From contig JBGUGD010000019.1 in NCBI GenBank assembly GCA_041697335.1, positions 1 to 60,982 of the forward strand: a stretch of 60,982 bases of DNA. Direction: 5' to 3'. The stretch comes from Vampirovibrionaceae bacterium NZW_1234. GTDB taxonomy: Bacteria > Cyanobacteriota > Vampirovibrionia > Vampirovibrionales > JAGQHJ01. Positions 1 through 60,982 of the stretch are shown here, one piece after another (within the stretch, counting starts at the first letter, position 1; each line of letters begins with the position of its first letter). The notes beneath the pieces are model-generated. The model did no database searches, was not told the DNA's origin, and worked only from the letters and a program-made list of their open reading frames with translations. Both the position numbers and the translations under genes were made by a program.

Positions 1-486
1 GACACCTATGTGGTGGATGATGCGGGTGACGTGGTCACCGAGAACGCCAACGAAGGGACCGATACGGTTCGGGCGAGTATCACCTACAGCCTGGTAGCCA
101 ATGTCGAGAATCTGGTGTTGACTGGCAGCAGTAACATTGATGGAACCGGCAACGGCTTGGCCAACTCCTTAACCGGTAACAGCGGCAACAACACCCTGGA
201 TGGGGGTGCCGGGGCCGACACGATGGCCGGCGGTGCGGGTGATGATACCTACATCGTGGATGATGCCGGGGATGTGATCACGGAAAATGCCAATGAAGGG
301 ACCGATACGGTTCGGACCAGCATCACGTACACATTGGGTGCCAACGTCGAGAACCTGGTGTTGACTGGTAGCAGTAACATCAATGGTACGGGTAACTCCG
401 GTAACAATACGCTGACCGGTAACACTGGCAACAACACCTTGAATGGTGGTCTTGGAGATGACACCTATGTCTTTGGGACAGGTGAC
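1..486 (+). repeat. 243-bp (81-aa) tandem repeat units inside the RTX gene
   Basis: gacacctatgtggtggatgatgc at 1 recurs as gatacctacatcgtggatgatgc at 244; the protein unit DTYxVDDAGDV...[11 protein letters not shown] repeats. Confidence 0.85.
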
Positions 487-831
487 GGCCAAGATGTTGT
501 GAGAGATACGGGCGGTACCAATGATAAAATCCTGTTCGGAGCTGGTTTAGGTACCGCTGATGTCGCCTTCTTTATGAATGGTACCACCCTTGAAATCGGG
601 TATGTTGGTAACGTAGCGGATAAAATATCGGTACAAAACCAAAGCGTTGCTATTAACCAGATTGATCGGTTCGAACTGAACAACGGTAATTACTTAACAG
701 CAGCTGACGTGAATCAAGTCATCCAGGATATTAATACCTATGCTGCTGGGAATAGTATTACCATCAACTCAATCGAAGATATCAAAGGTAATGCCTCTCT
801 GATGGCAATTATTACAGCTGCTTGGAATTAA
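1..831 (+). CDS. RTX/hemolysin-type Ca-binding repeat protein, C-terminal part (5' truncated by the window)
   Basis: GGxGxD nonapeptides (GGAGAD, GGAGDD, GGLGDD), NVENLxLTG repeats, and an RTX-type C-terminus ending IITAAWN; lies next to the T1SS genes. Confidence 0.93.
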
Positions 832-852
832 AAATCCGAGTGAGATTTATAC

Positions 853-889
853 AGCAATCCGTTATGGAAACATGACGGATTGCTTTTTT
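853..889 (+). terminator. Intrinsic terminator of the RTX gene
   Basis: agcaatccgttatg-gaaa-catgacggattgct followed by a T run. Confidence 0.85.
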
Positions 890-1001
890 AATGCGCTTAT
901 CCCTTTGGAGCGTGTTGCTGCCATTATTTGTTGATGTCGACACACGCAGATACTCAGATCCGCTTTAAAGCAGCATGGCTGAAGTTTACCACGATAAATT
1001 A

Positions 1002-1031
1002 AACCGCTGCTCAGTGAGCTGAGCAGCGGTT
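1002..1031 (-). terminator. Hairpin downstream of the hlyD-like gene, probable terminator
   Basis: Perfect 13-bp stem aaccgctgctcag-tgag-ctgagcagcggtt. Confidence 0.7.
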
Positions 1032-1052
1032 ATTGCTGATGGATATGTTTGA

Positions 1053-2375
1053 CTAGCGTACGCTAACGCTTTCGTTTAAAGAACGAATTAAGGGGTAAAT
1101 AAAGAATTCAATAATTTTACGCTTACCGACTTTAACTTCGGCAGTCACCGTCATGCCAGCTTTTAAAGGGGTTTCGTTACCGTTGACCTTTAAAGAATGT
1201 TTTTGAAGCTCAATACTTGCCTTATAGACGGGTGGCTGGTTTTTATCCTGATGACTGTCGCTGGAGAGCAAGAGGAGTTTGCCAGGGATAATGCCATATT
1301 TCTGAAAGTCGAAGGTATCCACTTTTACATTGACAGGAAGTCCCGTCTGGACATAGCCGATATCCTTATTTTGAATCGCTGATTCAACCACGAGGGGTGC
1401 ATTGGAAGGAATGAGCGACATAATTTTTTGGCCGGGTTGAACCACACCACCCACTGTGTTCATTGCCAATTCGTCTATAATTCCGTCTTCGGGAGAGGTT
1501 AATGTCTGTTTATCATTTTTAAATTCAATTTGTTTTATCTGAGCTTGGAGCTCGATACTGCGCTTTTGCATGAGGGCCAAATCTGTCAGGAGCTGGGTAC
1601 GATAATTTGACTGAATATACCCGATTTCTTTTCGGATTTGTGCTTCTTTGGCATACAGCTCTGAAATACGATGACTGGCCTCTTCGCGTTTCGTGGTGTG
1701 TTCCATTAATGCTTCTTCAACCTGTTCAAGATCACGCTTCGGAATAATTTCTCGGACGGGGCCCATGCGTGCCTGCTTTGCCAAATTGAGTTTGATCAAG
1801 TCGTCGGCATGAGCTTTTTCCTCTTTGGCAATGGCCAGTTGTTGTTGAATTTGGCGTAATTCTTCCTGCTTCGAATTGACCTGCTCGGCTACACCATTCT
1901 TCGAGGCATTGTATAACATACGTTGGGCTGCAATATGTTGAGCATCGTATTTCGTGGGGTTTGGTAAAAAGGAAAGGTTGTCTAATTCTGCCTGAATGCG
2001 TTCTTGCTCAAGCAAGGTATAATTTAAATTTTGAGTCATCGACTCTAATGCGGGTTCAATGGTGGAGGGGTCAATTTCGACGAGGGTTTGGCCTTTTTTT
2101 ACAAAGTCACCTTCCTTGACCGCGATTTTTCGGATGACGCCGGCATCTAAGGGTTGAATGATTTTGGCATGTCCTTGAGGAATAATTCGCCCTTTCGATG
2201 TTATGACGACATCCACTTCACCCAGTGTGAGCCAAAGGCCAATGCACAAAAGCAGTGCGCATACGATCCAAAATGTCGTTCGACCCAGGGGACTAATAGG
2301 GCGTTCTTCGATTTCTGCAAGAATGGGGTTAAATTCATGCAGATCCTCAGGCGGATGTTTAAACAAGGTAGGCAT
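1053..2375 (-). CDS. hlyD: HlyD-family T1SS periplasmic adaptor
   Basis: N-terminal TM helix, VKEGDFVKKGQTL lipoyl-like motif, coiled coil, and GMTVTAEVKVGKRKIIEFFIYPL C-terminus. Confidence 0.95.
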   Translation of the reverse strand: MPTLFKHPPEDLHEFNPILAEIEERPISPLGRTTFWIVCALLLCIGLWLTLGEVDVVITSKGRIIPQGHAKIIQPLDAGVIRKIAVKEGDFVKKGQTLVEIDPSTIEPALESMTQNLNYTLLEQERIQAELDNLSFLPNPTKYDAQHIAAQRMLYNASKNGVAEQVNSKQEELRQIQQQLAIAKEEKAHADDLIKLNLAKQARMGPVREIIPKRDLEQVEEALMEHTTKREEASHRISELYAKEAQIRKEIGYIQSNYRTQLLTDLALMQKRSIELQAQIKQIEFKNDKQTLTSPEDGIIDELAMNTVGGVVQPGQKIMSLIPSNAPLVVESAIQNKDIGYVQTGLPVNVKVDTFDFQKYGIIPGKLLLLSSDSHQDKNQPPVYKASIELQKHSLKVNGNETPLKAGMTVTAEVKVGKRKIIEFFIYPLIRSLNESVSVR

Positions 2376-4485
2376 TGGAAGTCATTTCCTGCTGCTTATA
2401 CAGATAGTGATAAAGTCCTTTTTGAGCCACAAGTTCTTTGTGGTTCCCCGCTTCTACCAACTGTCCTTTTTCCAGAACAAAAATGATGTCGCAATCCTGG
2501 ACTGCAGTAAGTCTATGAGCCACAATGAAGACAGTCCGTCCTTGCTGAATTTTTTTCATGTTATCAAAAATAATACGCTCGGATTCATAGTCGAGTGCTG
2601 AGGTTGCTTCATCAAAAATCAGAATTCGGGGGTCGGTGATTAAAGCACGCGCGATTGCAATACGTTGCCGTTGCCCTCCTGACAAGGTGGAGCCTCTCTC
2701 CCCAACTATCGTGTCATACCCCTCTGGAAGTTGTGTAATAAACTCATGGGCACCTGCCAGTTGAGATGCTTCGATAATATGCTCAATCGAGGCTTCAGGA
2801 CGTGCCATGGCTATGTTTTCTCGGATGGTACCACTAAAGAGGTAATTTTCCTGGAGTACGGTTCCAATATGATAACGAAGCCAAATGGGGTTCATATGCC
2901 GTGTATCTACATCATCAATGTAAATGGCACCCTCTTGCTGGATATAGAGACGTTGAATCAGTTTGGTGAGTGTGCTTTTTCCACTGCCACTTCGGCCAAC
3001 CAGACCAATACTTGCGCCGGGGGGAACACTAAAGCTAAGGTTCTTGAGGACATAAGGGGAATCCGTATTATATTTGAAGCAGACATTGTCAAATTTGACA
3101 TTCCCTTTGAGTTCGGGCAATGTAATTGCCTGTGAGTTTTGAACCTCGATAGGTGAATTCAAGATGTCCCCTAACCGTTCAACAGCCATCATGCTCTGCT
3201 GAAAGTCATTCCAGAGATTGACCAAACGTAAGACAGGGTTTGTAAGTTGGTTCGAAAACATCTGGAATGCAATTAATTGGCCTATTGTCATCTTGTTGCT
3301 TAAAACCAGGCCAACACCCAAATACAGGACTGAAATGACGATGGCTTTTTGGAGTAAGCCTGATAGGGCAGAAGCGATTGTAGCCAGAGAAGATAAATTA
3401 AAACTGGAGTTCAGATAATTGCCCAAATAATCTTCCCAGCGCTTTTGCATCGAACCTTCAATAGCCAGGGACTTAACGGTATTAATGCCTGTAATCGCTT
3501 CAACCAAATAGGAGTTTGCTTGGGCACTCATCTGGAATTTGGACTCCAAGCGAGAACGAAGTGCGGGAGTAATGAAAAAATAGATGATTCCAATTAAGCT
3601 CACAATCCCAGCGACAACCCCAGCTAGAAACGGGCTGTAAACTATCATCATTGCCAGAAATACAAATGAGAAAAACAAGTCGATAATAACAGTGACTGAG
3701 CGGTTTGTGATGAATTCTCGGATCCTATCCAGCTCTTTTACACGAGAAACGATATTACCTACTTTTCGAGACTCAAAATAGACATAGGGTAAAGCAAACA
3801 GATGTTTAAAGAGCTTTGCACCTAGTTTTGCATCGATTTTATTGGCCGTATGGATAAAAATGTAGTTACGTGTGATGTTTAGCAGAAATTCAAAAACAGT
3901 GACCATGCCAAATGCAAGTGCCATGACAATCAAGGTATTCATCGCATGATTGACAATGACTTTGTCCAGGATGACCTGTGTGAGCAAGGGGGTTGCCAGG
4001 CCAAACAATTGCACTAAAAATGAACCGAGCATGACTTCAGCAATGACACGTCGGTATTTGGAGATTTCCTGGAAGAACCAGGCGTAGCCGAACTTAATTT
4101 GTGATTCAATCTGCTTGTGTTTCAGGATGATGAGTCTGCCCGAGTTCAGTGAATCTAAGTCTTCAAAGGTTAAACTTTGAGTACTTTTGCTGATTGGATT
4201 GAATATCAGGCTTTTCTTTTCTGTCGTATCCACTTTTAATAGAACACGATAAATATTGTCATTGCCGATGATAATTGCCGGTAATGGATAGCGTGCCTGG
4301 GCCAACTTGGCCATGGTCAGTTTTTTGGATTTTGCTTTAAAGCCCTGGTGTTTAAGAATGCGAAGGAGTTCTTCCTCCCGTAATTCTGAATCGGATAATG
4401 CAAACTCTCTCGAAATCGAACGAGTATCAATCGCAATCTGATTGATTTGGGCAATGAGTTCTAATGCGAGTAATCCTGTTTGCAT
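2359..4485 (-). CDS. hlyB: HlyB-family T1SS ABC transporter with a C39-like N-terminal domain
   Basis: TM domain, Walker A GRSGSGKS, signature LSGGQRQR, Walker B ILIFDEATSALD; the N-terminal domain has no catalytic Cys. Confidence 0.96.
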   Translation of the reverse strand: MQTGLLALELIAQINQIAIDTRSISREFALSDSELREEELLRILKHQGFKAKSKKLTMAKLAQARYPLPAIIIGNDNIYRVLLKVDTTEKKSLIFNPISKSTQSLTFEDLDSLNSGRLIILKHKQIESQIKFGYAWFFQEISKYRRVIAEVMLGSFLVQLFGLATPLLTQVILDKVIVNHAMNTLIVMALAFGMVTVFEFLLNITRNYIFIHTANKIDAKLGAKLFKHLFALPYVYFESRKVGNIVSRVKELDRIREFITNRSVTVIIDLFFSFVFLAMMIVYSPFLAGVVAGIVSLIGIIYFFITPALRSRLESKFQMSAQANSYLVEAITGINTVKSLAIEGSMQKRWEDYLGNYLNSSFNLSSLATIASALSGLLQKAIVISVLYLGVGLVLSNKMTIGQLIAFQMFSNQLTNPVLRLVNLWNDFQQSMMAVERLGDILNSPIEVQNSQAITLPELKGNVKFDNVCFKYNTDSPYVLKNLSFSVPPGASIGLVGRSGSGKSTLTKLIQRLYIQQEGAIYIDDVDTRHMNPIWLRYHIGTVLQENYLFSGTIRENIAMARPEASIEHIIEASQLAGAHEFITQLPEGYDTIVGERGSTLSGGQRQRIAIARALITDPRILIFDEATSALDYESERIIFDNMKKIQQGRTVFIVAHRLTAVQDCDIIFVLEKGQLVEAGNHKELVAQKGLYHYLYKQQEMTSNAYLV

Positions 4486-4488
4486 TGT

Positions 4489-5841
4489 TTATACCGCCGT
4501 CATCAGTTTCATCTTCATCAGAGACACTTTTCGTCGAATATCCGCTTCCGCCAGGCGACGTTTTTCATCCAGAACTTCTGCTTGTTGGAGTAAAAGACGT
4601 GTTTTATCCAGCATTTCCTGTTGTGATAGCTTCTCAAACATAACCAGTTTTTCCTGGTTTTGGTTGACCAGTAAATTCTTATGTTCCATTTCCAGATGGC
4701 GTTCTTGGCTTTCTTGTTTCCACTTCATGTAGTTACGACGAATTTCATTTAACCTTTTCAGGTTTTCTAAATCTGCCTTGGCGGTTTCCAGTTTAACTCG
4801 TTTGACTTCTGCACTGTTTCGGATGTGGTCACTAATGGGAACATTGAGAGAGAAACCCACCGTAAATGTAAGGGGGCCGATGTCTCTTAAAGCACCACCC
4901 AATCTTGAGGGGTCCGTACCATACATGTTGTAATTGGCATAGAGGTTCAGTTGGGGCAATGCTTGTCGTTCTTGTGCTGCTAATTGTTCCTTACGCCGTT
5001 CCACTTCTAGTAAATACAACTTGTATTCCGGTGTTTTTTGCTCATCAAAGGGTTCCTCCTCAATGGTTGGGTCAACTTTAAATCCTGCAATTTCTATAGA
5101 GTCAGGGTCATAGGTTTCGTGGGTGAAATAGGAGAGTTCGATGAGCGCATCTTTAAATTTTTGCTTCAAGATTTGAATTTCGTCGGTGGTTTCCGCAACT
5201 TTAATCGCACTTTCGGCAACGTCCACCTTGGAAAGCATACCACTTTGATAAAGCCGGTTTTTCATTTGCATTACTTCCTGATAGAGCGGAAGCGTAAATT
5301 GTTTGCCCTTCAGGTTTATATAATTCGTCAGAACCGTGGCATAGGCGTCCGCGACCTGAATTTTTAGATCCCTTTCGGCTTTAATCTCGCTGATTTCTCT
5401 TTGTTTTAATCCTGCTTGAGCCAGCCTTAACTTGTGCTTCGCGATCCCAAATTGATAGATGGGTTGAGATAGATTGATCCCAATGAAACTTTGGAAACGA
5501 CTAACCGCTGAAGGTAAGATACTGTCACCTACAGCAATGGCATTCGGAGTATTATTATTTGCCAAGTTGCCGATATGTTCGGAATTCATCCGTAAGCTAA
5601 CCCTGGGCAGATATTCAATTTTAGCCTTGAGGACATCAACCTCACCCAGCTTTGTGTCGACTTCTGAAATCTTGACATCGTAAGAATTGTTGAGTGCTTT
5701 TTCCATGATGGTATCAAACTCAAGAAGCTCGGCATGAGCTGGTAATAATGGCAGCAGGCTTAAAGCTGTGCACATCAGCAAGCATTGTCGAACTCTATGG
5801 TTTACCCTGAGTAAAAGCCCAAGGGATTTTCTCTCCACCAT
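4489..5841 (-). CDS. TolC-family outer membrane channel
   Basis: Signal peptide ending AHA, two OEP-like repeats (YLPRVSL, ALPQLNL), in an operon with hlyB/hlyD; start trimmed to MVERK because the longer ORF overlaps the divergent gene. Confidence 0.85.
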   Translation of the reverse strand: MVERKSLGLLLRVNHRVRQCLLMCTALSLLPLLPAHAELLEFDTIMEKALNNSYDVKISEVDTKLGEVDVLKAKIEYLPRVSLRMNSEHIGNLANNNTPNAIAVGDSILPSAVSRFQSFIGINLSQPIYQFGIAKHKLRLAQAGLKQREISEIKAERDLKIQVADAYATVLTNYINLKGKQFTLPLYQEVMQMKNRLYQSGMLSKVDVAESAIKVAETTDEIQILKQKFKDALIELSYFTHETYDPDSIEIAGFKVDPTIEEEPFDEQKTPEYKLYLLEVERRKEQLAAQERQALPQLNLYANYNMYGTDPSRLGGALRDIGPLTFTVGFSLNVPISDHIRNSAEVKRVKLETAKADLENLKRLNEIRRNYMKWKQESQERHLEMEHKNLLVNQNQEKLVMFEKLSQQEMLDKTRLLLQQAEVLDEKRRLAEADIRRKVSLMKMKLMTAV

Positions 5842-6108
5842 TCTGGAAACTCTCAAACACTTTTTTCCATCTAGCACCCTTATTATAGAGATCTGGCTCG
5901 GGATTGTAATCCTCTGATTACTGTAGCCCGTCTCATGATGAAAAGAGGGGATGCTGGTTTCCGTTGAACGCTGTATTTTTCTGTCAAGCGCTTCTCGAAA
6001 GTTGAATATACGGGCATAATTAGAGTGATGTATTGGATAAGGGCATAACTTTCTGGTGATGCAATGGGTGTTGTAGCGAGAAAGTGGTGTTGAGTCGATG
6101 AGTAGTGT

Positions 6109-7353
6109 ATGACAAGACATTTGGCTTTTTTTCATCAGAACTATCCGGCGCAGTTCGGGCCTATTATTCAATTTTTATTGGAGCACTATGACACTGAGAT
6201 CTCGTTTTATAGCGAGTATGTTGCCAAACCTTTGCATCCGAAGGTGAAGCATGTATCTTTTAAGCCGGATGGGACGGGATCAGAAGAAAAAGATACCTCT
6301 TATTTCTTCTCCAGATATTTTGAAAGAGAAGCACGCAGTATGTATGGTGCATACAAGGCGTTTGAAGCACATCGGGAGAACCTACCAGATTGTTTTATAG
6401 GTCATGTGGGTTTTGGGAATTTGATGATGTTTCATGTGGCCTATCCGGATATTCCTACCATTGGATTTTTTGAGGTTTTTTACGATTTCAAAGAGATCAG
6501 TCGCCCAGAGTATCCTGTACCATGGGAGAATCGTTTAAGAGTGCCCTTGCGGAATGCGACGCAACTCTTGGAATTGGAATATTGTACAAAAGGTTACTCT
6601 CCCACACCGTATCAGCGATCGATGTTCCCTGATGCTTATCAGCACAAATTGGAAGTGCTTTTTGATGGGGTCGATACGGATTTTTACTCTCCTGGGCAAG
6701 TTATTGGGAACGCTTTACCAAAAACTTGGCCCGATGGTGTGAAGCTGGTCACTTTTGTCTCTCGTGGCCTGGAATCTTATCGAGGCTTTGATGTGTTTAT
6801 GGAAGTGGCACATCGTATTTGTCAACGCCGATCGGATGTTCACTTTATTATCGCAGGTAATCCGAAGACCCATTATGGTGCAGAGATGTTAACCGTGAAG
6901 GAGCCTTCGTTTAAAGAACACGTGCTTAAGCGGCATCAGTTTGATCTGAATCGGTTCCACTTCCTGGACTGGGTTTCTGAATCTGCTTTGGTTGATTTGT
7001 TTCGATTGAGTGATTGCCATTTTTATTGGACCATTCCTTTTACCCTTTCTTGGAGCTTCTTTCAGGCGATGGCTGCGGGTGCCCTTATATGTGGATCGGA
7101 TACAGCACCCGTGCAGGATGTTTTGGTGCATCAGGAAAATGGTTTGATCTGTGATCCGAATAGCATTGACGCCATGGTTGAGCAGATAATGGAAGCTTTG
7201 GCTGAACCAGAGCGATATCGGCCACTGCGTGAAGCGGCTCGCGAGACCGTTATTGCAAACTATAGCTTGCCGGTTTGTCTGCCCAAATTGGCTGACTTTT
7301 ATCTCGACAAATCGTTAGTGCCTTCAAAAGTTCACGTTTATGAGTCCTGTTGA
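6109..7353 (+). CDS. Glycosyltransferase family 4 (GT-B)
   Basis: HQNYPAQF N-terminus, VTFVSRGLESYRGF, and LSWSFFQAMAAG...GSDTAPV C-terminal motif. Confidence 0.9.
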   Translation: MTRHLAFFHQNYPAQFGPIIQFLLEHYDTEISFYSEYVAKPLHPKVKHVSFKPDGTGSEEKDTSYFFSRYFEREARSMYGAYKAFEAHRENLPDCFIGHVGFGNLMMFHVAYPDIPTIGFFEVFYDFKEISRPEYPVPWENRLRVPLRNATQLLELEYCTKGYSPTPYQRSMFPDAYQHKLEVLFDGVDTDFYSPGQVIGNALPKTWPDGVKLVTFVSRGLESYRGFDVFMEVAHRICQRRSDVHFIIAGNPKTHYGAEMLTVKEPSFKEHVLKRHQFDLNRFHFLDWVSESALVDLFRLSDCHFYWTIPFTLSWSFFQAMAAGALICGSDTAPVQDVLVHQENGLICDPNSIDAMVEQIMEALAEPERYRPLREAARETVIANYSLPVCLPKLADFYLDKSLVPSKVHVYESC

Positions 7354-9193
7354 TAAAATCGGTGCCGATGAGCGCGCCGCAATGCTTTCTGTCCTGGAGG
7401 CTGCTTTAGTGGAAGAGCCGGGCCGGCTTGACTTGCGAAAGCAATTAGGTGATCTTTATCGGGATTTAGGCCAGTGGGGTAAAGCTGAGCGTTGTTATGA
7501 CGGTTTGCTCGAACATCTACCTGAGCATCGTTTAGAATTATCTCTTTCTCTCGGCGCTGTTTTAAGACAACAGGGCAAAATCGATCAGGCTATTACTCTG
7601 TATGAACGTGCTATTGCTGAGAACCCCAAAGTGGCCGAGCTGTATCACAATTTGGGGAATGCTCTGAATGACGTTTCTCGCTATATTGAGGCCATAGAAA
7701 TATTTGAAGCGGCATTGGCTTTAAAACCCGATTACAGTTCTGCCTACCTGGGGCTTGGGATTGCTTTAGGCAAAAATTTCCAGAAAGATAAGGCGTTTGA
7801 TTCGTTTAAGTTGGCGATTCGATATAATCCGGAAAATAAAGTTGCGTATCTGGAATTAGGTAAGCTTCTGCTAGAACATAACCAGCCTGCGGATGCTCGT
7901 ATTTGTTTTGAGTCAGCCTTGGCCATTGATCCTGATTATGGTTATGCTTTGGAGGCGATGGGCTGTGTTAGCTCTGACTTGGGGGACTATGAGGCTGCTC
8001 TGGGCTATTATCGTCAGGCTCTAGCGACAGGGGGGGCTTGGCCCACATTATTTAGTAATATGGGCAACTGTTTGATGCAATTGGAACGCTACGAAGATGC
8101 CATTGAAGCGCTCACCACTGCAACTGATTTGTCACCGACTTTGAGTGTTGCCCACTACAATTTAGGTGTCGCATATAGCAAGTTAAATCGTTTACCCGAA
8201 TCCATTCAATCTTATGATCAGGCTATTGCCCTGGTCCATCATTATCCCAAAGCCCAGTTTAACCAAGGCTTAGTCTATTTGAAGCAAGGTGACTGGGAGC
8301 AGGGTTGGGCTGGGTATGAATATCGCTTTCAACAGGATAGCTATTATGAGCAACGTCAATTCTCACAACCTCAATGGCGAGGGCAGTCATTAAAGGGCAA
8401 GCGTATTCTTATTGCCGCGGAGCAGGGTTTTGGTGATGCAATCCAGTATGCTCGCTATCTGCCTCTGCTAAAAGCCCAAGGGGCCACGGTGCTTTTTGAG
8501 TGTCCCGGTGAGTTAATGACGCTTTTTGATCAATGCCCTTATATTGATGTGTTGGTTCCAAAAGACGCGTTCAGTCCTCATCAAGATCAAACATTTGATG
8601 TGTTCTGTTATCTTATGAGTTTGCCGTACTACTTTAAGACACAAGAAGATACCATCCCTGCATCAGAGAACATCTTTGAATGTTCACGCAAGCGTCAGGC
8701 TTATTGGCAAAATCGTTTATCGGGTCATGCTCGTAAAAAAGTGGGTATTGTCTGGGCCAGTAAACCGGATAACCCGACCAGTGCGTATCGCTCTTGTCGC
8801 CTGTCGGACTTTGCCGTGTTTCGGGATATTCACCAGGTGCAATTTTATAGTCTTCAAAAAGGCGAGGCTGCACTGTCGCTCTATTCTACGGAGCTTGGGT
8901 TTCCTGTTGTTGATCTCAGTCCGGATATTCGCGATTTCGCGGACACTGCTGCGATTATCCAAAACCTGGACCTGGTTATTTCAGTCGATACATCCGTTGT
9001 TCATCTGGCTGGAACACTCCGCTGTCCGACTTGGGTATTATTGCCATTTCAGTCTGATTGGCGGTGGCTCCAGAATCGCTTGGACAGTCCATGGTACCCA
9101 TCCGCTCGTTTGTTTCGGCAAGAGGTTCATCAAAATTGGCGCACCTTGTTTGATAAAGTTCATGCCGCTTTAAAAGTTTACGCCAGTGAGTAA
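7340..9193 (+). CDS. TPR-repeat protein with a C-terminal GT9-like glycosyltransferase domain
   Basis: About nine TPR repeats, then EQGFGDAIQYARY, LDLVISVDTSVVHLAG, DWRW...SPWYPS. Confidence 0.9.
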   Translation: MSPVDKIGADERAAMLSVLEAALVEEPGRLDLRKQLGDLYRDLGQWGKAERCYDGLLEHLPEHRLELSLSLGAVLRQQGKIDQAITLYERAIAENPKVAELYHNLGNALNDVSRYIEAIEIFEAALALKPDYSSAYLGLGIALGKNFQKDKAFDSFKLAIRYNPENKVAYLELGKLLLEHNQPADARICFESALAIDPDYGYALEAMGCVSSDLGDYEAALGYYRQALATGGAWPTLFSNMGNCLMQLERYEDAIEALTTATDLSPTLSVAHYNLGVAYSKLNRLPESIQSYDQAIALVHHYPKAQFNQGLVYLKQGDWEQGWAGYEYRFQQDSYYEQRQFSQPQWRGQSLKGKRILIAAEQGFGDAIQYARYLPLLKAQGATVLFECPGELMTLFDQCPYIDVLVPKDAFSPHQDQTFDVFCYLMSLPYYFKTQEDTIPASENIFECSRKRQAYWQNRLSGHARKKVGIVWASKPDNPTSAYRSCRLSDFAVFRDIHQVQFYSLQKGEAALSLYSTELGFPVVDLSPDIRDFADTAAIIQNLDLVISVDTSVVHLAGTLRCPTWVLLPFQSDWRWLQNRLDSPWYPSARLFRQEVHQNWRTLFDKVHAALKVYASE

Positions 9194-10816
9194 TCAAATT
9201 AACCGACGATGGTTTGGGGATGTTTTTTCTGTCTGATGGGATTCGTGCTGGGGAAGTCGGATGAGTGTAACATTTTGAATCGTCTTGCTGTGAGCCGGAT
9301 ACTTTCTGCGATAGAATAGGGCCAGGGGTTTGTGTTTACTGAGCAGCATGACATTGGGCTTCCATTTTTGGAGGAAAGGCATTCTGGGCTGGTTCAGATG
9401 TAGTGTCAGATAATGGTTTCGCATAAAGTGCGACCCATAAAAATCGAAGCGGGTGTCAATAAAAACCTTGGTTTGGGGCGAACGATAGATGAGGCAACTT
9501 CCGACTTCGGCATCGGTAAAGAGTCTATCGGTTGGTTTCTGTTGAGCGAGATAAGCCTCAATGCCCTTCATGAGACGCTCACATTTGCCTAGTTTTGCAT
9601 GGTGGAACTGCTTGGGCAGAACCGTTGGGGTCACTAAAAATAAAGCTCCCAGGAGGATGCTGGCGGTTAAAATTATTGGAAAAAACATATTGAGTCTTGG
9701 TATAAGGGATTCTGCCCATTTTGGCTTGTGTACGTTAGAGTGCCAGGCATAATAAAGAGCTTGCGGAAGGAGTAAGGCGTAAAATAAAGCGCTCCAAACC
9801 ACAAAGCGCTGAACAAACAGAGTGAAGAGGGTGAAGGTTACCAGGTGTAACCATTGCCAGGGTGCAAGGGTTTGACGAATCTTGGGCAACACGAATAAAA
9901 GGCCCAGAACCAGGCCCAGGTAACACTGGTATGAAAGATAGTGAAAGTTGGGTGATTGAAGCTCGACAATGATATTGTTCATAAACTCCTGAGATGAGAG
10001 ATCTGTGAGATAGGTATAAATACCAATGCCATAGGGATTTATGAGACTGCTTAAGAAAGCTGTACATAGCAAGAGGCCATAGTTTTTCAGACTTTTGGGA
10101 TAACTTTGTGTTTTTTGCTCAGGCGGAAGATAGATTTCGGGAACCCGATGCTGGATAAAGTCACCCAGCGCCATCAATGTCAACGAGAACAGCCCAATAA
10201 TGACACCGGTATGCATATTGCCCCACAAGAGATACAGGCCGCACATAAAGCCGGTGAGTAGGGCTGTTTTTAGTTTTTCTACTCGATATTGCTCCAGAAG
10301 CAGCAATTGAACGGCAAGAAAGATGCTGGTTGCAATCATCGGGCGTAGGCTGATATTGACCGGGATGGTCATTATGACAAGCGTTGTCGGAATAATGCTC
10401 CAGAGCAAGGGAATCTGTTTTAGACGTGATACGGTCAGCGGGAGCAAGCTATAGAGGCAAACTGTAACTATGATGAATGCTCTGAGGAGACTCTGCTCTC
10501 CCAAAGATCGAAAACCTAGAGCCGTAATAACCTCAAAGAGCCATTGATAGACAACCCATGGTTTTTCATGGTGGGTCCATGAAAAAATGTCGTGATGCGG
10601 AATGTGATGATTGTCAAGAATATAGTTGCCTGTCTGAATAATCCAGGCTAAGTCCGGGGTGAAGGCGTGGTCCAGCATCGCAAATGTGAACATGTTCAGG
10701 CTATAAAAAAACACCATGAGGATGGTCAATCCCCCAAAGCTTGTCCACAGAATAAGCTTTAGCTTTTCTCTATATTCGTAAGAAGGAGGTGAAGGTGGTA
10801 GTGGCTTAGGTAGCAT
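9194..10816 (-). CDS. Polytopic membrane protein, GT-C-like glycosyltransferase candidate (paralog 1)
   Basis: More than 10 TM segments; PDLAW..TG..I....IP..DIFSWT, WGNMHTG, NPYG and FIDTRFDFY motifs. Confidence 0.7.
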   Translation of the reverse strand: MLPKPLPPSPPSYEYREKLKLILWTSFGGLTILMVFFYSLNMFTFAMLDHAFTPDLAWIIQTGNYILDNHHIPHHDIFSWTHHEKPWVVYQWLFEVITALGFRSLGEQSLLRAFIIVTVCLYSLLPLTVSRLKQIPLLWSIIPTTLVIMTIPVNISLRPMIATSIFLAVQLLLLEQYRVEKLKTALLTGFMCGLYLLWGNMHTGVIIGLFSLTLMALGDFIQHRVPEIYLPPEQKTQSYPKSLKNYGLLLCTAFLSSLINPYGIGIYTYLTDLSSQEFMNNIIVELQSPNFHYLSYQCYLGLVLGLLFVLPKIRQTLAPWQWLHLVTFTLFTLFVQRFVVWSALFYALLLPQALYYAWHSNVHKPKWAESLIPRLNMFFPIILTASILLGALFLVTPTVLPKQFHHAKLGKCERLMKGIEAYLAQQKPTDRLFTDAEVGSCLIYRSPQTKVFIDTRFDFYGSHFMRNHYLTLHLNQPRMPFLQKWKPNVMLLSKHKPLALFYRRKYPAHSKTIQNVTLIRLPQHESHQTEKTSPNHRRLI

Positions 10817-10854
10817 GGTGTTTACCGTTGACGATTAAGGGCTCGGGTTGGATT

Positions 10855-12474
10855 CTAAATGGGGTTATTGGGGGATGGGTGTTGGCCTTTGGAAGACAAG
10901 GGCTGTCGGCGGAAGAGAATCACTTTGTTGTCTTCATAAATCTTCTGATACTGGGGTAGCTCATTTAACAAGATAGGCAGTGGGTAATTTTTTGAAAGGA
11001 GAACAAGCGTGATGCCCCATTTCTCCATAAAGGGTTCGGTTTCCTTTACCAAAAGTGTCACATTGCGCACGCTTTGGGTGAAGGTTTGTTGATAAAAATC
11101 AAAGCGGGTGTCAAAAAAGATTTTTTCTCGAGAGGAGGCTAAGAGGAGGCAACTGCCAATTTCCGGATCCATGAAAGGTTTATCGTCAACACGTTTTACC
11201 TTCAGATAGGCCTGGATGCCTTTCATTACAGGATCGCACACACCATATTGCGTGGGCAGTTTGTGGGCCGGCCACACCAGTAGGCCGATGCTGGCCAAAC
11301 TGATTAATAGGAAAAACAGGGGTTTGTAAATGTTAAATCCTTCGACAAAGGGATGAGCTTCTTTTGTGGGAGAGTCCCAGTAGGTTTTCCAAAATTGGTA
11401 GAGCGCTTTGGGCAAAATCAATGCATACAGCAGAGCACTCCAAACGACAAATCGTTGCACCAGAAGGGTCGCTAGGGTAAACAAGAGTAGATGCGCTCTT
11501 TCAGCACCTGAGAAAACTCGGTTGCCCTGAGTCATAAGTCCCATGATAACCACGATGAAACCAGCCAGATACCAGTAATTCATCATGTGAAAATTGGGCG
11601 ATTGCAGTTCGATGATGACGCTGTTCAGATAGTGTTGTGAGGCCAGTTCTGCCAGATATTGATATATCCCGATACCATAGGGGTTTAGTAGGCTCCCCAT
11701 AAAGCCAATGCCGATCATCAGGCCATAGTGACGCCATGGTTTTGGGCTTCCCTCAATAGTATGATCACTGGGCTGAACATCTTTTAGATTCTGTCGTTGC
11801 CATAGATCACCAAAAACCCAGGCGATTAACGAGAGAAAACCAATGGTTACGCCCGTGTGCATATTTCCCCAAAGTGCGTACAAAACAAAAAGCGCAATGA
11901 ACAGGCGTTTAAGTGAATATTTTCCGAGACGATACCCATCAATCAGCAGGTATTGGAAGGCTAAACATCCTGTCGTTGCAATCATGGGGCGTAGGCTTGT
12001 GTTCACAGCTGAAAGATACAGCGCGCTGGAACTGATCAACAGGAGAAAGACTGCTGGAATACCGCGTTTTTGGCCATGTAGGTAAGGTAAGATGACATAA
12101 AGCCCAACCATCAGCACAATAAACAGACGAAAGCTCATCGAGTGGCCAAGCGTGTTGTAAATAAACGCATAGCCTACTTCAAAGAGCCATTGATAAACGG
12201 TCCACGCTTTGTCAGGAAAGGTCCATGAAAAAATATCATGGGTTGGAATATGACCATGTTCCAGAATGTATTGCCCTGTGCGAAGTAACCAGGGATTGTC
12301 CGGCGTAAATCCGAAGAAAAGCATGGATTTGCCAAACATGGCAATATTGCCCAGGATGAGGGCAAAGCAAATCATACGCACAAGGGTCCAACCTATCTCA
12401 CCCCAAATAGACCGCCCCATTATTGCGGTGCTATGGGGGGCAAGCTGTGTCGGGCTTTGGTCCGGTGAAGTCAT
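10855..12474 (-). CDS. Polytopic membrane protein, GT-C-like glycosyltransferase candidate (paralog 2)
   Basis: Same motif set as paralog 1 (PDNPW..TG, DIFSWT, WGNMHTG, NPYG, FFDTRFDFY); start chosen at MTSPD. Confidence 0.7.
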   Translation of the reverse strand: MTSPDQSPTQLAPHSTAIMGRSIWGEIGWTLVRMICFALILGNIAMFGKSMLFFGFTPDNPWLLRTGQYILEHGHIPTHDIFSWTFPDKAWTVYQWLFEVGYAFIYNTLGHSMSFRLFIVLMVGLYVILPYLHGQKRGIPAVFLLLISSSALYLSAVNTSLRPMIATTGCLAFQYLLIDGYRLGKYSLKRLFIALFVLYALWGNMHTGVTIGFLSLIAWVFGDLWQRQNLKDVQPSDHTIEGSPKPWRHYGLMIGIGFMGSLLNPYGIGIYQYLAELASQHYLNSVIIELQSPNFHMMNYWYLAGFIVVIMGLMTQGNRVFSGAERAHLLLFTLATLLVQRFVVWSALLYALILPKALYQFWKTYWDSPTKEAHPFVEGFNIYKPLFFLLISLASIGLLVWPAHKLPTQYGVCDPVMKGIQAYLKVKRVDDKPFMDPEIGSCLLLASSREKIFFDTRFDFYQQTFTQSVRNVTLLVKETEPFMEKWGITLVLLSKNYPLPILLNELPQYQKIYEDNKVILFRRQPLSSKGQHPSPNNPI

Positions 12475-12713
12475 AGGGAGTCCGGTTTGTCTTTGGTTCA
12501 ATGATAACGAGGCTTTTAAGTAGCTGTATCCACTATTCAGAGGACATTCTCGCATCCAGGAAGGGGGGTGGTAAAAGTGACTATTGATGAACAAGTAACT
12601 ATAAATTTTTTATGAATGAAACCGGGCCTGAAAACCATCGGGTGCTAGAATCAAACCTAAGCGAACAAGAGCGATGAACAACAGATTAATACTGGCGAAT
12701 GGGAGAAGGTTTG

Positions 12714-13202
12714 ATGTTACGTGTCGGGATGCCGTTGAATACCCCCTATTTACCTCAAAAATCAAATAGACCCGATGAAGAAGAACTCAGGCAGGCCAAG
12801 GCCAAGCGTAAACAGCAGTATCAAGCGCGTTTGGCTCATGTCATTGCCCATGAAAATGCTCATGCCGCTGCAGGTGGGCGCTTTGCAGGGGCACCTGTGA
12901 TTGAAGCCGATGAAACGTCCGGCCATGTCTCAGGTCATGTGCCCATCCGAATGGATTTTGGCAAAACATCAAAGGATGCCCTGAGTAACGCACGCATTAT
13001 TTTTGGCGCTGCAACCGCTGTCTCTGATATGTCTGCAGCTGACTCGGCTGTTGCCGCAGCAGCCTTAAGTATTGGTTACAGCTTGGCCGCCAGTCGAAAA
13101 ATTCAAGAGGAGGCAGCCGAACGGAATGCGCACTCATCTGTTCGGTTCGCCTCCCAGCAGGGGCCTTTTCAGGCGCCAAAACACAATCCGTTTGCCCATT
13201 AA
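12714..13202 (+). CDS. SrpA-related putative metalloprotease-like protein
   Basis: AHENAHAAAGG (HExxH), GHVPI and MSAADSAVAAAA match the SrpA-related pattern; RBS ggagaagg precedes 12714. Confidence 0.65.
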   Translation: MLRVGMPLNTPYLPQKSNRPDEEELRQAKAKRKQQYQARLAHVIAHENAHAAAGGRFAGAPVIEADETSGHVSGHVPIRMDFGKTSKDALSNARIIFGAATAVSDMSAADSAVAAAALSIGYSLAASRKIQEEAAERNAHSSVRFASQQGPFQAPKHNPFAH

Positions 13203-13266
13203 GGGCGCATTCGCTAAACCGCAGATTTAATGCATACTCCCTAGTTCACTCCCCCTCTCTCTGCAG

Positions 13267-13390
13267 GTCGATGCAATACACCTCTTCGCATATAGACTTT
13301 CCGTTGATCTTGGGGCAATCCGAGAGGCAACACGAATGGGTGTGGAAGGACTTTCGTGATGAACCGTATTGCATCGACTTTTTCTTTTTG
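13267..13390 (+). ncRNA. Candidate structured non-coding RNA
   Basis: Perfect 13-bp closing stem 13267-79/13366-78, nested stems, a GCAA tetraloop hairpin at 13308-25 and a 3' U-tract; G-U pairs favour the + strand. Confidence 0.55.
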
Positions 13391-13410
13391 CAGGGTTTCT
13401 TTTAGGAGTT

Positions 13411-14844
13411 TTACTCGGAAATTTCAGTGAATGATGAACGTCGCTGCTGTAAAATCATTTCGCCCGAAGAATCGGGGGGAATCAGATAATTTAAAAGGTC
13501 TGCTGCTGTTTCATTGGCGTGGGTTACACAGTCATTGAGTGACACGCCTTTAAGATAATTGCCTGTAGCAAATAATCCGGGGCTTTGTCGTAAGGCGCCT
13601 TCAATATGACGAACCCTATCCAGATGACCGACTGTGTATTGCGGGATGGCTTCAAAATAGCGGGATACCTGAACCATGGTTGGTTGCAATGATTCTTTCG
13701 GCTGGCCAAAGCTCAAAGCCAGGTCCCGAAGTGTCACGTCGGTTAATTTTTCATCTTCCCAATCAACAATATCGGGCCGGGTTGCACCACCCAGCATGCA
13801 GGTGAGGAGGGCTTGCCCCTGTGGTGCTCGATTGGGGAAGAGGCTACTGGACCAAATACTTCCCAAAAGGTCCAGACCACTTTGTTTGGGGGCTAGAAAC
13901 CCAAAGCCATCCAGTGGATGACGAATTTGTGTGTGTGGTAGTCCCATATGTACCACGGTCAGGGTTGCATAGGGAATGGCTTCCAAAGCCGGAGAAGCAT
14001 CAGGGACGAGTCCAAAGAGCAATTGCGCCGTGGTTTTGGCGGGGGTTGCCAGAAGTATTGCTCTAGCAAGTAGAGTTTCGCCATGTTCCAGCTGAACGTG
14101 ATAGGTGTCATGAACCCGCTCGATACGTTGAACCGAAACTCCCAGACGGATTTGATTGTTGGGGATGCTCTCAGATAGCCCTTGGATCAGGCGCTGCATA
14201 CCGCCATCCAGACTCAATAGCTGGTATTTGGGTTTTCTTCCGGTGCGCTTATTATCCTTACGGCTTGCCATTAAGCCTTTGACGATGCTACCGCTTCGCT
14301 GCTCCCAATGGGCCAGTTTGGGAAAGACGGCTTGGAGGCTCAAGGTTTCAGGATCTCCCGCATACACGCCAGATAGAAAAGGGGCCATAAGATTGTCCAA
14401 AGCCTTCTCCCCTAAGCGCCGACGTGTAAAGTCTGCCACGGTTTCGTCATTGCTGACGGGGTGCGAGCGGAGCCAAGGCTCCTGCATCATCCGAAGTTTT
14501 GCGCCTATGGGTAGCACCGGTGAAGCTAAAAAAGAAAGTGGGTCCGTGGGTAAGGCTGTCAGCTTTTCGTTGAGATAGAGATAGCGCTTTTTAGCCAGCG
14601 GTGCTGTTGGCTCAAGCGGAAGATTCAGTTCCTGACAGAGATCCATCAAGGCCTGGCCTCGGCTGTGCATTGTATTGGGGCCCAATTCCAGCATAAACCC
14701 TTCGTGATTCCGGGTTTGGATCTTGCCACCCAGATAGGGCTCTCTTTCCACCAGGGTTGTTGATAAACCTGCTTTGTGGAGGCGGTGCGCTGCCGTCAAT
14801 CCACAGATGCCACCTCCTATGACGACAACATCAATGGGATGCAA
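13411..14844 (-). CDS. hemY: Protoporphyrinogen/coproporphyrinogen oxidase (HemY-type FAD enzyme)
   Basis: GGGICGLTAA Rossmann motif, ELGPN, GVYAGDP, GFGFLAP, AIPQYTVGH, GVSLNDC. Confidence 0.93.
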   Translation of the reverse strand: MHPIDVVVIGGGICGLTAAHRLHKAGLSTTLVEREPYLGGKIQTRNHEGFMLELGPNTMHSRGQALMDLCQELNLPLEPTAPLAKKRYLYLNEKLTALPTDPLSFLASPVLPIGAKLRMMQEPWLRSHPVSNDETVADFTRRRLGEKALDNLMAPFLSGVYAGDPETLSLQAVFPKLAHWEQRSGSIVKGLMASRKDNKRTGRKPKYQLLSLDGGMQRLIQGLSESIPNNQIRLGVSVQRIERVHDTYHVQLEHGETLLARAILLATPAKTTAQLLFGLVPDASPALEAIPYATLTVVHMGLPHTQIRHPLDGFGFLAPKQSGLDLLGSIWSSSLFPNRAPQGQALLTCMLGGATRPDIVDWEDEKLTDVTLRDLALSFGQPKESLQPTMVQVSRYFEAIPQYTVGHLDRVRHIEGALRQSPGLFATGNYLKGVSLNDCVTHANETAADLLNYLIPPDSSGEMILQQRRSSFTEISE

Positions 14845-15856
14845 CGGCGACTCCTTTGTGATTATCCGGAATGTGCTGCTGAATCTGCTGTTTCACTAAA
14901 TCTGCCAAGGCCGCAATGTATTGCGGGTGAGTGTTGACTGTTTGAGCCCGTTTAAAGTTGGTGATACCCACTTCCTGGGCTAATTCGCCGTAGAGGATGT
15001 CAATCTCGTATAAGGTCTCCAGGTGTTCGGAAACAAAGCTGATCGGGACAACGGCGACATCTTTGATGCCCTCTTTTGCCATTTCTTCAATGACTTCTTC
15101 CGTAGAGGGGCTGAGCCAGGGAATGGGGCCCACTTTACTCTGGAAGGACAGACGCCAAGGGTTTTGGGGGAATGCGTGAGACATCACCAGGCGAATGGTT
15201 TCGTCAATATGCTGTGGGTACGGATCGCCTGTTTTTTTCACGTGACTCTCCGGCAGGCTATGCGCGCTAAAGAGGATGGTAACTTTCTCTTTTGGGCAGG
15301 TCCAGGACGTGTTGTCCATAACTTCTCGAATGGTATCGACAAATGCCGCTTGATAGCCGGGGTGATCATAATAGGCAGGCATTTCCAGAAGTGGCAAATT
15401 GATTTTGTGATTTTTCATCACTTTTTTCAGTTCATTTACGCTGGAGCCCGTTGTAGTGTAAGAGAACTGTGGGTATAAAGGAACGGTAATCAGGTATTCC
15501 ACGCCATCACGCACGGCTCGCTCCAGGGCATCATGGGTAAAGGGATGCCAGTAGCGCATAGCGATATAGGCTTTTACATTGAAGCCTTCGGCTTTCAAGA
15601 GGGATTCCAAGGCATCGGCTTGCGCTTGGGTGTAAGTCATAATGGGAGAGCCACCGCCAATTTTGGCATAGTATGTCGCCACCGACTTATGCCGTGCTGA
15701 TGAAATGAGCTTGGCCAAGGGTTTTTGAAGAAAACGCAAACCAAACAGTGAAATAATGTCCGGGTCAGAGAACAGGTTGTATAAGAAAGGCTGGACCGCT
15801 TTCTGAGAGTCTGGGCCACCCAGGTTTAACAACATTAGTCCGATTTTCGGGGTCAT
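14831..15856 (-). CDS. hemH: Ferrochelatase
   Basis: LLNLGGPD, MRYWHPF, LYPQFS, FSAHSLP, FVSEHLETLYEID. Confidence 0.97.
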   Translation of the reverse strand: MTPKIGLMLLNLGGPDSQKAVQPFLYNLFSDPDIISLFGLRFLQKPLAKLISSARHKSVATYYAKIGGGSPIMTYTQAQADALESLLKAEGFNVKAYIAMRYWHPFTHDALERAVRDGVEYLITVPLYPQFSYTTTGSSVNELKKVMKNHKINLPLLEMPAYYDHPGYQAAFVDTIREVMDNTSWTCPKEKVTILFSAHSLPESHVKKTGDPYPQHIDETIRLVMSHAFPQNPWRLSFQSKVGPIPWLSPSTEEVIEEMAKEGIKDVAVVPISFVSEHLETLYEIDILYGELAQEVGITNFKRAQTVNTHPQYIAALADLVKQQIQQHIPDNHKGVAVASH

Positions 15857-15888
15857 GAGTTCGCTCCTTAAGCCTTGCGTATATTAAC

Positions 15889-17298
15889 CTATAACGTTTT
15901 GGAGAATGTCGGTTTCTCAGGGGCAGTCTTGGGGAGATGGGCATCAAACAACATGGCGATGTTGCGGCTGAAGATTCGCCCCAATGGGGTCAGAACAAAT
16001 CCATCAGGGACTTGATTTAAGAGTTGATCAGCTTCAAAGCCGTCGAGTTGTTCCAGTGCGTCCTTAAAGTAGTGAGAGAATTCGATATCGTAGCAATTCT
16101 CGATCTCCCGATAATGGACCGAACCCCGGCAGAGGATGGAATTAATCACATCACGCCGTAAGACATCATCATCTGTAAGGCTGTACCCTCGCATGGTGGG
16201 CAGAATACCTTGCTCTATGGCTTCATAATAGTGTGCCAGCTTTCGCTGATTTTGGGCATAGTGACGGGTCAGGCCACTTATGGCACTGACGCCGGCGCCA
16301 TAGAGTTCGCTTCCGCCTTTGGTCGTAAATCCCATAAAATTCCGGTGCAGGGTGCCTTCGTCATACGCATGCACCAACTCATCGGTTGGCTTGGCAAAAT
16401 GATCCATGCCGATGTAGAGATAGCCGGCCTGGGTCAACATTTCTAAGGCAGTGGTGAAAATTTTAAATTTTTCGGTCCCTGGTGGCATGGTAGCTTCGTC
16501 AATCGCATTCTGATGCGGGCTTATCCAGGGAACATAGGCAAAATTGTACAAGGCAATGCGATCTGGCGATAGGCGAATCACTTCCTGCAGGGTGGTTTTA
16601 AATGAGTCAACCGTTTGATGTGGCAAGCCGTATATCAAATCAAAATTGACACTGTCAAATTGTAGCTCCCGGCATTGTTTAACCATCGCTTCAGTAAGAT
16701 CCACCGGTTGAATCCGATGAACGGCTTCCTGGACTTTGGCATCAAAATCCTGGACCCCCATACTGATGCGGTTAAAGCCCAGTGCTTTGAGCAGATCAAT
16801 TTGCTCGGCTGTGGTGACCCGGGGATCGACTTCGATGCCGATTTCAGCATCCGGGGCAAAATTAAACCGCTCAGTAAGGTGTTGAAATACCCGGCGCAAC
16901 TGCTCAGGACTGAGATAAGTCGGAGTACCACCACCAAAATGGAACTGGACCACCTGATGGTCCTTATTCAGGAGCTGATGACTCATATCCAACTCTTTGA
17001 AGAGATAGCCCAGATATTTCTCGGCCTGATCTTTTTGCTGGGTAATGACAACATTGCAGCTGCAAAACAGGCATCGCTCCATACAGAAAGGCAGGTGGAC
17101 ATAGAGTGACAGCGGAAAGGGGGTGGGGCGATTCTGATGGACAGAACTTAGGGCCGCCTTAAACTCGTTGGGCCCCACGGAATCTTTCCATACGGGAACA
17201 GTCGGGTAGCTTGTATAACGGGGGCCACTGGTGTTGTATTTTTCCAACAGTGCCTCAGAGACATTGCCGGGTGCCAGGGACACGGTAGACAGAGACAT
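15889..17298 (-). CDS. hemN: Oxygen-independent coproporphyrinogen III oxidase
   Basis: GPRYTSYPT, radical SAM motif CMERCLFC, GGGTPT, IGMDHFA, LHRNFMG. Confidence 0.96.
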   Translation of the reverse strand: MSLSTVSLAPGNVSEALLEKYNTSGPRYTSYPTVPVWKDSVGPNEFKAALSSVHQNRPTPFPLSLYVHLPFCMERCLFCSCNVVITQQKDQAEKYLGYLFKELDMSHQLLNKDHQVVQFHFGGGTPTYLSPEQLRRVFQHLTERFNFAPDAEIGIEVDPRVTTAEQIDLLKALGFNRISMGVQDFDAKVQEAVHRIQPVDLTEAMVKQCRELQFDSVNFDLIYGLPHQTVDSFKTTLQEVIRLSPDRIALYNFAYVPWISPHQNAIDEATMPPGTEKFKIFTTALEMLTQAGYLYIGMDHFAKPTDELVHAYDEGTLHRNFMGFTTKGGSELYGAGVSAISGLTRHYAQNQRKLAHYYEAIEQGILPTMRGYSLTDDDVLRRDVINSILCRGSVHYREIENCYDIEFSHYFKDALEQLDGFEADQLLNQVPDGFVLTPLGRIFSRNIAMLFDAHLPKTAPEKPTFSKTL

Positions 17299-17315
17299 AA
17301 TGGCTAGCTCTCCTG

Positions 17316-18395
17316 TTACGGGGTTGCAAGGGCCAGTGAGGTAGCTTTAATGGTATCAACGACACGTTTGACGTTTTCAACCGGGGTTTGTGGAATGATG
17401 CCATGGCTCAAATTAAAAATATAGCCTTGATTTCCACCTTCCTTGACCATGGCTTGAACGTTCCGGATCAGAACGTCTGGCTTGGCGAAGAGCATGTTGA
17501 AATCCAGATTCCCTTGTAAAGCCACATTTTGACCTAATCGCTGACGAGCCTGAGCGATTGTAGTCAGGCCATCAAGGCTGATGACATCGGCCCCGGTTTG
17601 CGGCAGGTATTCCAGCACATGGCTGGAGCCTTTGACATACAGAATAACCGGCGTCACCTCCCGGTTTAACCCGGCGATGACTTGTTGTTGGTAGGGATGC
17701 ACGAATTCCCGATATAGAGGCTCCGGCAACAACCCGCCCCACGTGTCAAAAAGCTGAACTACCTGGGCGCCTGCCTCGATTTGTGCATTCAGGTAAAGGA
17801 TCACGGTCTTCGCGATTTTATCCAACAAAACGTGCAAGGCTTCGGGCTCATTGTAGAGCATCGTCATAATATCCGTATGATTTCTGGATGTTCCGCCTTC
17901 CACCATATACGTGGCCAAAGTCCATGGGGCTCCAGCAAAACCGATAAGACCGACTTTTGGATATACCGACAAGGCTTGGCGTAATGTGCGTAAAACCTGC
18001 ATGACAAAGCCCGTCTTTTCTTCGGGGTCCGGAATGCAGAGCGCGTCAATTTGCGCCCGGGTGCGAAGCGGTGTGGGCAGATGAGGCCCTTTTTCATTGA
18101 ATTCCAACGTCATCCCCATGGCTTCGACCGGAACCAGAATGTCTGAGAACATAATCACGGCATCCATCCCAAAAGCCGTCAGAGGCTGTAAGGAGACTTC
18201 TGCGGCCAAGTCCGGGGTCTTGCACATGGTCAGAAAATCGGCTTTTTCTCGAATGGCTCGATATTCGGGCATATAGCGGCCAGCCTGGCGCATCATCCAA
18301 ACAGGAGGGCGATCGAGGTGTTCTCTACGGCAAGCCCGCACAATCCTGGGGACGAGCGGGGTAACATCAGACGGAGTGGCGTTCATCATGGACAC
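17316..18395 (-). CDS. hemE: Uroporphyrinogen decarboxylase
   Basis: PPVWMMRQAGRYMPEY, FSDIL, IGFAGAPWTLATY, NLSHGI. Confidence 0.97.
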   Translation of the reverse strand: MSMMNATPSDVTPLVPRIVRACRREHLDRPPVWMMRQAGRYMPEYRAIREKADFLTMCKTPDLAAEVSLQPLTAFGMDAVIMFSDILVPVEAMGMTLEFNEKGPHLPTPLRTRAQIDALCIPDPEEKTGFVMQVLRTLRQALSVYPKVGLIGFAGAPWTLATYMVEGGTSRNHTDIMTMLYNEPEALHVLLDKIAKTVILYLNAQIEAGAQVVQLFDTWGGLLPEPLYREFVHPYQQQVIAGLNREVTPVILYVKGSSHVLEYLPQTGADVISLDGLTTIAQARQRLGQNVALQGNLDFNMLFAKPDVLIRNVQAMVKEGGNQGYIFNLSHGIIPQTPVENVKRVVDTIKATSLALATP

Positions 18396-18949
18396 AATCT
18401 CAGCGGTTTTAATACATCAAAGGCAGCGAGGCCATCACAGGGTCTAGCAGAGGCGACCCGTTGGGGTCCTCAATTGACCTAACCAATGCTAGCACAAACA
18501 CGCATTTATTTCGGGCTTCCTGTCAAACCGGTAAAAAATCAAAGAGGGCCGGTTTAAAACTCCTCCAGCCTTGGGAGGCGTTCAAGCGATTGTGGATGTA
18601 ATATGTATATAATTGTAACGAGAACGCAATTTTGGAGGCGTTGTTGTTTTTATTCTATTACTGGGTAGTGTTTTTAGGAGATGACAGGTATGTTCATGGA
18701 GTTTGACAAACAGCGCCATTCCAAAAGCCGAAATGGTAAGGCCAATGCAAATCATCTAAAAGCATTACTGGCACAGAAACAAGAGGCTCGCCGTATTTTT
18801 GGGCAATACACCCCTTCCTGGCAGTCCTTGCAAACCCTATTTTTAGAGGATCTCATTTTATCCTAGCTCCGAGATAAAATAGGATGACGATTTAGTTCGT
18901 TTCGGATACAATTGATCCTACCGCTATTGTTGATTTATCGAAAGTTAAT

Positions 18950-19630
18950 ATGACTTCCCCTTCCGCCAATACGCCAGAACAGCCGAAAAAACGGACAGTT
19001 CACGATTATGTCGAATTGATCGAGACGGTTGCTCGTGTGGAATATAGCCGACTACCCAATCACTTGATTGACTACAGTGAGCTTGTAAATATTGGTGCTA
19101 TTGCGGTTCACGTCTTGCTGACGCAAAACCCGGATACGGAATATAACGTGACATACCTCTCGACCGCCATCAAGTGGGCGGTTCGTAACGAATTGCGGTA
19201 TCGCTATAAATGGTATTCCTTAAAACAAACCACCACGGAAGAAACCGAAGAATCCACCAGCACCCAAAGTGCTGAAGGAGGCGAAGGCGGTGACTTTGAA
19301 GTTGCCAAAGAACAGGTCCGTGAAGCGGTATATGAGACGATTTTGTCGGCTGATGCGATGCAGGAAGCCGAAAATCCGATGGAGTTGAAAGACGACTCCC
19401 ACACGCCAGAGGAAAATGCCGAACTCACGGAGATGGCGAAAGTGGTTCGTGAGTCCATTTCCAAGTTGCCGCCTCGTGAGCGTCAGATTTTGGAAGCCCG
19501 GTTCTATAAAAATATGAAAATGCGCGAGATTGGTGAAATCTACAATATTTCCCCATCTCGAATTTCTCGTATCCTGCAGTCTGGCTTAAACAAGGTCAAG
19601 CGTGACTTGCAACGCCGAGGTTACGCTTAA
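18950..19630 (+). CDS. Sigma-70 family factor, FliA/WhiG-like
   Basis: Region 2-like segment (ELVNIG...TYLSTAIKWAVRNELR) and region 4 HTH (LPPRERQIL...MREIGEIYNISPSRISRI). Confidence 0.88.
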   Translation: MTSPSANTPEQPKKRTVHDYVELIETVARVEYSRLPNHLIDYSELVNIGAIAVHVLLTQNPDTEYNVTYLSTAIKWAVRNELRYRYKWYSLKQTTTEETEESTSTQSAEGGEGGDFEVAKEQVREAVYETILSADAMQEAENPMELKDDSHTPEENAELTEMAKVVRESISKLPPRERQILEARFYKNMKMREIGEIYNISPSRISRILQSGLNKVKRDLQRRGYA

Positions 19631-19655
19631 ATCCTGTGCCATCTAATATAGATTG

Positions 19656-19689
19656 AACAACGGCTCCCATTATCATGGGAGCCGTTGTT
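19656..19689. terminator. Bidirectional terminator
   Basis: Perfect 15-bp stem aacaacggctcccat-tatc-atgggagccgttgtt between convergent genes. Confidence 0.85.
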
Positions 19690-19710
19690 GTTTGCATTCT
19701 CAGAGGCCGA

Positions 19711-20166
19711 CTATCGGTTTAAAGTCCTAACGGCGTGTTTGATGCGTCCCAAGCGATCCTGTAAGCTCATCCGAAGCAGATTTTCCTGATCAGAGTCGAA
19801 CATCAGCTTTAGTCGTTGCATGATATTGGGGCTGTCCAGCTTTAATTTGCGATGAAACTTAATGGATAATGCATTTTTGGCCCCGTAAAGTAAAATGTTT
19901 TGAGGCTCAGCCTGGTATTGATCGGCAAGTTTTTCAGCCAATGCAGCACTGACCAGGTTATTGTTCTTGTCATGGCAGAACAGCTCGATGCCATCAGCAT
20001 GGTTAAACGCAATAATGTCGGGTTGTGATTCTGTCCGAAATCCTCGCTTTTGGATAGCACGCTGGGCATTTTCAATGATCATGCCTGCAATCACGCCACT
20101 GGTGGGAGAGCCGGAGCGAAACTGCAATGAATAGTAACCCTGAAACCTTGGGCGACACGAAATCAT
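19711..20166 (-). CDS. Hypothetical protein with an N-terminal PRFQG leader
   Basis: RBS aaggag, 151-aa ORF ending at the shared terminator. Confidence 0.7.
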   Translation of the reverse strand: MISCRPRFQGYYSLQFRSGSPTSGVIAGMIIENAQRAIQKRGFRTESQPDIIAFNHADGIELFCHDKNNNLVSAALAEKLADQYQAEPQNILLYGAKNALSIKFHRKLKLDSPNIMQRLKLMFDSDQENLLRMSLQDRLGRIKHAVRTLNR

Positions 20167-20270
20167 AGGTGGTCTTCTCCTTCGATAGATTCATATGTTG
20201 GGTGGGACTCCTCAATGAACTCGAAGGACAAACCGAAATTGCGTATTTCAAATTTTATGAGAATTCAGGT

Positions 20271-20918
20271 TTAATGGGCACCAGGATTGTTGTTGTTGTA
20301 ATAGGGTGAATGCAGATAATTAAGACGCTCTTCCTGCTCTTCCCCGGTTACCACACGTTTAAACTTGTGCAGGGTGTAAAGTCCCAAGGCACCTAATGCC
20401 GTAAGGGCCATAATCCCCTTTGCCCCCCCCACGTTGGGGAGGCGTAAAAGCGGCCTAAGTCCCGGCCAAGCGCCTCGAATCAGCTCGCCCATGGCACCAA
20501 ATATTTGTCCGCCAACAAGACGAACGCCACTAAACAATCCAGATAGTCCACGGAAGGCTGTACTCAGGACGCCTCCAATACTTAGGTTGAACCCGTAGGT
20601 TAAGCCGATTCCCATCAAGCCAAGGGGAATCATATTATCCCAAAGCATGCTTCCAAATTGCCTCAGGTGAATTAAGGGGCGACGGATGAAGTGGAAATTG
20701 CTTTTATTGAACAGCCAATGGTTCCAGGTGTTGAGCGTATCGTGTCCGGATCCGCCATCACCCATATGCTCCAAGGCTTCCGAAAGATGGTCCTCTTCAA
20801 CCATTTGCGTTTCTTTTAGATTGGCATAGGCGCGGTGAAAATTCGCCTGATCGCCAACCAGGAACTTATACCCTAAAAAGGCGGTTGCTATTCCAGCTAA
20901 GGGACGAACCCAACTCAT
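20271..20918 (-). CDS. Hypothetical membrane protein
   Basis: Gly-rich hydrophobic helices; follows the upstream gene by 17 bp. Confidence 0.7.
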   Translation of the reverse strand: MSWVRPLAGIATAFLGYKFLVGDQANFHRAYANLKETQMVEEDHLSEALEHMGDGGSGHDTLNTWNHWLFNKSNFHFIRRPLIHLRQFGSMLWDNMIPLGLMGIGLTYGFNLSIGGVLSTAFRGLSGLFSGVRLVGGQIFGAMGELIRGAWPGLRPLLRLPNVGGAKGIMALTALGALGLYTLHKFKRVVTGEEQEERLNYLHSPYYNNNNPGAH

Positions 20919-20935
20919 GACTTACTTCCCTCCGC

Positions 20936-22192
20936 TCATGATGTCATCATGTTCAGCCGCTGACCTTGTGCAGGCATTCCCTGTGGGACCCCGCCTCCGC
21001 GCTGCTGAAGCTGTTGTAACAGTTGTTGCATACCAGGAATGGTTGTTGGCCGCTGTCCTGGTTGAAGCATTTGCATTTGCCGAGGTGTGTTTTGCCCCGC
21101 AGGGTTAATGGGCATCGGCCCTCGTTGTCCTAATGCAGCCAATTGCTGGGCTGCTGGGTTTGGAGGTGCAGCCCCGCGCTGGGCTAATGCCTGAGCGGAT
21201 AGAACGGCAGGTGGGTTTTGGGCTGTATTTGCTGCCGCCATTTGCTTGGCTTCACGCTCTTGTTTTACCACGGACAGAATGTCACGGACATCGGTTTCCT
21301 CGAAACCATATTGTCCAGGTGCACTGAGGATTTTCTCCAATTCAGCCACGATATTATCGGTAATATTGCGCAACTCTCCCAGACGCATCTGCATCATGAT
21401 GGGGAAGCGCGTAATGGAATCCGTTTTCAGTGCTCGAATGATCAGGGCCTCAGCATAGCCGTTATATTCTGGCTTGCTCAGAATGTCCGGATCTTTGCGC
21501 AGTATGCGAGCGAGCTCTTTGGATCCCTGAAGTCGGAGAGCTTCATCTTCACTGCTGAGTTGGCCCGCGATTTCTCGGGTCTTATCCGGTGTCAGCATGG
21601 CCGTTTCTTGTAGCGGCTTTGTCGGCTCGGTCACGGGCTTCTTATCTTCAGTGGCAGGCTTTTTTTCCTCTGTAGGAGAAATGGGTGCCGCCGCCGGGTT
21701 GTTGGGTGGTTGTGGCTGAGGTGGCGGGTAAGCTGGGTATTGTGGTTGGGCCCAGTTATAGTACTGAGCCGGGCTATAGTTGTAAATGTTGGACGTTCCG
21801 GGAGGAATATACCCATTTCCATATGGAATATGCGTATTAAACAGACAAGGCGCAATTTCTTCAGGCCTGGGTATAGGTGGTAACGCTGCTCCTAACGGCA
21901 CCGATTGGGCTAGAGGCCCTGCCGGTGTTGTAATTGGACCAGGATTAGTTAAAGGCTGTGGGGTCTGCATTACCGGCTGGTAATAGGCAGTCGGCAATTG
22001 GGTTGTCTGCGGCGCTACGGGCGCAGCAATGGGAAATTGGGAAGCGTTTGGAACACCATAAAGGGCCGGATTTTGTGCTCCGCCCGGTGTAAATGATTGA
22101 TAACTTGGTAACCCGTAAGTCAACGAAGTATCCCCCAGAATTCCCCTATGTATATAAAACCCGGATCCGGGAAAAAGTTGCTGGGTTTTCAA
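20936..22192 (-). CDS. Pro/Gln-rich hypothetical protein with a central helical (HEAT-like) domain
   Basis: Low-complexity P/Y/Q termini around a helical core; start codon uncertain. Confidence 0.7.
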   Translation of the reverse strand: MKTQQLFPGSGFYIHRGILGDTSLTYGLPSYQSFTPGGAQNPALYGVPNASQFPIAAPVAPQTTQLPTAYYQPVMQTPQPLTNPGPITTPAGPLAQSVPLGAALPPIPRPEEIAPCLFNTHIPYGNGYIPPGTSNIYNYSPAQYYNWAQPQYPAYPPPQPQPPNNPAAAPISPTEEKKPATEDKKPVTEPTKPLQETAMLTPDKTREIAGQLSSEDEALRLQGSKELARILRKDPDILSKPEYNGYAEALIIRALKTDSITRFPIMMQMRLGELRNITDNIVAELEKILSAPGQYGFEETDVRDILSVVKQEREAKQMAAANTAQNPPAVLSAQALAQRGAAPPNPAAQQLAALGQRGPMPINPAGQNTPRQMQMLQPGQRPTTIPGMQQLLQQLQQRGGGVPQGMPAQGQRLNMMTS

Positions 22193-22419
22193 AAATCGAC
22201 AAGTGTAGCGGTTAATGCCCTTATAGATTGTTTTTTAAATATTTAGTATGTTAATTGCTCAGTCTTTCTCGTTGTCTTCCGGGTTTGCTGGCAATTCTTC
22301 CCCGATATGGGTTTATGCTTTCTATGAGGCCTGTTTTAAAACCAGAATCTCCTCTGTCAAGCGGGCCACGAGGATGGAGGAATCTGATAGAATATTGGAA
22401 TATAAGCTGTGAAACTCGT

Positions 22420-23469
22420 ATGCATACGCACATTCAATTATCCACGGGTCGAGTGATAGGGCCTGGACACCCTACTTACATCATTGCTGAAATTGGAAGC
22501 AATCACGACGGCTCCTTAGAGACAGCCAAGCGCCTGATTGACTCAGCCAAACTGGCTGGAGCCGATGCTGTGAAGCTGCAATCCTTTCAAGTCGGAGAAT
22601 TGATTAATCGTCGCTGGAAGCCCGAAGGACAATGGGAACCTCATAAAGCGTGGGATGTTCTGGAACGCCTCACTGTGCCTGAAGAGTGGCATCAAGAGCT
22701 TCAGGCCTACTGTTGTCATGTTGGAATTGATTTTTTATCGGCTCCATTTGACCCGCAGCGATTGACGCTGTTGGCTCAGTTAAGAGTCCCCATGATTAAA
22801 ATTGCCTCAGGGGATTTGACCCATCACAGCTTGTTACGTGAAGTCGGTGCTCTCAAAATTCCCGTGATTCTTTCCACAGGATTAGCTTATCTGGGAGAGG
22901 TTGAAGCGGCTTTAAACGTATTACAGGGCGCCGGTTGCCAGGATGTTGCGTTATTGCACTGTGTGTCGCTTTATCCTCCTCGCTTTGAAGATGCGAATAT
23001 ACGGGCCATGGTGACGATGCAACAGGCATTTAAGCTTCCTGTCGGTTATTCTGACCATACACCAGGTAGTGTTGTTCCATTAGGGGCCGTTGCCTTGGGA
23101 GCATCTTTCCTTGAAAAACATCTGACCTATGATAAAACTGCTTCTGGGCCCGATCACCCTTATGCATTAGATGTTCCCGAGTTTACTGCCATGGTGACTC
23201 AAATTCGGCAACTGGAAGCGGCCTTGGGAAGTGGCATTAAGCAGCCTGTGGCTGCAGAAATCCCAGAGCGAATTGGTGCCCGCCGTGCCGTGTATGCCAA
23301 ACGTCCTATTTCCAAAGGCGAGCATATTTCTGCCGATATGATTAAAATTGTTCGTCATGCCTACCCGGAAGGGATTGGGGCTGATGACGCGGATCGAGTG
23401 ATCGGTCGGACTGCGGCGGACGATATCGATGAAGATTCACTTTTGACCTGGGAGACCTTGTTGCCATGA
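22420..23469 (+). CDS. N-acylneuraminate/pseudaminate synthase family protein (NeuB/PseI/SpsE) with a SAF domain
   Basis: IIAEIGSNHDG, KIASGD, LLHCVSLYP, GYSDHT, LEKHLT, GPDH. Confidence 0.95.
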   Translation: MHTHIQLSTGRVIGPGHPTYIIAEIGSNHDGSLETAKRLIDSAKLAGADAVKLQSFQVGELINRRWKPEGQWEPHKAWDVLERLTVPEEWHQELQAYCCHVGIDFLSAPFDPQRLTLLAQLRVPMIKIASGDLTHHSLLREVGALKIPVILSTGLAYLGEVEAALNVLQGAGCQDVALLHCVSLYPPRFEDANIRAMVTMQQAFKLPVGYSDHTPGSVVPLGAVALGASFLEKHLTYDKTASGPDHPYALDVPEFTAMVTQIRQLEAALGSGIKQPVAAEIPERIGARRAVYAKRPISKGEHISADMIKIVRHAYPEGIGADDADRVIGRTAADDIDEDSLLTWETLLP

Positions 23470-25265
23470 GTCGGGAAAAGACCATTGGAATTCTGGTCGC
23501 TCGTATGGGTTCCGGGCGATTACCCGGGAAGGCACTACGCATGATTGGGGATAAACCGTTGCTGGCTTATGGCTTGGAACGGCTCAAGCTTGTTCAGGGA
23601 TTGGATGAAATCTGGCTGGCCACCACACAGCATCCTTCGGATGATAAACTGGCTTTATGGGCCATTGAACAAGGCATTCAGGTATTCCAATATCCGGGCG
23701 AGATTGATGATGTCATGGGCCGGATTTCTGCGGTTCTTGCCAAATCCGATGCCGAGCGGTTTGTGCTCGTGTTGGGGGATTGTCCGTTTGTGGATTCCCG
23801 ATTGATGACTCACTTTGTTTCGTCCTTGGATGCACATCCGGACTGGGATTGTGTTGAAGTTGATGTTTCAAACGAATCAACCGTTCATTGTGGCGTCAAT
23901 GCCTATCGCACCCGGGGGTGGCGTATTCTGGAGGCAGCGTCCACCGATCTGAAACATCGGGAGCATGCGGGCAGTATTTTAAAAGAGCAGCCTGATCTGA
24001 TTACTCGGGGCTTTATTCAGGATGAGCCCTTGTATTATGGTCACCCTTTTCGCCTCTCGGTGGATACGCTCTCTGATCTGAATATGGTGGAGACCGTTGT
24101 AAAGGCACTAGGTGAGCCGGGTAAAGTGATTTCCTTAGCGGAAGTAATCACCTATTTGGCAGCGCATCCCGACGTTGCCGAGGCCAATCTACATGTTCAT
24201 CAAAAAACAGTGGATGAAACTTCTTGTCGGGTCATGATTGCCGTTCAGGCGGGTGAAACTTTTGGGACGGGTCATTTGGTTCGCTGCCAGACATTGGCTC
24301 GCGTATTGGAAGAGTATTATGCAGCCAATGTGCTTTTTTGGCTGGACTGCCCTACCCCATCCATGCGCCAGGATTTGATTCACTCGGGTCGTAATGTTAT
24401 TGCGGAAGAATGGAGTTTATCACAGGCCATTCGACAATATCCGGTGGATAAGCTGGTCATTGATTTTAGGGATCCCATTACGCCAAGCCTGATTCAATCT
24501 GTTAGGATGGCCAATGGCAATCTCCCCATTGTGGCCTTGGATAATAACGGCATGGGAGCACAGGATGCGGATGCCATCGTATTTCCCAATGCCCATGCTC
24601 TGCCGAACCCGGATTGGGAGCATGCCCGGGGGAAAATTTATGAAGGGCCTGATTTTACTTTGTTAGGTCCGGGGATTCTTTATGGAGACAGGCATGCGGT
24701 TGAGGATAGTCCACTTGATGTTCCCACCGTGTTGGTGACAATGGGAGGTACTGATCCGGGACACCTGACTGAAATGGCTTTAAATGCCTTAAAGGAGTTA
24801 AAAGGGTGTCATATCGATCTGGTGGTGCCTCCGCATTACCCCAACCCGGAGAATCTGGAGAAGATCGCAACCCAGATGCCTTCAACCATTACACTGCATT
24901 GGAAAGTTCGAAGCCTTTATCCCCTGATGAAGCGGGCTACCATTGCCGTTAGTGCCTTTGGGGTTACTGCGTATGAACTTGCCTATATGGGTGTTCCTGC
25001 TTTGCTGATTGGCCATTATCCAGAAAATGAGGCCGATATGATTCGATTTGAAAAATTAGGGACGGCCTTTAGTTTAGGTTGGGGCAAGCAGGTAACCCCT
25101 GAGTATTTATTTGAAAGATCAACCCAATTGCTGGAAGATGCAGGATGCCGAAGAGCAATGTCTGAAAGGGGGAAAGCTCTTTTGGATGACCGAGGTGCCC
25201 AGCGGGTTGCTCAACTGATTATTCAAGTGGCTCGGCAGTCTAATGGACAGCCGGTATCTTCTTAG
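23466..25265 (+). CDS. Fused cytidylyltransferase (SpsF/PseF-like) and UDP-sugar hydrolase (PseG/SpsG-like)
   Basis: N-half ARMGSGRLPGK, GDCP, RLSVDT; C-half GTGHLVRC, MGGTDP, GVTAYE, DRGAQRV. Confidence 0.88.
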   Translation: MSREKTIGILVARMGSGRLPGKALRMIGDKPLLAYGLERLKLVQGLDEIWLATTQHPSDDKLALWAIEQGIQVFQYPGEIDDVMGRISAVLAKSDAERFVLVLGDCPFVDSRLMTHFVSSLDAHPDWDCVEVDVSNESTVHCGVNAYRTRGWRILEAASTDLKHREHAGSILKEQPDLITRGFIQDEPLYYGHPFRLSVDTLSDLNMVETVVKALGEPGKVISLAEVITYLAAHPDVAEANLHVHQKTVDETSCRVMIAVQAGETFGTGHLVRCQTLARVLEEYYAANVLFWLDCPTPSMRQDLIHSGRNVIAEEWSLSQAIRQYPVDKLVIDFRDPITPSLIQSVRMANGNLPIVALDNNGMGAQDADAIVFPNAHALPNPDWEHARGKIYEGPDFTLLGPGILYGDRHAVEDSPLDVPTVLVTMGGTDPGHLTEMALNALKELKGCHIDLVVPPHYPNPENLEKIATQMPSTITLHWKVRSLYPLMKRATIAVSAFGVTAYELAYMGVPALLIGHYPENEADMIRFEKLGTAFSLGWGKQVTPEYLFERSTQLLEDAGCRRAMSERGKALLDDRGAQRVAQLIIQVARQSNGQPVSS

Positions 25266-25279
25266 AAGCGGCGGCGTGT

Positions 25280-27604
25280 ATGGTTCGGCTGGCGAGTGAG
25301 GTGACAAGCAAAGTCCTTTTATACAGTGTTTTTCACCTGAATTTGGCCTTTTCCAGTATTCCTAAATCCCACTATGCCTTGATTTTGGATCGTTGTTACT
25401 GGCCTCTTCTGGAAATTGCAAGGCGTATGAAGGTTCCTTTTGGCCTCGAAGCCACCGGGTTTACTTTAGAAATTCTGGATGGGCTTGATGCAAGCTTTAT
25501 CAAAGCTTTAAGAGCGGCTTGGGCCCAAGACGAAATTGAATTTGTGGGCTCCAGTTATACCCAAAGCATCTTCCCCTTGTGTCCCGCACGTGCCAATGCT
25601 GAAAATATCCGAATCGGGAATCAAATCTATCAGGAGCTTCTGGGAAAGACGCCCCAAACCGCTTATGTAAATGAGCAGACCTACGCATCGGGTCTAGTGG
25701 ATCTGTATCTGGATGCGGGCTATTCGACATTGTTTATGGAGTGGAATAACCCGGCTCGCTTTCATGCCTATGCTTCAGAAGCGCGCTATCGGCCCCAAAG
25801 AGCCTTAAATCCGGAAGGTAAACGTTCTATTTCAGTGGTGTGGAATGATTCCATTGCGTTTCAAAAGCTTCAGCGTGTTCTTTCAGCACAACTCAGTTCG
25901 GATGAGTATCTGGACTTTTTGAGGAAGCAAATTGGACCGGATAGTTCCGCTCGCGGTATTCCTTTCTACGGATCCGATGCCGAAATTATTGATTATCACC
26001 CAGGAGATTTGGAGGCGGCGTATCTTGCCTCTCGCGAGTCGAAAGATATCCAGACTTTGGTCGCCCTAATCGAGCGTATAAATGAGGAGCCCGTCTTTCA
26101 ATGGATTCGGGTTGGTGATTTTGCTGCCCATTATAGCAATCCGGCAGATCCGCCAATTCGCCTGGAATCGCCTGAATATCCATTGCCCTGTAAGAAGCAG
26201 CCTGCCTACAACCCTACCCGGTGGGCTGTTTCCGGTCGGGAGAATATTCATTTAAATACCCAATGCTTTCGTCGCTTTCACGAAATGATGGTTTTGGAGA
26301 GCTTGCGCCCGGAAGCAGTAGATACAGCAATGTGGCGACACTTGTTAGAGTCTTGGGGGAGCGATTTTCGTACCCACACGACTGAAGAAAAGATGACATT
26401 GTTGCGCCAAACGATGGCGGCATTAACTTTGTCGTTGGAAGAACGCTTGATTCATCCGGTTAATAACCCACTCCACGTCGTATTGTGGAATCCGAATGAC
26501 AAGGTTTACGACGGGCCTATGGTTCTCGAGGTTCAATTCCCTCATGGCGTGATGCATGGCTATCCTCAATTGGCATCAACGTCTCTCGTATCTGCTTTTC
26601 AGATGGAAGAGCTGGGCTATTATCAGGATGGCACGGTACGCTGGCTTAAAGGCATTTTTATGGTTCATCTTCCACCACGGAGTGAAGCGGTTTTGGTGTG
26701 GGAGTCGGCTGATAAGCCTCTAAACCCTGTATCTTACCAGGAAGTTCGAGAAACATCCCAAAGCTGGGCTCTAGAGACCGATTCTGTTTCGTTAACCTTA
26801 TTGCCGAGGATGGGAGGCGCTGTCGCTGCGCTGCAGTTTCGCCAATTAGATAGCCGACCCTGGGTTGGCACAATATCGCATGGGTATTTTGACAATATTG
26901 AATTGGCGATGGACCATTATAGCGGACATTTTTTCCTCGGATCCAAGAGTGGACAAAGAGCGACAGATTTGCATGATGCCGTGATTCAGCTTCCAGAGAA
27001 CCTTCAAGACTACCCGATCCGGATTCCGGTGGGTATCGGGTTGACCACAGAGTTGGGTAAAGTCTGGAAAACCATCTATGTATATCGTCATTTGCCCCGG
27101 GTGGACTTGATGTATCATTTCCGCTTTCAGGATATTGCTGCGGCCACTTGTCAAGTTGGGATGATGACCGTTCTTCCCGAGGCCTTTTCTCAGGAACAGC
27201 TCCGTTACTGTACTGTAAATGGCGGCTATGTTCCAGAACGCTTTTATCTCAAGGGACATCGGGTAACTCATGCCGATCCTGTCAGCATCAACGTGTCTGC
27301 TCAGCATGGGTTAGGGGCTACTGAGGGTTGGGTTGCTATTGAAGATGACCAAAAACGGCTTATTCTGCGGACCTATCCCCAGTGGGCTTATGCGATGCCG
27401 ATGATTCAATATGAAGATAGTGCACCCAGTTATTTTTTAAGGGTATTGCCTTCCATTGGCGAGTTTGACGACACGGCCCATTTGATGTGGCGTGGGCATC
27501 ATCAGTTAATGTTTTCGTGGATTGGGCAAAAGGATACGGATTCAGTGGATCTACCGCGGCTGCCACTGAGCCTGTCGGCTAATGCCTCAGTTCAACCAGT
27601 TTAA
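25280..27604 (+). CDS. GH57/deacetylase-barrel family protein in the nonulosonate operon
   Basis: FHLNLAFSSI, CYWPLL, EFVGSSYTQ, VNEQ, YGSDAE and WGSD match GH57-like regions; true start may be the GTG at 25301. Confidence 0.7.
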   Translation: MVRLASEVTSKVLLYSVFHLNLAFSSIPKSHYALILDRCYWPLLEIARRMKVPFGLEATGFTLEILDGLDASFIKALRAAWAQDEIEFVGSSYTQSIFPLCPARANAENIRIGNQIYQELLGKTPQTAYVNEQTYASGLVDLYLDAGYSTLFMEWNNPARFHAYASEARYRPQRALNPEGKRSISVVWNDSIAFQKLQRVLSAQLSSDEYLDFLRKQIGPDSSARGIPFYGSDAEIIDYHPGDLEAAYLASRESKDIQTLVALIERINEEPVFQWIRVGDFAAHYSNPADPPIRLESPEYPLPCKKQPAYNPTRWAVSGRENIHLNTQCFRRFHEMMVLESLRPEAVDTAMWRHLLESWGSDFRTHTTEEKMTLLRQTMAALTLSLEERLIHPVNNPLHVVLWNPNDKVYDGPMVLEVQFPHGVMHGYPQLASTSLVSAFQMEELGYYQDGTVRWLKGIFMVHLPPRSEAVLVWESADKPLNPVSYQEVRETSQSWALETDSVSLTLLPRMGGAVAALQFRQLDSRPWVGTISHGYFDNIELAMDHYSGHFFLGSKSGQRATDLHDAVIQLPENLQDYPIRIPVGIGLTTELGKVWKTIYVYRHLPRVDLMYHFRFQDIAAATCQVGMMTVLPEAFSQEQLRYCTVNGGYVPERFYLKGHRVTHADPVSINVSAQHGLGATEGWVAIEDDQKRLILRTYPQWAYAMPMIQYEDSAPSYFLRVLPSIGEFDDTAHLMWRGHHQLMFSWIGQKDTDSVDLPRLPLSLSANASVQPV

Positions 27605-27615
27605 AATTCTTACAT

Positions 27616-27736
27616 AAAAAGAGCGGCAGCTTACCTATCGACCGTTAGATTCACAACAACCACCTGAATTTAACGGTATCAGAGGGTATCCCTCTGAAAT
27701 GATGATAGTCAGAGCCACCGCATTGCATGTTGCGTA
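27616..27736 (-). ncRNA. Candidate small RNA with a three-way junction
   Basis: Closing stem gcggtggct/agctgccgc, a ctatc/gatag stem, two hairpins (27641-77, 27679-97), a 3' U-tract and an upstream sigma70-like promoter. Confidence 0.6.
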
Positions 27737-27742
27737 TTGAAC

Positions 27743-27771
27743 ACTATACCAGTCATTAAAGAGTTCATGAA
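27743..27771 (-). promoter_or_regulatory. Sigma70-like promoter for the candidate sRNA
   Basis: TTCATG-17 nt-TATAGT with an extended TG on the - strand. Confidence 0.55.
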
Positions 27772-27842
27772 TTGCCCTTGGTATGGTTCAAAAGTTTAAT
27801 TGTGCTTCATACTTGAGAACTAGTCCTTGGTGATTTTTTTGA

Positions 27843-28469
27843 CTAGGGGGAAATAATAGATTCCTGTAGGTCAAAGGGAACCGGCTTCGGGGACTTGCAC
27901 AGGTACACATCACCGCCAACAACGCTGACACCGACAGGGGTGCTACTGGTTTTTTCACGATAAAGAGTTTCTATGGAATTCTCCTGCCCAGGTGCGACAA
28001 CCTGAATGGCCTCTTGAATAAATTGCTCCAAGTCGTCGTTATCCATGGAGCCTTGGATAATGTATATTTGGCCATTATCAATGTCCAGTTTGTGCTTGGA
28101 TTTGGCTTGCTGCAACGCACCGATGATGTCTTCTTCGGTTGTCGTATCCAGGATATGGGCTAAAAATTGTTTACGTTCATCGACAATAATGAGGGCACGA
28201 CACGTCTCTAGGCCCGTTGTAGCCAGTGGGTGCCGGTAGCGATCTCCAACGGCCCAGCAGTTCCAATTTACGTTGAAGGCTGGTCCCTTGTATTTTGCAT
28301 TTAACGCCTGGGCTGTGTGGTTTAAAGTTGAGCTGAAGCGTGTTAGGTTGACCTGATCGCGTAATACGCCCTGAAGGTTGTAGACAGGGCTCGGTGTACG
28401 CTTCCCCATTGTATGCAACGTGGCTTTAGAAGATAAACGCTGGCACGGTTGGACAGCCTGTAAGTACAT
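27843..28469 (-). CDS. Hypothetical protein, CheD/CNF1-like Cys-His deamidase-fold candidate
   Basis: LATTGLETCRALIIV...FLAHI motif; RBS present. Confidence 0.55.
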   Translation of the reverse strand: MYLQAVQPCQRLSSKATLHTMGKRTPSPVYNLQGVLRDQVNLTRFSSTLNHTAQALNAKYKGPAFNVNWNCWAVGDRYRHPLATTGLETCRALIIVDERKQFLAHILDTTTEEDIIGALQQAKSKHKLDIDNGQIYIIQGSMDNDDLEQFIQEAIQVVAPGQENSIETLYREKTSSTPVGVSVVGGDVYLCKSPKPVPFDLQESIISP

Positions 28470-29296
28470 GATTCCCCTTTTCCCGTTATGACTCCCATAG
28501 AGTTTCTATAGTACAGGATACAAAAATAAACAGAAGTTGAATTTGCCCAAGTATGAAGAAATATAAAAGGTCTTCTCCTGATGTGGAGGGCGAGGAGCCT
28601 TTTTGTACCGGCTATATCGGCAATCTTTCAATAATAGTCTTTCTTGAGCAAGTGTATTAACAAACTGTAATATTGAGGCATATTCCCCGTGGTCCCAAAA
28701 CCTTCGAGAGTGGAGAGTTGTTTGCGAGTTGTCGGGGGAGATGCCCATAGGATAGGTATGGTTTTAAATTGTTCGAAAATATTGCAATTGTATAGATTGT
28801 TTCTGGATTTTTCGCTGGGTACAGGTAATGAAATTCCTTGATTGATAGTTGGTTTGGGAATATTGAACCTGCTGCTGATTGTCGTTTCTGCATTTTTGCT
28901 GTTAGCGGAGTGAGGCGACTACTTGAGGTCGTTGAAAAAACGAGCTGCCTGGTTTACCATACGCTTGTCAGGGGAAGTAAATTAGGTTTCGAGAGAGGGA
29001 AATGAAGGAACCGTTGCTACTATCATTGTCTGAAAAAGACATGTTACTGGGTTGTGGGTATAAATTAGACCATATTATTGAATTACCCGATGGTGGTGCC
29101 ATTTTGAACCTCGATATGCTTCGTATGGAATGGTCGCAAAAGTTACTCCATTTGGCTCGTTTTGATTAGGCTAGGGACTGAGGGCGTTTATCTTTCTGAT
29201 TTATATAAAGTCCTACTCGTGAAACTGTCTAAGTGAGCTCATCCAAAACAGTTAATTTGCCATTCATGAATTTTCTACGGTACACTGGTCTATGTT

Positions 29297-29641
29297 ATGC
29301 CAATTACTGATGAATCCAAGCCAAAATTAAAGCATCGTATTTCTGTTGCCATGGGACACTTAAATGCGGTCCATAAAATGGTGGATGAGAAAAAATATTG
29401 TATTGATATCTTGCATCAGCTGAAAGCTGTTCAGGCCGCTTTGGATAAAACCGCTGAAGAGATTTTAAGGCAGCATTTGGAAACCTGCGTAGTCGATGCT
29501 ATCCAAAATCAGGATGGTGAGCGGATCGTCGATGAATTGGTGCAAATTTTTCGTAAAGCACCAGCCCTTTACGTGTCAAAAGAAGAATGGCAATTTTCTG
29601 TTACGCCGGAAGAGGCGTCCAAGTCCGGCTGTTGCCATTAG
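29297..29641 (+). CDS. csoR: CsoR/RcnR-family metal-sensing repressor
   Basis: GHLNAVHKMV..KYCIDILHQLKAVQAAL...HLETC gives the C-H-C copper fingerprint; C-terminal GCCH. Confidence 0.9.
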   Translation: MPITDESKPKLKHRISVAMGHLNAVHKMVDEKKYCIDILHQLKAVQAALDKTAEEILRQHLETCVVDAIQNQDGERIVDELVQIFRKAPALYVSKEEWQFSVTPEEASKSGCCH

Positions 29642-29939
29642 GCTTGGTGTCACTCAATAGGATCAATTCGAAAAGGTTCAGATTTTTAATTGGTCTTTTT
29701 AAAGGACTCAGAAAGACTCAAAAATCCTAAAATAAATCGATTTATTAAACTGTCACTTGGATGACATTGTATCTTTTTGGGGCATGGTAATTTACAATTA
29801 TAGTGTTTTTCCTGAAGGATAGAGCAAACACCTGGACGAGGAATCATATCTCACGAAGGCAGTGTATGTCTCAGGACCCTTTCGAGGGGAAAACATGAAC
29901 AACCCCATATTTTATTATTCGAAAAAGGAGCAATTTATC

Positions 29940-30329
29940 ATGGATTACAAAAAAGTATTATCTGTATTAGCTTTGGCTGCTGGTGTTGCTGGCGCTTCCG
30001 AGAGCATGGCGATGGTCACCATTCCAGCTGAAGCTCCCAACGCTGCTGAGATCAACAGCTTGTTCCAAGCCAGCGAAGTTAGCGCTTCTGGCGTTCTGAT
30101 GGCTCGTGACAAAGGCTGTATGGCAAATCAAGGCTGTTTTGGCTTGTGTGCCGGTCGTAAAGATCGCAAGAAAAACAAGTCCAAGGATAAGAGCTGCGCT
30201 GGTAAAAAAGGTGAATCCAGCTGCGCTGCCAGCAAATCCGGTGAAGCTAGCTGCTCTGCTCACAAATCCGGTGAGTCCAGCTGCGCTGCCAGCAAATCTG
30301 GCGAAAAAAGCTGTGCCGCTGGCAAATAG
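29940..30329 (+). CDS. Secreted Cys-repeat RiPP precursor, MNIO substrate candidate
   Basis: RBS aaggag, Sec-type signal, 8 Cys, repeated GE[SAK]SC[AS]A units, directly upstream of DUF692. Confidence 0.88.
   Translation: MDYKKVLSVLALAAGVAGASESMAMVTIPAEAPNAAEINSLFQASEVSASGVLMARDKGCMANQGCFGLCAGRKDRKKNKSKDKSCAGKKGESSCAASKSGEASCSAHKSGESSCAASKSGEKSCAAGK
30190..30326 (+). repeat. 30-bp tandem repeats encoding the precursor core
   Basis: ggtgaatccagctgcgctgccagcaaatcc-like unit about four times, preceded by a partial KSCAGKK unit. Confidence 0.9.
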
Positions 30330-30371
30330 CGTGTAAAATAAACTACAGTGTTTTGACCAGGAGGAGCTCTT

Positions 30372-31268
30372 ATGTCTCAATCCACCCCGAGTCCCAAGAC
30401 AGGTTTTCAAGGCTGTCCAGTTCTTGGCGTTGGGCTTGGACTAAGAAGCCCCCTCCTGGAAGAAACACTGGCAGGTACTGACAAAATTGACTGGGTTGAG
30501 ATTGCCCCTGAAAATTATATGGGCAAAGGGGGGGCTGCGGTTCGAAATTTGAAGCGGGCCTTTGAGGTTTACCCTATCATTCCCCATGGCGTGACGATGT
30601 CCTTAGGAAGTACCGATCCCTGGGATCATGAGTTTTTAACAGAGCTCAAAAAGTTTTTTCAGTGGATTGACCCCCCGTGGTTCAGTGATCACTTATGTTA
30701 TGGGGGTATTAATGGCATTTATTTCAATGATCTGATGCCGTTGGTTAGAACACCGGAAGCTGTGGACCATATTGTCAAGCGGATCCGGTTTATACAAGAG
30801 ACCTTTGAGCGGCCTTATCTCATTGAAAATGTATCTTATTATCTGGAACAGCCCGAGAACACTATGACCGAGCATGACTTTCTGGCTGAAATCCTGGAAA
30901 AGAGCGATTGTGGACTTTTGTTGGATGTGAATAATATTTATGTCAATGCCCAGAATTACAATCGCGATCCTTACGTTTATCTGAATCGCATTCCTCTGGA
31001 ACGCGTGGTTCAAATTCACGTGGCGGGCCATAACCATTTCCCGGAAGGGATTGTTGACACGCATGGAGATGCAGTATGTGATGGGGTATGGGAACTGTTG
31101 GATTGGGTTTTACGCCGATGCAACCCCTGTGGTGTGATGATTGAGCGGGATCAAAACTTCCCACCCTTTGCCGAGTTGGAGCAGGAGCTGTTGAAAGTTC
31201 GTCAAATTTGGGAAAATGCCAATCCGAATCTTGCCGTCTGTTCCCGGGAGGAGTTGTTATGCCGCTAG
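30372..31268 (+). CDS. DUF692 multinuclear non-heme iron-dependent oxidative enzyme (MNIO)
   Basis: GVGLGLR, EIAPENY, HGV..SLGS, FSDHLC, IENVSYY, LLLDVNNIYVN, QIHVAGH, DTHG, IERD. Confidence 0.96.
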   Translation: MSQSTPSPKTGFQGCPVLGVGLGLRSPLLEETLAGTDKIDWVEIAPENYMGKGGAAVRNLKRAFEVYPIIPHGVTMSLGSTDPWDHEFLTELKKFFQWIDPPWFSDHLCYGGINGIYFNDLMPLVRTPEAVDHIVKRIRFIQETFERPYLIENVSYYLEQPENTMTEHDFLAEILEKSDCGLLLDVNNIYVNAQNYNRDPYVYLNRIPLERVVQIHVAGHNHFPEGIVDTHGDAVCDGVWELLDWVLRRCNPCGVMIERDQNFPPFAELEQELLKVRQIWENANPNLAVCSREELLCR

Positions 31269-32134
31269 ATCCACATCAGGTTGGGATGGGAGCTGTGCTT
31301 TTACAGCCCGTTGGGCTAAATGCACTTTCCTCGGATGAAACCTGGCAGGGGTATACCAAAACCTCGGAAGGTTCTTTGGTGGCCAATTTGCCTCGTGAGC
31401 GGCTTGCCCTGTATCAAGAGCTTTTGTTTAATACCGTTGAAGACACGATGAGTTCTTTTTATCCCCATTGTCGCCGGTTTATTGGCGATGACTGGGATGC
31501 CTTGGTCGAGCGTTATCGTCGTGATCACCCCAGCGTGTCCTACTTGTTATACAAAGTGGCGCAGCATTTTCCTGCATTTTTAAGCCGTCAATCGGACCTG
31601 CTGAATCGGTTTCCGTTTTTGCCTGATTTAGCACTTTATCAGTGGTTGGACATTGAGGTCTATAATGCCCCTGATGTGGTTCTACCTGGTGCGTTTTTCT
31701 CTGAGCTGGTTTGGACCGAGGACTTGTTCGAGAGAGGCCGTCCCTATTGGAACCCGGTCCATCGGTTGGTGGAGTTTTCGTATTCGGTTCCCGATATTAT
31801 CCGGGCCATTAATGAATATGATCAAACCCATGACGAAGATCTACCGATTCCTGAAGGCGTTATCCCTGTAGAGAAGCAACCTACCCGGATGTTTATTTAT
31901 CGGGATCCGGAAAGCTTGGACGTCCGTTTCTTCCAACTCAATGAGTTGACCTCTGCCTTGATTCAGACTTCTCAAACAACACATTCCTACATTGATCTGT
32001 TTGAAACGCTTTCCAAGTCGTTACCGGCTTTGGCTCAAGTGCCTTTGGAAACCGTTGTGATGGAAGGTGCCAAGTTGCTCCAGCATTGTCACCAGCAAGG
32101 AATGCTGCTGGGTTCTGTGATTCAGGCGGAATAA
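31259..32134 (+). CDS. DUF2063-family MNIO partner protein
   Basis: RLALYQELLFN, FYP, FPAFL, LPDLALYQW; RBS ggaggag; overlaps the DUF692 stop. Confidence 0.88.
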   Translation: MPLDPHQVGMGAVLLQPVGLNALSSDETWQGYTKTSEGSLVANLPRERLALYQELLFNTVEDTMSSFYPHCRRFIGDDWDALVERYRRDHPSVSYLLYKVAQHFPAFLSRQSDLLNRFPFLPDLALYQWLDIEVYNAPDVVLPGAFFSELVWTEDLFERGRPYWNPVHRLVEFSYSVPDIIRAINEYDQTHDEDLPIPEGVIPVEKQPTRMFIYRDPESLDVRFFQLNELTSALIQTSQTTHSYIDLFETLSKSLPALAQVPLETVVMEGAKLLQHCHQQGMLLGSVIQAE

Positions 32135-32238
32135 CTTATTTTTATGATTGACCTGCTGCAATTGGTTTCTTGAGGCTTTTCAGGCTTTTGCCTACAATAG
32201 CAGCGTAGTCGAATGCTTGACGTGGGGAGATTATTGCC

Positions 32239-32823
32239 ATGGTTTTAGTGTCTTCAACGATGTTGGCCTTGGGTACCGAGGCCCCGGATTTTATGTTGCC
32301 TGATGTTGTTTCGGGGCAGACAGTATCATTGGCCTCGTTTTCTGGAAAATCAGTTCTGCTGGTGATGTTTATTTGTTGTCACTGTCCCTACGTGAAGCAT
32401 ATCGAAGCAGAGTTGTCCAGACTCGGAAAGGATTATCAGCAACAAGATGTTGCAATTGTGGCAATTAGCGCGAATGATGCTGAAAACTATCCCGCCGATT
32501 CTCCAGAGAATCTGGCTGACATGGCCAAACGCCTTGGATTGACCTATCCCATTCTCTTTGATGAGACCCAGGCAGTGGCTCACGCCTATACGGCTTCCTG
32601 TACGCCGGATTTCTTTGTCTTTGATGCCAAACGGCATTTGATTTACCGAGGTCAATTGGATGAGAGCCGTCCGGGGAGCGCGATCCCAGTTACCGGTCGG
32701 GATCTCCGTGCGGCGCTCGATGCGGCATTATCCAATCAGCCTCTTTCCACTCCTCAGTTGCCCAGCATTGGGTGCAACATAAAATGGAAGCCAGGAAATG
32801 AGCCGGATTATTTTGGCCGATAA
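32239..32823 (+). CDS. Thioredoxin-like AhpC/TSA family protein
   Basis: APDFMLPD, FICCHCPYV, AISAND, CTPDFF, YRGQLD, SIGCNIKW. Confidence 0.92.
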   Translation: MVLVSSTMLALGTEAPDFMLPDVVSGQTVSLASFSGKSVLLVMFICCHCPYVKHIEAELSRLGKDYQQQDVAIVAISANDAENYPADSPENLADMAKRLGLTYPILFDETQAVAHAYTASCTPDFFVFDAKRHLIYRGQLDESRPGSAIPVTGRDLRAALDAALSNQPLSTPQLPSIGCNIKWKPGNEPDYFGR

Positions 32824-33035
32824 GCTAACTGCGGCTGCTTTTTGGAACAATGTAAAGCTGATTTCAGGCCGTCCTGGGAACCCTTGATCTTCAGCGCTCT
32901 ACAGAGCGTGGCTTTCATGTCATCTTTACAAAAATTAATCATGTATCATTAATTAATTATTAATTGTTTTTATATTTATACAGAGAGTTGTTATTCGTGT
33001 GTACAGACAGGTGCGTATTTAGGAGAAAGAAGAAA

Positions 33036-33509
33036 ATGGTTGCCGCTTTATCTCGCCCTCGCTTAAATAGCTATGAAACCCAAGACTACTTAAATGTACT
33101 GCGTGCTGCAGATACTCAAACCATTGTGTTTCTTCAAAATGCTGCAGGTACCAGTTTACCAAGCTTAAATCCCGATGGCTTGCTCAGTCAGTCTGAATTA
33201 ACTCAATTTCGTGACCGAGCGCAAAAATCAATCAGTTATGCTCAACAGCTGCAAGCGTTTTTTAAGTTCTTTATCCCCAGCTTTGGGGGTGTCTTTAAAC
33301 AATATATTGATGAACTCAATAAGAAGCTGGACATCTCAAACATCATGTTGACCAACTATAATCGCTTTGCAAATCCTGGCGGACTAAATCGTCCTGGTTT
33401 CGCTGCAAGCAACCAGATCAGCCGTGGCTCTATTTATGAGCTGGCTTGGACGGATGGCAATCCCTATAATGTCTCTCCATTTGACATTCGCGGTTCCAGA
33501 GTGGCCTAA
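33036..33509 (+). CDS. Hypothetical protein
   Basis: RBS aggag upstream of MVAALS; coherent 157-aa ORF. Confidence 0.7.
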   Translation: MVAALSRPRLNSYETQDYLNVLRAADTQTIVFLQNAAGTSLPSLNPDGLLSQSELTQFRDRAQKSISYAQQLQAFFKFFIPSFGGVFKQYIDELNKKLDISNIMLTNYNRFANPGGLNRPGFAASNQISRGSIYELAWTDGNPYNVSPFDIRGSRVA

Positions 33510-33533
33510 TTGCAAGTGATATAACACAAGTTT

Positions 33534-33561
33534 CGAGGTATACCCCAATGGGTATACCTCG
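33534..33561. promoter_or_regulatory. Perfect 12-bp inverted repeat: CsoR-type operator or terminator
   Basis: cgaggtataccc-caat-gggtatacctcg. Confidence 0.5.
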
Positions 33562-33731
33562 TTTGGGCTTTCCGGTCTGTTTTCTTTTTTCTCTAAGGAT
33601 ATGTGGCAGGATTGCAAGCTTCTCTTTCGGGAACTTGAGCGATGGCCTTGCCACCAGTGTCGGATCGGACTATTCTGGTTATGAGATTTTCCATCCCTAT
33701 CTGGCATCTTATTTAGAGAGGAACCTATTTC

Positions 33732-33989
33732 ATGAAATTTGGTACTGGTTTATTGGCGGCTCTGATTCTGGTATCTACGTTTGCTGGGTGTTCTACTAAC
33801 CCATTAACGACCACAGAGTATGATATTCCCGGAAGCAAAACGGATAATGTCGACAGCTCGAAGTATTTCTACGCCACTACAGGGCGTAAGCCTGAACCGC
33901 CAAACCCTAATGGGGAGTATGTCCCAGGGGCTGTCGTGCAATACTCGGCGCCTCAACCAAAAGAACCTGCAAAAGAAGCCGCTCACTAG
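33732..33989 (+). CDS. Small lipoprotein
   Basis: Signal peptide with lipobox FAG-C; RBS gagg. Confidence 0.8.
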   Translation: MKFGTGLLAALILVSTFAGCSTNPLTTTEYDIPGSKTDNVDSSKYFYATTGRKPEPPNPNGEYVPGAVVQYSAPQPKEPAKEAAH

Positions 33990-34174
33990 AGAGTGCTTTT
34001 TCGATTACATTCCAGCTAAGCCTTTTTTAACTGTGCTTAGCACGTTTTTCGTGAGGGCTTGAAAGAGGCTTCCGGAATTTTTTGCTTGTGTTGTGCCCAG
34101 GACAGAGTCTCTGTCATACTCCAGGCTGCAGAGTTGGGCTAATTTCAGAATGAGGACGAGATGAGGGGTGAGCG

Positions 34175-35629
34175 CTAAGCTTCCCGGCTATGAAAACAGA
34201 CGGGGCGCATCACGCCATCGCTCATCCCATGGATGATTTTTCTTTCCTTGGGGCAGGTTGTGGCCAGTATGCCTGCCAGAACAGGCTCAGACCCGGTGAT
34301 GAAGTAATAGGGGCAAAGTCGGGTACGACCTTGATGTTCCACAACCTTTCCCGAATCCGGCTGGAAGTATAAATAGGGTTCAACCGTTGTGTTTTCAAAT
34401 CGCTGTAGTAAATGTGGGGTATCTGGGAACTGGTTGAAGGCGTCCTGGATCGCTGTTCGCCAGAGCTCTTGGGGTAGATCATGCCCAACTTTAACCCCGC
34501 GACTGCCCCAGGCCAAGGGTGAAAAACCGGATGGCTTTATCACCAGTTCTCGCTGTTTTTGGGTCAGTTCACCCAGATCCTGAAAATCTTTTAAGTAACG
34601 CCCATGAAAGTTTAATGGGGGTACCACGGCTGCATGGGGAGGAATGACAGCCGGATCCATAATCCAACTTTCCGGGACAAGGCGTTTCATCAAGTCCGTA
34701 TTATCAGGGCCAAGAGCCTGTAGCCAATAAGCTTCCAAAAAGGGATGATGGATTAATGCCAACGAAAGTTTCTCTTCTAAATGAGGTTTAAAGGGTGGTG
34801 TACAGAAAACCAGGCCTTTTTTAACGGCATACTGTATCAGCTCGATCTGCGGAATATTTGGCAGATCGAAAAGTTCAAAAAATCGATAGATCATGTGGAC
34901 TGGAGTAAATGGAGCTTCTGGGCCGCTAAAGCCCAACTGGTTATGGACCAGGGTAATCTCTTTCGGGTGAACGATCCAGATGTTGGGATAGGATTGTTTG
35001 ATGGCCTCTGTGAGCCAAGCCATTTCTTTTCGATAATCTTCGGCTTCGTCTGAGACAACAATGGCGATGTGTGGGTTTTCCACCGTTTTATCGGGATATG
35101 CCTCAAGAAGCATGTTCAGGAATGCCTTGGGTATTCCGTCTTCATCTCCCAATAACCGATAACCAACGGCTTTGTAGGCTTGTGATAATGCGCCTAGAAA
35201 ACCGATACCGCCTGGAACTGCGTCAATTTCGCACAGAGTAAAGCCTTTCTCTGTGACCAGCAGGTCTGGGCGAATAACCAGCGGGAGATTGCGCTTAAAG
35301 CGATTCATCTGTGATAGGGCTAGCAGATTTGAGGGCTTGCCTGCATGGTATAGGTCTTTGACCCAACCTAAAACGGGATCACCCGGAGTCGCTTTCAGGC
35401 TGTTTCGGTATAAGGCATCAATCGCCACAGAAAACTGATACAGACAATGGCCGATTTTAGGAATAAGGTCGAGTTGAGCCTCTGTCAAAACATAGGGTGT
35501 TGGGGAAAGGAGCCAGCCAAAGTCAAAGGCATCCGACGTGTTTTCGTCTCCGTATAGGCGTGTTGAGGGCAGTGCCTGACGAAGCAGTGTCATTGAAACG
35601 TCTTGGTGTGATTGACAGAGTAGACTCAT
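34175..35629 (-). CDS. ATP-grasp-like hypothetical protein (GspS/circularly permuted type)
   Basis: IRPDLL...CEID..PGG, EEK, LVIKPSG, WGSRGV, LLQRF and RLCPY resemble ATP-grasp ligase motifs. Confidence 0.6.
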   Translation of the reverse strand: MSLLCQSHQDVSMTLLRQALPSTRLYGDENTSDAFDFGWLLSPTPYVLTEAQLDLIPKIGHCLYQFSVAIDALYRNSLKATPGDPVLGWVKDLYHAGKPSNLLALSQMNRFKRNLPLVIRPDLLVTEKGFTLCEIDAVPGGIGFLGALSQAYKAVGYRLLGDEDGIPKAFLNMLLEAYPDKTVENPHIAIVVSDEAEDYRKEMAWLTEAIKQSYPNIWIVHPKEITLVHNQLGFSGPEAPFTPVHMIYRFFELFDLPNIPQIELIQYAVKKGLVFCTPPFKPHLEEKLSLALIHHPFLEAYWLQALGPDNTDLMKRLVPESWIMDPAVIPPHAAVVPPLNFHGRYLKDFQDLGELTQKQRELVIKPSGFSPLAWGSRGVKVGHDLPQELWRTAIQDAFNQFPDTPHLLQRFENTTVEPYLYFQPDSGKVVEHQGRTRLCPYYFITGSEPVLAGILATTCPKERKIIHGMSDGVMRPVCFHSREA

Positions 35630-35821
35630 GGGAAGGTTACCTGCATAATGACCGTGTAGAATAGCTTATAATAAAAGTATGGAACATTCTTTAACCAGGA
35701 AAGGCAGATTGCAGTCGGGATGTTTTTTCGGAAAAACAAAAAAAAGGATAGTGAGCCTGTAACAGAAAGTTACTTCCTTTTTTCGCACCGCTTTCCAATT
35801 AAAGAAGCGATCGAAAGCGCC

Positions 35822-38398
35822 ATGACTATGGACTTTGGTGAGAGCGATGCTGAGAATGTTCTTCCAGATCCCCGCCAAAGTGCTTCCGAGAGCAATGCTG
35901 TTACACATCAGGCTTTATCCATTTTGGAAAATCTAGAGTCTCAGGCCAGTGTTGAGCCTGTGTCTGAAGCTGAAGATGTTTCAGCGGATGAAATTGTCCT
36001 GTCCGAACCGCTCGCTTTTGAAATCCATGGTGCTGAGTCCCTTCCTCCGGCAGGTGAAGAAGATGTGCCGCCCCCGACTCAACCCATGGAATTTGTTATG
36101 GAAGCCCCTCAGTATCAGGATGACCTTGGCGAATCGACTATGGTGCAGGCCGAGAGTTTTGAGGCTCCTCTGCAAGGGGCAAATGCTTCTGAGCCCTTAA
36201 GTCTTGAGGCCTTTTTGGCTTTGCGATCAGATGCCATGGCTGCCCAGCCGGACGAAGTGAATACAGTTGAAACTGTGTCTGCTTCCAACGTCGCTGAAGA
36301 GCGTCCCTTTGTTCAGCAGATACACCCCTCTGAAATCGTGGAGTTCGCTAGTGAGCAGCCCTTACCGCAGCACTCCTCTGAGCTGGAGCTCGGGCCTGAA
36401 TCTCAAGAACAACAAGCATGGACTCTGGCTTCTGACTCTCAGGAGTCAATTTCTCAGGAACAGGCTTTTTCCGAATTTCTGGAGAATACTCTGGGTACGA
36501 CTCGTCAAGATGCATCCTCCACATATCACGTTACGGAGCCGTTGGGAATGGAGTTGATGGCTGAGGATGCCCTGGTTGAACCATTTGCCTTTGTTCAGCC
36601 AGTTTCAGATTTCCAAGCTCTTGAAAATCAAGATTCGGTCTTTATTACTTCGGATATTGCGGAGTTGGCCTACTCCTTTGCCCTGGTTGAACCTCCCGGG
36701 GATTCTGAGGCATTGCCTCCTGAGAATGATGTTACTGCGGATGAGCCTGATACTTTCGTTACGTCTTCCTCTGTGGAGGCGTTTCTCAAGCCGGAGGACG
36801 TTCTGCTCCAGGAAAGCTCATCATCTTTGGCTGCTTCGTCTGAATCTGAGATTGTAGGGGTGCCCACTCCCTCTGACGTGATGATGTCGGCTCCCGAGGC
36901 AGCAGATGATGAACCTCTTGTATCTGTTGTTCGCCCCGTGAGAGCGACACCAAAGATAGACGATTTGCCGATTTGGGCAGATGCTTTCGTTTCAAAAGCC
37001 TCTCCTGTCCCCCCGCCGAAGTCGGGACAGTCGCCTGAAGACCTTCGTCAGGTGGTTTCAGATACCGTATCGGCTTTGTCTTCTTTTTCACCTCGCAGGG
37101 ATGTCCAGGATTTTTGGACGATCCGTAAGCAGCCACCGGCACCTCCAGCTCCGTCGAGACGATCCAGTATTGCTCTCTTTGATTCCGTTGGAGAAGCTGA
37201 TGCTGGCGTTGAGAATCTGGAGTCTTCTAAAGCACCGGTCGCAGGGGACTCAGATTTTTCCCAGCCGTCTTCGATCGAGATTCTTCAGGGGCCTGTTCTT
37301 CAGGTTATTGATGGAGGGGCCCTGCATTTGACTCCTGGCTATCAGGAACAGGAAAGTGGTGCCTCTGAAGAGTCTGAGCAACAAGAAGATGAGATCGAAC
37401 AACCCGTCCGGGCATCGGTTGTTCATATGCAGGAACTGCGCCGAGCTCCCCATGCCGATAGTTGGGAGGACGAGGATGATGATAGTGTGAAGGAAGAGTC
37501 GCCTGCGCCCAGTGAAGAAGACGCATTACCCGATAATGTGGTGCCTTTCTCCCTACCGACTTCCGAATCCGAATATGACACGGTGATTTTGGGTGACTCA
37601 GAAGTTCCCTCCGAAGCGTCACTCAACCCGCTTGCTGAAGAAATCCCATCTTCGCCGCAGCTGGATACTGGCGATACATCACATTCGCCAAACTCTGAGA
37701 GCAACTCTGAGCCTCTCTCTTTATGGCCCGTGGATTCTTATCTTTCGGTTTCTGAAGAGCCTGATATGGGGCTGATGCCGCTGCTCGATCCGATTCAGGC
37801 CCTTTCCATGGCGCCCTCCTACCTGATTCCTGAGCCGTCGGATTCTCAGGCAAATGCTGAAGCAGGGCTGATGCCTGTAAATGATCATGTTGAGCAGGTC
37901 AATTATGCCTCGGCTGCAATAACAAATGAGGATGTGCCCGATAACATTGATCTTCCCGATAATGTCATGGATTTTTCCTTTGATGATGCTGATTCGGTAT
38001 TTTCAGGACTTACTTCATCTGATGCTGCGATACCCTATTCGACTCCCTCGGACATTGATCCCTTGTCGAATCCGTCACAGGTTGAGGATATGGCTTTTGA
38101 ATTGCCCGAAACCGAGCATTTGGATGGGGTTGCCATTCTGGCTTCAGACTGGCTGTCTGAGGAGCTTCAAGTGATGTTGGTGTATCACGACGGCGTGTAT
38201 GCCCTGATGGTGGACAATGGGGTGAATGCGGCCTTGTTGAAATCGTTTGACGACAACCCGCTCTTGCCTCACAATCATTTTACCGTGACTCAGGAAGCCA
38301 TTATCGGAAACAAGGCTATGTTTATTGTGCAAGTGGGGACCTGGCAAGGAATTATTTCCTTGGAAAGTGATGAAGCCAAGCTACAAGCAGAGATGTAA
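35822..38398 (+). CDS. Very acidic, largely disordered protein with a small globular C-terminal domain
   Basis: E/S/P/D-rich over roughly 780 aa, beta-rich last 95 aa; start could be 35720. Confidence 0.8.
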   Translation: MTMDFGESDAENVLPDPRQSASESNAVTHQALSILENLESQASVEPVSEAEDVSADEIVLSEPLAFEIHGAESLPPAGEEDVPPPTQPMEFVMEAPQYQDDLGESTMVQAESFEAPLQGANASEPLSLEAFLALRSDAMAAQPDEVNTVETVSASNVAEERPFVQQIHPSEIVEFASEQPLPQHSSELELGPESQEQQAWTLASDSQESISQEQAFSEFLENTLGTTRQDASSTYHVTEPLGMELMAEDALVEPFAFVQPVSDFQALENQDSVFITSDIAELAYSFALVEPPGDSEALPPENDVTADEPDTFVTSSSVEAFLKPEDVLLQESSSSLAASSESEIVGVPTPSDVMMSAPEAADDEPLVSVVRPVRATPKIDDLPIWADAFVSKASPVPPPKSGQSPEDLRQVVSDTVSALSSFSPRRDVQDFWTIRKQPPAPPAPSRRSSIALFDSVGEADAGVENLESSKAPVAGDSDFSQPSSIEILQGPVLQVIDGGALHLTPGYQEQESGASEESEQQEDEIEQPVRASVVHMQELRRAPHADSWEDEDDDSVKEESPAPSEEDALPDNVVPFSLPTSESEYDTVILGDSEVPSEASLNPLAEEIPSSPQLDTGDTSHSPNSESNSEPLSLWPVDSYLSVSEEPDMGLMPLLDPIQALSMAPSYLIPEPSDSQANAEAGLMPVNDHVEQVNYASAAITNEDVPDNIDLPDNVMDFSFDDADSVFSGLTSSDAAIPYSTPSDIDPLSNPSQVEDMAFELPETEHLDGVAILASDWLSEELQVMLVYHDGVYALMVDNGVNAALLKSFDDNPLLPHNHFTVTQEAIIGNKAMFIVQVGTWQGIISLESDEAKLQAEM

Positions 38399-38401
38399 TT
38401 T

Positions 38402-38851
38402 ATGGTAAAGTCATCGCAACCCGTAACACCGTCTTCGAAGACCTTGGCTCAGCGTGTGCAGGAGCTTCGTACTCACTTGGGCTATTCTTTGGAAAAGGTT
38501 GCGGAAATTGCCAATATGTCTGTTTCGCAGTTGGAAGATATTGAGAGTGGCATTGAACTGTTTCTCTCCCCTGCGGTGCGCCAAAAGCTGGCTCGGGCTC
38601 TAAAGACACGTCCCTCATCGTTGAAGGCACTTGAAAAACCGCGGGAAGAAGGTTTGCCTGGAAAAACCGCGTTATCTGCAAGTGCTCGGGAGCGCTATAT
38701 TGAGGAAATCTTGTATCATCCTCATGCGGAATATCCCTGTCCAAACTGTGGGACATTGCTTCTGGTGCGTCTCTTTAACCGCCGGGATTTGGAAGACAAC
38801 CCTTTAGTTGAAGTGAAAGCCCACTGCCCAAACTGTCTTTTCAAGATCTAG
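38402..38851 (+). CDS. XRE-family HTH regulator with a C-terminal zinc ribbon
   Basis: LRTHLGYSLEKVAEIANMSVSQLEDIESG; CPNC...CPNC. Confidence 0.85.
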   Translation: MVKSSQPVTPSSKTLAQRVQELRTHLGYSLEKVAEIANMSVSQLEDIESGIELFLSPAVRQKLARALKTRPSSLKALEKPREEGLPGKTALSASARERYIEEILYHPHAEYPCPNCGTLLLVRLFNRRDLEDNPLVEVKAHCPNCLFKI

Positions 38852-39216
38852 TAGGCTTGTGTGTAGCTCTCAGAACGACGTTCAATAATATCATTCTGGT
38901 CGGGTGTGTTTTCCTGAGTCTGGTTTTTAAGAATGGGAATTTTCGGCTTCAACTGGCTGACAATTATGCCAGATACCGTTGCAAGAAGAGCGCTCTGAGT
39001 TCCTCGTCCAATCATATGCAATAAGGGCTTGACTTGACCGCTCAGGATAAAGCCAACCACAATGGCAGTTACCATGGATGGGATGGGATAGGTTTGAACG
39101 GTCACCCGCCAGTCTTTTAGATCATGGATCCGCTCCTCAATGTCGTGAACGGTCTGGGAGATCTGATCTTTGGTCGCCTCGATATCGGAGCGAATTTGCG
39201 GAATCGATTGTGACAT
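38848..39216 (-). CDS. DUF3618-like protein
   Basis: QIRSDIEATKDQISQTVHDIEERI followed by a P-initiated TM helix. Confidence 0.75.
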   Translation of the reverse strand: MSQSIPQIRSDIEATKDQISQTVHDIEERIHDLKDWRVTVQTYPIPSMVTAIVVGFILSGQVKPLLHMIGRGTQSALLATVSGIIVSQLKPKIPILKNQTQENTPDQNDIIERRSESYTQAY

Positions 39217-39237
39217 GGGTAACACGTTCTCCTTCAC

Positions 39238-39642
39238 TTACTGATACGCGGACTCGCTGTCCTGAGGAACCTCTGAATGAGCCTCATCAAGGACTTGTTT
39301 TGCCGATTGTAGCTGTTTCAGGCACAGAACCCCAAAAACGATGAGTAGGCCCAAATAGAGGACGGTCATCACTGTGGCGGAGCCAACCCATGTAAGCGGG
39401 GTATAGCTCTCAAGTAGTATCGTTCCCAGGGCGCCGATACACACCAGGAGAACCATAAGAAACACAAATGCCACAAGCCCAAATAGGGCTGCCTTACTCA
39501 AGCGTTGAGCTTCCAGCTTGATTTCGGTTTTGGTCAGCTCGATATGTTGTTGGATCAGTTCGGAGACATTGTTCAATAACTGTCGGACCAATCCGGTAAG
39601 GCTTGGCTGTTCTTCAGGCCGATATAAGGGATACAAACTCAT
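39238..39642 (-). CDS. Holin-like (YqjE/DUF1469-type) membrane protein
   Basis: SLTGLVRQL...LIQQHIELTKTEIK followed by two TM helices. Confidence 0.8.
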   Translation of the reverse strand: MSLYPLYRPEEQPSLTGLVRQLLNNVSELIQQHIELTKTEIKLEAQRLSKAALFGLVAFVFLMVLLVCIGALGTILLESYTPLTWVGSATVMTVLYLGLLIVFGVLCLKQLQSAKQVLDEAHSEVPQDSESAYQ

Positions 39643-39700
39643 GATGAGTGTCTCCTAATTCGTTGAGGATGGGTTCTGTCCAACGGGTGAGGAGGGCGCT

Positions 39701-40027
39701 TTAGCGCAAGATTCTTCCAACAAGTACCCCGAGGATAAGACCGGAAATCAGGCTTTTACCCGGGTGCTGGCGGACGACTTGCTGCAAATCGCTCATCATG
39801 GCTTGAGAGTCTTTTTCCTTGAAATACATCGTGACTCGATCAATGCCGCGAGATGTACTTTCCACAGCTTTATTGGTCTTAGATTTGATATTTTCAGCCA
39901 AATTATCCACCTTCTGATTAACCTGGCTGCTCATTTGAGAGGCCTTATCACTGGCCGTATGGGATGATACCGAACTTTGTGCCGTAACGCCTGTTTGAGA
40001 CGGTTCAGTGTAGAATTCGTTTTCCAT
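39701..40027 (-). CDS. ElaB/YqjD/DUF883-like tail-anchored protein
   Basis: Helical body and C-terminal VRQHPGKSLISGLILGVLVGRILR. Confidence 0.8.
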   Translation of the reverse strand: MENEFYTEPSQTGVTAQSSVSSHTASDKASQMSSQVNQKVDNLAENIKSKTNKAVESTSRGIDRVTMYFKEKDSQAMMSDLQQVVRQHPGKSLISGLILGVLVGRILR

Positions 40028-40292
40028 AATGAAGCTCCTCATATCTCTCTAATTTCTCATGTGGTGTGTTGCTATTATGGTGATGTTTGGAGGATTCCTC
40101 CATTCCCTAGTCGGCTACAAAAGCAGTTTATTTCGAGGGAATTCAGATCGGTGGCTGCCTAAACAAAAGCGATGCGCGTCCTGCAAAGGATAAGAGTGCT
40201 AAGAGCTAGACAGGATGGCTAATCCACTTAGGTATCAAAAATATGTTCTTGCAATTTTTTGTAGCCTATGGATAATGGATACTATAAACACT

Positions 40293-40306
40293 AGAATAAA
40301 TATTCG
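40293..40306. promoter_or_regulatory. Putative LexA box
   Basis: AGAAT-AAAT-ATTCG (GAAT-N4-ATTC) just downstream of TTGCAA...GATAAT upstream of lexA. Confidence 0.5.
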
Positions 40307-40443
40307 ACGGTTGTTTCCGAAGACTGACCCCACAAATTCAGGTTAAGCATCTGCTGTTTAATGTGTTTTATGGGGCCTTCCGAGGGTATACTTCTGTTAA
40401 ATGTTTGTCTTTCTTAGTTATGAACGTGCGAGGTTCGCTTTTT

Positions 40444-41055
40444 ATGTCTCAGGACACGCTCCAAGATCTACCCACAAAGCAGCGAGAGGTTTTGGAAACC
40501 ATTATTGAGTTTATTCAAGAGTATGGTTATCCGCCGACGATTCAGCAATTGTGCGAGCGTTGCGGCGTGACCTCGACTTCCACGATTCATTACCACTTAA
40601 CCGCGCTGAAGAAGAAAGGCTTCATCCATTGGAACAACAGTGAACGACGAGCCATTACTGTCAGTGAATCCGTGTTTCAAAAGAAAGGCCATTTGCCGGT
40701 TCTCGGCACTATTGCCGCAGGGCTTCCTCTGCAAACGGTTACCGATGCGGTTGAAACATTGGATTTGGCCGAAGACCTTTGTCCGCAGGGTTGTTATATC
40801 CTCAAAGTTCGTGGCGAAAGTATGATTGAAGATCATATTATGGATGGTGACTTGGTTTTGGTGAATCCCAATTCTCGTATTCGTAACGGTGATGTCGTTG
40901 TCGCCTTGGTTGAAGGTCAAACGGCAACCTTGAAGCGAATCTATAGAGAAGATGGGCACGTTCGACTTCAGCCGGCCAATAGCACGATGGAACCGATTAT
41001 TGTGCGTGATGTTGAGGTGCAAGGTAAAGTAGAGGCCTTGGTCAGGCGGGTTTAA
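40444..41055 (+). CDS. lexA: LexA repressor
   Basis: GYPPT HTH, IAAG cleavage site, GESM (Ser), ATLKR (Lys), LQPAN. Confidence 0.95.
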   Translation: MSQDTLQDLPTKQREVLETIIEFIQEYGYPPTIQQLCERCGVTSTSTIHYHLTALKKKGFIHWNNSERRAITVSESVFQKKGHLPVLGTIAAGLPLQTVTDAVETLDLAEDLCPQGCYILKVRGESMIEDHIMDGDLVLVNPNSRIRNGDVVVALVEGQTATLKRIYREDGHVRLQPANSTMEPIIVRDVEVQGKVEALVRRV

Positions 41056-41518
41056 TTCCCTGCTCTTTACGTTTATCGGTATTTTGTAGAATATCACTCT
41101 TCTTTTTCTTACAAACTCAGTATAAACAACGGTTAGACTCTTGGTTAGACATTGGTCTTGCTGGCTTTTGCCATGGCAGGATCCTTGGAAAGCAAAAGAA
41201 AGCAAAGGAGACACGGATAATGGTTAGATTAATCTATGACTTTATTGGCGTCAGCTTAGTCTTTTTCGTCCCGTACTGGGTCGCTTAAGACACGTTTTTT
41301 GAAATGCTCACGTTTATACCAACCCCTGCTTAAGTTTTTCACTTTTATCCTACTCACAGTTCACTCTCACATTCTATCCAATACTCCAACACTCCAAGTT
41401 CAAGGCCTCTGGCGACAAGAGGCCTTTTTCTTTTTGGCGTTCTGCAACGCGAGGCGTTTGGGAATGCGGATTTGGTCGGGATCGATTACAATGGTATTCT
41501 TGACAGGTCGCGTTACGT

Positions 41519-42409
41519 ATGGCTAAAAACAAACTCCGAATTCTCCTGATTGTGCTAATTCTCCTGGCATTGATTGCGGGTGTCGCTTTGATGGTGGTCT
41601 CTCATCAGGCAAAGCCTCCTGTGTTGGTTTCGCGGACAGATCCCCCCCACATCAGCTTTTCTGAAGAAGAGCATCAACTTGGCGAAGTTCAGGAGGGCGT
41701 GGAAATTCCTTTTAGCTTCAAGATTCACAATGATGGGGGCGAACCGCTGATCATTAAAGAGGTCACTTCCAGTTGTAGCTGTGCTCTGGTGTCCTTAACC
41801 GAAAAATACATTGAAGCCGGAAAGACGGGTGATCTGGGTGTCATTTTGGATACAACTGGACTGAAGGGGGAGTTGCGTGAAGAGATAAAGATTTTTTCCA
41901 ACGACCCTGAGCAGAAACAGGTCAGTGTTTACTTATTGGCCAAGGTTTTGCCCAAGGACGAGGAGGCGGCCAAGAAAAAAAGCCTGCGGCGACCGTCCTC
42001 ACGAGCAGAGCAAAGTAATATCATTACCTTGGTGGACCCTCATGCCAATTTAACAGATGCAGGGCGTGGTGAAATATTCCGTGGCGATTGCGCTACGTGT
42101 CACGCCCTTCAAGGAAAAGGGAAACTTGGTGGGGATCTGTTTCAGGCGGATTGTGCCATGTGTCACGGCCAAAATGCTGAAGGCGGTCTTGGGCCATCGT
42201 TGGTTACCGGAAATTATCATGATCCGGAGTTTGTGCGCCATGTACAAGAGGTCATACAAGCCGGAAGTCTCAATTCCAAGTCGATGCCGGCATTTGCTAA
42301 GGAAAAAGGCGGCCCGCTAACCGAGACCGAAATTGTATCCATCCTGAATTTTCTGCAAACCAAAAGCGAGCAGGTGCGTGAAGCACAGGGAGTTAAACCT
42401 GGTGGCTAG
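41519..42409 (+). CDS. Membrane-anchored DUF1573 Ig-like domain fused to a diheme cytochrome c
   Basis: N-terminal TM, NDGGEPL..SSCSC..SNDP, then CATCH, CAMCH and MPAF. Confidence 0.85.
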   Translation: MAKNKLRILLIVLILLALIAGVALMVVSHQAKPPVLVSRTDPPHISFSEEEHQLGEVQEGVEIPFSFKIHNDGGEPLIIKEVTSSCSCALVSLTEKYIEAGKTGDLGVILDTTGLKGELREEIKIFSNDPEQKQVSVYLLAKVLPKDEEAAKKKSLRRPSSRAEQSNIITLVDPHANLTDAGRGEIFRGDCATCHALQGKGKLGGDLFQADCAMCHGQNAEGGLGPSLVTGNYHDPEFVRHVQEVIQAGSLNSKSMPAFAKEKGGPLTETEIVSILNFLQTKSEQVREAQGVKPGG

Positions 42410-42470
42410 GTTCTCTTTGATGACGAGGCCCAGGTTTTATATAAATTGACGGACAGACTGAAGAGGAGAA

Positions 42471-42839
42471 ATGATGATGTCGAAATGGTTGGGAATGCTT
42501 GTAATGAGTATCTGCTTGTCCTTCGGCTTGGCGGGTACCGGTGTGTATGCTGCTCCAACGACGTCTTCGACCAACCCATCCGCATCTTCAGCGAATGGAA
42601 GCAAGTCTTCGAATGCCTCAATTGTTTACTTATATCAGCGATTGGTTGCGTTGGAAGAAAAAGATAACCAACAGGCTCAAAAAATTGCAGAATTGCAGCA
42701 ACAACTATCCGCCTTGCGCCAGGAGTTAAACGAAGTCCGGGCCGAGGAAGCGTTTAATCGAAGTACGCTTAAAACGCTCCATCAGAGAGTTACGGTTCTG
42801 GATGCCAAGAAATCTTCGATTGTTTTTCCGTCGAACTAA
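42471..42839 (+). CDS. Secreted coiled-coil hypothetical protein
   Basis: Signal peptide, Ser-rich linker, heptad region; RBS gaggag. Confidence 0.7.
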   Translation: MMMSKWLGMLVMSICLSFGLAGTGVYAAPTTSSTNPSASSANGSKSSNASIVYLYQRLVALEEKDNQQAQKIAELQQQLSALRQELNEVRAEEAFNRSTLKTLHQRVTVLDAKKSSIVFPSN

Positions 42840-43489
42840 GTGGTTGAAACGTTTCGGGTAAAGATCATTACGTTTTTATAGAGGAATTCCAAGACACGTT
42901 GATCTTTCATCCGATGCCGCAACTGGGTAGACAAGTCTGTCTGGTGAGTGAAGCCCTGGGCCTCAAACAGCCGAATCCAAAACTCCGGTGGTTGTTCATT
43001 GATATGCCCGACACCACCCTGTCCAGGTGGGGCGGCTGTAAAGAACACCGTATCACTGGCCAGCGTGGCATTTTCAACCAGAGTCTTTGAATACTTATTG
43101 GGAATATGCTCGGCAATTTCAATGCAGAGACAGAGATCAAAGGTTTTGTTATAGCGGATGGGTTTGGTGGCGTCGCTTTGGAAGACAATAAAGTCTTTGG
43201 GAGCTAATTTAATGGCCGCCTCACTGATATCGCTGCCAATGACCTGGACATTTCGTTTATAAAGGGCATTGAGAAACAAGCCTTCGCCACAGCCAATATC
43301 GACCACCGTTTTGGGATTAAAATGCTCGACAATTAATTCAGCAATGACTTCAACGGAGTGGAGCTTTCTGTCTCTAGTATCCTCATAAAACGAGGTTTTT
43401 CCGTAAAGAAGCTGGGGATTGATGGCATATTTAATGCGAGAAACCAACTGGCGGCGCATATGCTTAATGGATTGGTTCAGCGAAGGCAT
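42836..43489 (-). CDS. Class I SAM-dependent methyltransferase (glycan-associated type)
   Basis: VVDIGCGEG, FDLCLCIEIAEH, FTAAPPGQGGVGHINEQ. Confidence 0.9.
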   Translation of the reverse strand: MPSLNQSIKHMRRQLVSRIKYAINPQLLYGKTSFYEDTRDRKLHSVEVIAELIVEHFNPKTVVDIGCGEGLFLNALYKRNVQVIGSDISEAAIKLAPKDFIVFQSDATKPIRYNKTFDLCLCIEIAEHIPNKYSKTLVENATLASDTVFFTAAPPGQGGVGHINEQPPEFWIRLFEAQGFTHQTDLSTQLRHRMKDQRVLEFLYKNVMIFTRNVSTT

Positions 43490-43640
43490 GACGCACTTCT
43501 CCTGTGATGCTTAAGATCGTAGAGCCCCATTTTAGACGAAACATACCGTTGCTGCCATCGCGTAGTCGCACGAGTCAGGTTTTCCGTCGCCTGTTTCATA
43601 AAGATATGAAGCGTTCATGTGCTTTGAAATGGGGCGAAGC

Positions 43641-45638
43641 TTATGCCGGACTCGTGGCTGGGGCAGTTGTGTGTTGTGGAAAGGTTTCGAAGATAGGGTC
43701 CATGGTTTTTAAAAGGGTATTGGCTCCTTTGTTTAGAGCACCATAGAGAAGCTTTGTCCCATGGAGATTATCTTTAAGACTATCTACGTAGTTCTCTTCA
43801 GAAACATCATCGTCTTGCATGCGCTGATAATAAGTCCGAGAGAAAATAAACAGTTCTTTTTTGGCGTAGCAATTAATGAGTTCATTGCATTGGGTCAAGG
43901 GTAGCAAGGCTTCATCTATTTCGGCCAGAGTCTTCAACCCTTGCTGCACCCGTGAAACGGCTACCGGATCCTCTTCAAATGTGTCGGATGAAAGTAAATC
44001 CAGGAGTAGGGTCAATTCTTCATTGCCTTTTTGGGAGAGCTCAGCAATTTTGGACAACTCGGCCCTATCGTCTTGATATTGCGAATAGACCCGCTCGAAG
44101 GTTTGGGAAGCCGGGTCATTTTCCTGATAGTTCTCGCTGAGGAAAGTTTCCACTTTGCCTGCTGCCTCGTGTTGCCTGACCTGATATTTCTCGACCGCTT
44201 GGGCAAAGGGAAGGTGATCCAACTGATGAATGTAAGCCCCGCCTTCTGAACAGTTGACAATGCGGACATCGGGGTTTTGGTCCTGAATTTGCTCGAAAAC
44301 CAATCGGAATGAGTCGAAACTAAAGTCTGTGTAAAGGGTTTCCCCTTGCCAGCCTTTAACAGTGGTCAGCTTGTGCCAGAACAGCTTGGTTTTCTTCTCA
44401 AAATCGTCATCATTGTCCAGCATCACCCCGTAGAAGTCTTCTTTGTTGGCCCAGCGCATATCCCGAGGACCGTTCTCATCGATCGTAAACCCGCGATCCC
44501 GGTAAACAGAATGGGTCGAGTACATTTGCCCTTGGGGATAGGCCAGATCCTGCCCCAGTAAGAAGATAGGGTTGCAGCCCATCTTCATCAAATGGAGTAA
44601 GGCGGTTACGGAGACTGTTCCATGATGGTGATAGCCAAATAATGGCTCGTTTAATGCTCTGGATAGCCAAGTTGTCAGTGGGTCTTTGGCTGTGTAGGTC
44701 AGCATCTTTCGTTTGGTGGGGGTGTTAAAGATGTTCTGATGGGTTTGTGGCAGTAGGATCAGATTTGTTTCCGGAACAAAAGAGACCCCTTTAAGCTGCT
44801 GGGAAACATCTTGGACTTCCAGGACATTGACGAAGTCCGGAACGATACCCACTCGGTCCAGGGCTTTGGCGGCTTGACCCACGCAGGCAATCACCAGGTT
44901 GTCCCGATAGGCTTTCAAGGTGTCCATCACCCCAGGGCGATCCAGAGAGGGCCCCGCCGAGACCACCACACCAGGAAGGCCCCGAAACTGATCATGCATG
45001 AGCCGAGCATCAGGGTATTTAAGAAAGTTGGGAATATTTTCCAGGGAGCTCCGGGTGAATTCTTCCAGCATCATCAGCGAGGTATTCTGGCTGACGATGT
45101 TCATGAACAAAGAGGACTTGATCTGTTCCAGAATCCGCAGGAACAGTTCCGGTTCTTTGGCCCGATAGGCCGGCAAGGCAACAATGGGTAATTGATCTCC
45201 CATTAAATAGGTGTGGCTCATGGCAGAGATAATATCCGGAACCCGGTGGAGAAACTGAACTCGCTTGGATTGGAGCTCTTCTGAAAAGTCAATGGCGCTG
45301 AATGTATGGTGCAAAACTTCGGGATAGGGTTCAAACACGATAATTTGGGCTTCACTTTGGCGGAAGGCCAAGCGCAGGAGGTACCCCAAGCCCATCCCAA
45401 AGATAAAGATCACACTCTGCTTACCACGCTTTGATTCAGGAACCTCATTTTCCAAAACTTCCTGGGCTTCGCCGACGGGATCGGCCATGCGGTGCAAGGC
45501 AATCTCCTCGTAGGCCATATTCACATCCTTGTTAGGGCCCATGAACAACTGGACTTTACCGGTGATGGGCAATTCCTGCAGCAACTTCGCCAATCTCGGC
45601 TGGGTAGTTTTCAGGGCTTCAATGTTTTGCTGCAGCAT
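43641..45638 (-). CDS. Motility-associated factor (Maf/DUF115) flagellin glycosyltransferase family
   Basis: NIEALK, FGMGLGY, VFEP, VVSAGPSL, GTVS, GCNPIFLLGQDLAY, NCSEGGA. Confidence 0.88.
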   Translation of the reverse strand: MLQQNIEALKTTQPRLAKLLQELPITGKVQLFMGPNKDVNMAYEEIALHRMADPVGEAQEVLENEVPESKRGKQSVIFIFGMGLGYLLRLAFRQSEAQIIVFEPYPEVLHHTFSAIDFSEELQSKRVQFLHRVPDIISAMSHTYLMGDQLPIVALPAYRAKEPELFLRILEQIKSSLFMNIVSQNTSLMMLEEFTRSSLENIPNFLKYPDARLMHDQFRGLPGVVVSAGPSLDRPGVMDTLKAYRDNLVIACVGQAAKALDRVGIVPDFVNVLEVQDVSQQLKGVSFVPETNLILLPQTHQNIFNTPTKRKMLTYTAKDPLTTWLSRALNEPLFGYHHHGTVSVTALLHLMKMGCNPIFLLGQDLAYPQGQMYSTHSVYRDRGFTIDENGPRDMRWANKEDFYGVMLDNDDDFEKKTKLFWHKLTTVKGWQGETLYTDFSFDSFRLVFEQIQDQNPDVRIVNCSEGGAYIHQLDHLPFAQAVEKYQVRQHEAAGKVETFLSENYQENDPASQTFERVYSQYQDDRAELSKIAELSQKGNEELTLLLDLLSSDTFEEDPVAVSRVQQGLKTLAEIDEALLPLTQCNELINCYAKKELFIFSRTYYQRMQDDDVSEENYVDSLKDNLHGTKLLYGALNKGANTLLKTMDPIFETFPQHTTAPATSPA

Positions 45639-45990
45639 AGGACACATCAATCCTTTCTCTCGTGCGCTCTCTCGGGGTGAGAATCTGATTTTGACAGGGG
45701 CATGACGCTCATCGGGGAACCCCTTTTATAGTGTAGCGTGTTTCTCGTGTAACAGGCATCCTGTGTTTAAAGGACATGAAACGGCTTTTATTCTGATGAC
45801 ACGTCTTTTTAAGACGTATGGACCTGAGGTGTTCCCAGTAAAATGTGTCATAAAAAGGCATCATTAAAAAATGCTTAAAAACCCAGGGGATTGCATTTCA
45901 CAGGATTATAATAAGAGCGTAACGAGAAGATAAGGTTACTTATTTCTTCACCCCTGCAATTTATTATTTTTTGAAACATCAGGTCTGTAA

Positions 45991-46017
45991 CGACTTTTTC
46001 GACGAAAAAGGAGGTCG
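45991..46017 (+). promoter_or_regulatory. Candidate RNA thermometer hairpin occluding the hsp20 RBS
   Basis: cgactttttc-gac-gaaaaaggaggtcg folds over AGGAGG. Confidence 0.5.
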
Positions 46018-46024
46018 ATTTGTT

Positions 46025-46465
46025 ATGAAATTGGTTCGTTGGTCCCCATTAGAAGAAATGTCACTTTTAAAAGATCAAATTGATCGCATTTTCGAGCCCT
46101 TCAGTGCCAGTGGTGATGAGCGTTTATTAAGCCATTCGCTGCCCGTTGAGGTGACGGAAACCCAAGCCGAGTATCGGGTACGCTTGCTGGTCCCCGGTAT
46201 TGATCCGGAGAAAATCAATTTACAGATGTCCGAGCGCGAGTTGTCTGTTTCGACCGAAACACAACCCAGAGAATTGGAAGAAGGGGAAATGGTTCATATG
46301 AATCAATTCCGCTATGGTAAGTTTAGCAAACAACTGTCCTTCCCTCAGGCGATTGATCAGAACCAGGTCCAAGCCAACTATACCCATGGGGTGCTGACGA
46401 TCACCTTGCCGAAGGCTGAAAATAATAAACGTAAAACCATTCCAATTCACGTTCAAGCAAGCTAG
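46025..46465 (+). CDS. Hsp20/alpha-crystallin small heat shock protein
   Basis: LVRWSPL, VPGIDPE, RYGKFSKQL, ANYTHGVLTITLPK. Confidence 0.95.
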   Translation: MKLVRWSPLEEMSLLKDQIDRIFEPFSASGDERLLSHSLPVEVTETQAEYRVRLLVPGIDPEKINLQMSERELSVSTETQPRELEEGEMVHMNQFRYGKFSKQLSFPQAIDQNQVQANYTHGVLTITLPKAENNKRKTIPIHVQAS

Positions 46466-46482
46466 ATTAACCTGCTGAAAAC

Positions 46483-46592
46483 AAGGCTTCTTTATCCAAT
46501 TTGGGAACCTTTCGGAATCGCTAGCGTCTGCTTACATATAACCCCGATTCCTACGGATTCCCACAGGGATGAAGGAGCCTTTTTCTCTTTTT
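46483..46592 (+). ncRNA. Long irregular hairpin (3' UTR element or sRNA) with a U-tract
   Basis: 15-bp stem 46483-97/46567-81 with nested tgggaacc/ggattccca and ggaatcg/cgattcc stems. Confidence 0.5.
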
Positions 46593-46647
46593 TCGAATCC
46601 AAGATCACTTTGTTTGCGTGAAAATACCAAGAAAGGAGAAGGTGGTG

Positions 46648-46779
46648 ATGAATGCACCGTTTTATAAACCGTGTTCGAAATATTTTATACCATTGATAGA
46701 AGCCTTTCTCCTATCCCTGGTGTTGGTTTTGGCCACAAATCCCCAGTTGTTGTTTTCACGGATGCTTCCGACGTTCTAG
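46648..46779 (+). CDS. 43-aa hydrophobic small protein (below the ORF-track cutoff)
   Basis: RBS aaggag/aggtg; MNAPFYKPCSKYFIPLIEAFLLSLVLVLATNPQLLFSRMLPTF. Confidence 0.55.
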   Translation: MNAPFYKPCSKYFIPLIEAFLLSLVLVLATNPQLLFSRMLPTF

Positions 46780-46950
46780 TTATTCTCTTTTTTATTGCGA
46801 CATAAACCATTCAATCGTCAGAACCTATGAGGTTTGTAAGGGTACTTTCTCTCTTGCGAACCTCTCTTTTTTAATCAATGTACTCAATCCTAATTTGCCA
46901 TTCGATTGACACGGACTCTGGCTAAGCTAACCATGTCAACTGGAGGCGAG

Positions 46951-47928
46951 ATGATGCGAACGGTTTCTGGCGTCAAATTAAATCAAATTCTTCCCAAATC
47001 TTCCGGGATTCTTCGCTTTGAGGGGCGTAAACTGAAGCAGAGCATTCAGCCCGATTTATTTTCGCCACATCGTCCGGACGTCAAGGGGCTTAATCGCTTT
47101 GCGGTCATTGGGGATGCCGGGAGTGGTAAAAAAGCCCAGTGGGATATTGCCCGACAAATGTTGAATGTTTATCAAAATCATGACAAGCCCTTTGCATCTG
47201 TTCTGGTCCTCGGGGACAACGTATATGAGGATGGCGAGCCCCATTTGTTTTATGAGCGGATTTATGAACCGTATAAAAAATTGTTTAAGCAACACATCCG
47301 TTTTTACCCGGTGATGGGTAATCACGATGTTCGTAAGGACTTCGGGGATAAGCAGTTGGCCTATTGGGGGGCACCGGCATATTATAACTTCACGCAAGGG
47401 CCGGTTGAATTCTTTGCGTTGGATACAACGGTCTTATTGCCGGGATATGAAAAATGTCATGCCCAAAATCCCTTTCTGGCCCAGACTCAAGCCAAAATTC
47501 AGATGACATGGCTTGAAAAAGCCTTACAGGATAGCAAGGCCAAGTTCAAAGTCGTTTATGGGCATTACCCGCTTTATTCCTCGGGCAAGCATGCGCTTGA
47601 TAAAGAGAGCACGTTGAAGTTGCGATCAATGCTGGAGCCGTTGTTCAAAAAATATGGGGTGCATTTGTATTTGGCCGGGCATGACCATCATTATGAGCGC
47701 ACGTTGATTGATAAAGTTCACTATTTCGTGAGTGGTGCGGCTGGAAAATTGCGCAAGATCTTTTTCCAAAATCCGGTTCAACACCGAGAAAAGGCGTTAG
47801 AGAAGCATCATTTTATGTTGTTTGAATTGGATAAGGACCAATTAAAGTACGAGGTGATTTCCCGAAAAGGGACGGTCCTGGATAGCGGGGTTGTTGGACC
47901 AACCAGTGCAACCCAGCTGAGTGCCTGA
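46951..47928 (+). CDS. Calcineurin-like metallophosphoesterase (purple acid phosphatase-like)
   Basis: IGDAG, LGDNVY, GNHD, GHYP, AGHDH; RBS ggagg. Confidence 0.92.
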   Translation: MMRTVSGVKLNQILPKSSGILRFEGRKLKQSIQPDLFSPHRPDVKGLNRFAVIGDAGSGKKAQWDIARQMLNVYQNHDKPFASVLVLGDNVYEDGEPHLFYERIYEPYKKLFKQHIRFYPVMGNHDVRKDFGDKQLAYWGAPAYYNFTQGPVEFFALDTTVLLPGYEKCHAQNPFLAQTQAKIQMTWLEKALQDSKAKFKVVYGHYPLYSSGKHALDKESTLKLRSMLEPLFKKYGVHLYLAGHDHHYERTLIDKVHYFVSGAAGKLRKIFFQNPVQHREKALEKHHFMLFELDKDQLKYEVISRKGTVLDSGVVGPTSATQLSA

Positions 47929-47937
47929 GGCAAAAAC

Positions 47938-49110
47938 TTACTTGAAGTGGGACAGCACCTGCTCAATCACATAGTCCTGCTCCTGATTGGAGAGCGAGGG
48001 GTAAAGCGGCAGGCTAAGGCAGTGATTGTAATAAAACTCGGCATGCGGATAATCGCCGGGGCCGGTGCCTAACGTGTCTTGATAATAGGGTTGCAGGTGA
48101 ACCGGAATGTAATGCACCTGGGGCATGATATTGGCGGCCACCAGCCGATCATACAGCGTCCTTCGTGAAATGGGCGAGTATTCCGGGTTTAAGCGAATGA
48201 CAAACAGGTGATGTCCGGATTGGGTGTCTTGGGTTCGCGCTTGCGTTTCGATGGCCGGATATGGGGCAAAGGCCGCTTCGTAGCGCTCGGCCAATTCCTG
48301 TCGACGCGCCACAAAGCCATCGAGTTTCTCAAGCTGAGCGGTTCCCAGCGCCGCCTGAATATCGGTGATGCGATAGTTATACCCGAGAAATTGCATCTCG
48401 TATTCCCAGGGCGCCCCTTCAAATACGCTGAAGGTGTCGGCATGCTTGGTAATGCCATGGCTTCGAAATTGGAGCAGCTTCTCATAGTAGCTGCGGTGTG
48501 GGGTGACGACCATGCCGCCTTCGCCCGTGGTGATGGACTTAACGGGGTGAAAGCTGAATACGGCCATGTCTCGACATTGACCGATAGGCTTGCCCTGATA
48601 CCGCCCCCCCAATGCATGGCAGGCATCTTCAATGACAACCAGATCATGGGCATCGGCCAATTGATAAAACGCGTTTAAATCAGCGGGTTGTCCGGCAAAG
48701 TGAATCGGTGCGAGTGCTTTGGTTTTTGGGGTGATTCGCGCTGCAGTGGCGACCGGATCTAAGTTCCACGTCCTCGGATCGATATCGGCAAAAACCGGCG
48801 TCCCGTTTTGGTAGAGGACAGCATTGGACGTGGCCGCAAAGGTAATGGGGCTCGTAACGACTTCATCACCCAGGCCAATGCCTGCCGCTGCGTATGCGCC
48901 ATGCAGGGCTGCAGTTCCGCTGGAAAAAGCAACCGCATAGGGGACACCGCAGTACGCTGCCACGGCTTCTTCAAACGCTTGAATGGCTGGCCCTTGGGTC
49001 AGATAGGGTGAATTTAACACCTCGATAACGGCTTCCACATCTTTTTCTCCCACACTCTGCTTGCCATAGGGAAGCGGGTGCGTGGGGGAAAAACGAGTGG
49101 GGTTAGACAT
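47938..49110 (-). CDS. pseC: UDP-4-amino-4,6-dideoxy-N-acetyl-altrosamine transaminase (DegT family)
   Basis: PYGKQ, LTQGP, SGTAALH, EDACHALG, SFHPVKSITTGEGG; follows pseB. Confidence 0.88.
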   Translation of the reverse strand: MSNPTRFSPTHPLPYGKQSVGEKDVEAVIEVLNSPYLTQGPAIQAFEEAVAAYCGVPYAVAFSSGTAALHGAYAAAGIGLGDEVVTSPITFAATSNAVLYQNGTPVFADIDPRTWNLDPVATAARITPKTKALAPIHFAGQPADLNAFYQLADAHDLVVIEDACHALGGRYQGKPIGQCRDMAVFSFHPVKSITTGEGGMVVTPHRSYYEKLLQFRSHGITKHADTFSVFEGAPWEYEMQFLGYNYRITDIQAALGTAQLEKLDGFVARRQELAERYEAAFAPYPAIETQARTQDTQSGHHLFVIRLNPEYSPISRRTLYDRLVAANIMPQVHYIPVHLQPYYQDTLGTGPGDYPHAEFYYNHCLSLPLYPSLSNQEQDYVIEQVLSHFK

Positions 49111-50116
49111 TGGAGGGTTCTGGTCGAGCCAGGTTCTCGGGATGGGTGGGGTAGATCAGCTGACGCAGGTCTTGAACCGACAAGACGTCATCGTTGTTAT
49201 TGCTGCGGTAGGAGAAGTTCTCTTTTACCCGAACACCGCCTGGAAGCGGATTAAACTGAACATGGTGAATCTGAGGTTCGATGATAAAGAGGCTGTCGTA
49301 TTCCATGGTCAGTCGGGAATCGTCGTGGGTAATCAGAACCTCATGCAGTTTTTCCCCGGGCCGGATGCCGGTAATTTCCACGCGACACTTGGGGGCTATG
49401 GCCTTGACCAGATCCATAATGTTCATACTGGGCAGCTTGGGCACGAAAATCTCACCGCCCTGCATAATTTCCAGGCAATCGCAGACAAATTTAACACCCT
49501 GATCCAGGGTAATCCAGAAGCGGGTCATTCTCGGATCGGTGACCGGGACAACACCGGACTCACGAAGTTTCTCGAACAGGGGAATGACGCTGCCGCGGCT
49601 GCCGATGACGTTACCATAGCGCACCACGCTGAATCGGGTGGGGCGGGTGCTGCCCACGTAGGAATTGGCAGCGGTAAACAATTTGTCGGAGCAGAGCTTG
49701 GTCGCACCGTATAAATTAATGGGGTTTGCAGCCTTGTCCGTACTGAGTGCCATCACGCGTTCCACGTTGTGGGCAATGGCCGCTTCAATAATATTTTGGG
49801 CTCCCAAAATATTGGTCTTGATGGCTTCAAAGGGATTGTATTCACAGGCGGGAATCTGCTTCATGGCTGCCGCGTGGACAACAATGTCAACGCCGGAAAA
49901 AGCCATGCCCAAACGTTTTTCATCTCGAACATCACCAATAAAATAGCGCACACGAGAATCCTGAATTTCCTGGGACATCTCATACTGCTTGAGCTCATCC
50001 CGGCTGAAAATGATCAGCTTTTCGATGTCGAAATGTTCGAGGATGTACCTGGCAAATGTTTTTCCAAACGACCCGGTTCCGCCAGTAATAAGAACCGTTT
50101 TTCCCTTATAAACCAT
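49103..50116 (-). CDS. pseB: UDP-GlcNAc 4,6-dehydratase (inverting)
   Basis: TGGTGSFG, SRDELKQ, EYNPFE, STDKA, YGATK, RYGNVIGSRGSV, MTRFWI, GIRPGEKLHE. Confidence 0.94.
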   Translation of the reverse strand: MVYKGKTVLITGGTGSFGKTFARYILEHFDIEKLIIFSRDELKQYEMSQEIQDSRVRYFIGDVRDEKRLGMAFSGVDIVVHAAAMKQIPACEYNPFEAIKTNILGAQNIIEAAIAHNVERVMALSTDKAANPINLYGATKLCSDKLFTAANSYVGSTRPTRFSVVRYGNVIGSRGSVIPLFEKLRESGVVPVTDPRMTRFWITLDQGVKFVCDCLEIMQGGEIFVPKLPSMNIMDLVKAIAPKCRVEITGIRPGEKLHEVLITHDDSRLTMEYDSLFIIEPQIHHVQFNPLPGGVRVKENFSYRSNNNDDVLSVQDLRQLIYPTHPENLARPEPSNV

Positions 50117-50468
50117 TATTTCCGTCCATCTGTCTAGACCCACATAATTCCATTATTTTATCACAAGCCCTTTTTGGCATCCTCGATTCATACGAATCTT
50201 GCAAGAGACGCTTGTTCGGCCCACATAAACGCAATTTTCCCTCAAGCAATCTCCTCAGGTCCTGCCATGAATCAGAAACCCGAATGTATCGACTTTGTAA
50301 CAGGCCGGTTTTATAAAGGGGCCGTGCCTAAAAAGGCTTAAGGCTCATGTGGTTTTTTGAGGCGAGATAATCCGTTGCTCTGAATTTTTGTTTGCGTTTT
50401 GATAGCAAGTTGTAATGCATTTTGATCTATTGCTTGAATATCCGTAACGTTGTAGGAGAGTCATCACT

Positions 50469-51158
50469 ATGAAATCCAATTGGATGATCTTAAGTCTTTT
50501 GGCCACCCTGTCCATAGCCTCTGCCATTGCCGATGACACGGTAAACCCAGCTCAGAACCTGTCGGGTACTGTTCAATATTCCAATACGGCTCCAGCGACT
50601 CCCGCACCCGAAGCCGTGAATATGATGAACGTGGCCACCCCAGCGGCTGCACTGGCTGCCCGCGACTACTTGTCGATTAGCACTGAACCCGTTCAAGGTA
50701 AAGGGGGCTATCAAGCCGTTCGCTACACCATTAAAAACCTGCAACCCAACCACCTGCAAATCATCAGTGGTGAAGTCCTCAACAGTGTGGATGAAGTGGC
50801 TGCCGCCAACCGTGAATTGCAACAGGCCAACACTCGTAAAAAAGTAGCCGGTGGTGTTCTCAGAGGCTTATCGGCTCTCCCGTTTGCCGGTGGTTTCGGT
50901 TACGCCAGTGTGGGTGCTTATCGTGCCGCTGCTGTTGGTACGCATCTGGCCAACGCCGCTGCCACCACCATGGACAACACCGCCGAAGGCAATGTGCTTA
51001 ATGTGGAAGGTCGTTTTATTCGCAACCTGAACTCCGTTGTGATCAACCCGAACGAAACCTATACGTTTTCCTCCTTGATCCTCAACGGCGAAACCCCGCG
51101 CATTAAACTGGTCTTCAAAAACCTGGAAACCAACCAGATTTTCGACCTCCAACAATAA
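50469..51158 (+). CDS. Secreted hypothetical protein
   Basis: Signal peptide ending AIA-DD; RBS aggag. Confidence 0.75.
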   Translation: MKSNWMILSLLATLSIASAIADDTVNPAQNLSGTVQYSNTAPATPAPEAVNMMNVATPAAALAARDYLSISTEPVQGKGGYQAVRYTIKNLQPNHLQIISGEVLNSVDEVAAANRELQQANTRKKVAGGVLRGLSALPFAGGFGYASVGAYRAAAVGTHLANAAATTMDNTAEGNVLNVEGRFIRNLNSVVINPNETYTFSSLILNGETPRIKLVFKNLETNQIFDLQQ

Positions 51159-51170
51159 CCAAATTCCCCA

Positions 51171-51207
51171 AAAAGCCACCCCCAACCGCAAGGCTGGGGG
51201 TGGTTTT
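51171..51207 (+). terminator. Intrinsic terminator
   Basis: aaaagccaccccca...tgggggtggtttt. Confidence 0.75.
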
Positions 51208-51210
51208 CCG

Positions 51211-51439
51211 TTCGTGCGGATATCAATAATGGGGACGCTGTCCCCAAACCCCTGCCAAAGGGCCACCTGGCCCTCTGGACACCCAATCGGGATAGTTAGG
51301 GAGGGGGCTTTTTCTAGGCCATGTTACCTGGAGGTTCAAAGGCCCCCTCCCTAACTATCCCACACGGGGTCCCAAGGGGCCGTGAGGCCCTTTGGTGGGG
51401 GTTTGGGGGCAAGGCCCCCATTATCGACATTCGCACGAA
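51211..51439. mobile_element. 229-bp palindromic MITE/REP-like element
   Basis: 24-bp terminal inverted repeats (21/24 match), perfect 20-bp internal IR 51289-308/51342-61, GGGG/CCCC hairpins. Confidence 0.75.
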
Positions 51440-51500
51440 TAGAAAAACGCCTCCCAGGCCGTGAGGGTGGGAGGCGGCATTTTGTGGTGGATTAGGGAAA

Positions 51501-52862
51501 TCAGGGAGATTCTTCGCCGTACCAGTCGATATGGCGTGTGATGAACATAATGGCGGTCAGGACGATGAACAGGCCGATGGTACCGAAGAGCAAGGACAGA
51601 TCCTCCAGTTGCAGTAAGATGTACAGGTAGCCATAGAGAATGGCCAGGAGTGTGGCGATGATGAGGGGCGCCTGTTTCCGGATATTGCCCAGGATGGCTT
51701 TGGAATACAGGCTGAGCGTGGTGACGGTGGACAGGCTGGCGATGAGGTAGGCCCAGCTGAAGCCCAGGATCTCGGCCAAGGCCAGCAGGAGCAGGTAGAA
51801 CAAGCAGAGCGAACACCCGACCAAAAGGTATTGGAAGGCGTGAATTCGGAATTTGGCCAGGAGTTCAAAGAGAAAGTAGGTCGAAAAGGTCAGGACCAGG
51901 AAAAGTACCCCGTATTTGGTGGCTCGTTCCGCTTGTCGATAGGTGTCGACGGGAGACAGCAGCGATACCGTCACCTGGGATTGGGTGAGTTTGTCTTCCA
52001 GGCGATCGGTGTAGATAAAGGCTTGTCCGTAGCTGCGGGCAAAGTAGGGGATTTCCCAGTTGGCCGTAAAGCCTTTTTCAGTGATATGGCGCTGGTTGGG
52101 CAGGGTGTTGCCGGAGAAGCTCGGGGTTTTCCAGGGTGAGGCCATTTCGATTTTGCTCTGTTTTCCGATAGGCGCTACAGAGAAGGCTTCGCTGCCTCTC
52201 AGGGCCATGGAGAGTTCAAAAGGGAGAGTGGTGTTTTGGGCTTGAACAGGGGTGGGAGTGTACATGCCGGCATTGACCAGGCGACTGCCGTTGGTGCCGG
52301 GGAGCAGTTCCAGGGGTTTGTTTTGCCAATGTAGGCGAGGCATTTGCTGGAGGCCCTTGGGTTGGGTCAGGCCGACGGTGAGAAAGGCTTTGTCCCAGGC
52401 GATGGATTCTTTGGCAATGGGCAGGGTATTCAGGGCATCGAAGGAGAAGTTGCCTTCAATGTGGATGTCGTTGGTGTAAACGACGGATTTAAAAATGCCG
52501 CGATAGCGGGTTTCCGGTTTCAGTTGGGTCGATACGTGGTAGTGATTCGGCAGGAGATAAATGTAGTCTTGTTCGTGTTGCGGAATTTTTCGCCCTCGTG
52601 AGTCTTCAATCATAATCGTGTGTTTGTAGGGCAGGACCAGGACAGGGCCGGTGAAATTCTGGGCTTCTGCCCAGGTGCTGGCGATATCGGCGGTGACTTC
52701 GTTTTTGCGCATCTGGCGCTCGGAAATCACACCGAGAATCATGCCAAGGGGAATGAGCATGCCGATGATGAGGACGGTAATCAATGCGATTTTCCGCATC
52801 ACATGGCCTTGTGTGCCAGTTTTTCGTGCGGGATTCTGGGGCAGTGGTATGGCTTCGGACAT
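51501..52862 (-). CDS. creD: Inner membrane protein CreD
   Basis: ISERQ.R, RYRGIF, WKTPSFSG..LP, RATKYG, IHAFQYLLVG, LLLLALAE, TRHIDWY. Confidence 0.93.
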   Translation of the reverse strand: MSEAIPLPQNPARKTGTQGHVMRKIALITVLIIGMLIPLGMILGVISERQMRKNEVTADIASTWAEAQNFTGPVLVLPYKHTIMIEDSRGRKIPQHEQDYIYLLPNHYHVSTQLKPETRYRGIFKSVVYTNDIHIEGNFSFDALNTLPIAKESIAWDKAFLTVGLTQPKGLQQMPRLHWQNKPLELLPGTNGSRLVNAGMYTPTPVQAQNTTLPFELSMALRGSEAFSVAPIGKQSKIEMASPWKTPSFSGNTLPNQRHITEKGFTANWEIPYFARSYGQAFIYTDRLEDKLTQSQVTVSLLSPVDTYRQAERATKYGVLFLVLTFSTYFLFELLAKFRIHAFQYLLVGCSLCLFYLLLLALAEILGFSWAYLIASLSTVTTLSLYSKAILGNIRKQAPLIIATLLAILYGYLYILLQLEDLSLLFGTIGLFIVLTAIMFITRHIDWYGEESP

Positions 52863-52921
52863 CAGACAGGAACTCCTTCAACGTTGCTAACATCGGGTTG
52901 TTATGATGATGACAATCTGAT

Positions 52922-52982
52922 GTGCAAGAACCGCTGCGATTTGATGCAACGTTGATGCGATTGGTGTGCAATTTTTGTGCAG
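52922..52982 (-). promoter_or_regulatory. Array of six direct-repeat hexamers, putative response-regulator boxes
   Basis: On the - strand: ctgcac, ttgcac, tcgcat, ttgcat, tcgcag, ttgcac with periods 11,11,11,10,12 upstream of creD. Confidence 0.7.
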
Positions 52983-53022
52983 CTGTTGTGAATCGAAATG
53001 CTGAATTGAGATAAAAAATGCC

Positions 53023-54615
53023 CTAATACGGTGTGGGCAAGGTGATTTGGAAGCAGGCCCCGGTGTCGGAGGGTGCCAGCACAATATCGCCCTGTTGGCC
53101 CTGAAGCAGGGCTTTAATGATGCTGAGGCCCAGGCCGGTGCCACCGGCGGTGCGCCGGGTAGTAAAGAAGGGGGTGAAGATCTGGTCCTGATTGGCTTCG
53201 GAGATGCCAGGCCCATTGTCCAGAACCTTGATGTTCAGGGTCTCATTGTCAGCTGCCCATGCAATCGTGACCTGGGTGGCGCCTGCAAGGAGACTATTTT
53301 CCAAGAGGTTGCCAAATACCGCTTCGAGGCTTTCCATGGTCATTTGGACAGCGAGGGGACTTTCAGGCCATGGGGGCGATATCTCGAGGGCGAGGCCCCG
53401 GGGGGCATAGTAGGTTTGCAGGGATTCCAGAACGGGTTTGAGATCGACACTGGTTTCCTGGGGCTGGCTCATATCAGCTCGGGCCAGTTCCAGCAAGCGT
53501 GTGACCAGGCGTTTCAGTCGGTCGGTGTCTTCTGCGATATTGTTGATAAAGCGCTGTTGTTGCTCCAGGGGCATCTCCTGCAAGTGATCCCGCAGGAGTT
53601 CGATGCTGCCCTGGATGGCCGTGAGCGGGGTCTTGAACTCGTGCGACACATGGGTGGCAAAATGCTGAATGTAGTCGCTGCGTCGTTGCAGCGTGTCGGC
53701 CATGGTGGCGATGCTGTTTGAAAGCTGATCGATTTCCAGGGTCATGGGGTGCTTAATGGGTAAGGCTACGGCTTTTTCGCCTCGGGCCACCCGCCGGGTT
53801 TGTTCCACCAGGGTGAGGAGGGGGTAGCTCATGGTGAAGGATGTAAAGGTGGTTGTGGCAATCACGATGCCCAACAGGATCAAAAGCGTTGCCGTTAGTT
53901 CAAAGCGTTTGCCATAGAGGGCTTTCATCAGATCGGTGGGGGTGCGGTTGACCCAGACCACGCCCAGGAGCCGGTTCTCGTGAACAATGGGCAGCGCCAC
54001 AAAGACATTAATTGTGGCGCCGCGACTCAGGGACCCCAGCGGAACCGGGTCCGGAGAGGTTCGGCGTTGACGAAGCATACTGACCGGGCTACCCTGCCGG
54101 GCCTGCTTAAATTCGTCGATGTGGGCAAAGGAGAGACCTCGTTCTTCTTGGCCTGCCACCACAATGCCATGAGGGTCTAGGACCTTGATGCCTGAGAGTG
54201 TGATGCGTTGGGCTTCCCGGAGGATGGGTTGGATCGCGAGACCGGCTTTAATAGCCCGAGGGTGCGGGCTTTGTTGCGACTGCTCGGGTTTCGGGCGCGG
54301 CGGTAACACCGGGTCGGTGGCCAGATCCAGCTTGGGCGTGACGGCAGTCATGCCGTTGCCGGGGAAAGCATGATCGGATAATGTAGGGCCCAGCGAGGGC
54401 AAGCTACCGTTGGCGGTCCGAAGGAGCTCGTGCTTATAGGTGGCGGCCACAAAGGCGGCCTGGGAAATCAGTTCCGACTCGGTTTGGCGGACCAGGGCGC
54501 TTTCATAGATGCGCAGAAGATAGAGGCTGCCCAGGGGCAGGATTAAAAACACGAGGTTTAAAATCAGCAGCATCGATTTAATGGAGGGTAGCCGCGCCGA
54601 AGACGAGTGGGCCAT
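53023..54615 (-). CDS. Sensor histidine kinase (CreC-like context)
   Basis: Two TMs, HAMP, H-box SHEFKTPL, NLLENS, DNGPG, FTPFFTT, GGTGLGL. Confidence 0.93.
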   Translation of the reverse strand: MAHSSSARLPSIKSMLLILNLVFLILPLGSLYLLRIYESALVRQTESELISQAAFVAATYKHELLRTANGSLPSLGPTLSDHAFPGNGMTAVTPKLDLATDPVLPPRPKPEQSQQSPHPRAIKAGLAIQPILREAQRITLSGIKVLDPHGIVVAGQEERGLSFAHIDEFKQARQGSPVSMLRQRRTSPDPVPLGSLSRGATINVFVALPIVHENRLLGVVWVNRTPTDLMKALYGKRFELTATLLILLGIVIATTTFTSFTMSYPLLTLVEQTRRVARGEKAVALPIKHPMTLEIDQLSNSIATMADTLQRRSDYIQHFATHVSHEFKTPLTAIQGSIELLRDHLQEMPLEQQQRFINNIAEDTDRLKRLVTRLLELARADMSQPQETSVDLKPVLESLQTYYAPRGLALEISPPWPESPLAVQMTMESLEAVFGNLLENSLLAGATQVTIAWAADNETLNIKVLDNGPGISEANQDQIFTPFFTTRRTAGGTGLGLSIIKALLQGQQGDIVLAPSDTGACFQITLPTPY

Positions 54616-55313
54616 TAGCGGCAGTCACCCAGCTTGTAGCCAAAGCCATGAACGGTCTCGACCACGTTTTTGCAGCCAATATCGCTGAATTTCTGGCGAA
54701 GGCGCCGTACGTGGCTGTCGATGGTGCGGTGGGAAACGATGTCTTTGAAGACGTCCATATCAATCAGCTCGTCCCGGGTGTAGACTTTCTGGGGGTGGCG
54801 CATCAGGGTGCTCAGAATGTTGTATTCCGTTGCCGTCAGCGTGAGCGGTAGATTCTGCCAAGAGACTTCGTAGGTGGTGGGGTTGAGCTGGACGTTGGCA
54901 TGCTGGTATAGCGCAGGCTCGGTGGTCGGCGGTGACTGGGGCAGCAGGCGTTTAAACAGCACCCGGACCCGGGCCACCAGCTCGCGAGGGCTAAAGGGCT
55001 TGGTCATATAGTCATCCCCGCCGATTTCCAGGCCAATGATGCGATCGATTTCGTCATCCCGAGAGGATAAGAAGATGATGGGCGTGTTGTCGGTTTTTCT
55101 CAGGGTGCGGCACATATCCAGGCCGTTCATCTCAGGCATCATCACATCCAGAACAATCAGGTCCGGCTTTTCGGCCAGGGCCATGGTGAGGCCGTGTTCA
55201 CCATTTTCGGCTTCCAGCACCTGAAAATGCTCTTTTTCCAGGGCATAGCGGATCACCTCCCGAATATGGGGGTCATCATCCACCACTAAAATCCGTTGGG
55301 TTGCCGGGGGCAT
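54615..55313 (-). CDS. OmpR-family response regulator (CreB-like context)
   Basis: VVDDD, LDVMMP, KPFSPREL, winged-helix RTIDSHVRRLRQK, ETVHGFGY. Confidence 0.95.
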   Translation of the reverse strand: MPPATQRILVVDDDPHIREVIRYALEKEHFQVLEAENGEHGLTMALAEKPDLIVLDVMMPEMNGLDMCRTLRKTDNTPIIFLSSRDDEIDRIIGLEIGGDDYMTKPFSPRELVARVRVLFKRLLPQSPPTTEPALYQHANVQLNPTTYEVSWQNLPLTLTATEYNILSTLMRHPQKVYTRDELIDMDVFKDIVSHRTIDSHVRRLRQKFSDIGCKNVVETVHGFGYKLGDCR

Positions 55314-55351
55314 TGGAGAGCCTGCGATTATAACGTCGTGTCCTTATGGTA

Positions 55352-56146
55352 TCACGCCCGAGCCGGTTGACCCAGGCTTTCCGAACGGGAGGCGAGTGTC
55401 GTTGCAAGGGCGTGCGGGGTGGCAAAGGATGGGGCCGGATCCAGGCGCCCTGAGGCCAGATCGTGCTCGCCCACAGCGGTGTCGGTAATAAAGGGATTCC
55501 GGGGATTGTGCACCCAAGAACGCCCATCGGCGTGAAGCACGTTGACGGCCCGTACGCCCGGGGCCAAGGTGTACAGATTAACGGTATCCGGCCCGACGCC
55601 GCCGGCGACAAACGTGGGGATCCGCATTTCTCCGGCCAGGGTGCTGAGGGCGTCGATGCCAGCCACAATGTCTTCGCCGGATTCCGCTTCAGTGGGATCC
55701 GTGGAAAAGGGGCGCTGCGGATGGGCCTGAATCCACTGTTTCATCCGGGAGACAAGTTGCGACTTCAGGCCTTCTCGCTGATCGGCTTCAAGGGTTCTAG
55801 GGATGGGCAGGCCCAGACGTGTGGCCAGATCGCCTAGGGGCATGGCGGTTCCCATGGAGAGGTTAATGGCGGCCACGGCCTTGCCCGAGGCCACATGCGC
55901 TTTCACCTGGTTGACCAGTTGCTTGAGGGCTTCGCCGATGCGATAGCCGCCGCCCGGATCTCGGTTGGCCTGGACGGGAATCACCGAAAGCCGGGGAAAG
56001 GTTTTGTGCATCACGCCCATCACCAGGCGACCGTGATCGGTGTGAAAGTCATCCACCTGGAAGACGTCACCCACAGGTGTGTTTCGTGTTGTTGCACTGC
56101 TCTGTTCCCCAAAGCGAGGTGCTAACCATAACGCAGTCCGTATCAT
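55352..56146 (-). CDS. Degenerate subtilase (S8)-like protein with an RFG leader
   Basis: VDDF, HGRLV, INLSMG, VAGG and PSFATP align with the S8 D/H/S motifs. Confidence 0.6.
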   Translation of the reverse strand: MIRTALWLAPRFGEQSSATTRNTPVGDVFQVDDFHTDHGRLVMGVMHKTFPRLSVIPVQANRDPGGGYRIGEALKQLVNQVKAHVASGKAVAAINLSMGTAMPLGDLATRLGLPIPRTLEADQREGLKSQLVSRMKQWIQAHPQRPFSTDPTEAESGEDIVAGIDALSTLAGEMRIPTFVAGGVGPDTVNLYTLAPGVRAVNVLHADGRSWVHNPRNPFITDTAVGEHDLASGRLDPAPSFATPHALATTLASRSESLGQPARA

Positions 56147-56338
56147 TATCCCAAACTCCCGACGTATTCGGCCCAACCCAGTTATAGAATGCCTTCCAAC
56201 CTAAACTTGTGATGCCCACTGTAGCATAAAACAGCACTGGCTTAAACCTTCCGAAGGATATCATTTGCCATCCTACTGTGTTTTTGGTCTCATATTGGGA
56301 ATCAAATCACGTTAACGTTGTCCAGTGAGGGATGTTTT

Positions 56339-56728
56339 ATGAAACTTCCAACGATGTTGCCGCTTCGCTTTGGCACCCGGTACCGTTTCGATCTGGCAAA
56401 AGCACCGCAATTGCCTCAGGAGCGGGTTGATTTTGCCTTGCAGAAAATTAGTAAAGACTTCGGGACGTCCGTGGATGTCCGCTATGAGCGCATCAACTAC
56501 CAGCGCCGTCTGTTTGACAATCAGGGGCAGGAGGTCCAGGTGGATCAGATGGAGCCCAAGCACTGGGCCAACGTGGATATTTACACCCCCCGCACCCAAC
56601 CCAAGCCGGTGAACCAATTACCGGAGTTGCACGAGATCGATATTTACAGTACCAAACCCCCGACGACCCCTGATGCGGCTTTCGAGCGGGTCCTTGAAGA
56701 GGCCAAGGTCGAGTACCAGAAATTCTAG
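56339..56728 (+). CDS. Hypothetical protein with an RFG leader
   Basis: MKLPTMLPLRFG; RBS gaggg. Confidence 0.7.
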   Translation: MKLPTMLPLRFGTRYRFDLAKAPQLPQERVDFALQKISKDFGTSVDVRYERINYQRRLFDNQGQEVQVDQMEPKHWANVDIYTPRTQPKPVNQLPELHEIDIYSTKPPTTPDAAFERVLEEAKVEYQKF

Positions 56729-56816
56729 TTGTTTCGGCCCTTTCGCCCGGGCTTGACGCCGCCGTCTGCTTGCGACTTAATGACAGCATTGTCGAGGGTT
56801 GCGAGGAGGTTTTCTG

Positions 56817-57926
56817 ATGGTCCGGGTTGCTGAATATCGTCCAATTCGAGGCGCCATTGTTTTTCCGGCGGCGGTGAGATCGCCCGCACCGTTGCGATTT
56901 GGCGCCGAGCCAGCGCCGCCCATCCTCCAGACCCGACGGGAGGGGGCGACCCAGTACTTATGTCTCAGCGATCTGGGCAATGCCAACCGACTGTCCCGGC
57001 GAATGATCCATGCGCTGGAGGCGGCCTTTATTCAGGCTGAGAAAGACCCCGGCGTTAAGCGCATTGTGTTGGAAAGCGCCCACGAAAAGCATTTTTCCCC
57101 CGGTGCGGACTTGTTCCCGGAGATGGCTGTGTTAAACCAGTACAACGCCACGCTGGACAAATATCTGCCCTTCGTCCCCAAGAAAGTCCGGCGGACCATG
57201 GCGAGCCTGTGGCTGATTCCTTCGGTCCGGCGCTTCGCCTTGGACGGCTACCGCCTGCACCAGCGCATCGCCAACTCCCCTAAAGTGACGGTGGCCAAGA
57301 TGAACGGCTCGGCTATCGGCGGCGGTGTGGAGCTGGGGCTGGTGTGTGACTATATCATCGCGTCGCCCAAGACCCGACTGGTGCTGCCCGAGGTCAAGTA
57401 TGGGCTGTCTCCGGACTGGGGCGCCACGGAGCGCCTTCCCCAGCGCCTGGGCCGTACCCTGTCCAAGTTCCTGATTCTGGAGGGCGGCCTCATGGCGGAC
57501 AAGGGCATGGACAGCCCGGCAACCCTGTCGGCGGAAGACGCTCAAAAAATCGGCCTGGTGGATGCCGTCGTCCCTGCCGAATCACTGGATGCCTATCTGA
57601 CCCAGGCCTTTGACGCCGGTCAGTTTTCTACCAAGGCCAACCGCCCCAAGACTGCTGTAGCCGTCGACGCCATGGATGCCAAGATTCTGCCTCGCCTTCA
57701 AGGCACCCCCTTTGCGGCCAAGTTTCACCGCTATAAAACCGCTTCGGTGGATGATCTGATGGCCAACGAACTCCGGGGGCTCTACCGCCCCACGGTGGAG
57801 ATGGCCCTGCGCCGCATCGACAACGGCCCCAAGGTCAGCCGGTGGACCGTTGAAAAAGATCTGTTAACCATGTTCGGTTACTTTGCCCGTGTTCATCACG
57901 CCAAGAAGAAAGCCGCAGCCCAATAG
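56817..57926 (+). CDS. Enoyl-CoA hydratase/isomerase (crotonase) family protein with an RFG leader
   Basis: FSPGADL, NGSAIGGGVEL, LPEVKYGL.P; RBS gaggagg. Confidence 0.88.
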   Translation: MVRVAEYRPIRGAIVFPAAVRSPAPLRFGAEPAPPILQTRREGATQYLCLSDLGNANRLSRRMIHALEAAFIQAEKDPGVKRIVLESAHEKHFSPGADLFPEMAVLNQYNATLDKYLPFVPKKVRRTMASLWLIPSVRRFALDGYRLHQRIANSPKVTVAKMNGSAIGGGVELGLVCDYIIASPKTRLVLPEVKYGLSPDWGATERLPQRLGRTLSKFLILEGGLMADKGMDSPATLSAEDAQKIGLVDAVVPAESLDAYLTQAFDAGQFSTKANRPKTAVAVDAMDAKILPRLQGTPFAAKFHRYKTASVDDLMANELRGLYRPTVEMALRRIDNGPKVSRWTVEKDLLTMFGYFARVHHAKKKAAAQ

Positions 57927-57956
57927 CGGGGCAACGAAACAAGGGACGCCTGCTGC

Positions 57957-58493
57957 TTAGAGATCGATCTGAACGGCGTCCTGGGTGTTGTGGAAGTGAT
58001 CCAGTAGCGTATGACTTTCGGCCAGCCCTATCAGACGTTCACGAGTGACATGGTGAAGGTTGGCACCAAGCAGGCCCATGTTAAACCCTTCCGGGGCCGG
58101 TGCTTTTTCCAGATCTGCATCTTCCATCACTCGGGGAGTCACTTTTCCAGCCGCTTGCTGGGCTACGAGGGCTTCTGTAAAGGCTTTTAAATACTGGGCT
58201 TTTCGGCTTAATATGGCCATGGCCAGCTTGGCGACATCCGGGCCATCCACCACCAGGCTATGAAAGGGGTTAATGGGAAAGGCCACGGCCTTGGGCGTCT
58301 CGCCTCCCCCCGGCTGCGAGCGGACCAGCTGATCCACGTGATCCTGAACTTTTGCTTGAAACAACACCTGGGCGTCAGTCATGGCCTTCATGTAGGCCTC
58401 GGACTCCGCCGGGGTCGAATCCGGTTTCCAGACAGGCGGGTTGACTAGGCGCCCTTCAAGACGAGCAACACTGCCAAAGCGAACAGATACCAT
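57957..58493 (-). CDS. Hypothetical protein with an RFG leader
   Basis: MVSVRFG; RBS ggag. Confidence 0.7.
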   Translation of the reverse strand: MVSVRFGSVARLEGRLVNPPVWKPDSTPAESEAYMKAMTDAQVLFQAKVQDHVDQLVRSQPGGGETPKAVAFPINPFHSLVVDGPDVAKLAMAILSRKAQYLKAFTEALVAQQAAGKVTPRVMEDADLEKAPAPEGFNMGLLGANLHHVTRERLIGLAESHTLLDHFHNTQDAVQIDL

Positions 58494-58684
58494 TGGTTTC
58501 TACTCCCATCGAATCATTAGGGTTTCAAAATACCACAAACATAAAAGTACTGAAAACCGGGACCACGATGCTGGCCAATTCTTAGGATTCTCTGAAGATT
58601 GCTCCCGAGGGCTGGACCGCTCATGGGGTCTGTGGGACAATTCGGGCGTTCTGATGGATTCCCCGTGATGTGGATGCCGATCCC

Positions 58685-59059
58685 ATGAAAATCCCTCCCA
58701 TCTGCTGTTCTGCCGCCCGCGCCCTTCGGGCCATACCCAAGGCCAAGCCCGTGGCGACGTTGTATGCTCAAATCGCCAGCGTTCAGCACCAGATTCGTCA
58801 GGCCGAGGCCGACGGGTTGCCGACCGACCAACTGGAGCGTTTGCTTTCTGATGTGCAAAGCAGGCTCAGCTCTACCCTGGCCGGGGTGTCAGAACCCGCC
58901 GACGCTGCCCAAGCCACTGCCGAAATGGTGCCCGAGCCCACCGAGGACCTCCGGGACACCGGAACATCAGACCCCTTCGACCCCTTTGCCAATAGCGACT
59001 CCCTCTCGTCCCCGCCGCCCCCGTCCTCCTGCGGAAGCCGCCTCGATGTCCGGGGCTGA
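58685..59059 (+). CDS. Hypothetical protein
   Basis: Short coiled coil, acidic linker, C-terminal GSRLDVRG. Confidence 0.55.
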   Translation: MKIPPICCSAARALRAIPKAKPVATLYAQIASVQHQIRQAEADGLPTDQLERLLSDVQSRLSSTLAGVSEPADAAQATAEMVPEPTEDLRDTGTSDPFDPFANSDSLSSPPPPSSCGSRLDVRG

Positions 59060-59109
59060 GCCAGGCCGGAGAAACCCCGTGCTATGGGTGTCGTTGTTCA
59101 GATCTTTAC

Positions 59110-59138
59110 TTGGATTTGAAGACACTCTCTGCTAATAT
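59110..59138 (+). promoter_or_regulatory. Promoter of the host tRNA-Leu gene
   Basis: TTGGAT-17 nt-TAATAT with an extended TG, 12 nt upstream of the tRNA 5' half. Confidence 0.55.
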
Positions 59139-59150
59139 CGAGAATCACTT

Positions 59151-59189
59151 GCCCCGGTGGCGGAATCGGTAGACGCGACGGACTTAAAA
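59151..59189 (+). pseudogene. 5' half of tRNA-Leu(UAA), truncated after the anticodon loop (putative attL)
   Basis: GCCCCGG-TG-GCGGAATCGGTAGACGC-G-ACGGA-CTTAAAA followed by CCTGA instead of the required TCCGT. Confidence 0.88.
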
Positions 59190-59303
59190 CCTGAAGCGTC
59201 AACCAAAAGCCGCTCAGGGAGCAAATCTTCAAAAAGTATAGGTGAGACTCAAGTCTCACTTTCTCGAAGAAGATGGGCACCGTATAATGAACTAATCCCT
59301 AAT

Positions 59304-59389
59304 GCCCCGGTGGCGAAATGGCATACGCAAACGACTTAAAATCGTTCACCCGTAAGGGTTTGCCGGTTCAAGTCCGGCCCGGGGCACCA
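59304..59389 (+). tRNA. tRNA-Leu(UAA), complete, with encoded CCA
   Basis: Acceptor GCCCCGG/CCGGGGC, anticodon arm AACGA-CTTAAAA-TCGTT, long variable arm ACCC-GTAA-GGGT, T arm GCCGG-TTCAAGT-CCGGC, ACCA end; TATAAT at 59283. Confidence 0.96.
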
Positions 59390-59472
59390 ATTTCATAAAG
59401 GTTTCGGCCTAAACGAATTGGGTTTGTCTAGTGAAATGAGGTCCTTCGGGTCTCACTCCGAAAGGAGTCACT

Positions 59473-60636
59473 ATGCAAACCCAATTCGCGTCTGTTAATG
59501 AGGCCATCGAATATCTGAAAATCCCACGATCCTCCTTCTTCCGCCTCCGAAAAGAGGGGAAAATCAAGGTGGAGACCCTTTACAAGGGTAAAACGCTGAT
59601 ATATAATATATATCGTATATCAGCAGAGTCATCAAACAACACCGAAACCGACGGCCCTATCGAAGGAGGGTCAGGAATGGCCGTCGATGTAGTAAACTCC
59701 TCTCCCCAAGAGGCGATGCCTCAGATTGTTCCACCGCAAAACCATGCCCAATATCTGAACGACTGGATTTTGTGGCGGGAACAGGGGCTTTATACTCGCC
59801 CTTGGTCTCAGGAATACAAAAGGAACTCCCTACGGTACATCAATAAGTATTTTGAGCGATGGGAGGTGATTTCCAGCAAGCACCTGGAGACATGGTTGAC
59901 GGAAACGCCAGTCATGCAGAAGACCTTGCGGGTCCATAAGCATGCCCCGGTTTCGTCATTCGCCAAGTTTCTGGTCCACAAGGGTCTTCTGAGCCGGGAA
60001 GAGTATCGGAATATCAAGGATCTCTACCCGAAAAAGAGTCCCTACTATCATCCGAAGCAACGGATTATTTACGAAGAGGATCTGGAGGTCATTTTGGAAG
60101 CCGCAGCAACCGATAACGCGCATCATTCCTATAATCGCTTCCTGAACGTGACTCTCATCCGGTTCTTATCGGCAACCGGGCTTCGGGCAAAGGAATTGTG
60201 CGACCTGAAACTAAGTGACTTGCACTTTAGCGACAAGTCCACACGCGCATTTGTCCATGTCCGGTGTGGGAAGGGCGGAAAGGAGCGATACGTGCCCTTC
60301 TCGTTGCAGGCTCAGGAAGCAATCCGGGAATACCTGAAGCATCGGCCAAACGTGGACGATGATCGGCTTTTCTGGGCCTTTAATCCCAAGCATGGTTATG
60401 TGCCCATTAGCCGCGATTGCGTGGTCCGGCGGATGAAGAACGTGAGCGACCGTTGCGGAATACCGTTTTCGGCGCACTCATTCCGACACTACCGGATTAC
60501 GCGCTGGGCAAACAGTCCGAAGATTCCCATTACAATGGTGCAGCTTTGGGCGGGGCATAGCAGCCTGATTGTTACCCAGCGGTATATTCATACCCGGAAT
60601 GAAGAGGCGCTTGCCTTCGCATTCGAGGGGGACTAG
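59473..60636 (+). CDS. Tyrosine recombinase/integrase with an N-terminal excisionase-like HTH
   Basis: TGLRAKE (R), GKGGKER (K), HSFRH, AGHSS, TQRYIH (Y); N-terminal SVNEAIEYLKIPRSSFFRLRKEGKI. Confidence 0.95.
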   Translation: MQTQFASVNEAIEYLKIPRSSFFRLRKEGKIKVETLYKGKTLIYNIYRISAESSNNTETDGPIEGGSGMAVDVVNSSPQEAMPQIVPPQNHAQYLNDWILWREQGLYTRPWSQEYKRNSLRYINKYFERWEVISSKHLETWLTETPVMQKTLRVHKHAPVSSFAKFLVHKGLLSREEYRNIKDLYPKKSPYYHPKQRIIYEEDLEVILEAAATDNAHHSYNRFLNVTLIRFLSATGLRAKELCDLKLSDLHFSDKSTRAFVHVRCGKGGKERYVPFSLQAQEAIREYLKHRPNVDDDRLFWAFNPKHGYVPISRDCVVRRMKNVSDRCGIPFSAHSFRHYRITRWANSPKIPITMVQLWAGHSSLIVTQRYIHTRNEEALAFAFEGD

Positions 60637-60655
60637 CAACCGCTAACCAGCAAGG

Positions 60656-60690
60656 CTCCATCCGGTTTTGGCCGGGTGGAGTTTTGCTTT
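60656..60690 (+). terminator. Terminator after the integrase
   Basis: ctccatccggt-tttg-gccgggtggag followed by ttttgcttt. Confidence 0.75.
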
Positions 60691-60835
60691 ATATCAGGCT
60701 GGAAGAGGGTAAAACTTGGCTCATCTGTTGATAGAACGCCATCAGGAAAAGGCTAAAGCCCATGATGACTTTTAAAATGAAGAGCATAATCAGGATGTTC
60801 AGCAGATGAACGGTTGTGGTGAGCGCCTGTTTCAT
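60689..60835 (-). CDS. 48-aa hydrophobic protein
   Basis: MKQALTTTVHLLNILIMLFILKVIMGFSLFLMAFYQQMSQVLPSSSLI; ATGA overlap with the upstream ORF. Confidence 0.55.
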   Translation of the reverse strand: MKQALTTTVHLLNILIMLFILKVIMGFSLFLMAFYQQMSQVLPSSSLI

Positions 60836-60981
60836 ACTTGCGTCCTCAGATATTTGGCAAACCGTTCCACCTGCCGGGAAAAGAACAGCTCCATATCCAT
60901 CAGGAAGGACAGCAGGAAGCCATCCAGGAGGCTCATCTTTTGCTTGGGCGGGCGGCTATACTGGCCGAAACCGGTCTTGAT
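60832..60981 (-). CDS. 3' end of a hypothetical ORF running off the window
   Basis: Open frame ...MSLLDGFLLSFLMDMELFFSRQVERFAKYLRTQV* with GC3-rich codons. Confidence 0.5.
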   Translation of the reverse strand: MKTGFGQYSRPPKQKMSLLDGFLLSFLMDMELFFSRQVERFAKYLRTQV

Positions 60982-60982
60982 G

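Follow-up and report, generated by a model that had tools for sequence, protein, structure and literature searches.

About one in ten proteins of the Vampirovibrionaceae bacterium studied here (~310) start with an acid-free leader rich in S, P and T that runs into a fixed word, [V/P/L/I]-R-F-[G/S/A/Q], located between residues 3 and 58. This leader is genuine and proteome-wide, and a description of the motif was absent from the literature found. We lean, with some reserve, towards reading it as the export signal of a divergent, filament-less type III export set (set 2), which would send these proteins into the cytoplasm of another cell.

A fixed word at the N-terminus of a tenth of the proteome

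No N-terminal tripeptide is more enriched than RFG, which occurs 153 times against 27.3 expected (residues 2-50 of 2784 proteins). In a motif model, 220 of 2110 N-termini reach a posterior above 0.8, compared to 5/2110 internal windows and 15/2110 shuffled N-termini, the shuffles being the fairer control because the model was trained on the same N-termini that it scored. A further shuffle control gave 0/436 positives. The initial annotation had taken a recurrent N-terminal RF(x)G for a signal, and its frequency indeed lies far above both shuffled and internal controls, while core genes are nearly free of it (2/331 vs 294/2548 others). The true starts also lie upstream of the motif, as that annotation needed, with ribosome-binding sequences preceding the ATG.

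That the motif stems from wrongly called starts, from base composition or from repeated DNA is very improbable indeed. Genes were called with our own simple caller, whose start positions vary by version, and some scored hits are probably false positives, for example 12714+ in the window (the whole stretch of 60,982 nucleotides that was analysed). Against this, ribosome-binding sequences stand ahead of the leadered starts, RFG is encoded by all synonymous codons, so that the signal is not codon-driven, and the protein motif is kept across unrelated leaders; a codon or repeat origin was rejected on these grounds. An Rfam search returned one tRNA and nothing else.

Homologues keep the motif though their leaders are otherwise unalignable; in four long citrate synthases from other sources, each of the unalignable leaders finishes in RFG. 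The initial annotation had named seven leadered genes in the window and had mentioned, as a caveat, a PseC gene with a similar start:

55352..56146, minus strand: leadered orphan, subtilase-like by features; P-R-F-G, RFG codons 56108-56116; ribosome-binding TTGGGA
56339..56728, plus strand: leadered orphan, 129 aa; L-R-F-G, RFG codons 56366-56374; ribosome-binding GAGGG; posterior 0.99
56817..57926, plus strand: leadered enoyl-CoA hydratase/crotonase (Pfam); RFG codons 56895-56903; ribosome-binding AGGAGG; posterior 1.0
57957..58493, minus strand: leadered orphan, 178 aa; V-R-F-G, RFG codons 58473-58481; ribosome-binding TGGGAG; posterior 0.99
19711..20166, minus strand: leadered orphan, 151 aa; P-R-F-Q-G, RFQG codons 20137-20148; posterior 0.89
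46951..47928, plus strand: leadered metallophosphatase (Pfam); L-R-F-E-G, RFEG codons 47014-47025; posterior 0.56 (start 46954)
27843..28469, minus strand: weak case of doubtful membership; T-R-F-S at residue 45; posterior 0.16, under threshold; promoter score 5.6
47938..49110, minus strand: PseC-like aminotransferase with an MSNPTRFS start; posterior 0.13; left out of the leadered set

Five of the seven are clear, including the four adjacent genes, which start as originally written with a ribosome-binding sequence upstream of each ATG; the phosphatase joins them via its homologues, and the gene at 28469- fails by score. The posterior of the 56146- gene exceeds 0.8 when the upstream ATG is taken as its start. 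As to the folds proposed for the cargo, crotonase and metallophosphatase are borne out by Pfam. The subtilase-like assignment comes from language-model features only (0.95, with Peptidase_S8 on 61% of cluster members), the 56146- protein having no Pfam match, and a deamidase fold for the 28469- gene was not confirmed, the searches giving no support. For the 58493- orphan, a protein search returned the protein itself alone, and the Atlas gave no usable match.

The leader behaves as an add-on. Alignment of the crotonase to a leaderless paralogue begins at residue 57, and its homologues in four other genomes (G012, G028, G020 and G022) also carry an F-centred motif ahead of the domain; a scan of genome contigs with the crotonase gave a single archaeal match only. 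Among phosphatase homologues of at least 50% identity, 32/36 have an F-motif vs 11.6 in shuffles, by a loose pattern that was chosen after inspection of the data; under the prior strict pattern the count is 25/57. In distant phosphatase homologues a Sec signal peptide occupies the place of the leader, and in one paralogue pair within the genome the leader of one copy stands where the other has a Sec signal. Leadered second copies coexist with leaderless paralogues, and a leaderless housekeeping copy is retained in every family checked.

Composition, cargo and shared regulation of the leadered proteins

Known type III N-termini have an aliphatic third or fourth residue, are free of acids over the first 12 and are Ser-rich over the first 50. 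The leader N-termini appear by sequence to fit these rules: I, L or V stands at position 3 or 4 in 158/218 leadered proteins (812/1985 others), D and E are absent from the first 12 residues in 171/218 (670/1985), the first 50 residues are Ser-rich in 89/218 (313/1985), and all three hold in 52/218 vs 50/1985. A Sec-like h-region is found in 7/296 leadered proteins compared to 453/2438 others, and four or more further transmembrane segments in 0/296 compared to 146/2438. The leader itself is free of a Sec h-region or Tat motif, as originally noted, but such a signal follows directly behind it in some proteins: second Sec-, Tat- or lipoprotein-like signals occur behind the motif in 19/296 (~6%) vs 60/2044 (p 0.005), with Tat-like signals at 3/296 vs 2/2044 and lipoboxes at 2/296 vs 3/2044, both small counts.

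Citrate synthase, MDH, FtsH, Lon and ClpP all occur in the cargo as extra copies, together with thiolase, MalQ, amylase, Clp, HtrA-like and M16 proteins; a Pfam match is absent from 57/91 leadered proteins vs 16/60 controls. The initial idea of an effector repertoire proved too narrow, because duplicated enzymes of central metabolism and proteostasis are among the cargo. For a type III machine, FtsH, a membrane-anchored protein of 700-990 aa, is an unusual substrate.

In make-up, this cargo is reminiscent of organelle proteomes (TCA enzymes, MalQ, amylase, FtsH, Clp, Lon, HtrA-like, M16), and the leaders are rich in S, T, P and R, acid-free and of median net charge +2. It is conceivable, if quite improbable, that they mimic chloroplast or mitochondrial transit peptides and are read by the import machinery and processing peptidase of algal prey after entry by any route; V. 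chlorellavorus empties Chlorella cells. Transit peptides, too, are acid-free, S/T/R-rich extensions found on duplicated genes for metabolic enzymes and proteases, in some cases with a Sec- or Tat-like signal behind them, and the two-part signals here resemble thylakoid-lumen targeting. The hallmarks of transit peptides are, however, a Met-Ala start and an amphipathic helix, whereas Ala at position 2 is depleted here (5/218 leadered vs 211/1985) and helical and strand amphipathicity, as hydrophobic moment, is no higher than in shuffles (164 leaders). Many leaders are also very short, the F of the motif being residue 10 or earlier in 61/296, and we know of no transit peptides with so fixed a motif. 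Mimicry by a bacterial genome, which the initial annotation had raised, is weakened by these observations, and it would leave the exit from the bacterium unexplained. Transit mimicry is compatible with set-2 export as a second step.

The signals behind the motif are bacterial in type, two lipoboxes among them, and bear on a further reading, which we regard as unlikely: the leader would be a removable cap or address within the bacterium or its own second compartment (an attachment pad or an offspring-like cell), cut by a peptidase at or after R-F-G so that stage-specific isoenzymes and signals are unmasked, with set 2 unrelated or feeding the compartment. The share of acidic residues climbs from 0-5% ahead of the motif to 7-12% beyond it, as it would at a cleavage boundary, the genome encodes its own TatC and M16 peptidases, and a single regulon with FliA/WhiG-like sigma factors would suit such a role. 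This reading sits poorly with the two families in which the leader substitutes for a Sec signal instead of preceding it, with the large share of cargo lacking a Pfam match, with the lack of polytopic membrane proteins in the leadered set, and with the leaderless housekeeping copies.

The regulon is suggested by a common upstream motif, GCAATTT-N(about 16)-TTTAT, found in cross-validation at 86/263 leadered genes vs 55/1668. Two features of the window relate to it:

20210..20245, minus strand: copy of the upstream motif, predicted promoter of the 20166- gene; score 8.9 at -79
18950..19630, plus strand: FliA/WhiG-like sigma factor, 42% identical to the sigma factor behind set-2 flhB

The family of the 18950+ sigma factor tracks set 2 across the class, and on sequence grounds it is a candidate reader of the shared promoter. 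The upstream motif is absent from the set-2 operons (scores up to 3.1). A second, CCGATA-like promoter common to leadered genes and set-2 operons was rejected for want of enrichment. A simple promoter pattern in relatives was dropped, as its counts were too small.

A second type III export set as the putative reader

The genome holds two type III export sets, a complete flagellum (set 1) and the divergent set 2, which comprises an export gate, ATPase complex, MS-ring, rod and short hook; two MotAB pairs are also encoded. FliF2, FliI2, a FliMN-like protein, FliP2, FliQ2, FliR2, FlhB2 and FlhA2 cover the core T3SS genes sctJNQRSTUV, of which at least 7/8 define such a system according to Abby and Rocha, and flgB, flgC and fliE, whose lack marks a non-flagellar T3SS, are all in the set-2 operon. 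Second copies of flagellin, FlgK/L, FlgD and FlgH/I were not found by tblastn, the gene in the FliG slot of set 2 has no FliG match (Pfam; hhalign 2.5%), and no secretin SctC belongs to set 2, the two secretins of the genome sitting in type IV pilus and Tad loci. The gatekeeper HrpJ has no match in the genome; a search for CesT chaperones was blank, as were its controls. Single-sequence fold models reached pLDDT 51 for the FliG-slot protein and 35 for the short hook, a quality too low for fold searching.

In a quick tree, the FlhA of set 2 makes up a separate clade (SH-aLRT 100) outside the SctV clade, the latter represented by five plasmid-borne references without chlamydial or myxococcal sequences; its sister may be either SctV or flagellar FlhA (support 80). 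Its HMM scores lie under both cut-offs (678/772 for FlhA, 586/692 for SctV). It is retained in families without a flagellin or FlgI match (f7 0/10, f8 0/8, f9 0/10).

Of the export routes first proposed, the flagellar/T3SS branch is now favoured, since a second type III set exists and the N-termini of the leaders conform to type III rules; recognition of the leader by set 2 is our inference. The T4SS branch is unsupported, VirB4 (PF03135) having no match in the 94.75% complete assembly. Rather unlikely, too, is an exporter other than set 2, be it the set-1 flagellum, a peptidase-C39 ABC exporter that cleaves leaders of the double-glycine type or a T4SS that the assembly lacks. The flagellum is complete, seven C39 matches are present (one inside the type I operon of the window), and V. 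chlorellavorus carries part of its T4SS on a plasmid, while the present assembly is 94.75% complete. Yet the double-glycine (PCAT) leader consensus, of the LSxxELxxIxGG type, occurs in none of the motif set and in no called protein, the flagellar subunits of the genome do not carry the motif, and leader-like examples are present in flagellin-less f7. Double-glycine export and T4SS were rejected for the absent consensus and the absent VirB4.

Other observations speak against a tie between the leader and set 2. The set-2 rod and hook subunits do not carry the protein motif (scores at most 0.04), and an R-F-S in the set-2 lytic transglycosylase was rejected as a link, its orthologues not keeping the motif. 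Samples of set-2-bearing relatives, of 80-400 kb each, were too small or showed weak or no enrichment: the motif stands at 10/198 in f3 (4.1 internal, 6.4 shuffled), 9/234 in f7 (4.6 internal, 7.0 shuffled), 7/200 in f2, 7/221 in f8, 5/215 in f9, 2/80 in f6 and 2/56 in G031, none significant against shuffles, compared to 307/2784 in the source genome.

Known relatives of the machine and what the leader would mean

A close parallel is offered by early flagellar subunits, which according to PMC8983047 carry an N-terminal hydrophobic signal and a gate recognition motif docking on FlhB-C, the FlgD motif lying at 36-40 with important spacing. Leaders likewise present an unchaperoned two-part N-terminal signal, with aliphatics around positions 2-5 and, further along, a hydrophobic motif of short length, and the genome has an FlhA/FlhB/FliPQR gate. 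They differ in their fixed word on ~310 non-structural proteins, in an F often far nearer the N-terminus than in FlgD, and in that the set-2 rod and hook subunits lack the word; docking of the leader on FlhB is putative.

Compared with non-flagellar T3SS as treated in PMC3459982, set 2 has core export homologues scattered over several loci like Chlamydia, lacks a filament and, like the Myxococcales system for which protein translocation is proposed, lacks a secretin. That source defines flagella by FlgB, FlgC and FliE, which set 2 retains along with FlgF/G and a short hook. The same genes are known from 'partial flagella' of Melainabacteria (PMC3787301, PMC4040986, PMC5877343; bioRxiv 10.64898/2026.04.24.720558): MEL.A1 misses filament, cap, junction and L/P rings, and ACD20 is listed with two flhA. 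In their accessible text, the 2013-2018 papers take the gene set for a flagellum or a decaying one, the preprint postulates a secretion role for retained flhB, fliI and flgG, and no substrate signal is described. Set 2, in contrast, is a separate paralogous system beside a complete flagellum.

In the mechanism that we propose for set-2 export, a sigma factor of the 18950+/set-2 flhB family would activate the regulon when prey or a host is contacted. By analogy with early flagellar subunits and their two signals, the acid-free, aliphatic N-terminus may then act with the Phe motif to dock the protein, still unfolded, at the gate of set 2, and rod and short hook would form the conduit. The destination would have to supply ATP, NAD and CoA, because the cargo contains citrate synthase, MDH, thiolase, FtsH, Lon and Clp, and the translocases of the recipient itself could read the second Sec-, Tat- or lipoprotein-like signals, perhaps once the leader has been cut off. 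Taken to its end, this suggests, as a possibility that we put forward only tentatively, an import-like system in reverse: a dedicated rod-and-hook machine, derived from the flagellum separately from known injectisomes, may use one linear tag to export a tenth of the proteome and install a working kit for the TCA cycle, fatty acids, starch, nucleotide salvage and proteolysis, with further parts routed by Sec, Tat and lipoprotein signals, inside a bacterial cell or chloroplast that has been captured and is run like an organelle.

Type III export signals, to our knowledge, usually have no readable consensus. If set 2 reads the leader, signal recognition could be tested directly on a fixed motif that ~310 natural substrates share, and the secreted proteins of a predator could be listed from sequence alone. 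For the Vampirovibrio 'spike', for which a T4SS encoded in part on a plasmid has been proposed (PMC4451040), set 2 would offer an alternative that is chromosomal, and the 'incomplete flagella' of gut Melainabacteria would be re-read as an intact secretion system. A machine that retains its rod and has no secretin also bears on the origin of injectisomes from flagella.

A conserved acid-free leader

The genome holding the window (G000; 3.70 Mb in 41 contigs, 94.75% complete, with the window as contig C16) was searched with a purpose-written gene caller, which returned 3004 genes with approximate start positions. Since homologues bear the names Vampirovibrio sp. or Vampirovibrionales bacterium, the genome is taken as Vampirovibrionales-like. 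An acid-free, S/P/T-rich N-terminal leader, closed by a Phe-centred motif that is mostly R-F-G, is real in this organism and is conserved. The leader sequences reported in the initial annotation for four adjacent genes (56146-, 56339+, 56817+ and 58493-) and three further cases are present as written, and the proposed excess of the motif over background holds: among proteins of at least 200 aa it occurs in 220 of 2110 N-termini, whereas internal windows give 5 and N-termini after shuffling 15. The top-ranked tripeptide within residues 2-50 of 2784 proteins is RFG (153 against 27.3 expected), with PRF, LRF and VRF next in order. An EM model of the N-termini describes an S/P-rich stretch running into [V/P/L/I]-R-F-[G/S/A/Q]-[G/S/A], with a posterior >0.5 in 351 proteins and >0.8 in 296 of 2879. 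Permitting an upstream ATG added 17 leadered proteins out of 436, among them 56146-, versus 0 in shuffles. The near-absence of acidic residues noted earlier is borne out (D 1.9%, E 1.0%; S 12.9%, P 10.3%), and the motif residues are encoded by all synonymous codons. The case already considered weak, 28469-, does not pass the motif model (posterior 0.16), nor does the PseC gene raised as a caveat (0.13). A match at window 12714-13202, with a score of 0.96 for G-R-F-A at residue 57 within a seemingly conserved domain, is probably a false positive of the model.

Conserved genes nearly lack the motif (2/331 versus 294/2548 others). Leadered proteins seldom have a Sec-like h-region (7/296 versus 453/2438 others), and none of the 296 has four or more further TM segments. 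Their genes are mostly first in an operon (operon-internal in 20/296 versus 577/2438 others), and the downstream neighbour is likewise leadered in 61/294. Pfam was run on 91 of the 296 proteins and on 60 controls, drawn from 110 selected at these loci; matches were found in 34/91 versus 44/60 (p 1.5e-5). Named cargo includes proteases (subtilase, calpain-like, Lon, FtsH-like, ClpP, Clp AAA, M16), phosphatases, ADP-ribosylglycohydrolase, citrate synthase, MDH, aldehyde dehydrogenase, MalQ, amylase, guanylate kinase, deaminases and NAPRTase. Many are second copies alongside a leaderless paralogue, with the alignment beginning past the motif; the leadered fraction is 4/6 for FtsH-like proteins, 1/2 for ClpP and 2/4 for Clp AAA. 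Separately, a RuBisCO large-chain-like protein (Pfam) is encoded at L131:3006-4190 (contig C37) in this non-photosynthetic lineage.

Citrate synthase gave 120 matches, from which the query was retrieved together with six long sequences and four of ordinary length: RFG closes otherwise unalignable leaders in four long ones, two long ones are without it, and the four ordinary ones are leaderless. Across 30 loci of the order, the long frames of the second G022 and G135 copies excepted, only G000 and G002 carry this leader, and each also keeps a normal copy. At crotonase loci of relatives, all five best-scoring of 19 retrieved show an F-centred motif. Among near homologues of the window phosphatase (46951+), 25/57 fit a strict pattern fixed beforehand; a looser pattern, chosen after seeing the data, fits 32/36 at >=50% identity (shuffles 11.6, maximum 17), 16/31 at 45-50% (shuffles 9.9) and 8/30 below 45% (shuffles 5.7). 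Distant phosphatase clades have a Sec signal in the leader's place, a swap also seen in one in-genome pair. In the homologues P0338, P0339, P0344, P0345 and P0352, one named Elusimicrobiota, VRFEA/VRFTA directly follows a Sec-type signal, which could be chance or a parallel tag.

In the literature searched, in which subscription journals are thinly represented, no description of the motif or of a T3SS in this lineage was found, and the leader is, as far as searched, undescribed. Partial flagellar sets of this lineage are already known, interpreted in the sections compared as flagella or decay (PMC5877343, PMC4040986, PMC3787301) and, in the portion of a preprint compared, as possibly secretory (bioRxiv 10.64898/2026.04.24.720558); parts of PMC4451040 (including section 20), PMC8983047 and PMC3459982 were also compared.

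A shared upstream motif

The sequence GCAATTT-N(about 16)-TTTAT lies ahead of 86/263 leadered versus 55/1668 other first-in-operon genes, in most cases at a distance of 60-80 nt; models trained on one half recovered 46/131 and 27/132 in the other, versus about 50/1668. A ribosome-binding tag, TGGGAG (-28..-1; window example 58493-), occurs in 25/263 leadered versus 24/1668 other genes of G000. Of the 55 genes that have the upstream motif without the protein motif, only 1 has an h-region, and their N-termini are often acid-free, so the regulon extends beyond the protein-motif set. In the window, the upstream motif stands without the protein motif before 20936-22123 (-; score 9.9) and before 18690 (+; score 11.9).

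A second export set

G000 has two FHIPEP genes, by which two export sets were recognised: set 1, a full flagellum, and set 2, without a filament and spread over four loci.

Set-2 loci and related sigma factors in G000
C32: two rod proteins, FlgB, FlgC, lytic transglycosylase, FliE, FliF, unrecognised FliG-slot gene, FliH, FlhA, FliI
C8: FliN-like, FliO, FliP, FliQ, FliR
C29: FlhB, sigma
C30: FliJ, weak FliK-like, 280-aa FlgG/FlgE-like protein (true hook 366 aa)
C29:179899-180600: position of the C29 sigma gene listed above, the one behind set-2 flhB
Window 18950-19630, +: sigma factor of the same family, paralogue of the C29 gene

By tblastn, G000 has no second flagellin set, FlgK, FlgL, FlgD, FlgH, FlgI, FlgA, FliM or FliG. 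In a quick tree (45 rows), set-2 FlhA forms one clade, separate both from flagellar FlhA and from the five SctV sequences included; 28/28 of its nearest database representatives score higher as FlhA than as SctV. Set 2 can be classed neither as a non-flagellar T3SS nor as a motile flagellum.

Among 120 genomes of the class, FlhA-type matches occur in families f2 (15/15), f3 (10/10), f4 (2/2, with G037 having the flagellar type only), f6 (22/23), f7 (25/25), f8 (8/8), f9 (11/11) and f11 (1/1), versus f5 (0/23) and f10 (0/2). Flagellin and FlgI were not found in f7 (0/10), f8 (0/8) or f9 (0/10), and the short hook had no f8 match at E 1e-25. The distribution of the lineage-specific sigma family follows set 2: G000, f2, f3, f7 and G031 have two copies, a single one is present in f6, most f8, f9, f11 and G037, and f5 and f10 have none. 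In several genomes of f7, about 5 kb separates one copy from the gene for the short hook.

The f7 genomes have two FlhA-type matches, though flagellin was not found. One or two TAG stops within FlhA-type matches in G005, G011, G013, G064, G069, G095 and G116 (f2, f6) could be overrun ends or recoding, and G044, G054 and G031 have 20-34 flagellin-domain matches each.

Possible export through set 2

The initial annotation proposed a flagellar/T3SS- or T4SS-type signal, or a mimic of transit peptides. Judged by generally known rules, the leaders fit type III N-termini and do not fit transit peptides or double-glycine leaders; no VirB4 match was found in G000 (94.75% complete). On balance we consider it probable that the leader behaves like a type III export signal of set 2.

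The link is weakened by the set-2 subunits of G000, which lack the protein motif; its set-2 operons lack the upstream motif. The lytic transglycosylase, tried as a bridge between leader and set 2, failed. Sampled relatives with set 2 gave leader counts of 10/198 (f3), 9/234 (f7), 7/200 (f2), 7/221 (f8), 5/215 (f9), 2/80 (f6) and 2/56 (G031), an enrichment that is weak at most and never significant versus shuffles; samples of relatives without set 2 gave 2/238, 1/36 and 0/57. Clear single leaders occur in f2, f3, f7 and G031, and the 11% share only in G000. No outer-membrane ring of set 2, needle, translocon or chaperone was identified in G000; the CesT chaperone search was blank in controls too.

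Two other secretion-related or mobile features lie in the window. At 10-5775 is a type I secretion cluster, with names partly from sequence appearance: a fragment of a repeat-rich protein where the contig ends, an HlyD-like protein, a C39-like ABC transporter and a TolC-like protein. At 59304-60636, a tRNA precedes a tyrosine-integrase-like gene with which the contig ends, likely a mobile-element edge.

A basic-plus-hydrophobic segment lies 3-36 residues past F in 19/296 leadered proteins versus 60/2044 controls (p 0.005), and in 2/296 when the search is shifted by 60; twin-arginine-like signals follow the motif in three proteins and lipobox-like signals in two. Because second signals sit behind the motif, the sequences suggest targeting in two steps. 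ATP, NAD or CoA, which the cargo requires, are not supplied by the periplasm or the medium, and therefore the destination would be cytoplasm-like. In a reading we narrowly endorse, set 2 would recognise the leader, which may be cleaved, and would export leadered proteins into the cell of a prey or host.

What the first reader, a model, noticed from the sequence alone, without database searches (positions are those of the whole stretch)
59151..59389. Integrative element that breaks the host tRNA-Leu(UAA) and supplies its own recoded copy
Seen: a promoter-bearing, canonical tRNA-Leu 5' half stops exactly after the 7-nt anticodon loop CTTAAAA (59183-89). That loop is flanked by imperfect inverted 11-mers, GACGCGACGGA and the reverse complement of CCTGAAGCGTC (7/11 match). 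114 bp downstream is a complete, different tRNA-Leu(UAA) with its own TATAAT, followed by the integrase. Known: tyrosine integrases often cross over in the 7-bp anticodon loop between inverted core sites, but attP normally carries the missing half and restores the gene. Inference: here the gene is replaced rather than repaired. The new copy differs at the putative core-binding positions (GACGC to TACGC, ACGGA to AACGA), so it should not be a target for its own integrase. While integrated, the host may depend on the element for UUA decoding, so loss without precise excision would be costly.
Basis: partly seen in the sequence, partly recalled or inferred. Interest (0 to 1): 0.9.

Follow-up and report, generated by a model that had tools for sequence, protein, structure and literature searches.

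The report
Prophage splits tRNA-Leu, carries replacement
A mobile element, most likely a prophage, has cut this bacterium's leucine (UUA-reading) tRNA gene in two and carries its own complete copy; this trick was described in 2024 for actinobacterial phages and is seen here in a non-photosynthetic relative of cyanobacteria.

Summary
Observation confirmed. The 5' half of tRNA-Leu(TAA) ends at the anticodon loop (59183-89); an intact, different tRNA-Leu(TAA) and a tyrosine integrase follow. The displaced 3' half lies on contig C31; the junctions share a 10-bp core, neither rebuilds a tRNA, and a 17-bp arm palindrome found only twice in the genome ties them together. The carried tRNA is the only credible tRNA-Leu(TAA) in the 41 contigs. 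Two related elements share the layout; one targets and carries tRNA-Leu(CAA) instead; both bear phage genes. This is tRNA-dependent lysogeny as published (PMC10865867), here in Vampirovibrionales; the scan noted the same strategy before in at least eight other windows. What this case adds: the three replacing integrases form one clade nested among relatives that restore the tRNA, and the carried tRNA sits where those relatives have the restored one, which suggests a route of origin. 'Recoded to escape its own integrase' is plausible but unproven. Dependence of the host is inferred, not tested; the middle of the element is missing from the assembly.

The parts
59110..59138 (+). Putative host tRNA promoter (weak -35, extended -10)
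   Evidence: read; not called by the consensus scan; inference
59151..59189 (+). Host tRNA-Leu(TAA) 5' half (host side of attL)
   Evidence: identical to the intact gene of same-family genome G004 over 43 bases
59180..59189 (+). 10-bp common core shared with attR at G000:C31 (loop starting at 9840, minus strand)
59190..59204 (+). Element-side core-type site: inverted imperfect copy of the host D-arm/anticodon-stem 15-mer (10/15)
   Evidence: binding role inferred
59242..59259 (.). Palindromic arm-type-like site; its 17-bp form occurs only here and 130 bp before attR on C31
   Evidence: 2 hits in 3.70 Mb; similar palindromes in both arms of the restoring element of G034
59283..59288 (+). TATAAT (-10 of the carried tRNA)
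   Evidence: invariant in 3 of 3 elements; no -35 called
59304..59389 (+). Element-borne intact tRNA-Leu(TAA) with encoded CCA
   Evidence: only credible TAA gene in G000
59473..60636 (+). Tyrosine integrase, 387 aa, with weak N-terminal HTH_17 (Xis-like) part; catalytic R238-K267-H335-R338-H362-Y371 invariant in 30 aligned relatives
   Evidence: HTH_17 E 0.007, under cut-off
59579..59607 (+). Internal sigma70-type promoter (11/12) upstream of a second start (M69) with a GGAGG site
   Evidence: similar hexamers at the same place in L022 and L023; function inferred
60832..60981 (-). 3' end of a phage-type deoxynucleoside monophosphate kinase gene, cut by the contig end
   Evidence: 48 of 49 aa identical to the L022 protein, which matches phrog_139; frame

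Best explanation
The left end (attL) of an integrated element, most likely a temperate phage, that uses tRNA-dependent integration. SHOWN: a tyrosine-integrase element sits in the anticodon loop of the host tRNA-Leu(TAA); attL and attR share only 10 bp, so the gene is left in two halves; the element carries an intact tRNA of the same anticodon between the crossover and the integrase. INFERRED: the integrase binds the D-arm/anticodon-stem sequence of the host gene and an inverted mimic in its own arm, helped by the palindromes in both arms; the carried tRNA is transcribed from its own -10 box and supplies UUA decoding while the element is integrated; precise excision restores the host gene, whereas deletion of the carried tRNA without excision should be lethal or costly.
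For: 3' half on C31; in-silico attB is a tRNA, attL and attR are not, core 10 bp; 17-bp palindrome only in the two arms; intact gene in G004; single credible TAA gene among 43 ARAGORN genes, the intron-mode C5 call being a mis-fold in coding-like DNA; TTA in 1422 of 1504 long mechanical ORFs, 11.7% of Leu codons; same layout in L022 (Int 86%, TAA) and L023 (Int 66%, CAA), where the carried copy is again the only intact gene of that anticodon found; dNMP kinase, tail-fibre, virion-protein and methyltransferase PHROG hits in the relatives; mechanism shown by experiment in mycobacteriophages (PMC10865867).
Against: attL and attR are on different contigs and the middle is missing: of the phage genes of L022/L023 only the kinase fragment is in C16, so 'prophage' for this copy rests on one shared gene and 87% DNA identity to L022 over 1.8 kb; the C31 end holds a type III restriction gene and an MNT-HEPN pair, as defence islands also do. 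The bin is 94.75% complete and lacks other expected tRNAs (no Glu among 43), so a second TAA gene cannot be excluded. No 3' half was found in the genomes of L022 or L023. G004 has different flanking genes, so it gives the intact gene, not the same empty site. No expression or binding data.
Confidence: 0.88

Rival explanations
1. Same geometry, but the element is a non-phage or decayed defence island and the carried tRNA is now a fixed, domesticated host gene.
For: Structural phage genes of L022/L023 not found in G000; restriction and MNT-HEPN genes at the right end; in L023 about 5 kb of cellular-type genes separate integrase and kinase.
Against: Integrase intact with all catalytic residues; both arms and core intact; 87% identity to the end of a prophage-like element in another family; binned assemblies often drop prophage bodies (own knowledge).
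Confidence: 0.2
2. The half tRNA is exon 1 of a group I intron-containing tRNA-Leu(UAA), as in cyanobacteria (recalled), with the element inside the intron.
For: Phylum Cyanobacteriota; the break is in the anticodon loop.
Against: No Rfam intron match in 57900-60982 at E<=1; the whole loop is duplicated at both junctions; 36 of 37 relative loci examined hold an uninterrupted TAA gene, the other a TAG gene.
Confidence: 0.01
3. The 59304 gene is the host's native or restored tRNA and the half upstream is a relic, or the junction is an assembly artefact.
For: In restoring relatives the host tRNA lies at this very distance from the integrase.
Against: The half, not the full gene, matches the same-family host gene (100% of 43 vs 77%); the full gene and the 114-bp spacer travel with the integrase into another family (94% over 285 bp); the junction recurs in L022 and L023.
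Confidence: 0.02

Closest known systems
tRNA-dependent lysogeny of actinobacteriophages (Fionnbharth K4, cluster L, Cain, Gaia; Guerrero-Bustamante and Hatfull 2024, PMC10865867; read parts 1-5 of 8: abstract, introduction, results, discussion)
   Same: Tyrosine integrase, attB in the anticodon loop, about 10-bp core, no rebuilt tRNA, cognate element-borne tRNA; close relatives that restore the gene; isotype switches among related phages; a Leu target (Gaia, CAA).
   Different: Host is Vampirovibrionales; target Leu(TAA); the tRNA lies inside the attP arm between core and integrase (in Fionnbharth it overlaps another gene on the opposite strand, in Gaia it is downstream of int); integrase has a Xis-like HTH N-terminus rather than a stated lambda-like arm-binding domain; nothing tested by experiment here.
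Sinorhizobium meliloti Lo5R7ANS-like prophages (PMC11476347; passages read; also cited in PMC12429752, passages read)
   Same: Prophage splits a tRNA-Leu (UAG) in its central part and carries a divergent cognate tRNA; genomic evidence only.
   Different: Alphaproteobacterial host, other anticodon; carried tRNA resembles that of distant species.
Restoring members of the same integrase family (G016 Leu-TAG, G034 Leu-CAA, L041 Leu-CAA, G008/G014 Thr)
   Same: 39-52% identical integrases, tRNA directly upstream of int, arm palindromes in G034.
   Different: They carry the tRNA 3' half (54-bp repeats in G016 and G034) and leave the host gene whole.

Membership tests
tRNA-dependent lysogeny (PMC10865867) | Tyrosine integrase with attB overlapping a host tRNA gene | tested here: met
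   PF00589, catalytic residues invariant; break at anticodon loop
tRNA-dependent lysogeny (PMC10865867) | Short (about 10 bp) common core; no tRNA rebuilt at attL or attR | tested here: met
   10-bp core; ARAGORN finds 0 genes in attL and attR, 1 in rebuilt attB
tRNA-dependent lysogeny (PMC10865867) | [quoted passage not shown] | tested here: met
   matched anticodon in 3 of 3 elements, including the CAA one
tRNA-dependent lysogeny (PMC10865867) | Host tRNA is single-copy | tested here: inconclusive
   only credible TAA gene in 41 contigs, but the bin is 94.75% complete and lacks other tRNAs
tRNA-dependent lysogeny (PMC10865867) | Element is a temperate phage | tested here: inconclusive
   phage genes in the two closest relatives; only the kinase fragment in this assembly
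tRNA-dependent lysogeny (PMC10865867) | Element tRNA is expressed and required for viable integration | not testable with these tools
   needs genetics; no RNA holder listed
Classical tRNA-restoring integration | attP carries the displaced tRNA half and restores the gene | tested here: not met
Group I intron-split tRNA-Leu(UAA) | Group I intron structure in the anticodon loop | tested here: not met
   uninterrupted genes in relatives

The most novel reading that the evidence does not exclude
These elements record how tRNA-dependent integration arises: a restoring ancestor completed the tRNA half in its attP into a whole gene (capture of attL with a promoter), a new crossover site evolved 150-170 bp upstream as an inverted mimic of the host D-arm, and the carried gene was swapped for a host-lineage tRNA of the new anticodon when the target changed (TAA vs CAA), while keeping changes next to the loop that stop the integrase cutting it. 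Support: nesting of the replacing clade, the same position upstream of int (76-83 bases between, against about 51-88 in restoring relatives), and T-arm/acceptor ends that follow the host isotype (TAA element 25/26 to host TAA vs at most 18/26 to CAA; CAA element 24/26 to host CAA vs at most 22/26 to TAA).
Probability: 0.35. Interest if true: 0.55.

Novelty: new member of a known kind. Interest (0 to 1): 0.36.

Why it matters
It extends tRNA-dependent integration to non-photosynthetic Cyanobacteriota and gives a compact natural module (core, arm, tRNA, integrase within 1.5 kb) in a family holding both restoring and replacing members. The 2024 paper says the evolutionary link between the two modes is unclear and even speculates that the carried tRNA can serve as a second attB; this family makes both points testable. 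For annotation it warns that the only tRNA-Leu(TAA) of such a genome is a passenger of a mobile element, and that repeat-based island finders will miss it. The principle itself is not new.

Tried and rejected
Group I intron reading: rejected. ARAGORN's intron-mode Leu(TAA) on C5: rejected as a mis-fold with a mismatched acceptor stem. C6 as the missing body of the element: its end gene is an unrelated helicase-like protein, and no contig-end overlaps were found for C16, C31 or C6. Single-protein scans of metagenome and viral contigs found no relative; profile scans gave one family member (L041) among 18 metagenome loci and only distant integrases (22-34%) among 79 viral loci; none of L042-L137 showed the half-plus-full layout. 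Exact search for a 27-base part of the carried tRNA in viral contigs: 0; phage records: 19 matches, 76-86%. 3' halves in the genomes of L022 and L023: not found (incomplete bins, L022 ends 6.4 kb after int). The genome of L023 looks like a mixed bin (title Firmicutes; contig syntenic with G000 C30; another contig has a Firmicutes-like tRNA cluster). Sequencing runs: no RNA holder listed. Contigs of 4 runs (at most 2 samples, possibly the source) cross the junction with 0 differences but with only 22 and 7 letters on the short side, under the tool's 31-letter rule; one host contig leaves the window at 59189 with 20 unshown letters, at most a hint of an empty site. RNA hairpin between half and arm is not above chance (z -1.0 to -1.5). 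The two small C31 proteins have no homologue in G000 or the fetched loci; the larger one none in 48 other order genomes. Paper searches with no hit: 'Melainabacteria prophage integrase tRNA-Leu', two phrase searches; 'Vampirovibrio prophage tRNA' listed 5 papers, none on this by title and abstract start. Supplements of the papers were not read. First tree run timed out; FastTree used instead, without a test of alternative topologies.

Full report
Observation. The window is contig C16 of a 41-contig, 3.70-Mb genome. At 59151-59189 lies the first half of a tRNA-Leu gene ending with the anticodon loop; 114 bases on is an intact tRNA-Leu(TAA) at 59304-59389, then a 387-aa tyrosine integrase (59473-60636). 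The inverted match round the loop is 7/11, or 10/15 extended, which random genomic sequence reaches at 0.006 and 0.0006. Its two promoters are not called by the consensus scan, but the TATAAT before the carried tRNA is invariant in the three elements aligned.

The other end. The displaced 3' half is on contig C31, minus strand, loop at 9840. The two junctions share 10 bp; ARAGORN finds a tRNA in the rebuilt attB and none in attL or attR. A 17-bp palindrome occurs exactly twice in the genome, 59 bp inside attL and 130 bp before the C31 junction, which assigns this junction to the element. A same-family genome (G004) has the intact gene: 43/43 bases identical to the 5' part and one difference in the 3' half, though its flanking genes differ. 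Inside the C31 end are a type III restriction gene fragment and an MNT-HEPN pair. The middle is not assembled.

Is the host dependent? The carried gene is the only Leu(TAA) among 43 ARAGORN genes; an intron-mode call on C5 is a mis-fold. TTA occurs in 1422 of 1504 long mechanical ORFs. By wobble rules (own knowledge) the CAA tRNA does not read UUA. The bin is 94.75% complete and lacks some other tRNAs, so sole supply is likely, not proven.

Relatives. Two genomes hold close integrases. L022 (86%; titled Vampirovibrionales; same order as this genome) has half-TAA, arm, full TAA, integrase. L023 (66%) has half-CAA, arm, full CAA, integrase. In each the carried copy was the only intact gene of that anticodon found, and no 3' half was found. 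Both continue into a dNMP kinase, a phosphoesterase and a tail-fibre-like gene, and the L023 contig into a large virion-like protein and a methyltransferase; the window ends in the same kinase. So the element is probably a prophage. A profile of 30 integrases hit 7 of 401 class genomes at 1e-60: this one, L022's, and five others. Of these five, G016 (Leu-TAG) and G034 (Leu-CAA) are restoring elements with 54-bp 3' repeats, G008 and G014 have an intact Thr tRNA directly after host genes, and G020 has a tRNA 3' half; metagenome locus L041 has a Leu(CAA) 3' half upstream of its integrase. In a FastTree tree of 34 proteins (327 columns; 22 without known context; P0001, P0005 and P0016 left out as duplicates of loci, and P0023-25, P0027, P0030-33 not used) the three replacing integrases lie in one clade (support 0.96) nested among the restoring ones.

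Origin of the carried tRNA. It lies 76-83 bases before the integrase start, where restoring relatives have the restored tRNA or the attP half (about 51-88 bases). Its last 26 bases match host TAA genes of the order at up to 25/26 (the present host 22/26, CAA genes at most 18/26), and the CAA element's match host CAA genes at up to 24/26. This fits completion of an old attP half into a whole gene and renewed capture on a change of target, but position and similarity do not prove the route.

Recoding. For: among 22 distinct host TAA genes from 37 loci (one, L164, probably from a foreign contig) the motif mirrored in the element's arm is nearly invariant, and 2 of the carried gene's 5 departures from 90%-conserved columns fall in it; its anticodon stem differs too, and it matches the host left arm at 10/15 and the right at 4/15. 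Against: it keeps 9 of the 10 core bases; the same D-loop variant is native in another Cyanobacteriota family (L203), so it may be borrowed, not tailored; the CAA element keeps the motif and changes only the stem; and the 2024 paper speculates that carried tRNAs can act as second attB sites. I give self-immunity about even odds.

Mechanism. Integration crosses over in the loop and leaves two halves (shown by the junctions). The carried tRNA supplies UUA decoding (inferred). Excision by the intact integrase, perhaps with its Xis-like N-terminal form and an internal promoter for the shorter form (inferred), would restore the gene; loss by deletion would not.

Comparison and verdict. This is tRNA-dependent lysogeny as defined in PMC10865867 (parts 1-5 of 8 read), also seen in Sinorhizobium prophages at tRNA-Leu(UAG) (PMC11476347, passages; PMC12429752, passages). 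The three sequence-level criteria are met; single copy and phage nature are inconclusive; requirement is untested. I found no report for Vampirovibrionia in searches. The scan's earlier notes list eight similar cases on other DNA (unchecked) and none resembling this locus. A real, clean, new member of a known kind; interest 0.36.

Noticed in passing
L001 (G000:C31) 9840-8760, minus strand: Three tRNA-Leu(TAA) 3' halves in tandem, 399 and 577 bp apart, each of the first two followed by one small orphan gene (97 and 143 aa, GC 38-42%, N-terminal 'RFG/RFS' motif) placed so that the host tRNA promoter would read into it in the empty state: looks like an array of single-gene cassettes added at the tRNA. 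The third half carries a short insertion and is followed by what reads as a degenerate 3' half of another tRNA.
   Followed up: partly
L003 (G004) 1598-1656; G000 C39, C26, C22, C32: Displaced tRNA 3' halves are common in these genomes: a Phe half directly behind the Leu(TAA) gene in G004; two halves each for Phe, Val(CAC) and Ile in G000, one Phe interval holding a single gene.
   Followed up: partly
window 59473-59700: Xis-like HTH fused in frame to the integrase, with a strong internal promoter (11/12) and a ribosome-binding site before M69: two products from one ORF, conserved in L022 and L023.
   Followed up: partly
L001 10074-10738: MNT-HEPN (HepT-like) pair inside the element next to attR; HepT toxins are recalled to cut tRNA 3' ends, so the element may be stabilised twice, by toxin-antitoxin and by tRNA dependence.
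   Followed up: no
L023 7451-12144: About 5 kb of cellular-type genes (release factor 3, arsenate-reductase-like, UppP-like; names from reading the translations) between integrase and phage kinase.
   Followed up: no
L148 (G014) 9283-18709: tRNA-Thr(TGT) and tRNA-Thr(CGT) with similar downstream DNA bracket a decayed integrase of this family and T7-like-looking phage genes.
   Followed up: no
L145 8528-9841 and L168 1663-2796: The same ATPase-like gene lies next to tRNA-Leu(TAG) in two genomes.
   Followed up: no
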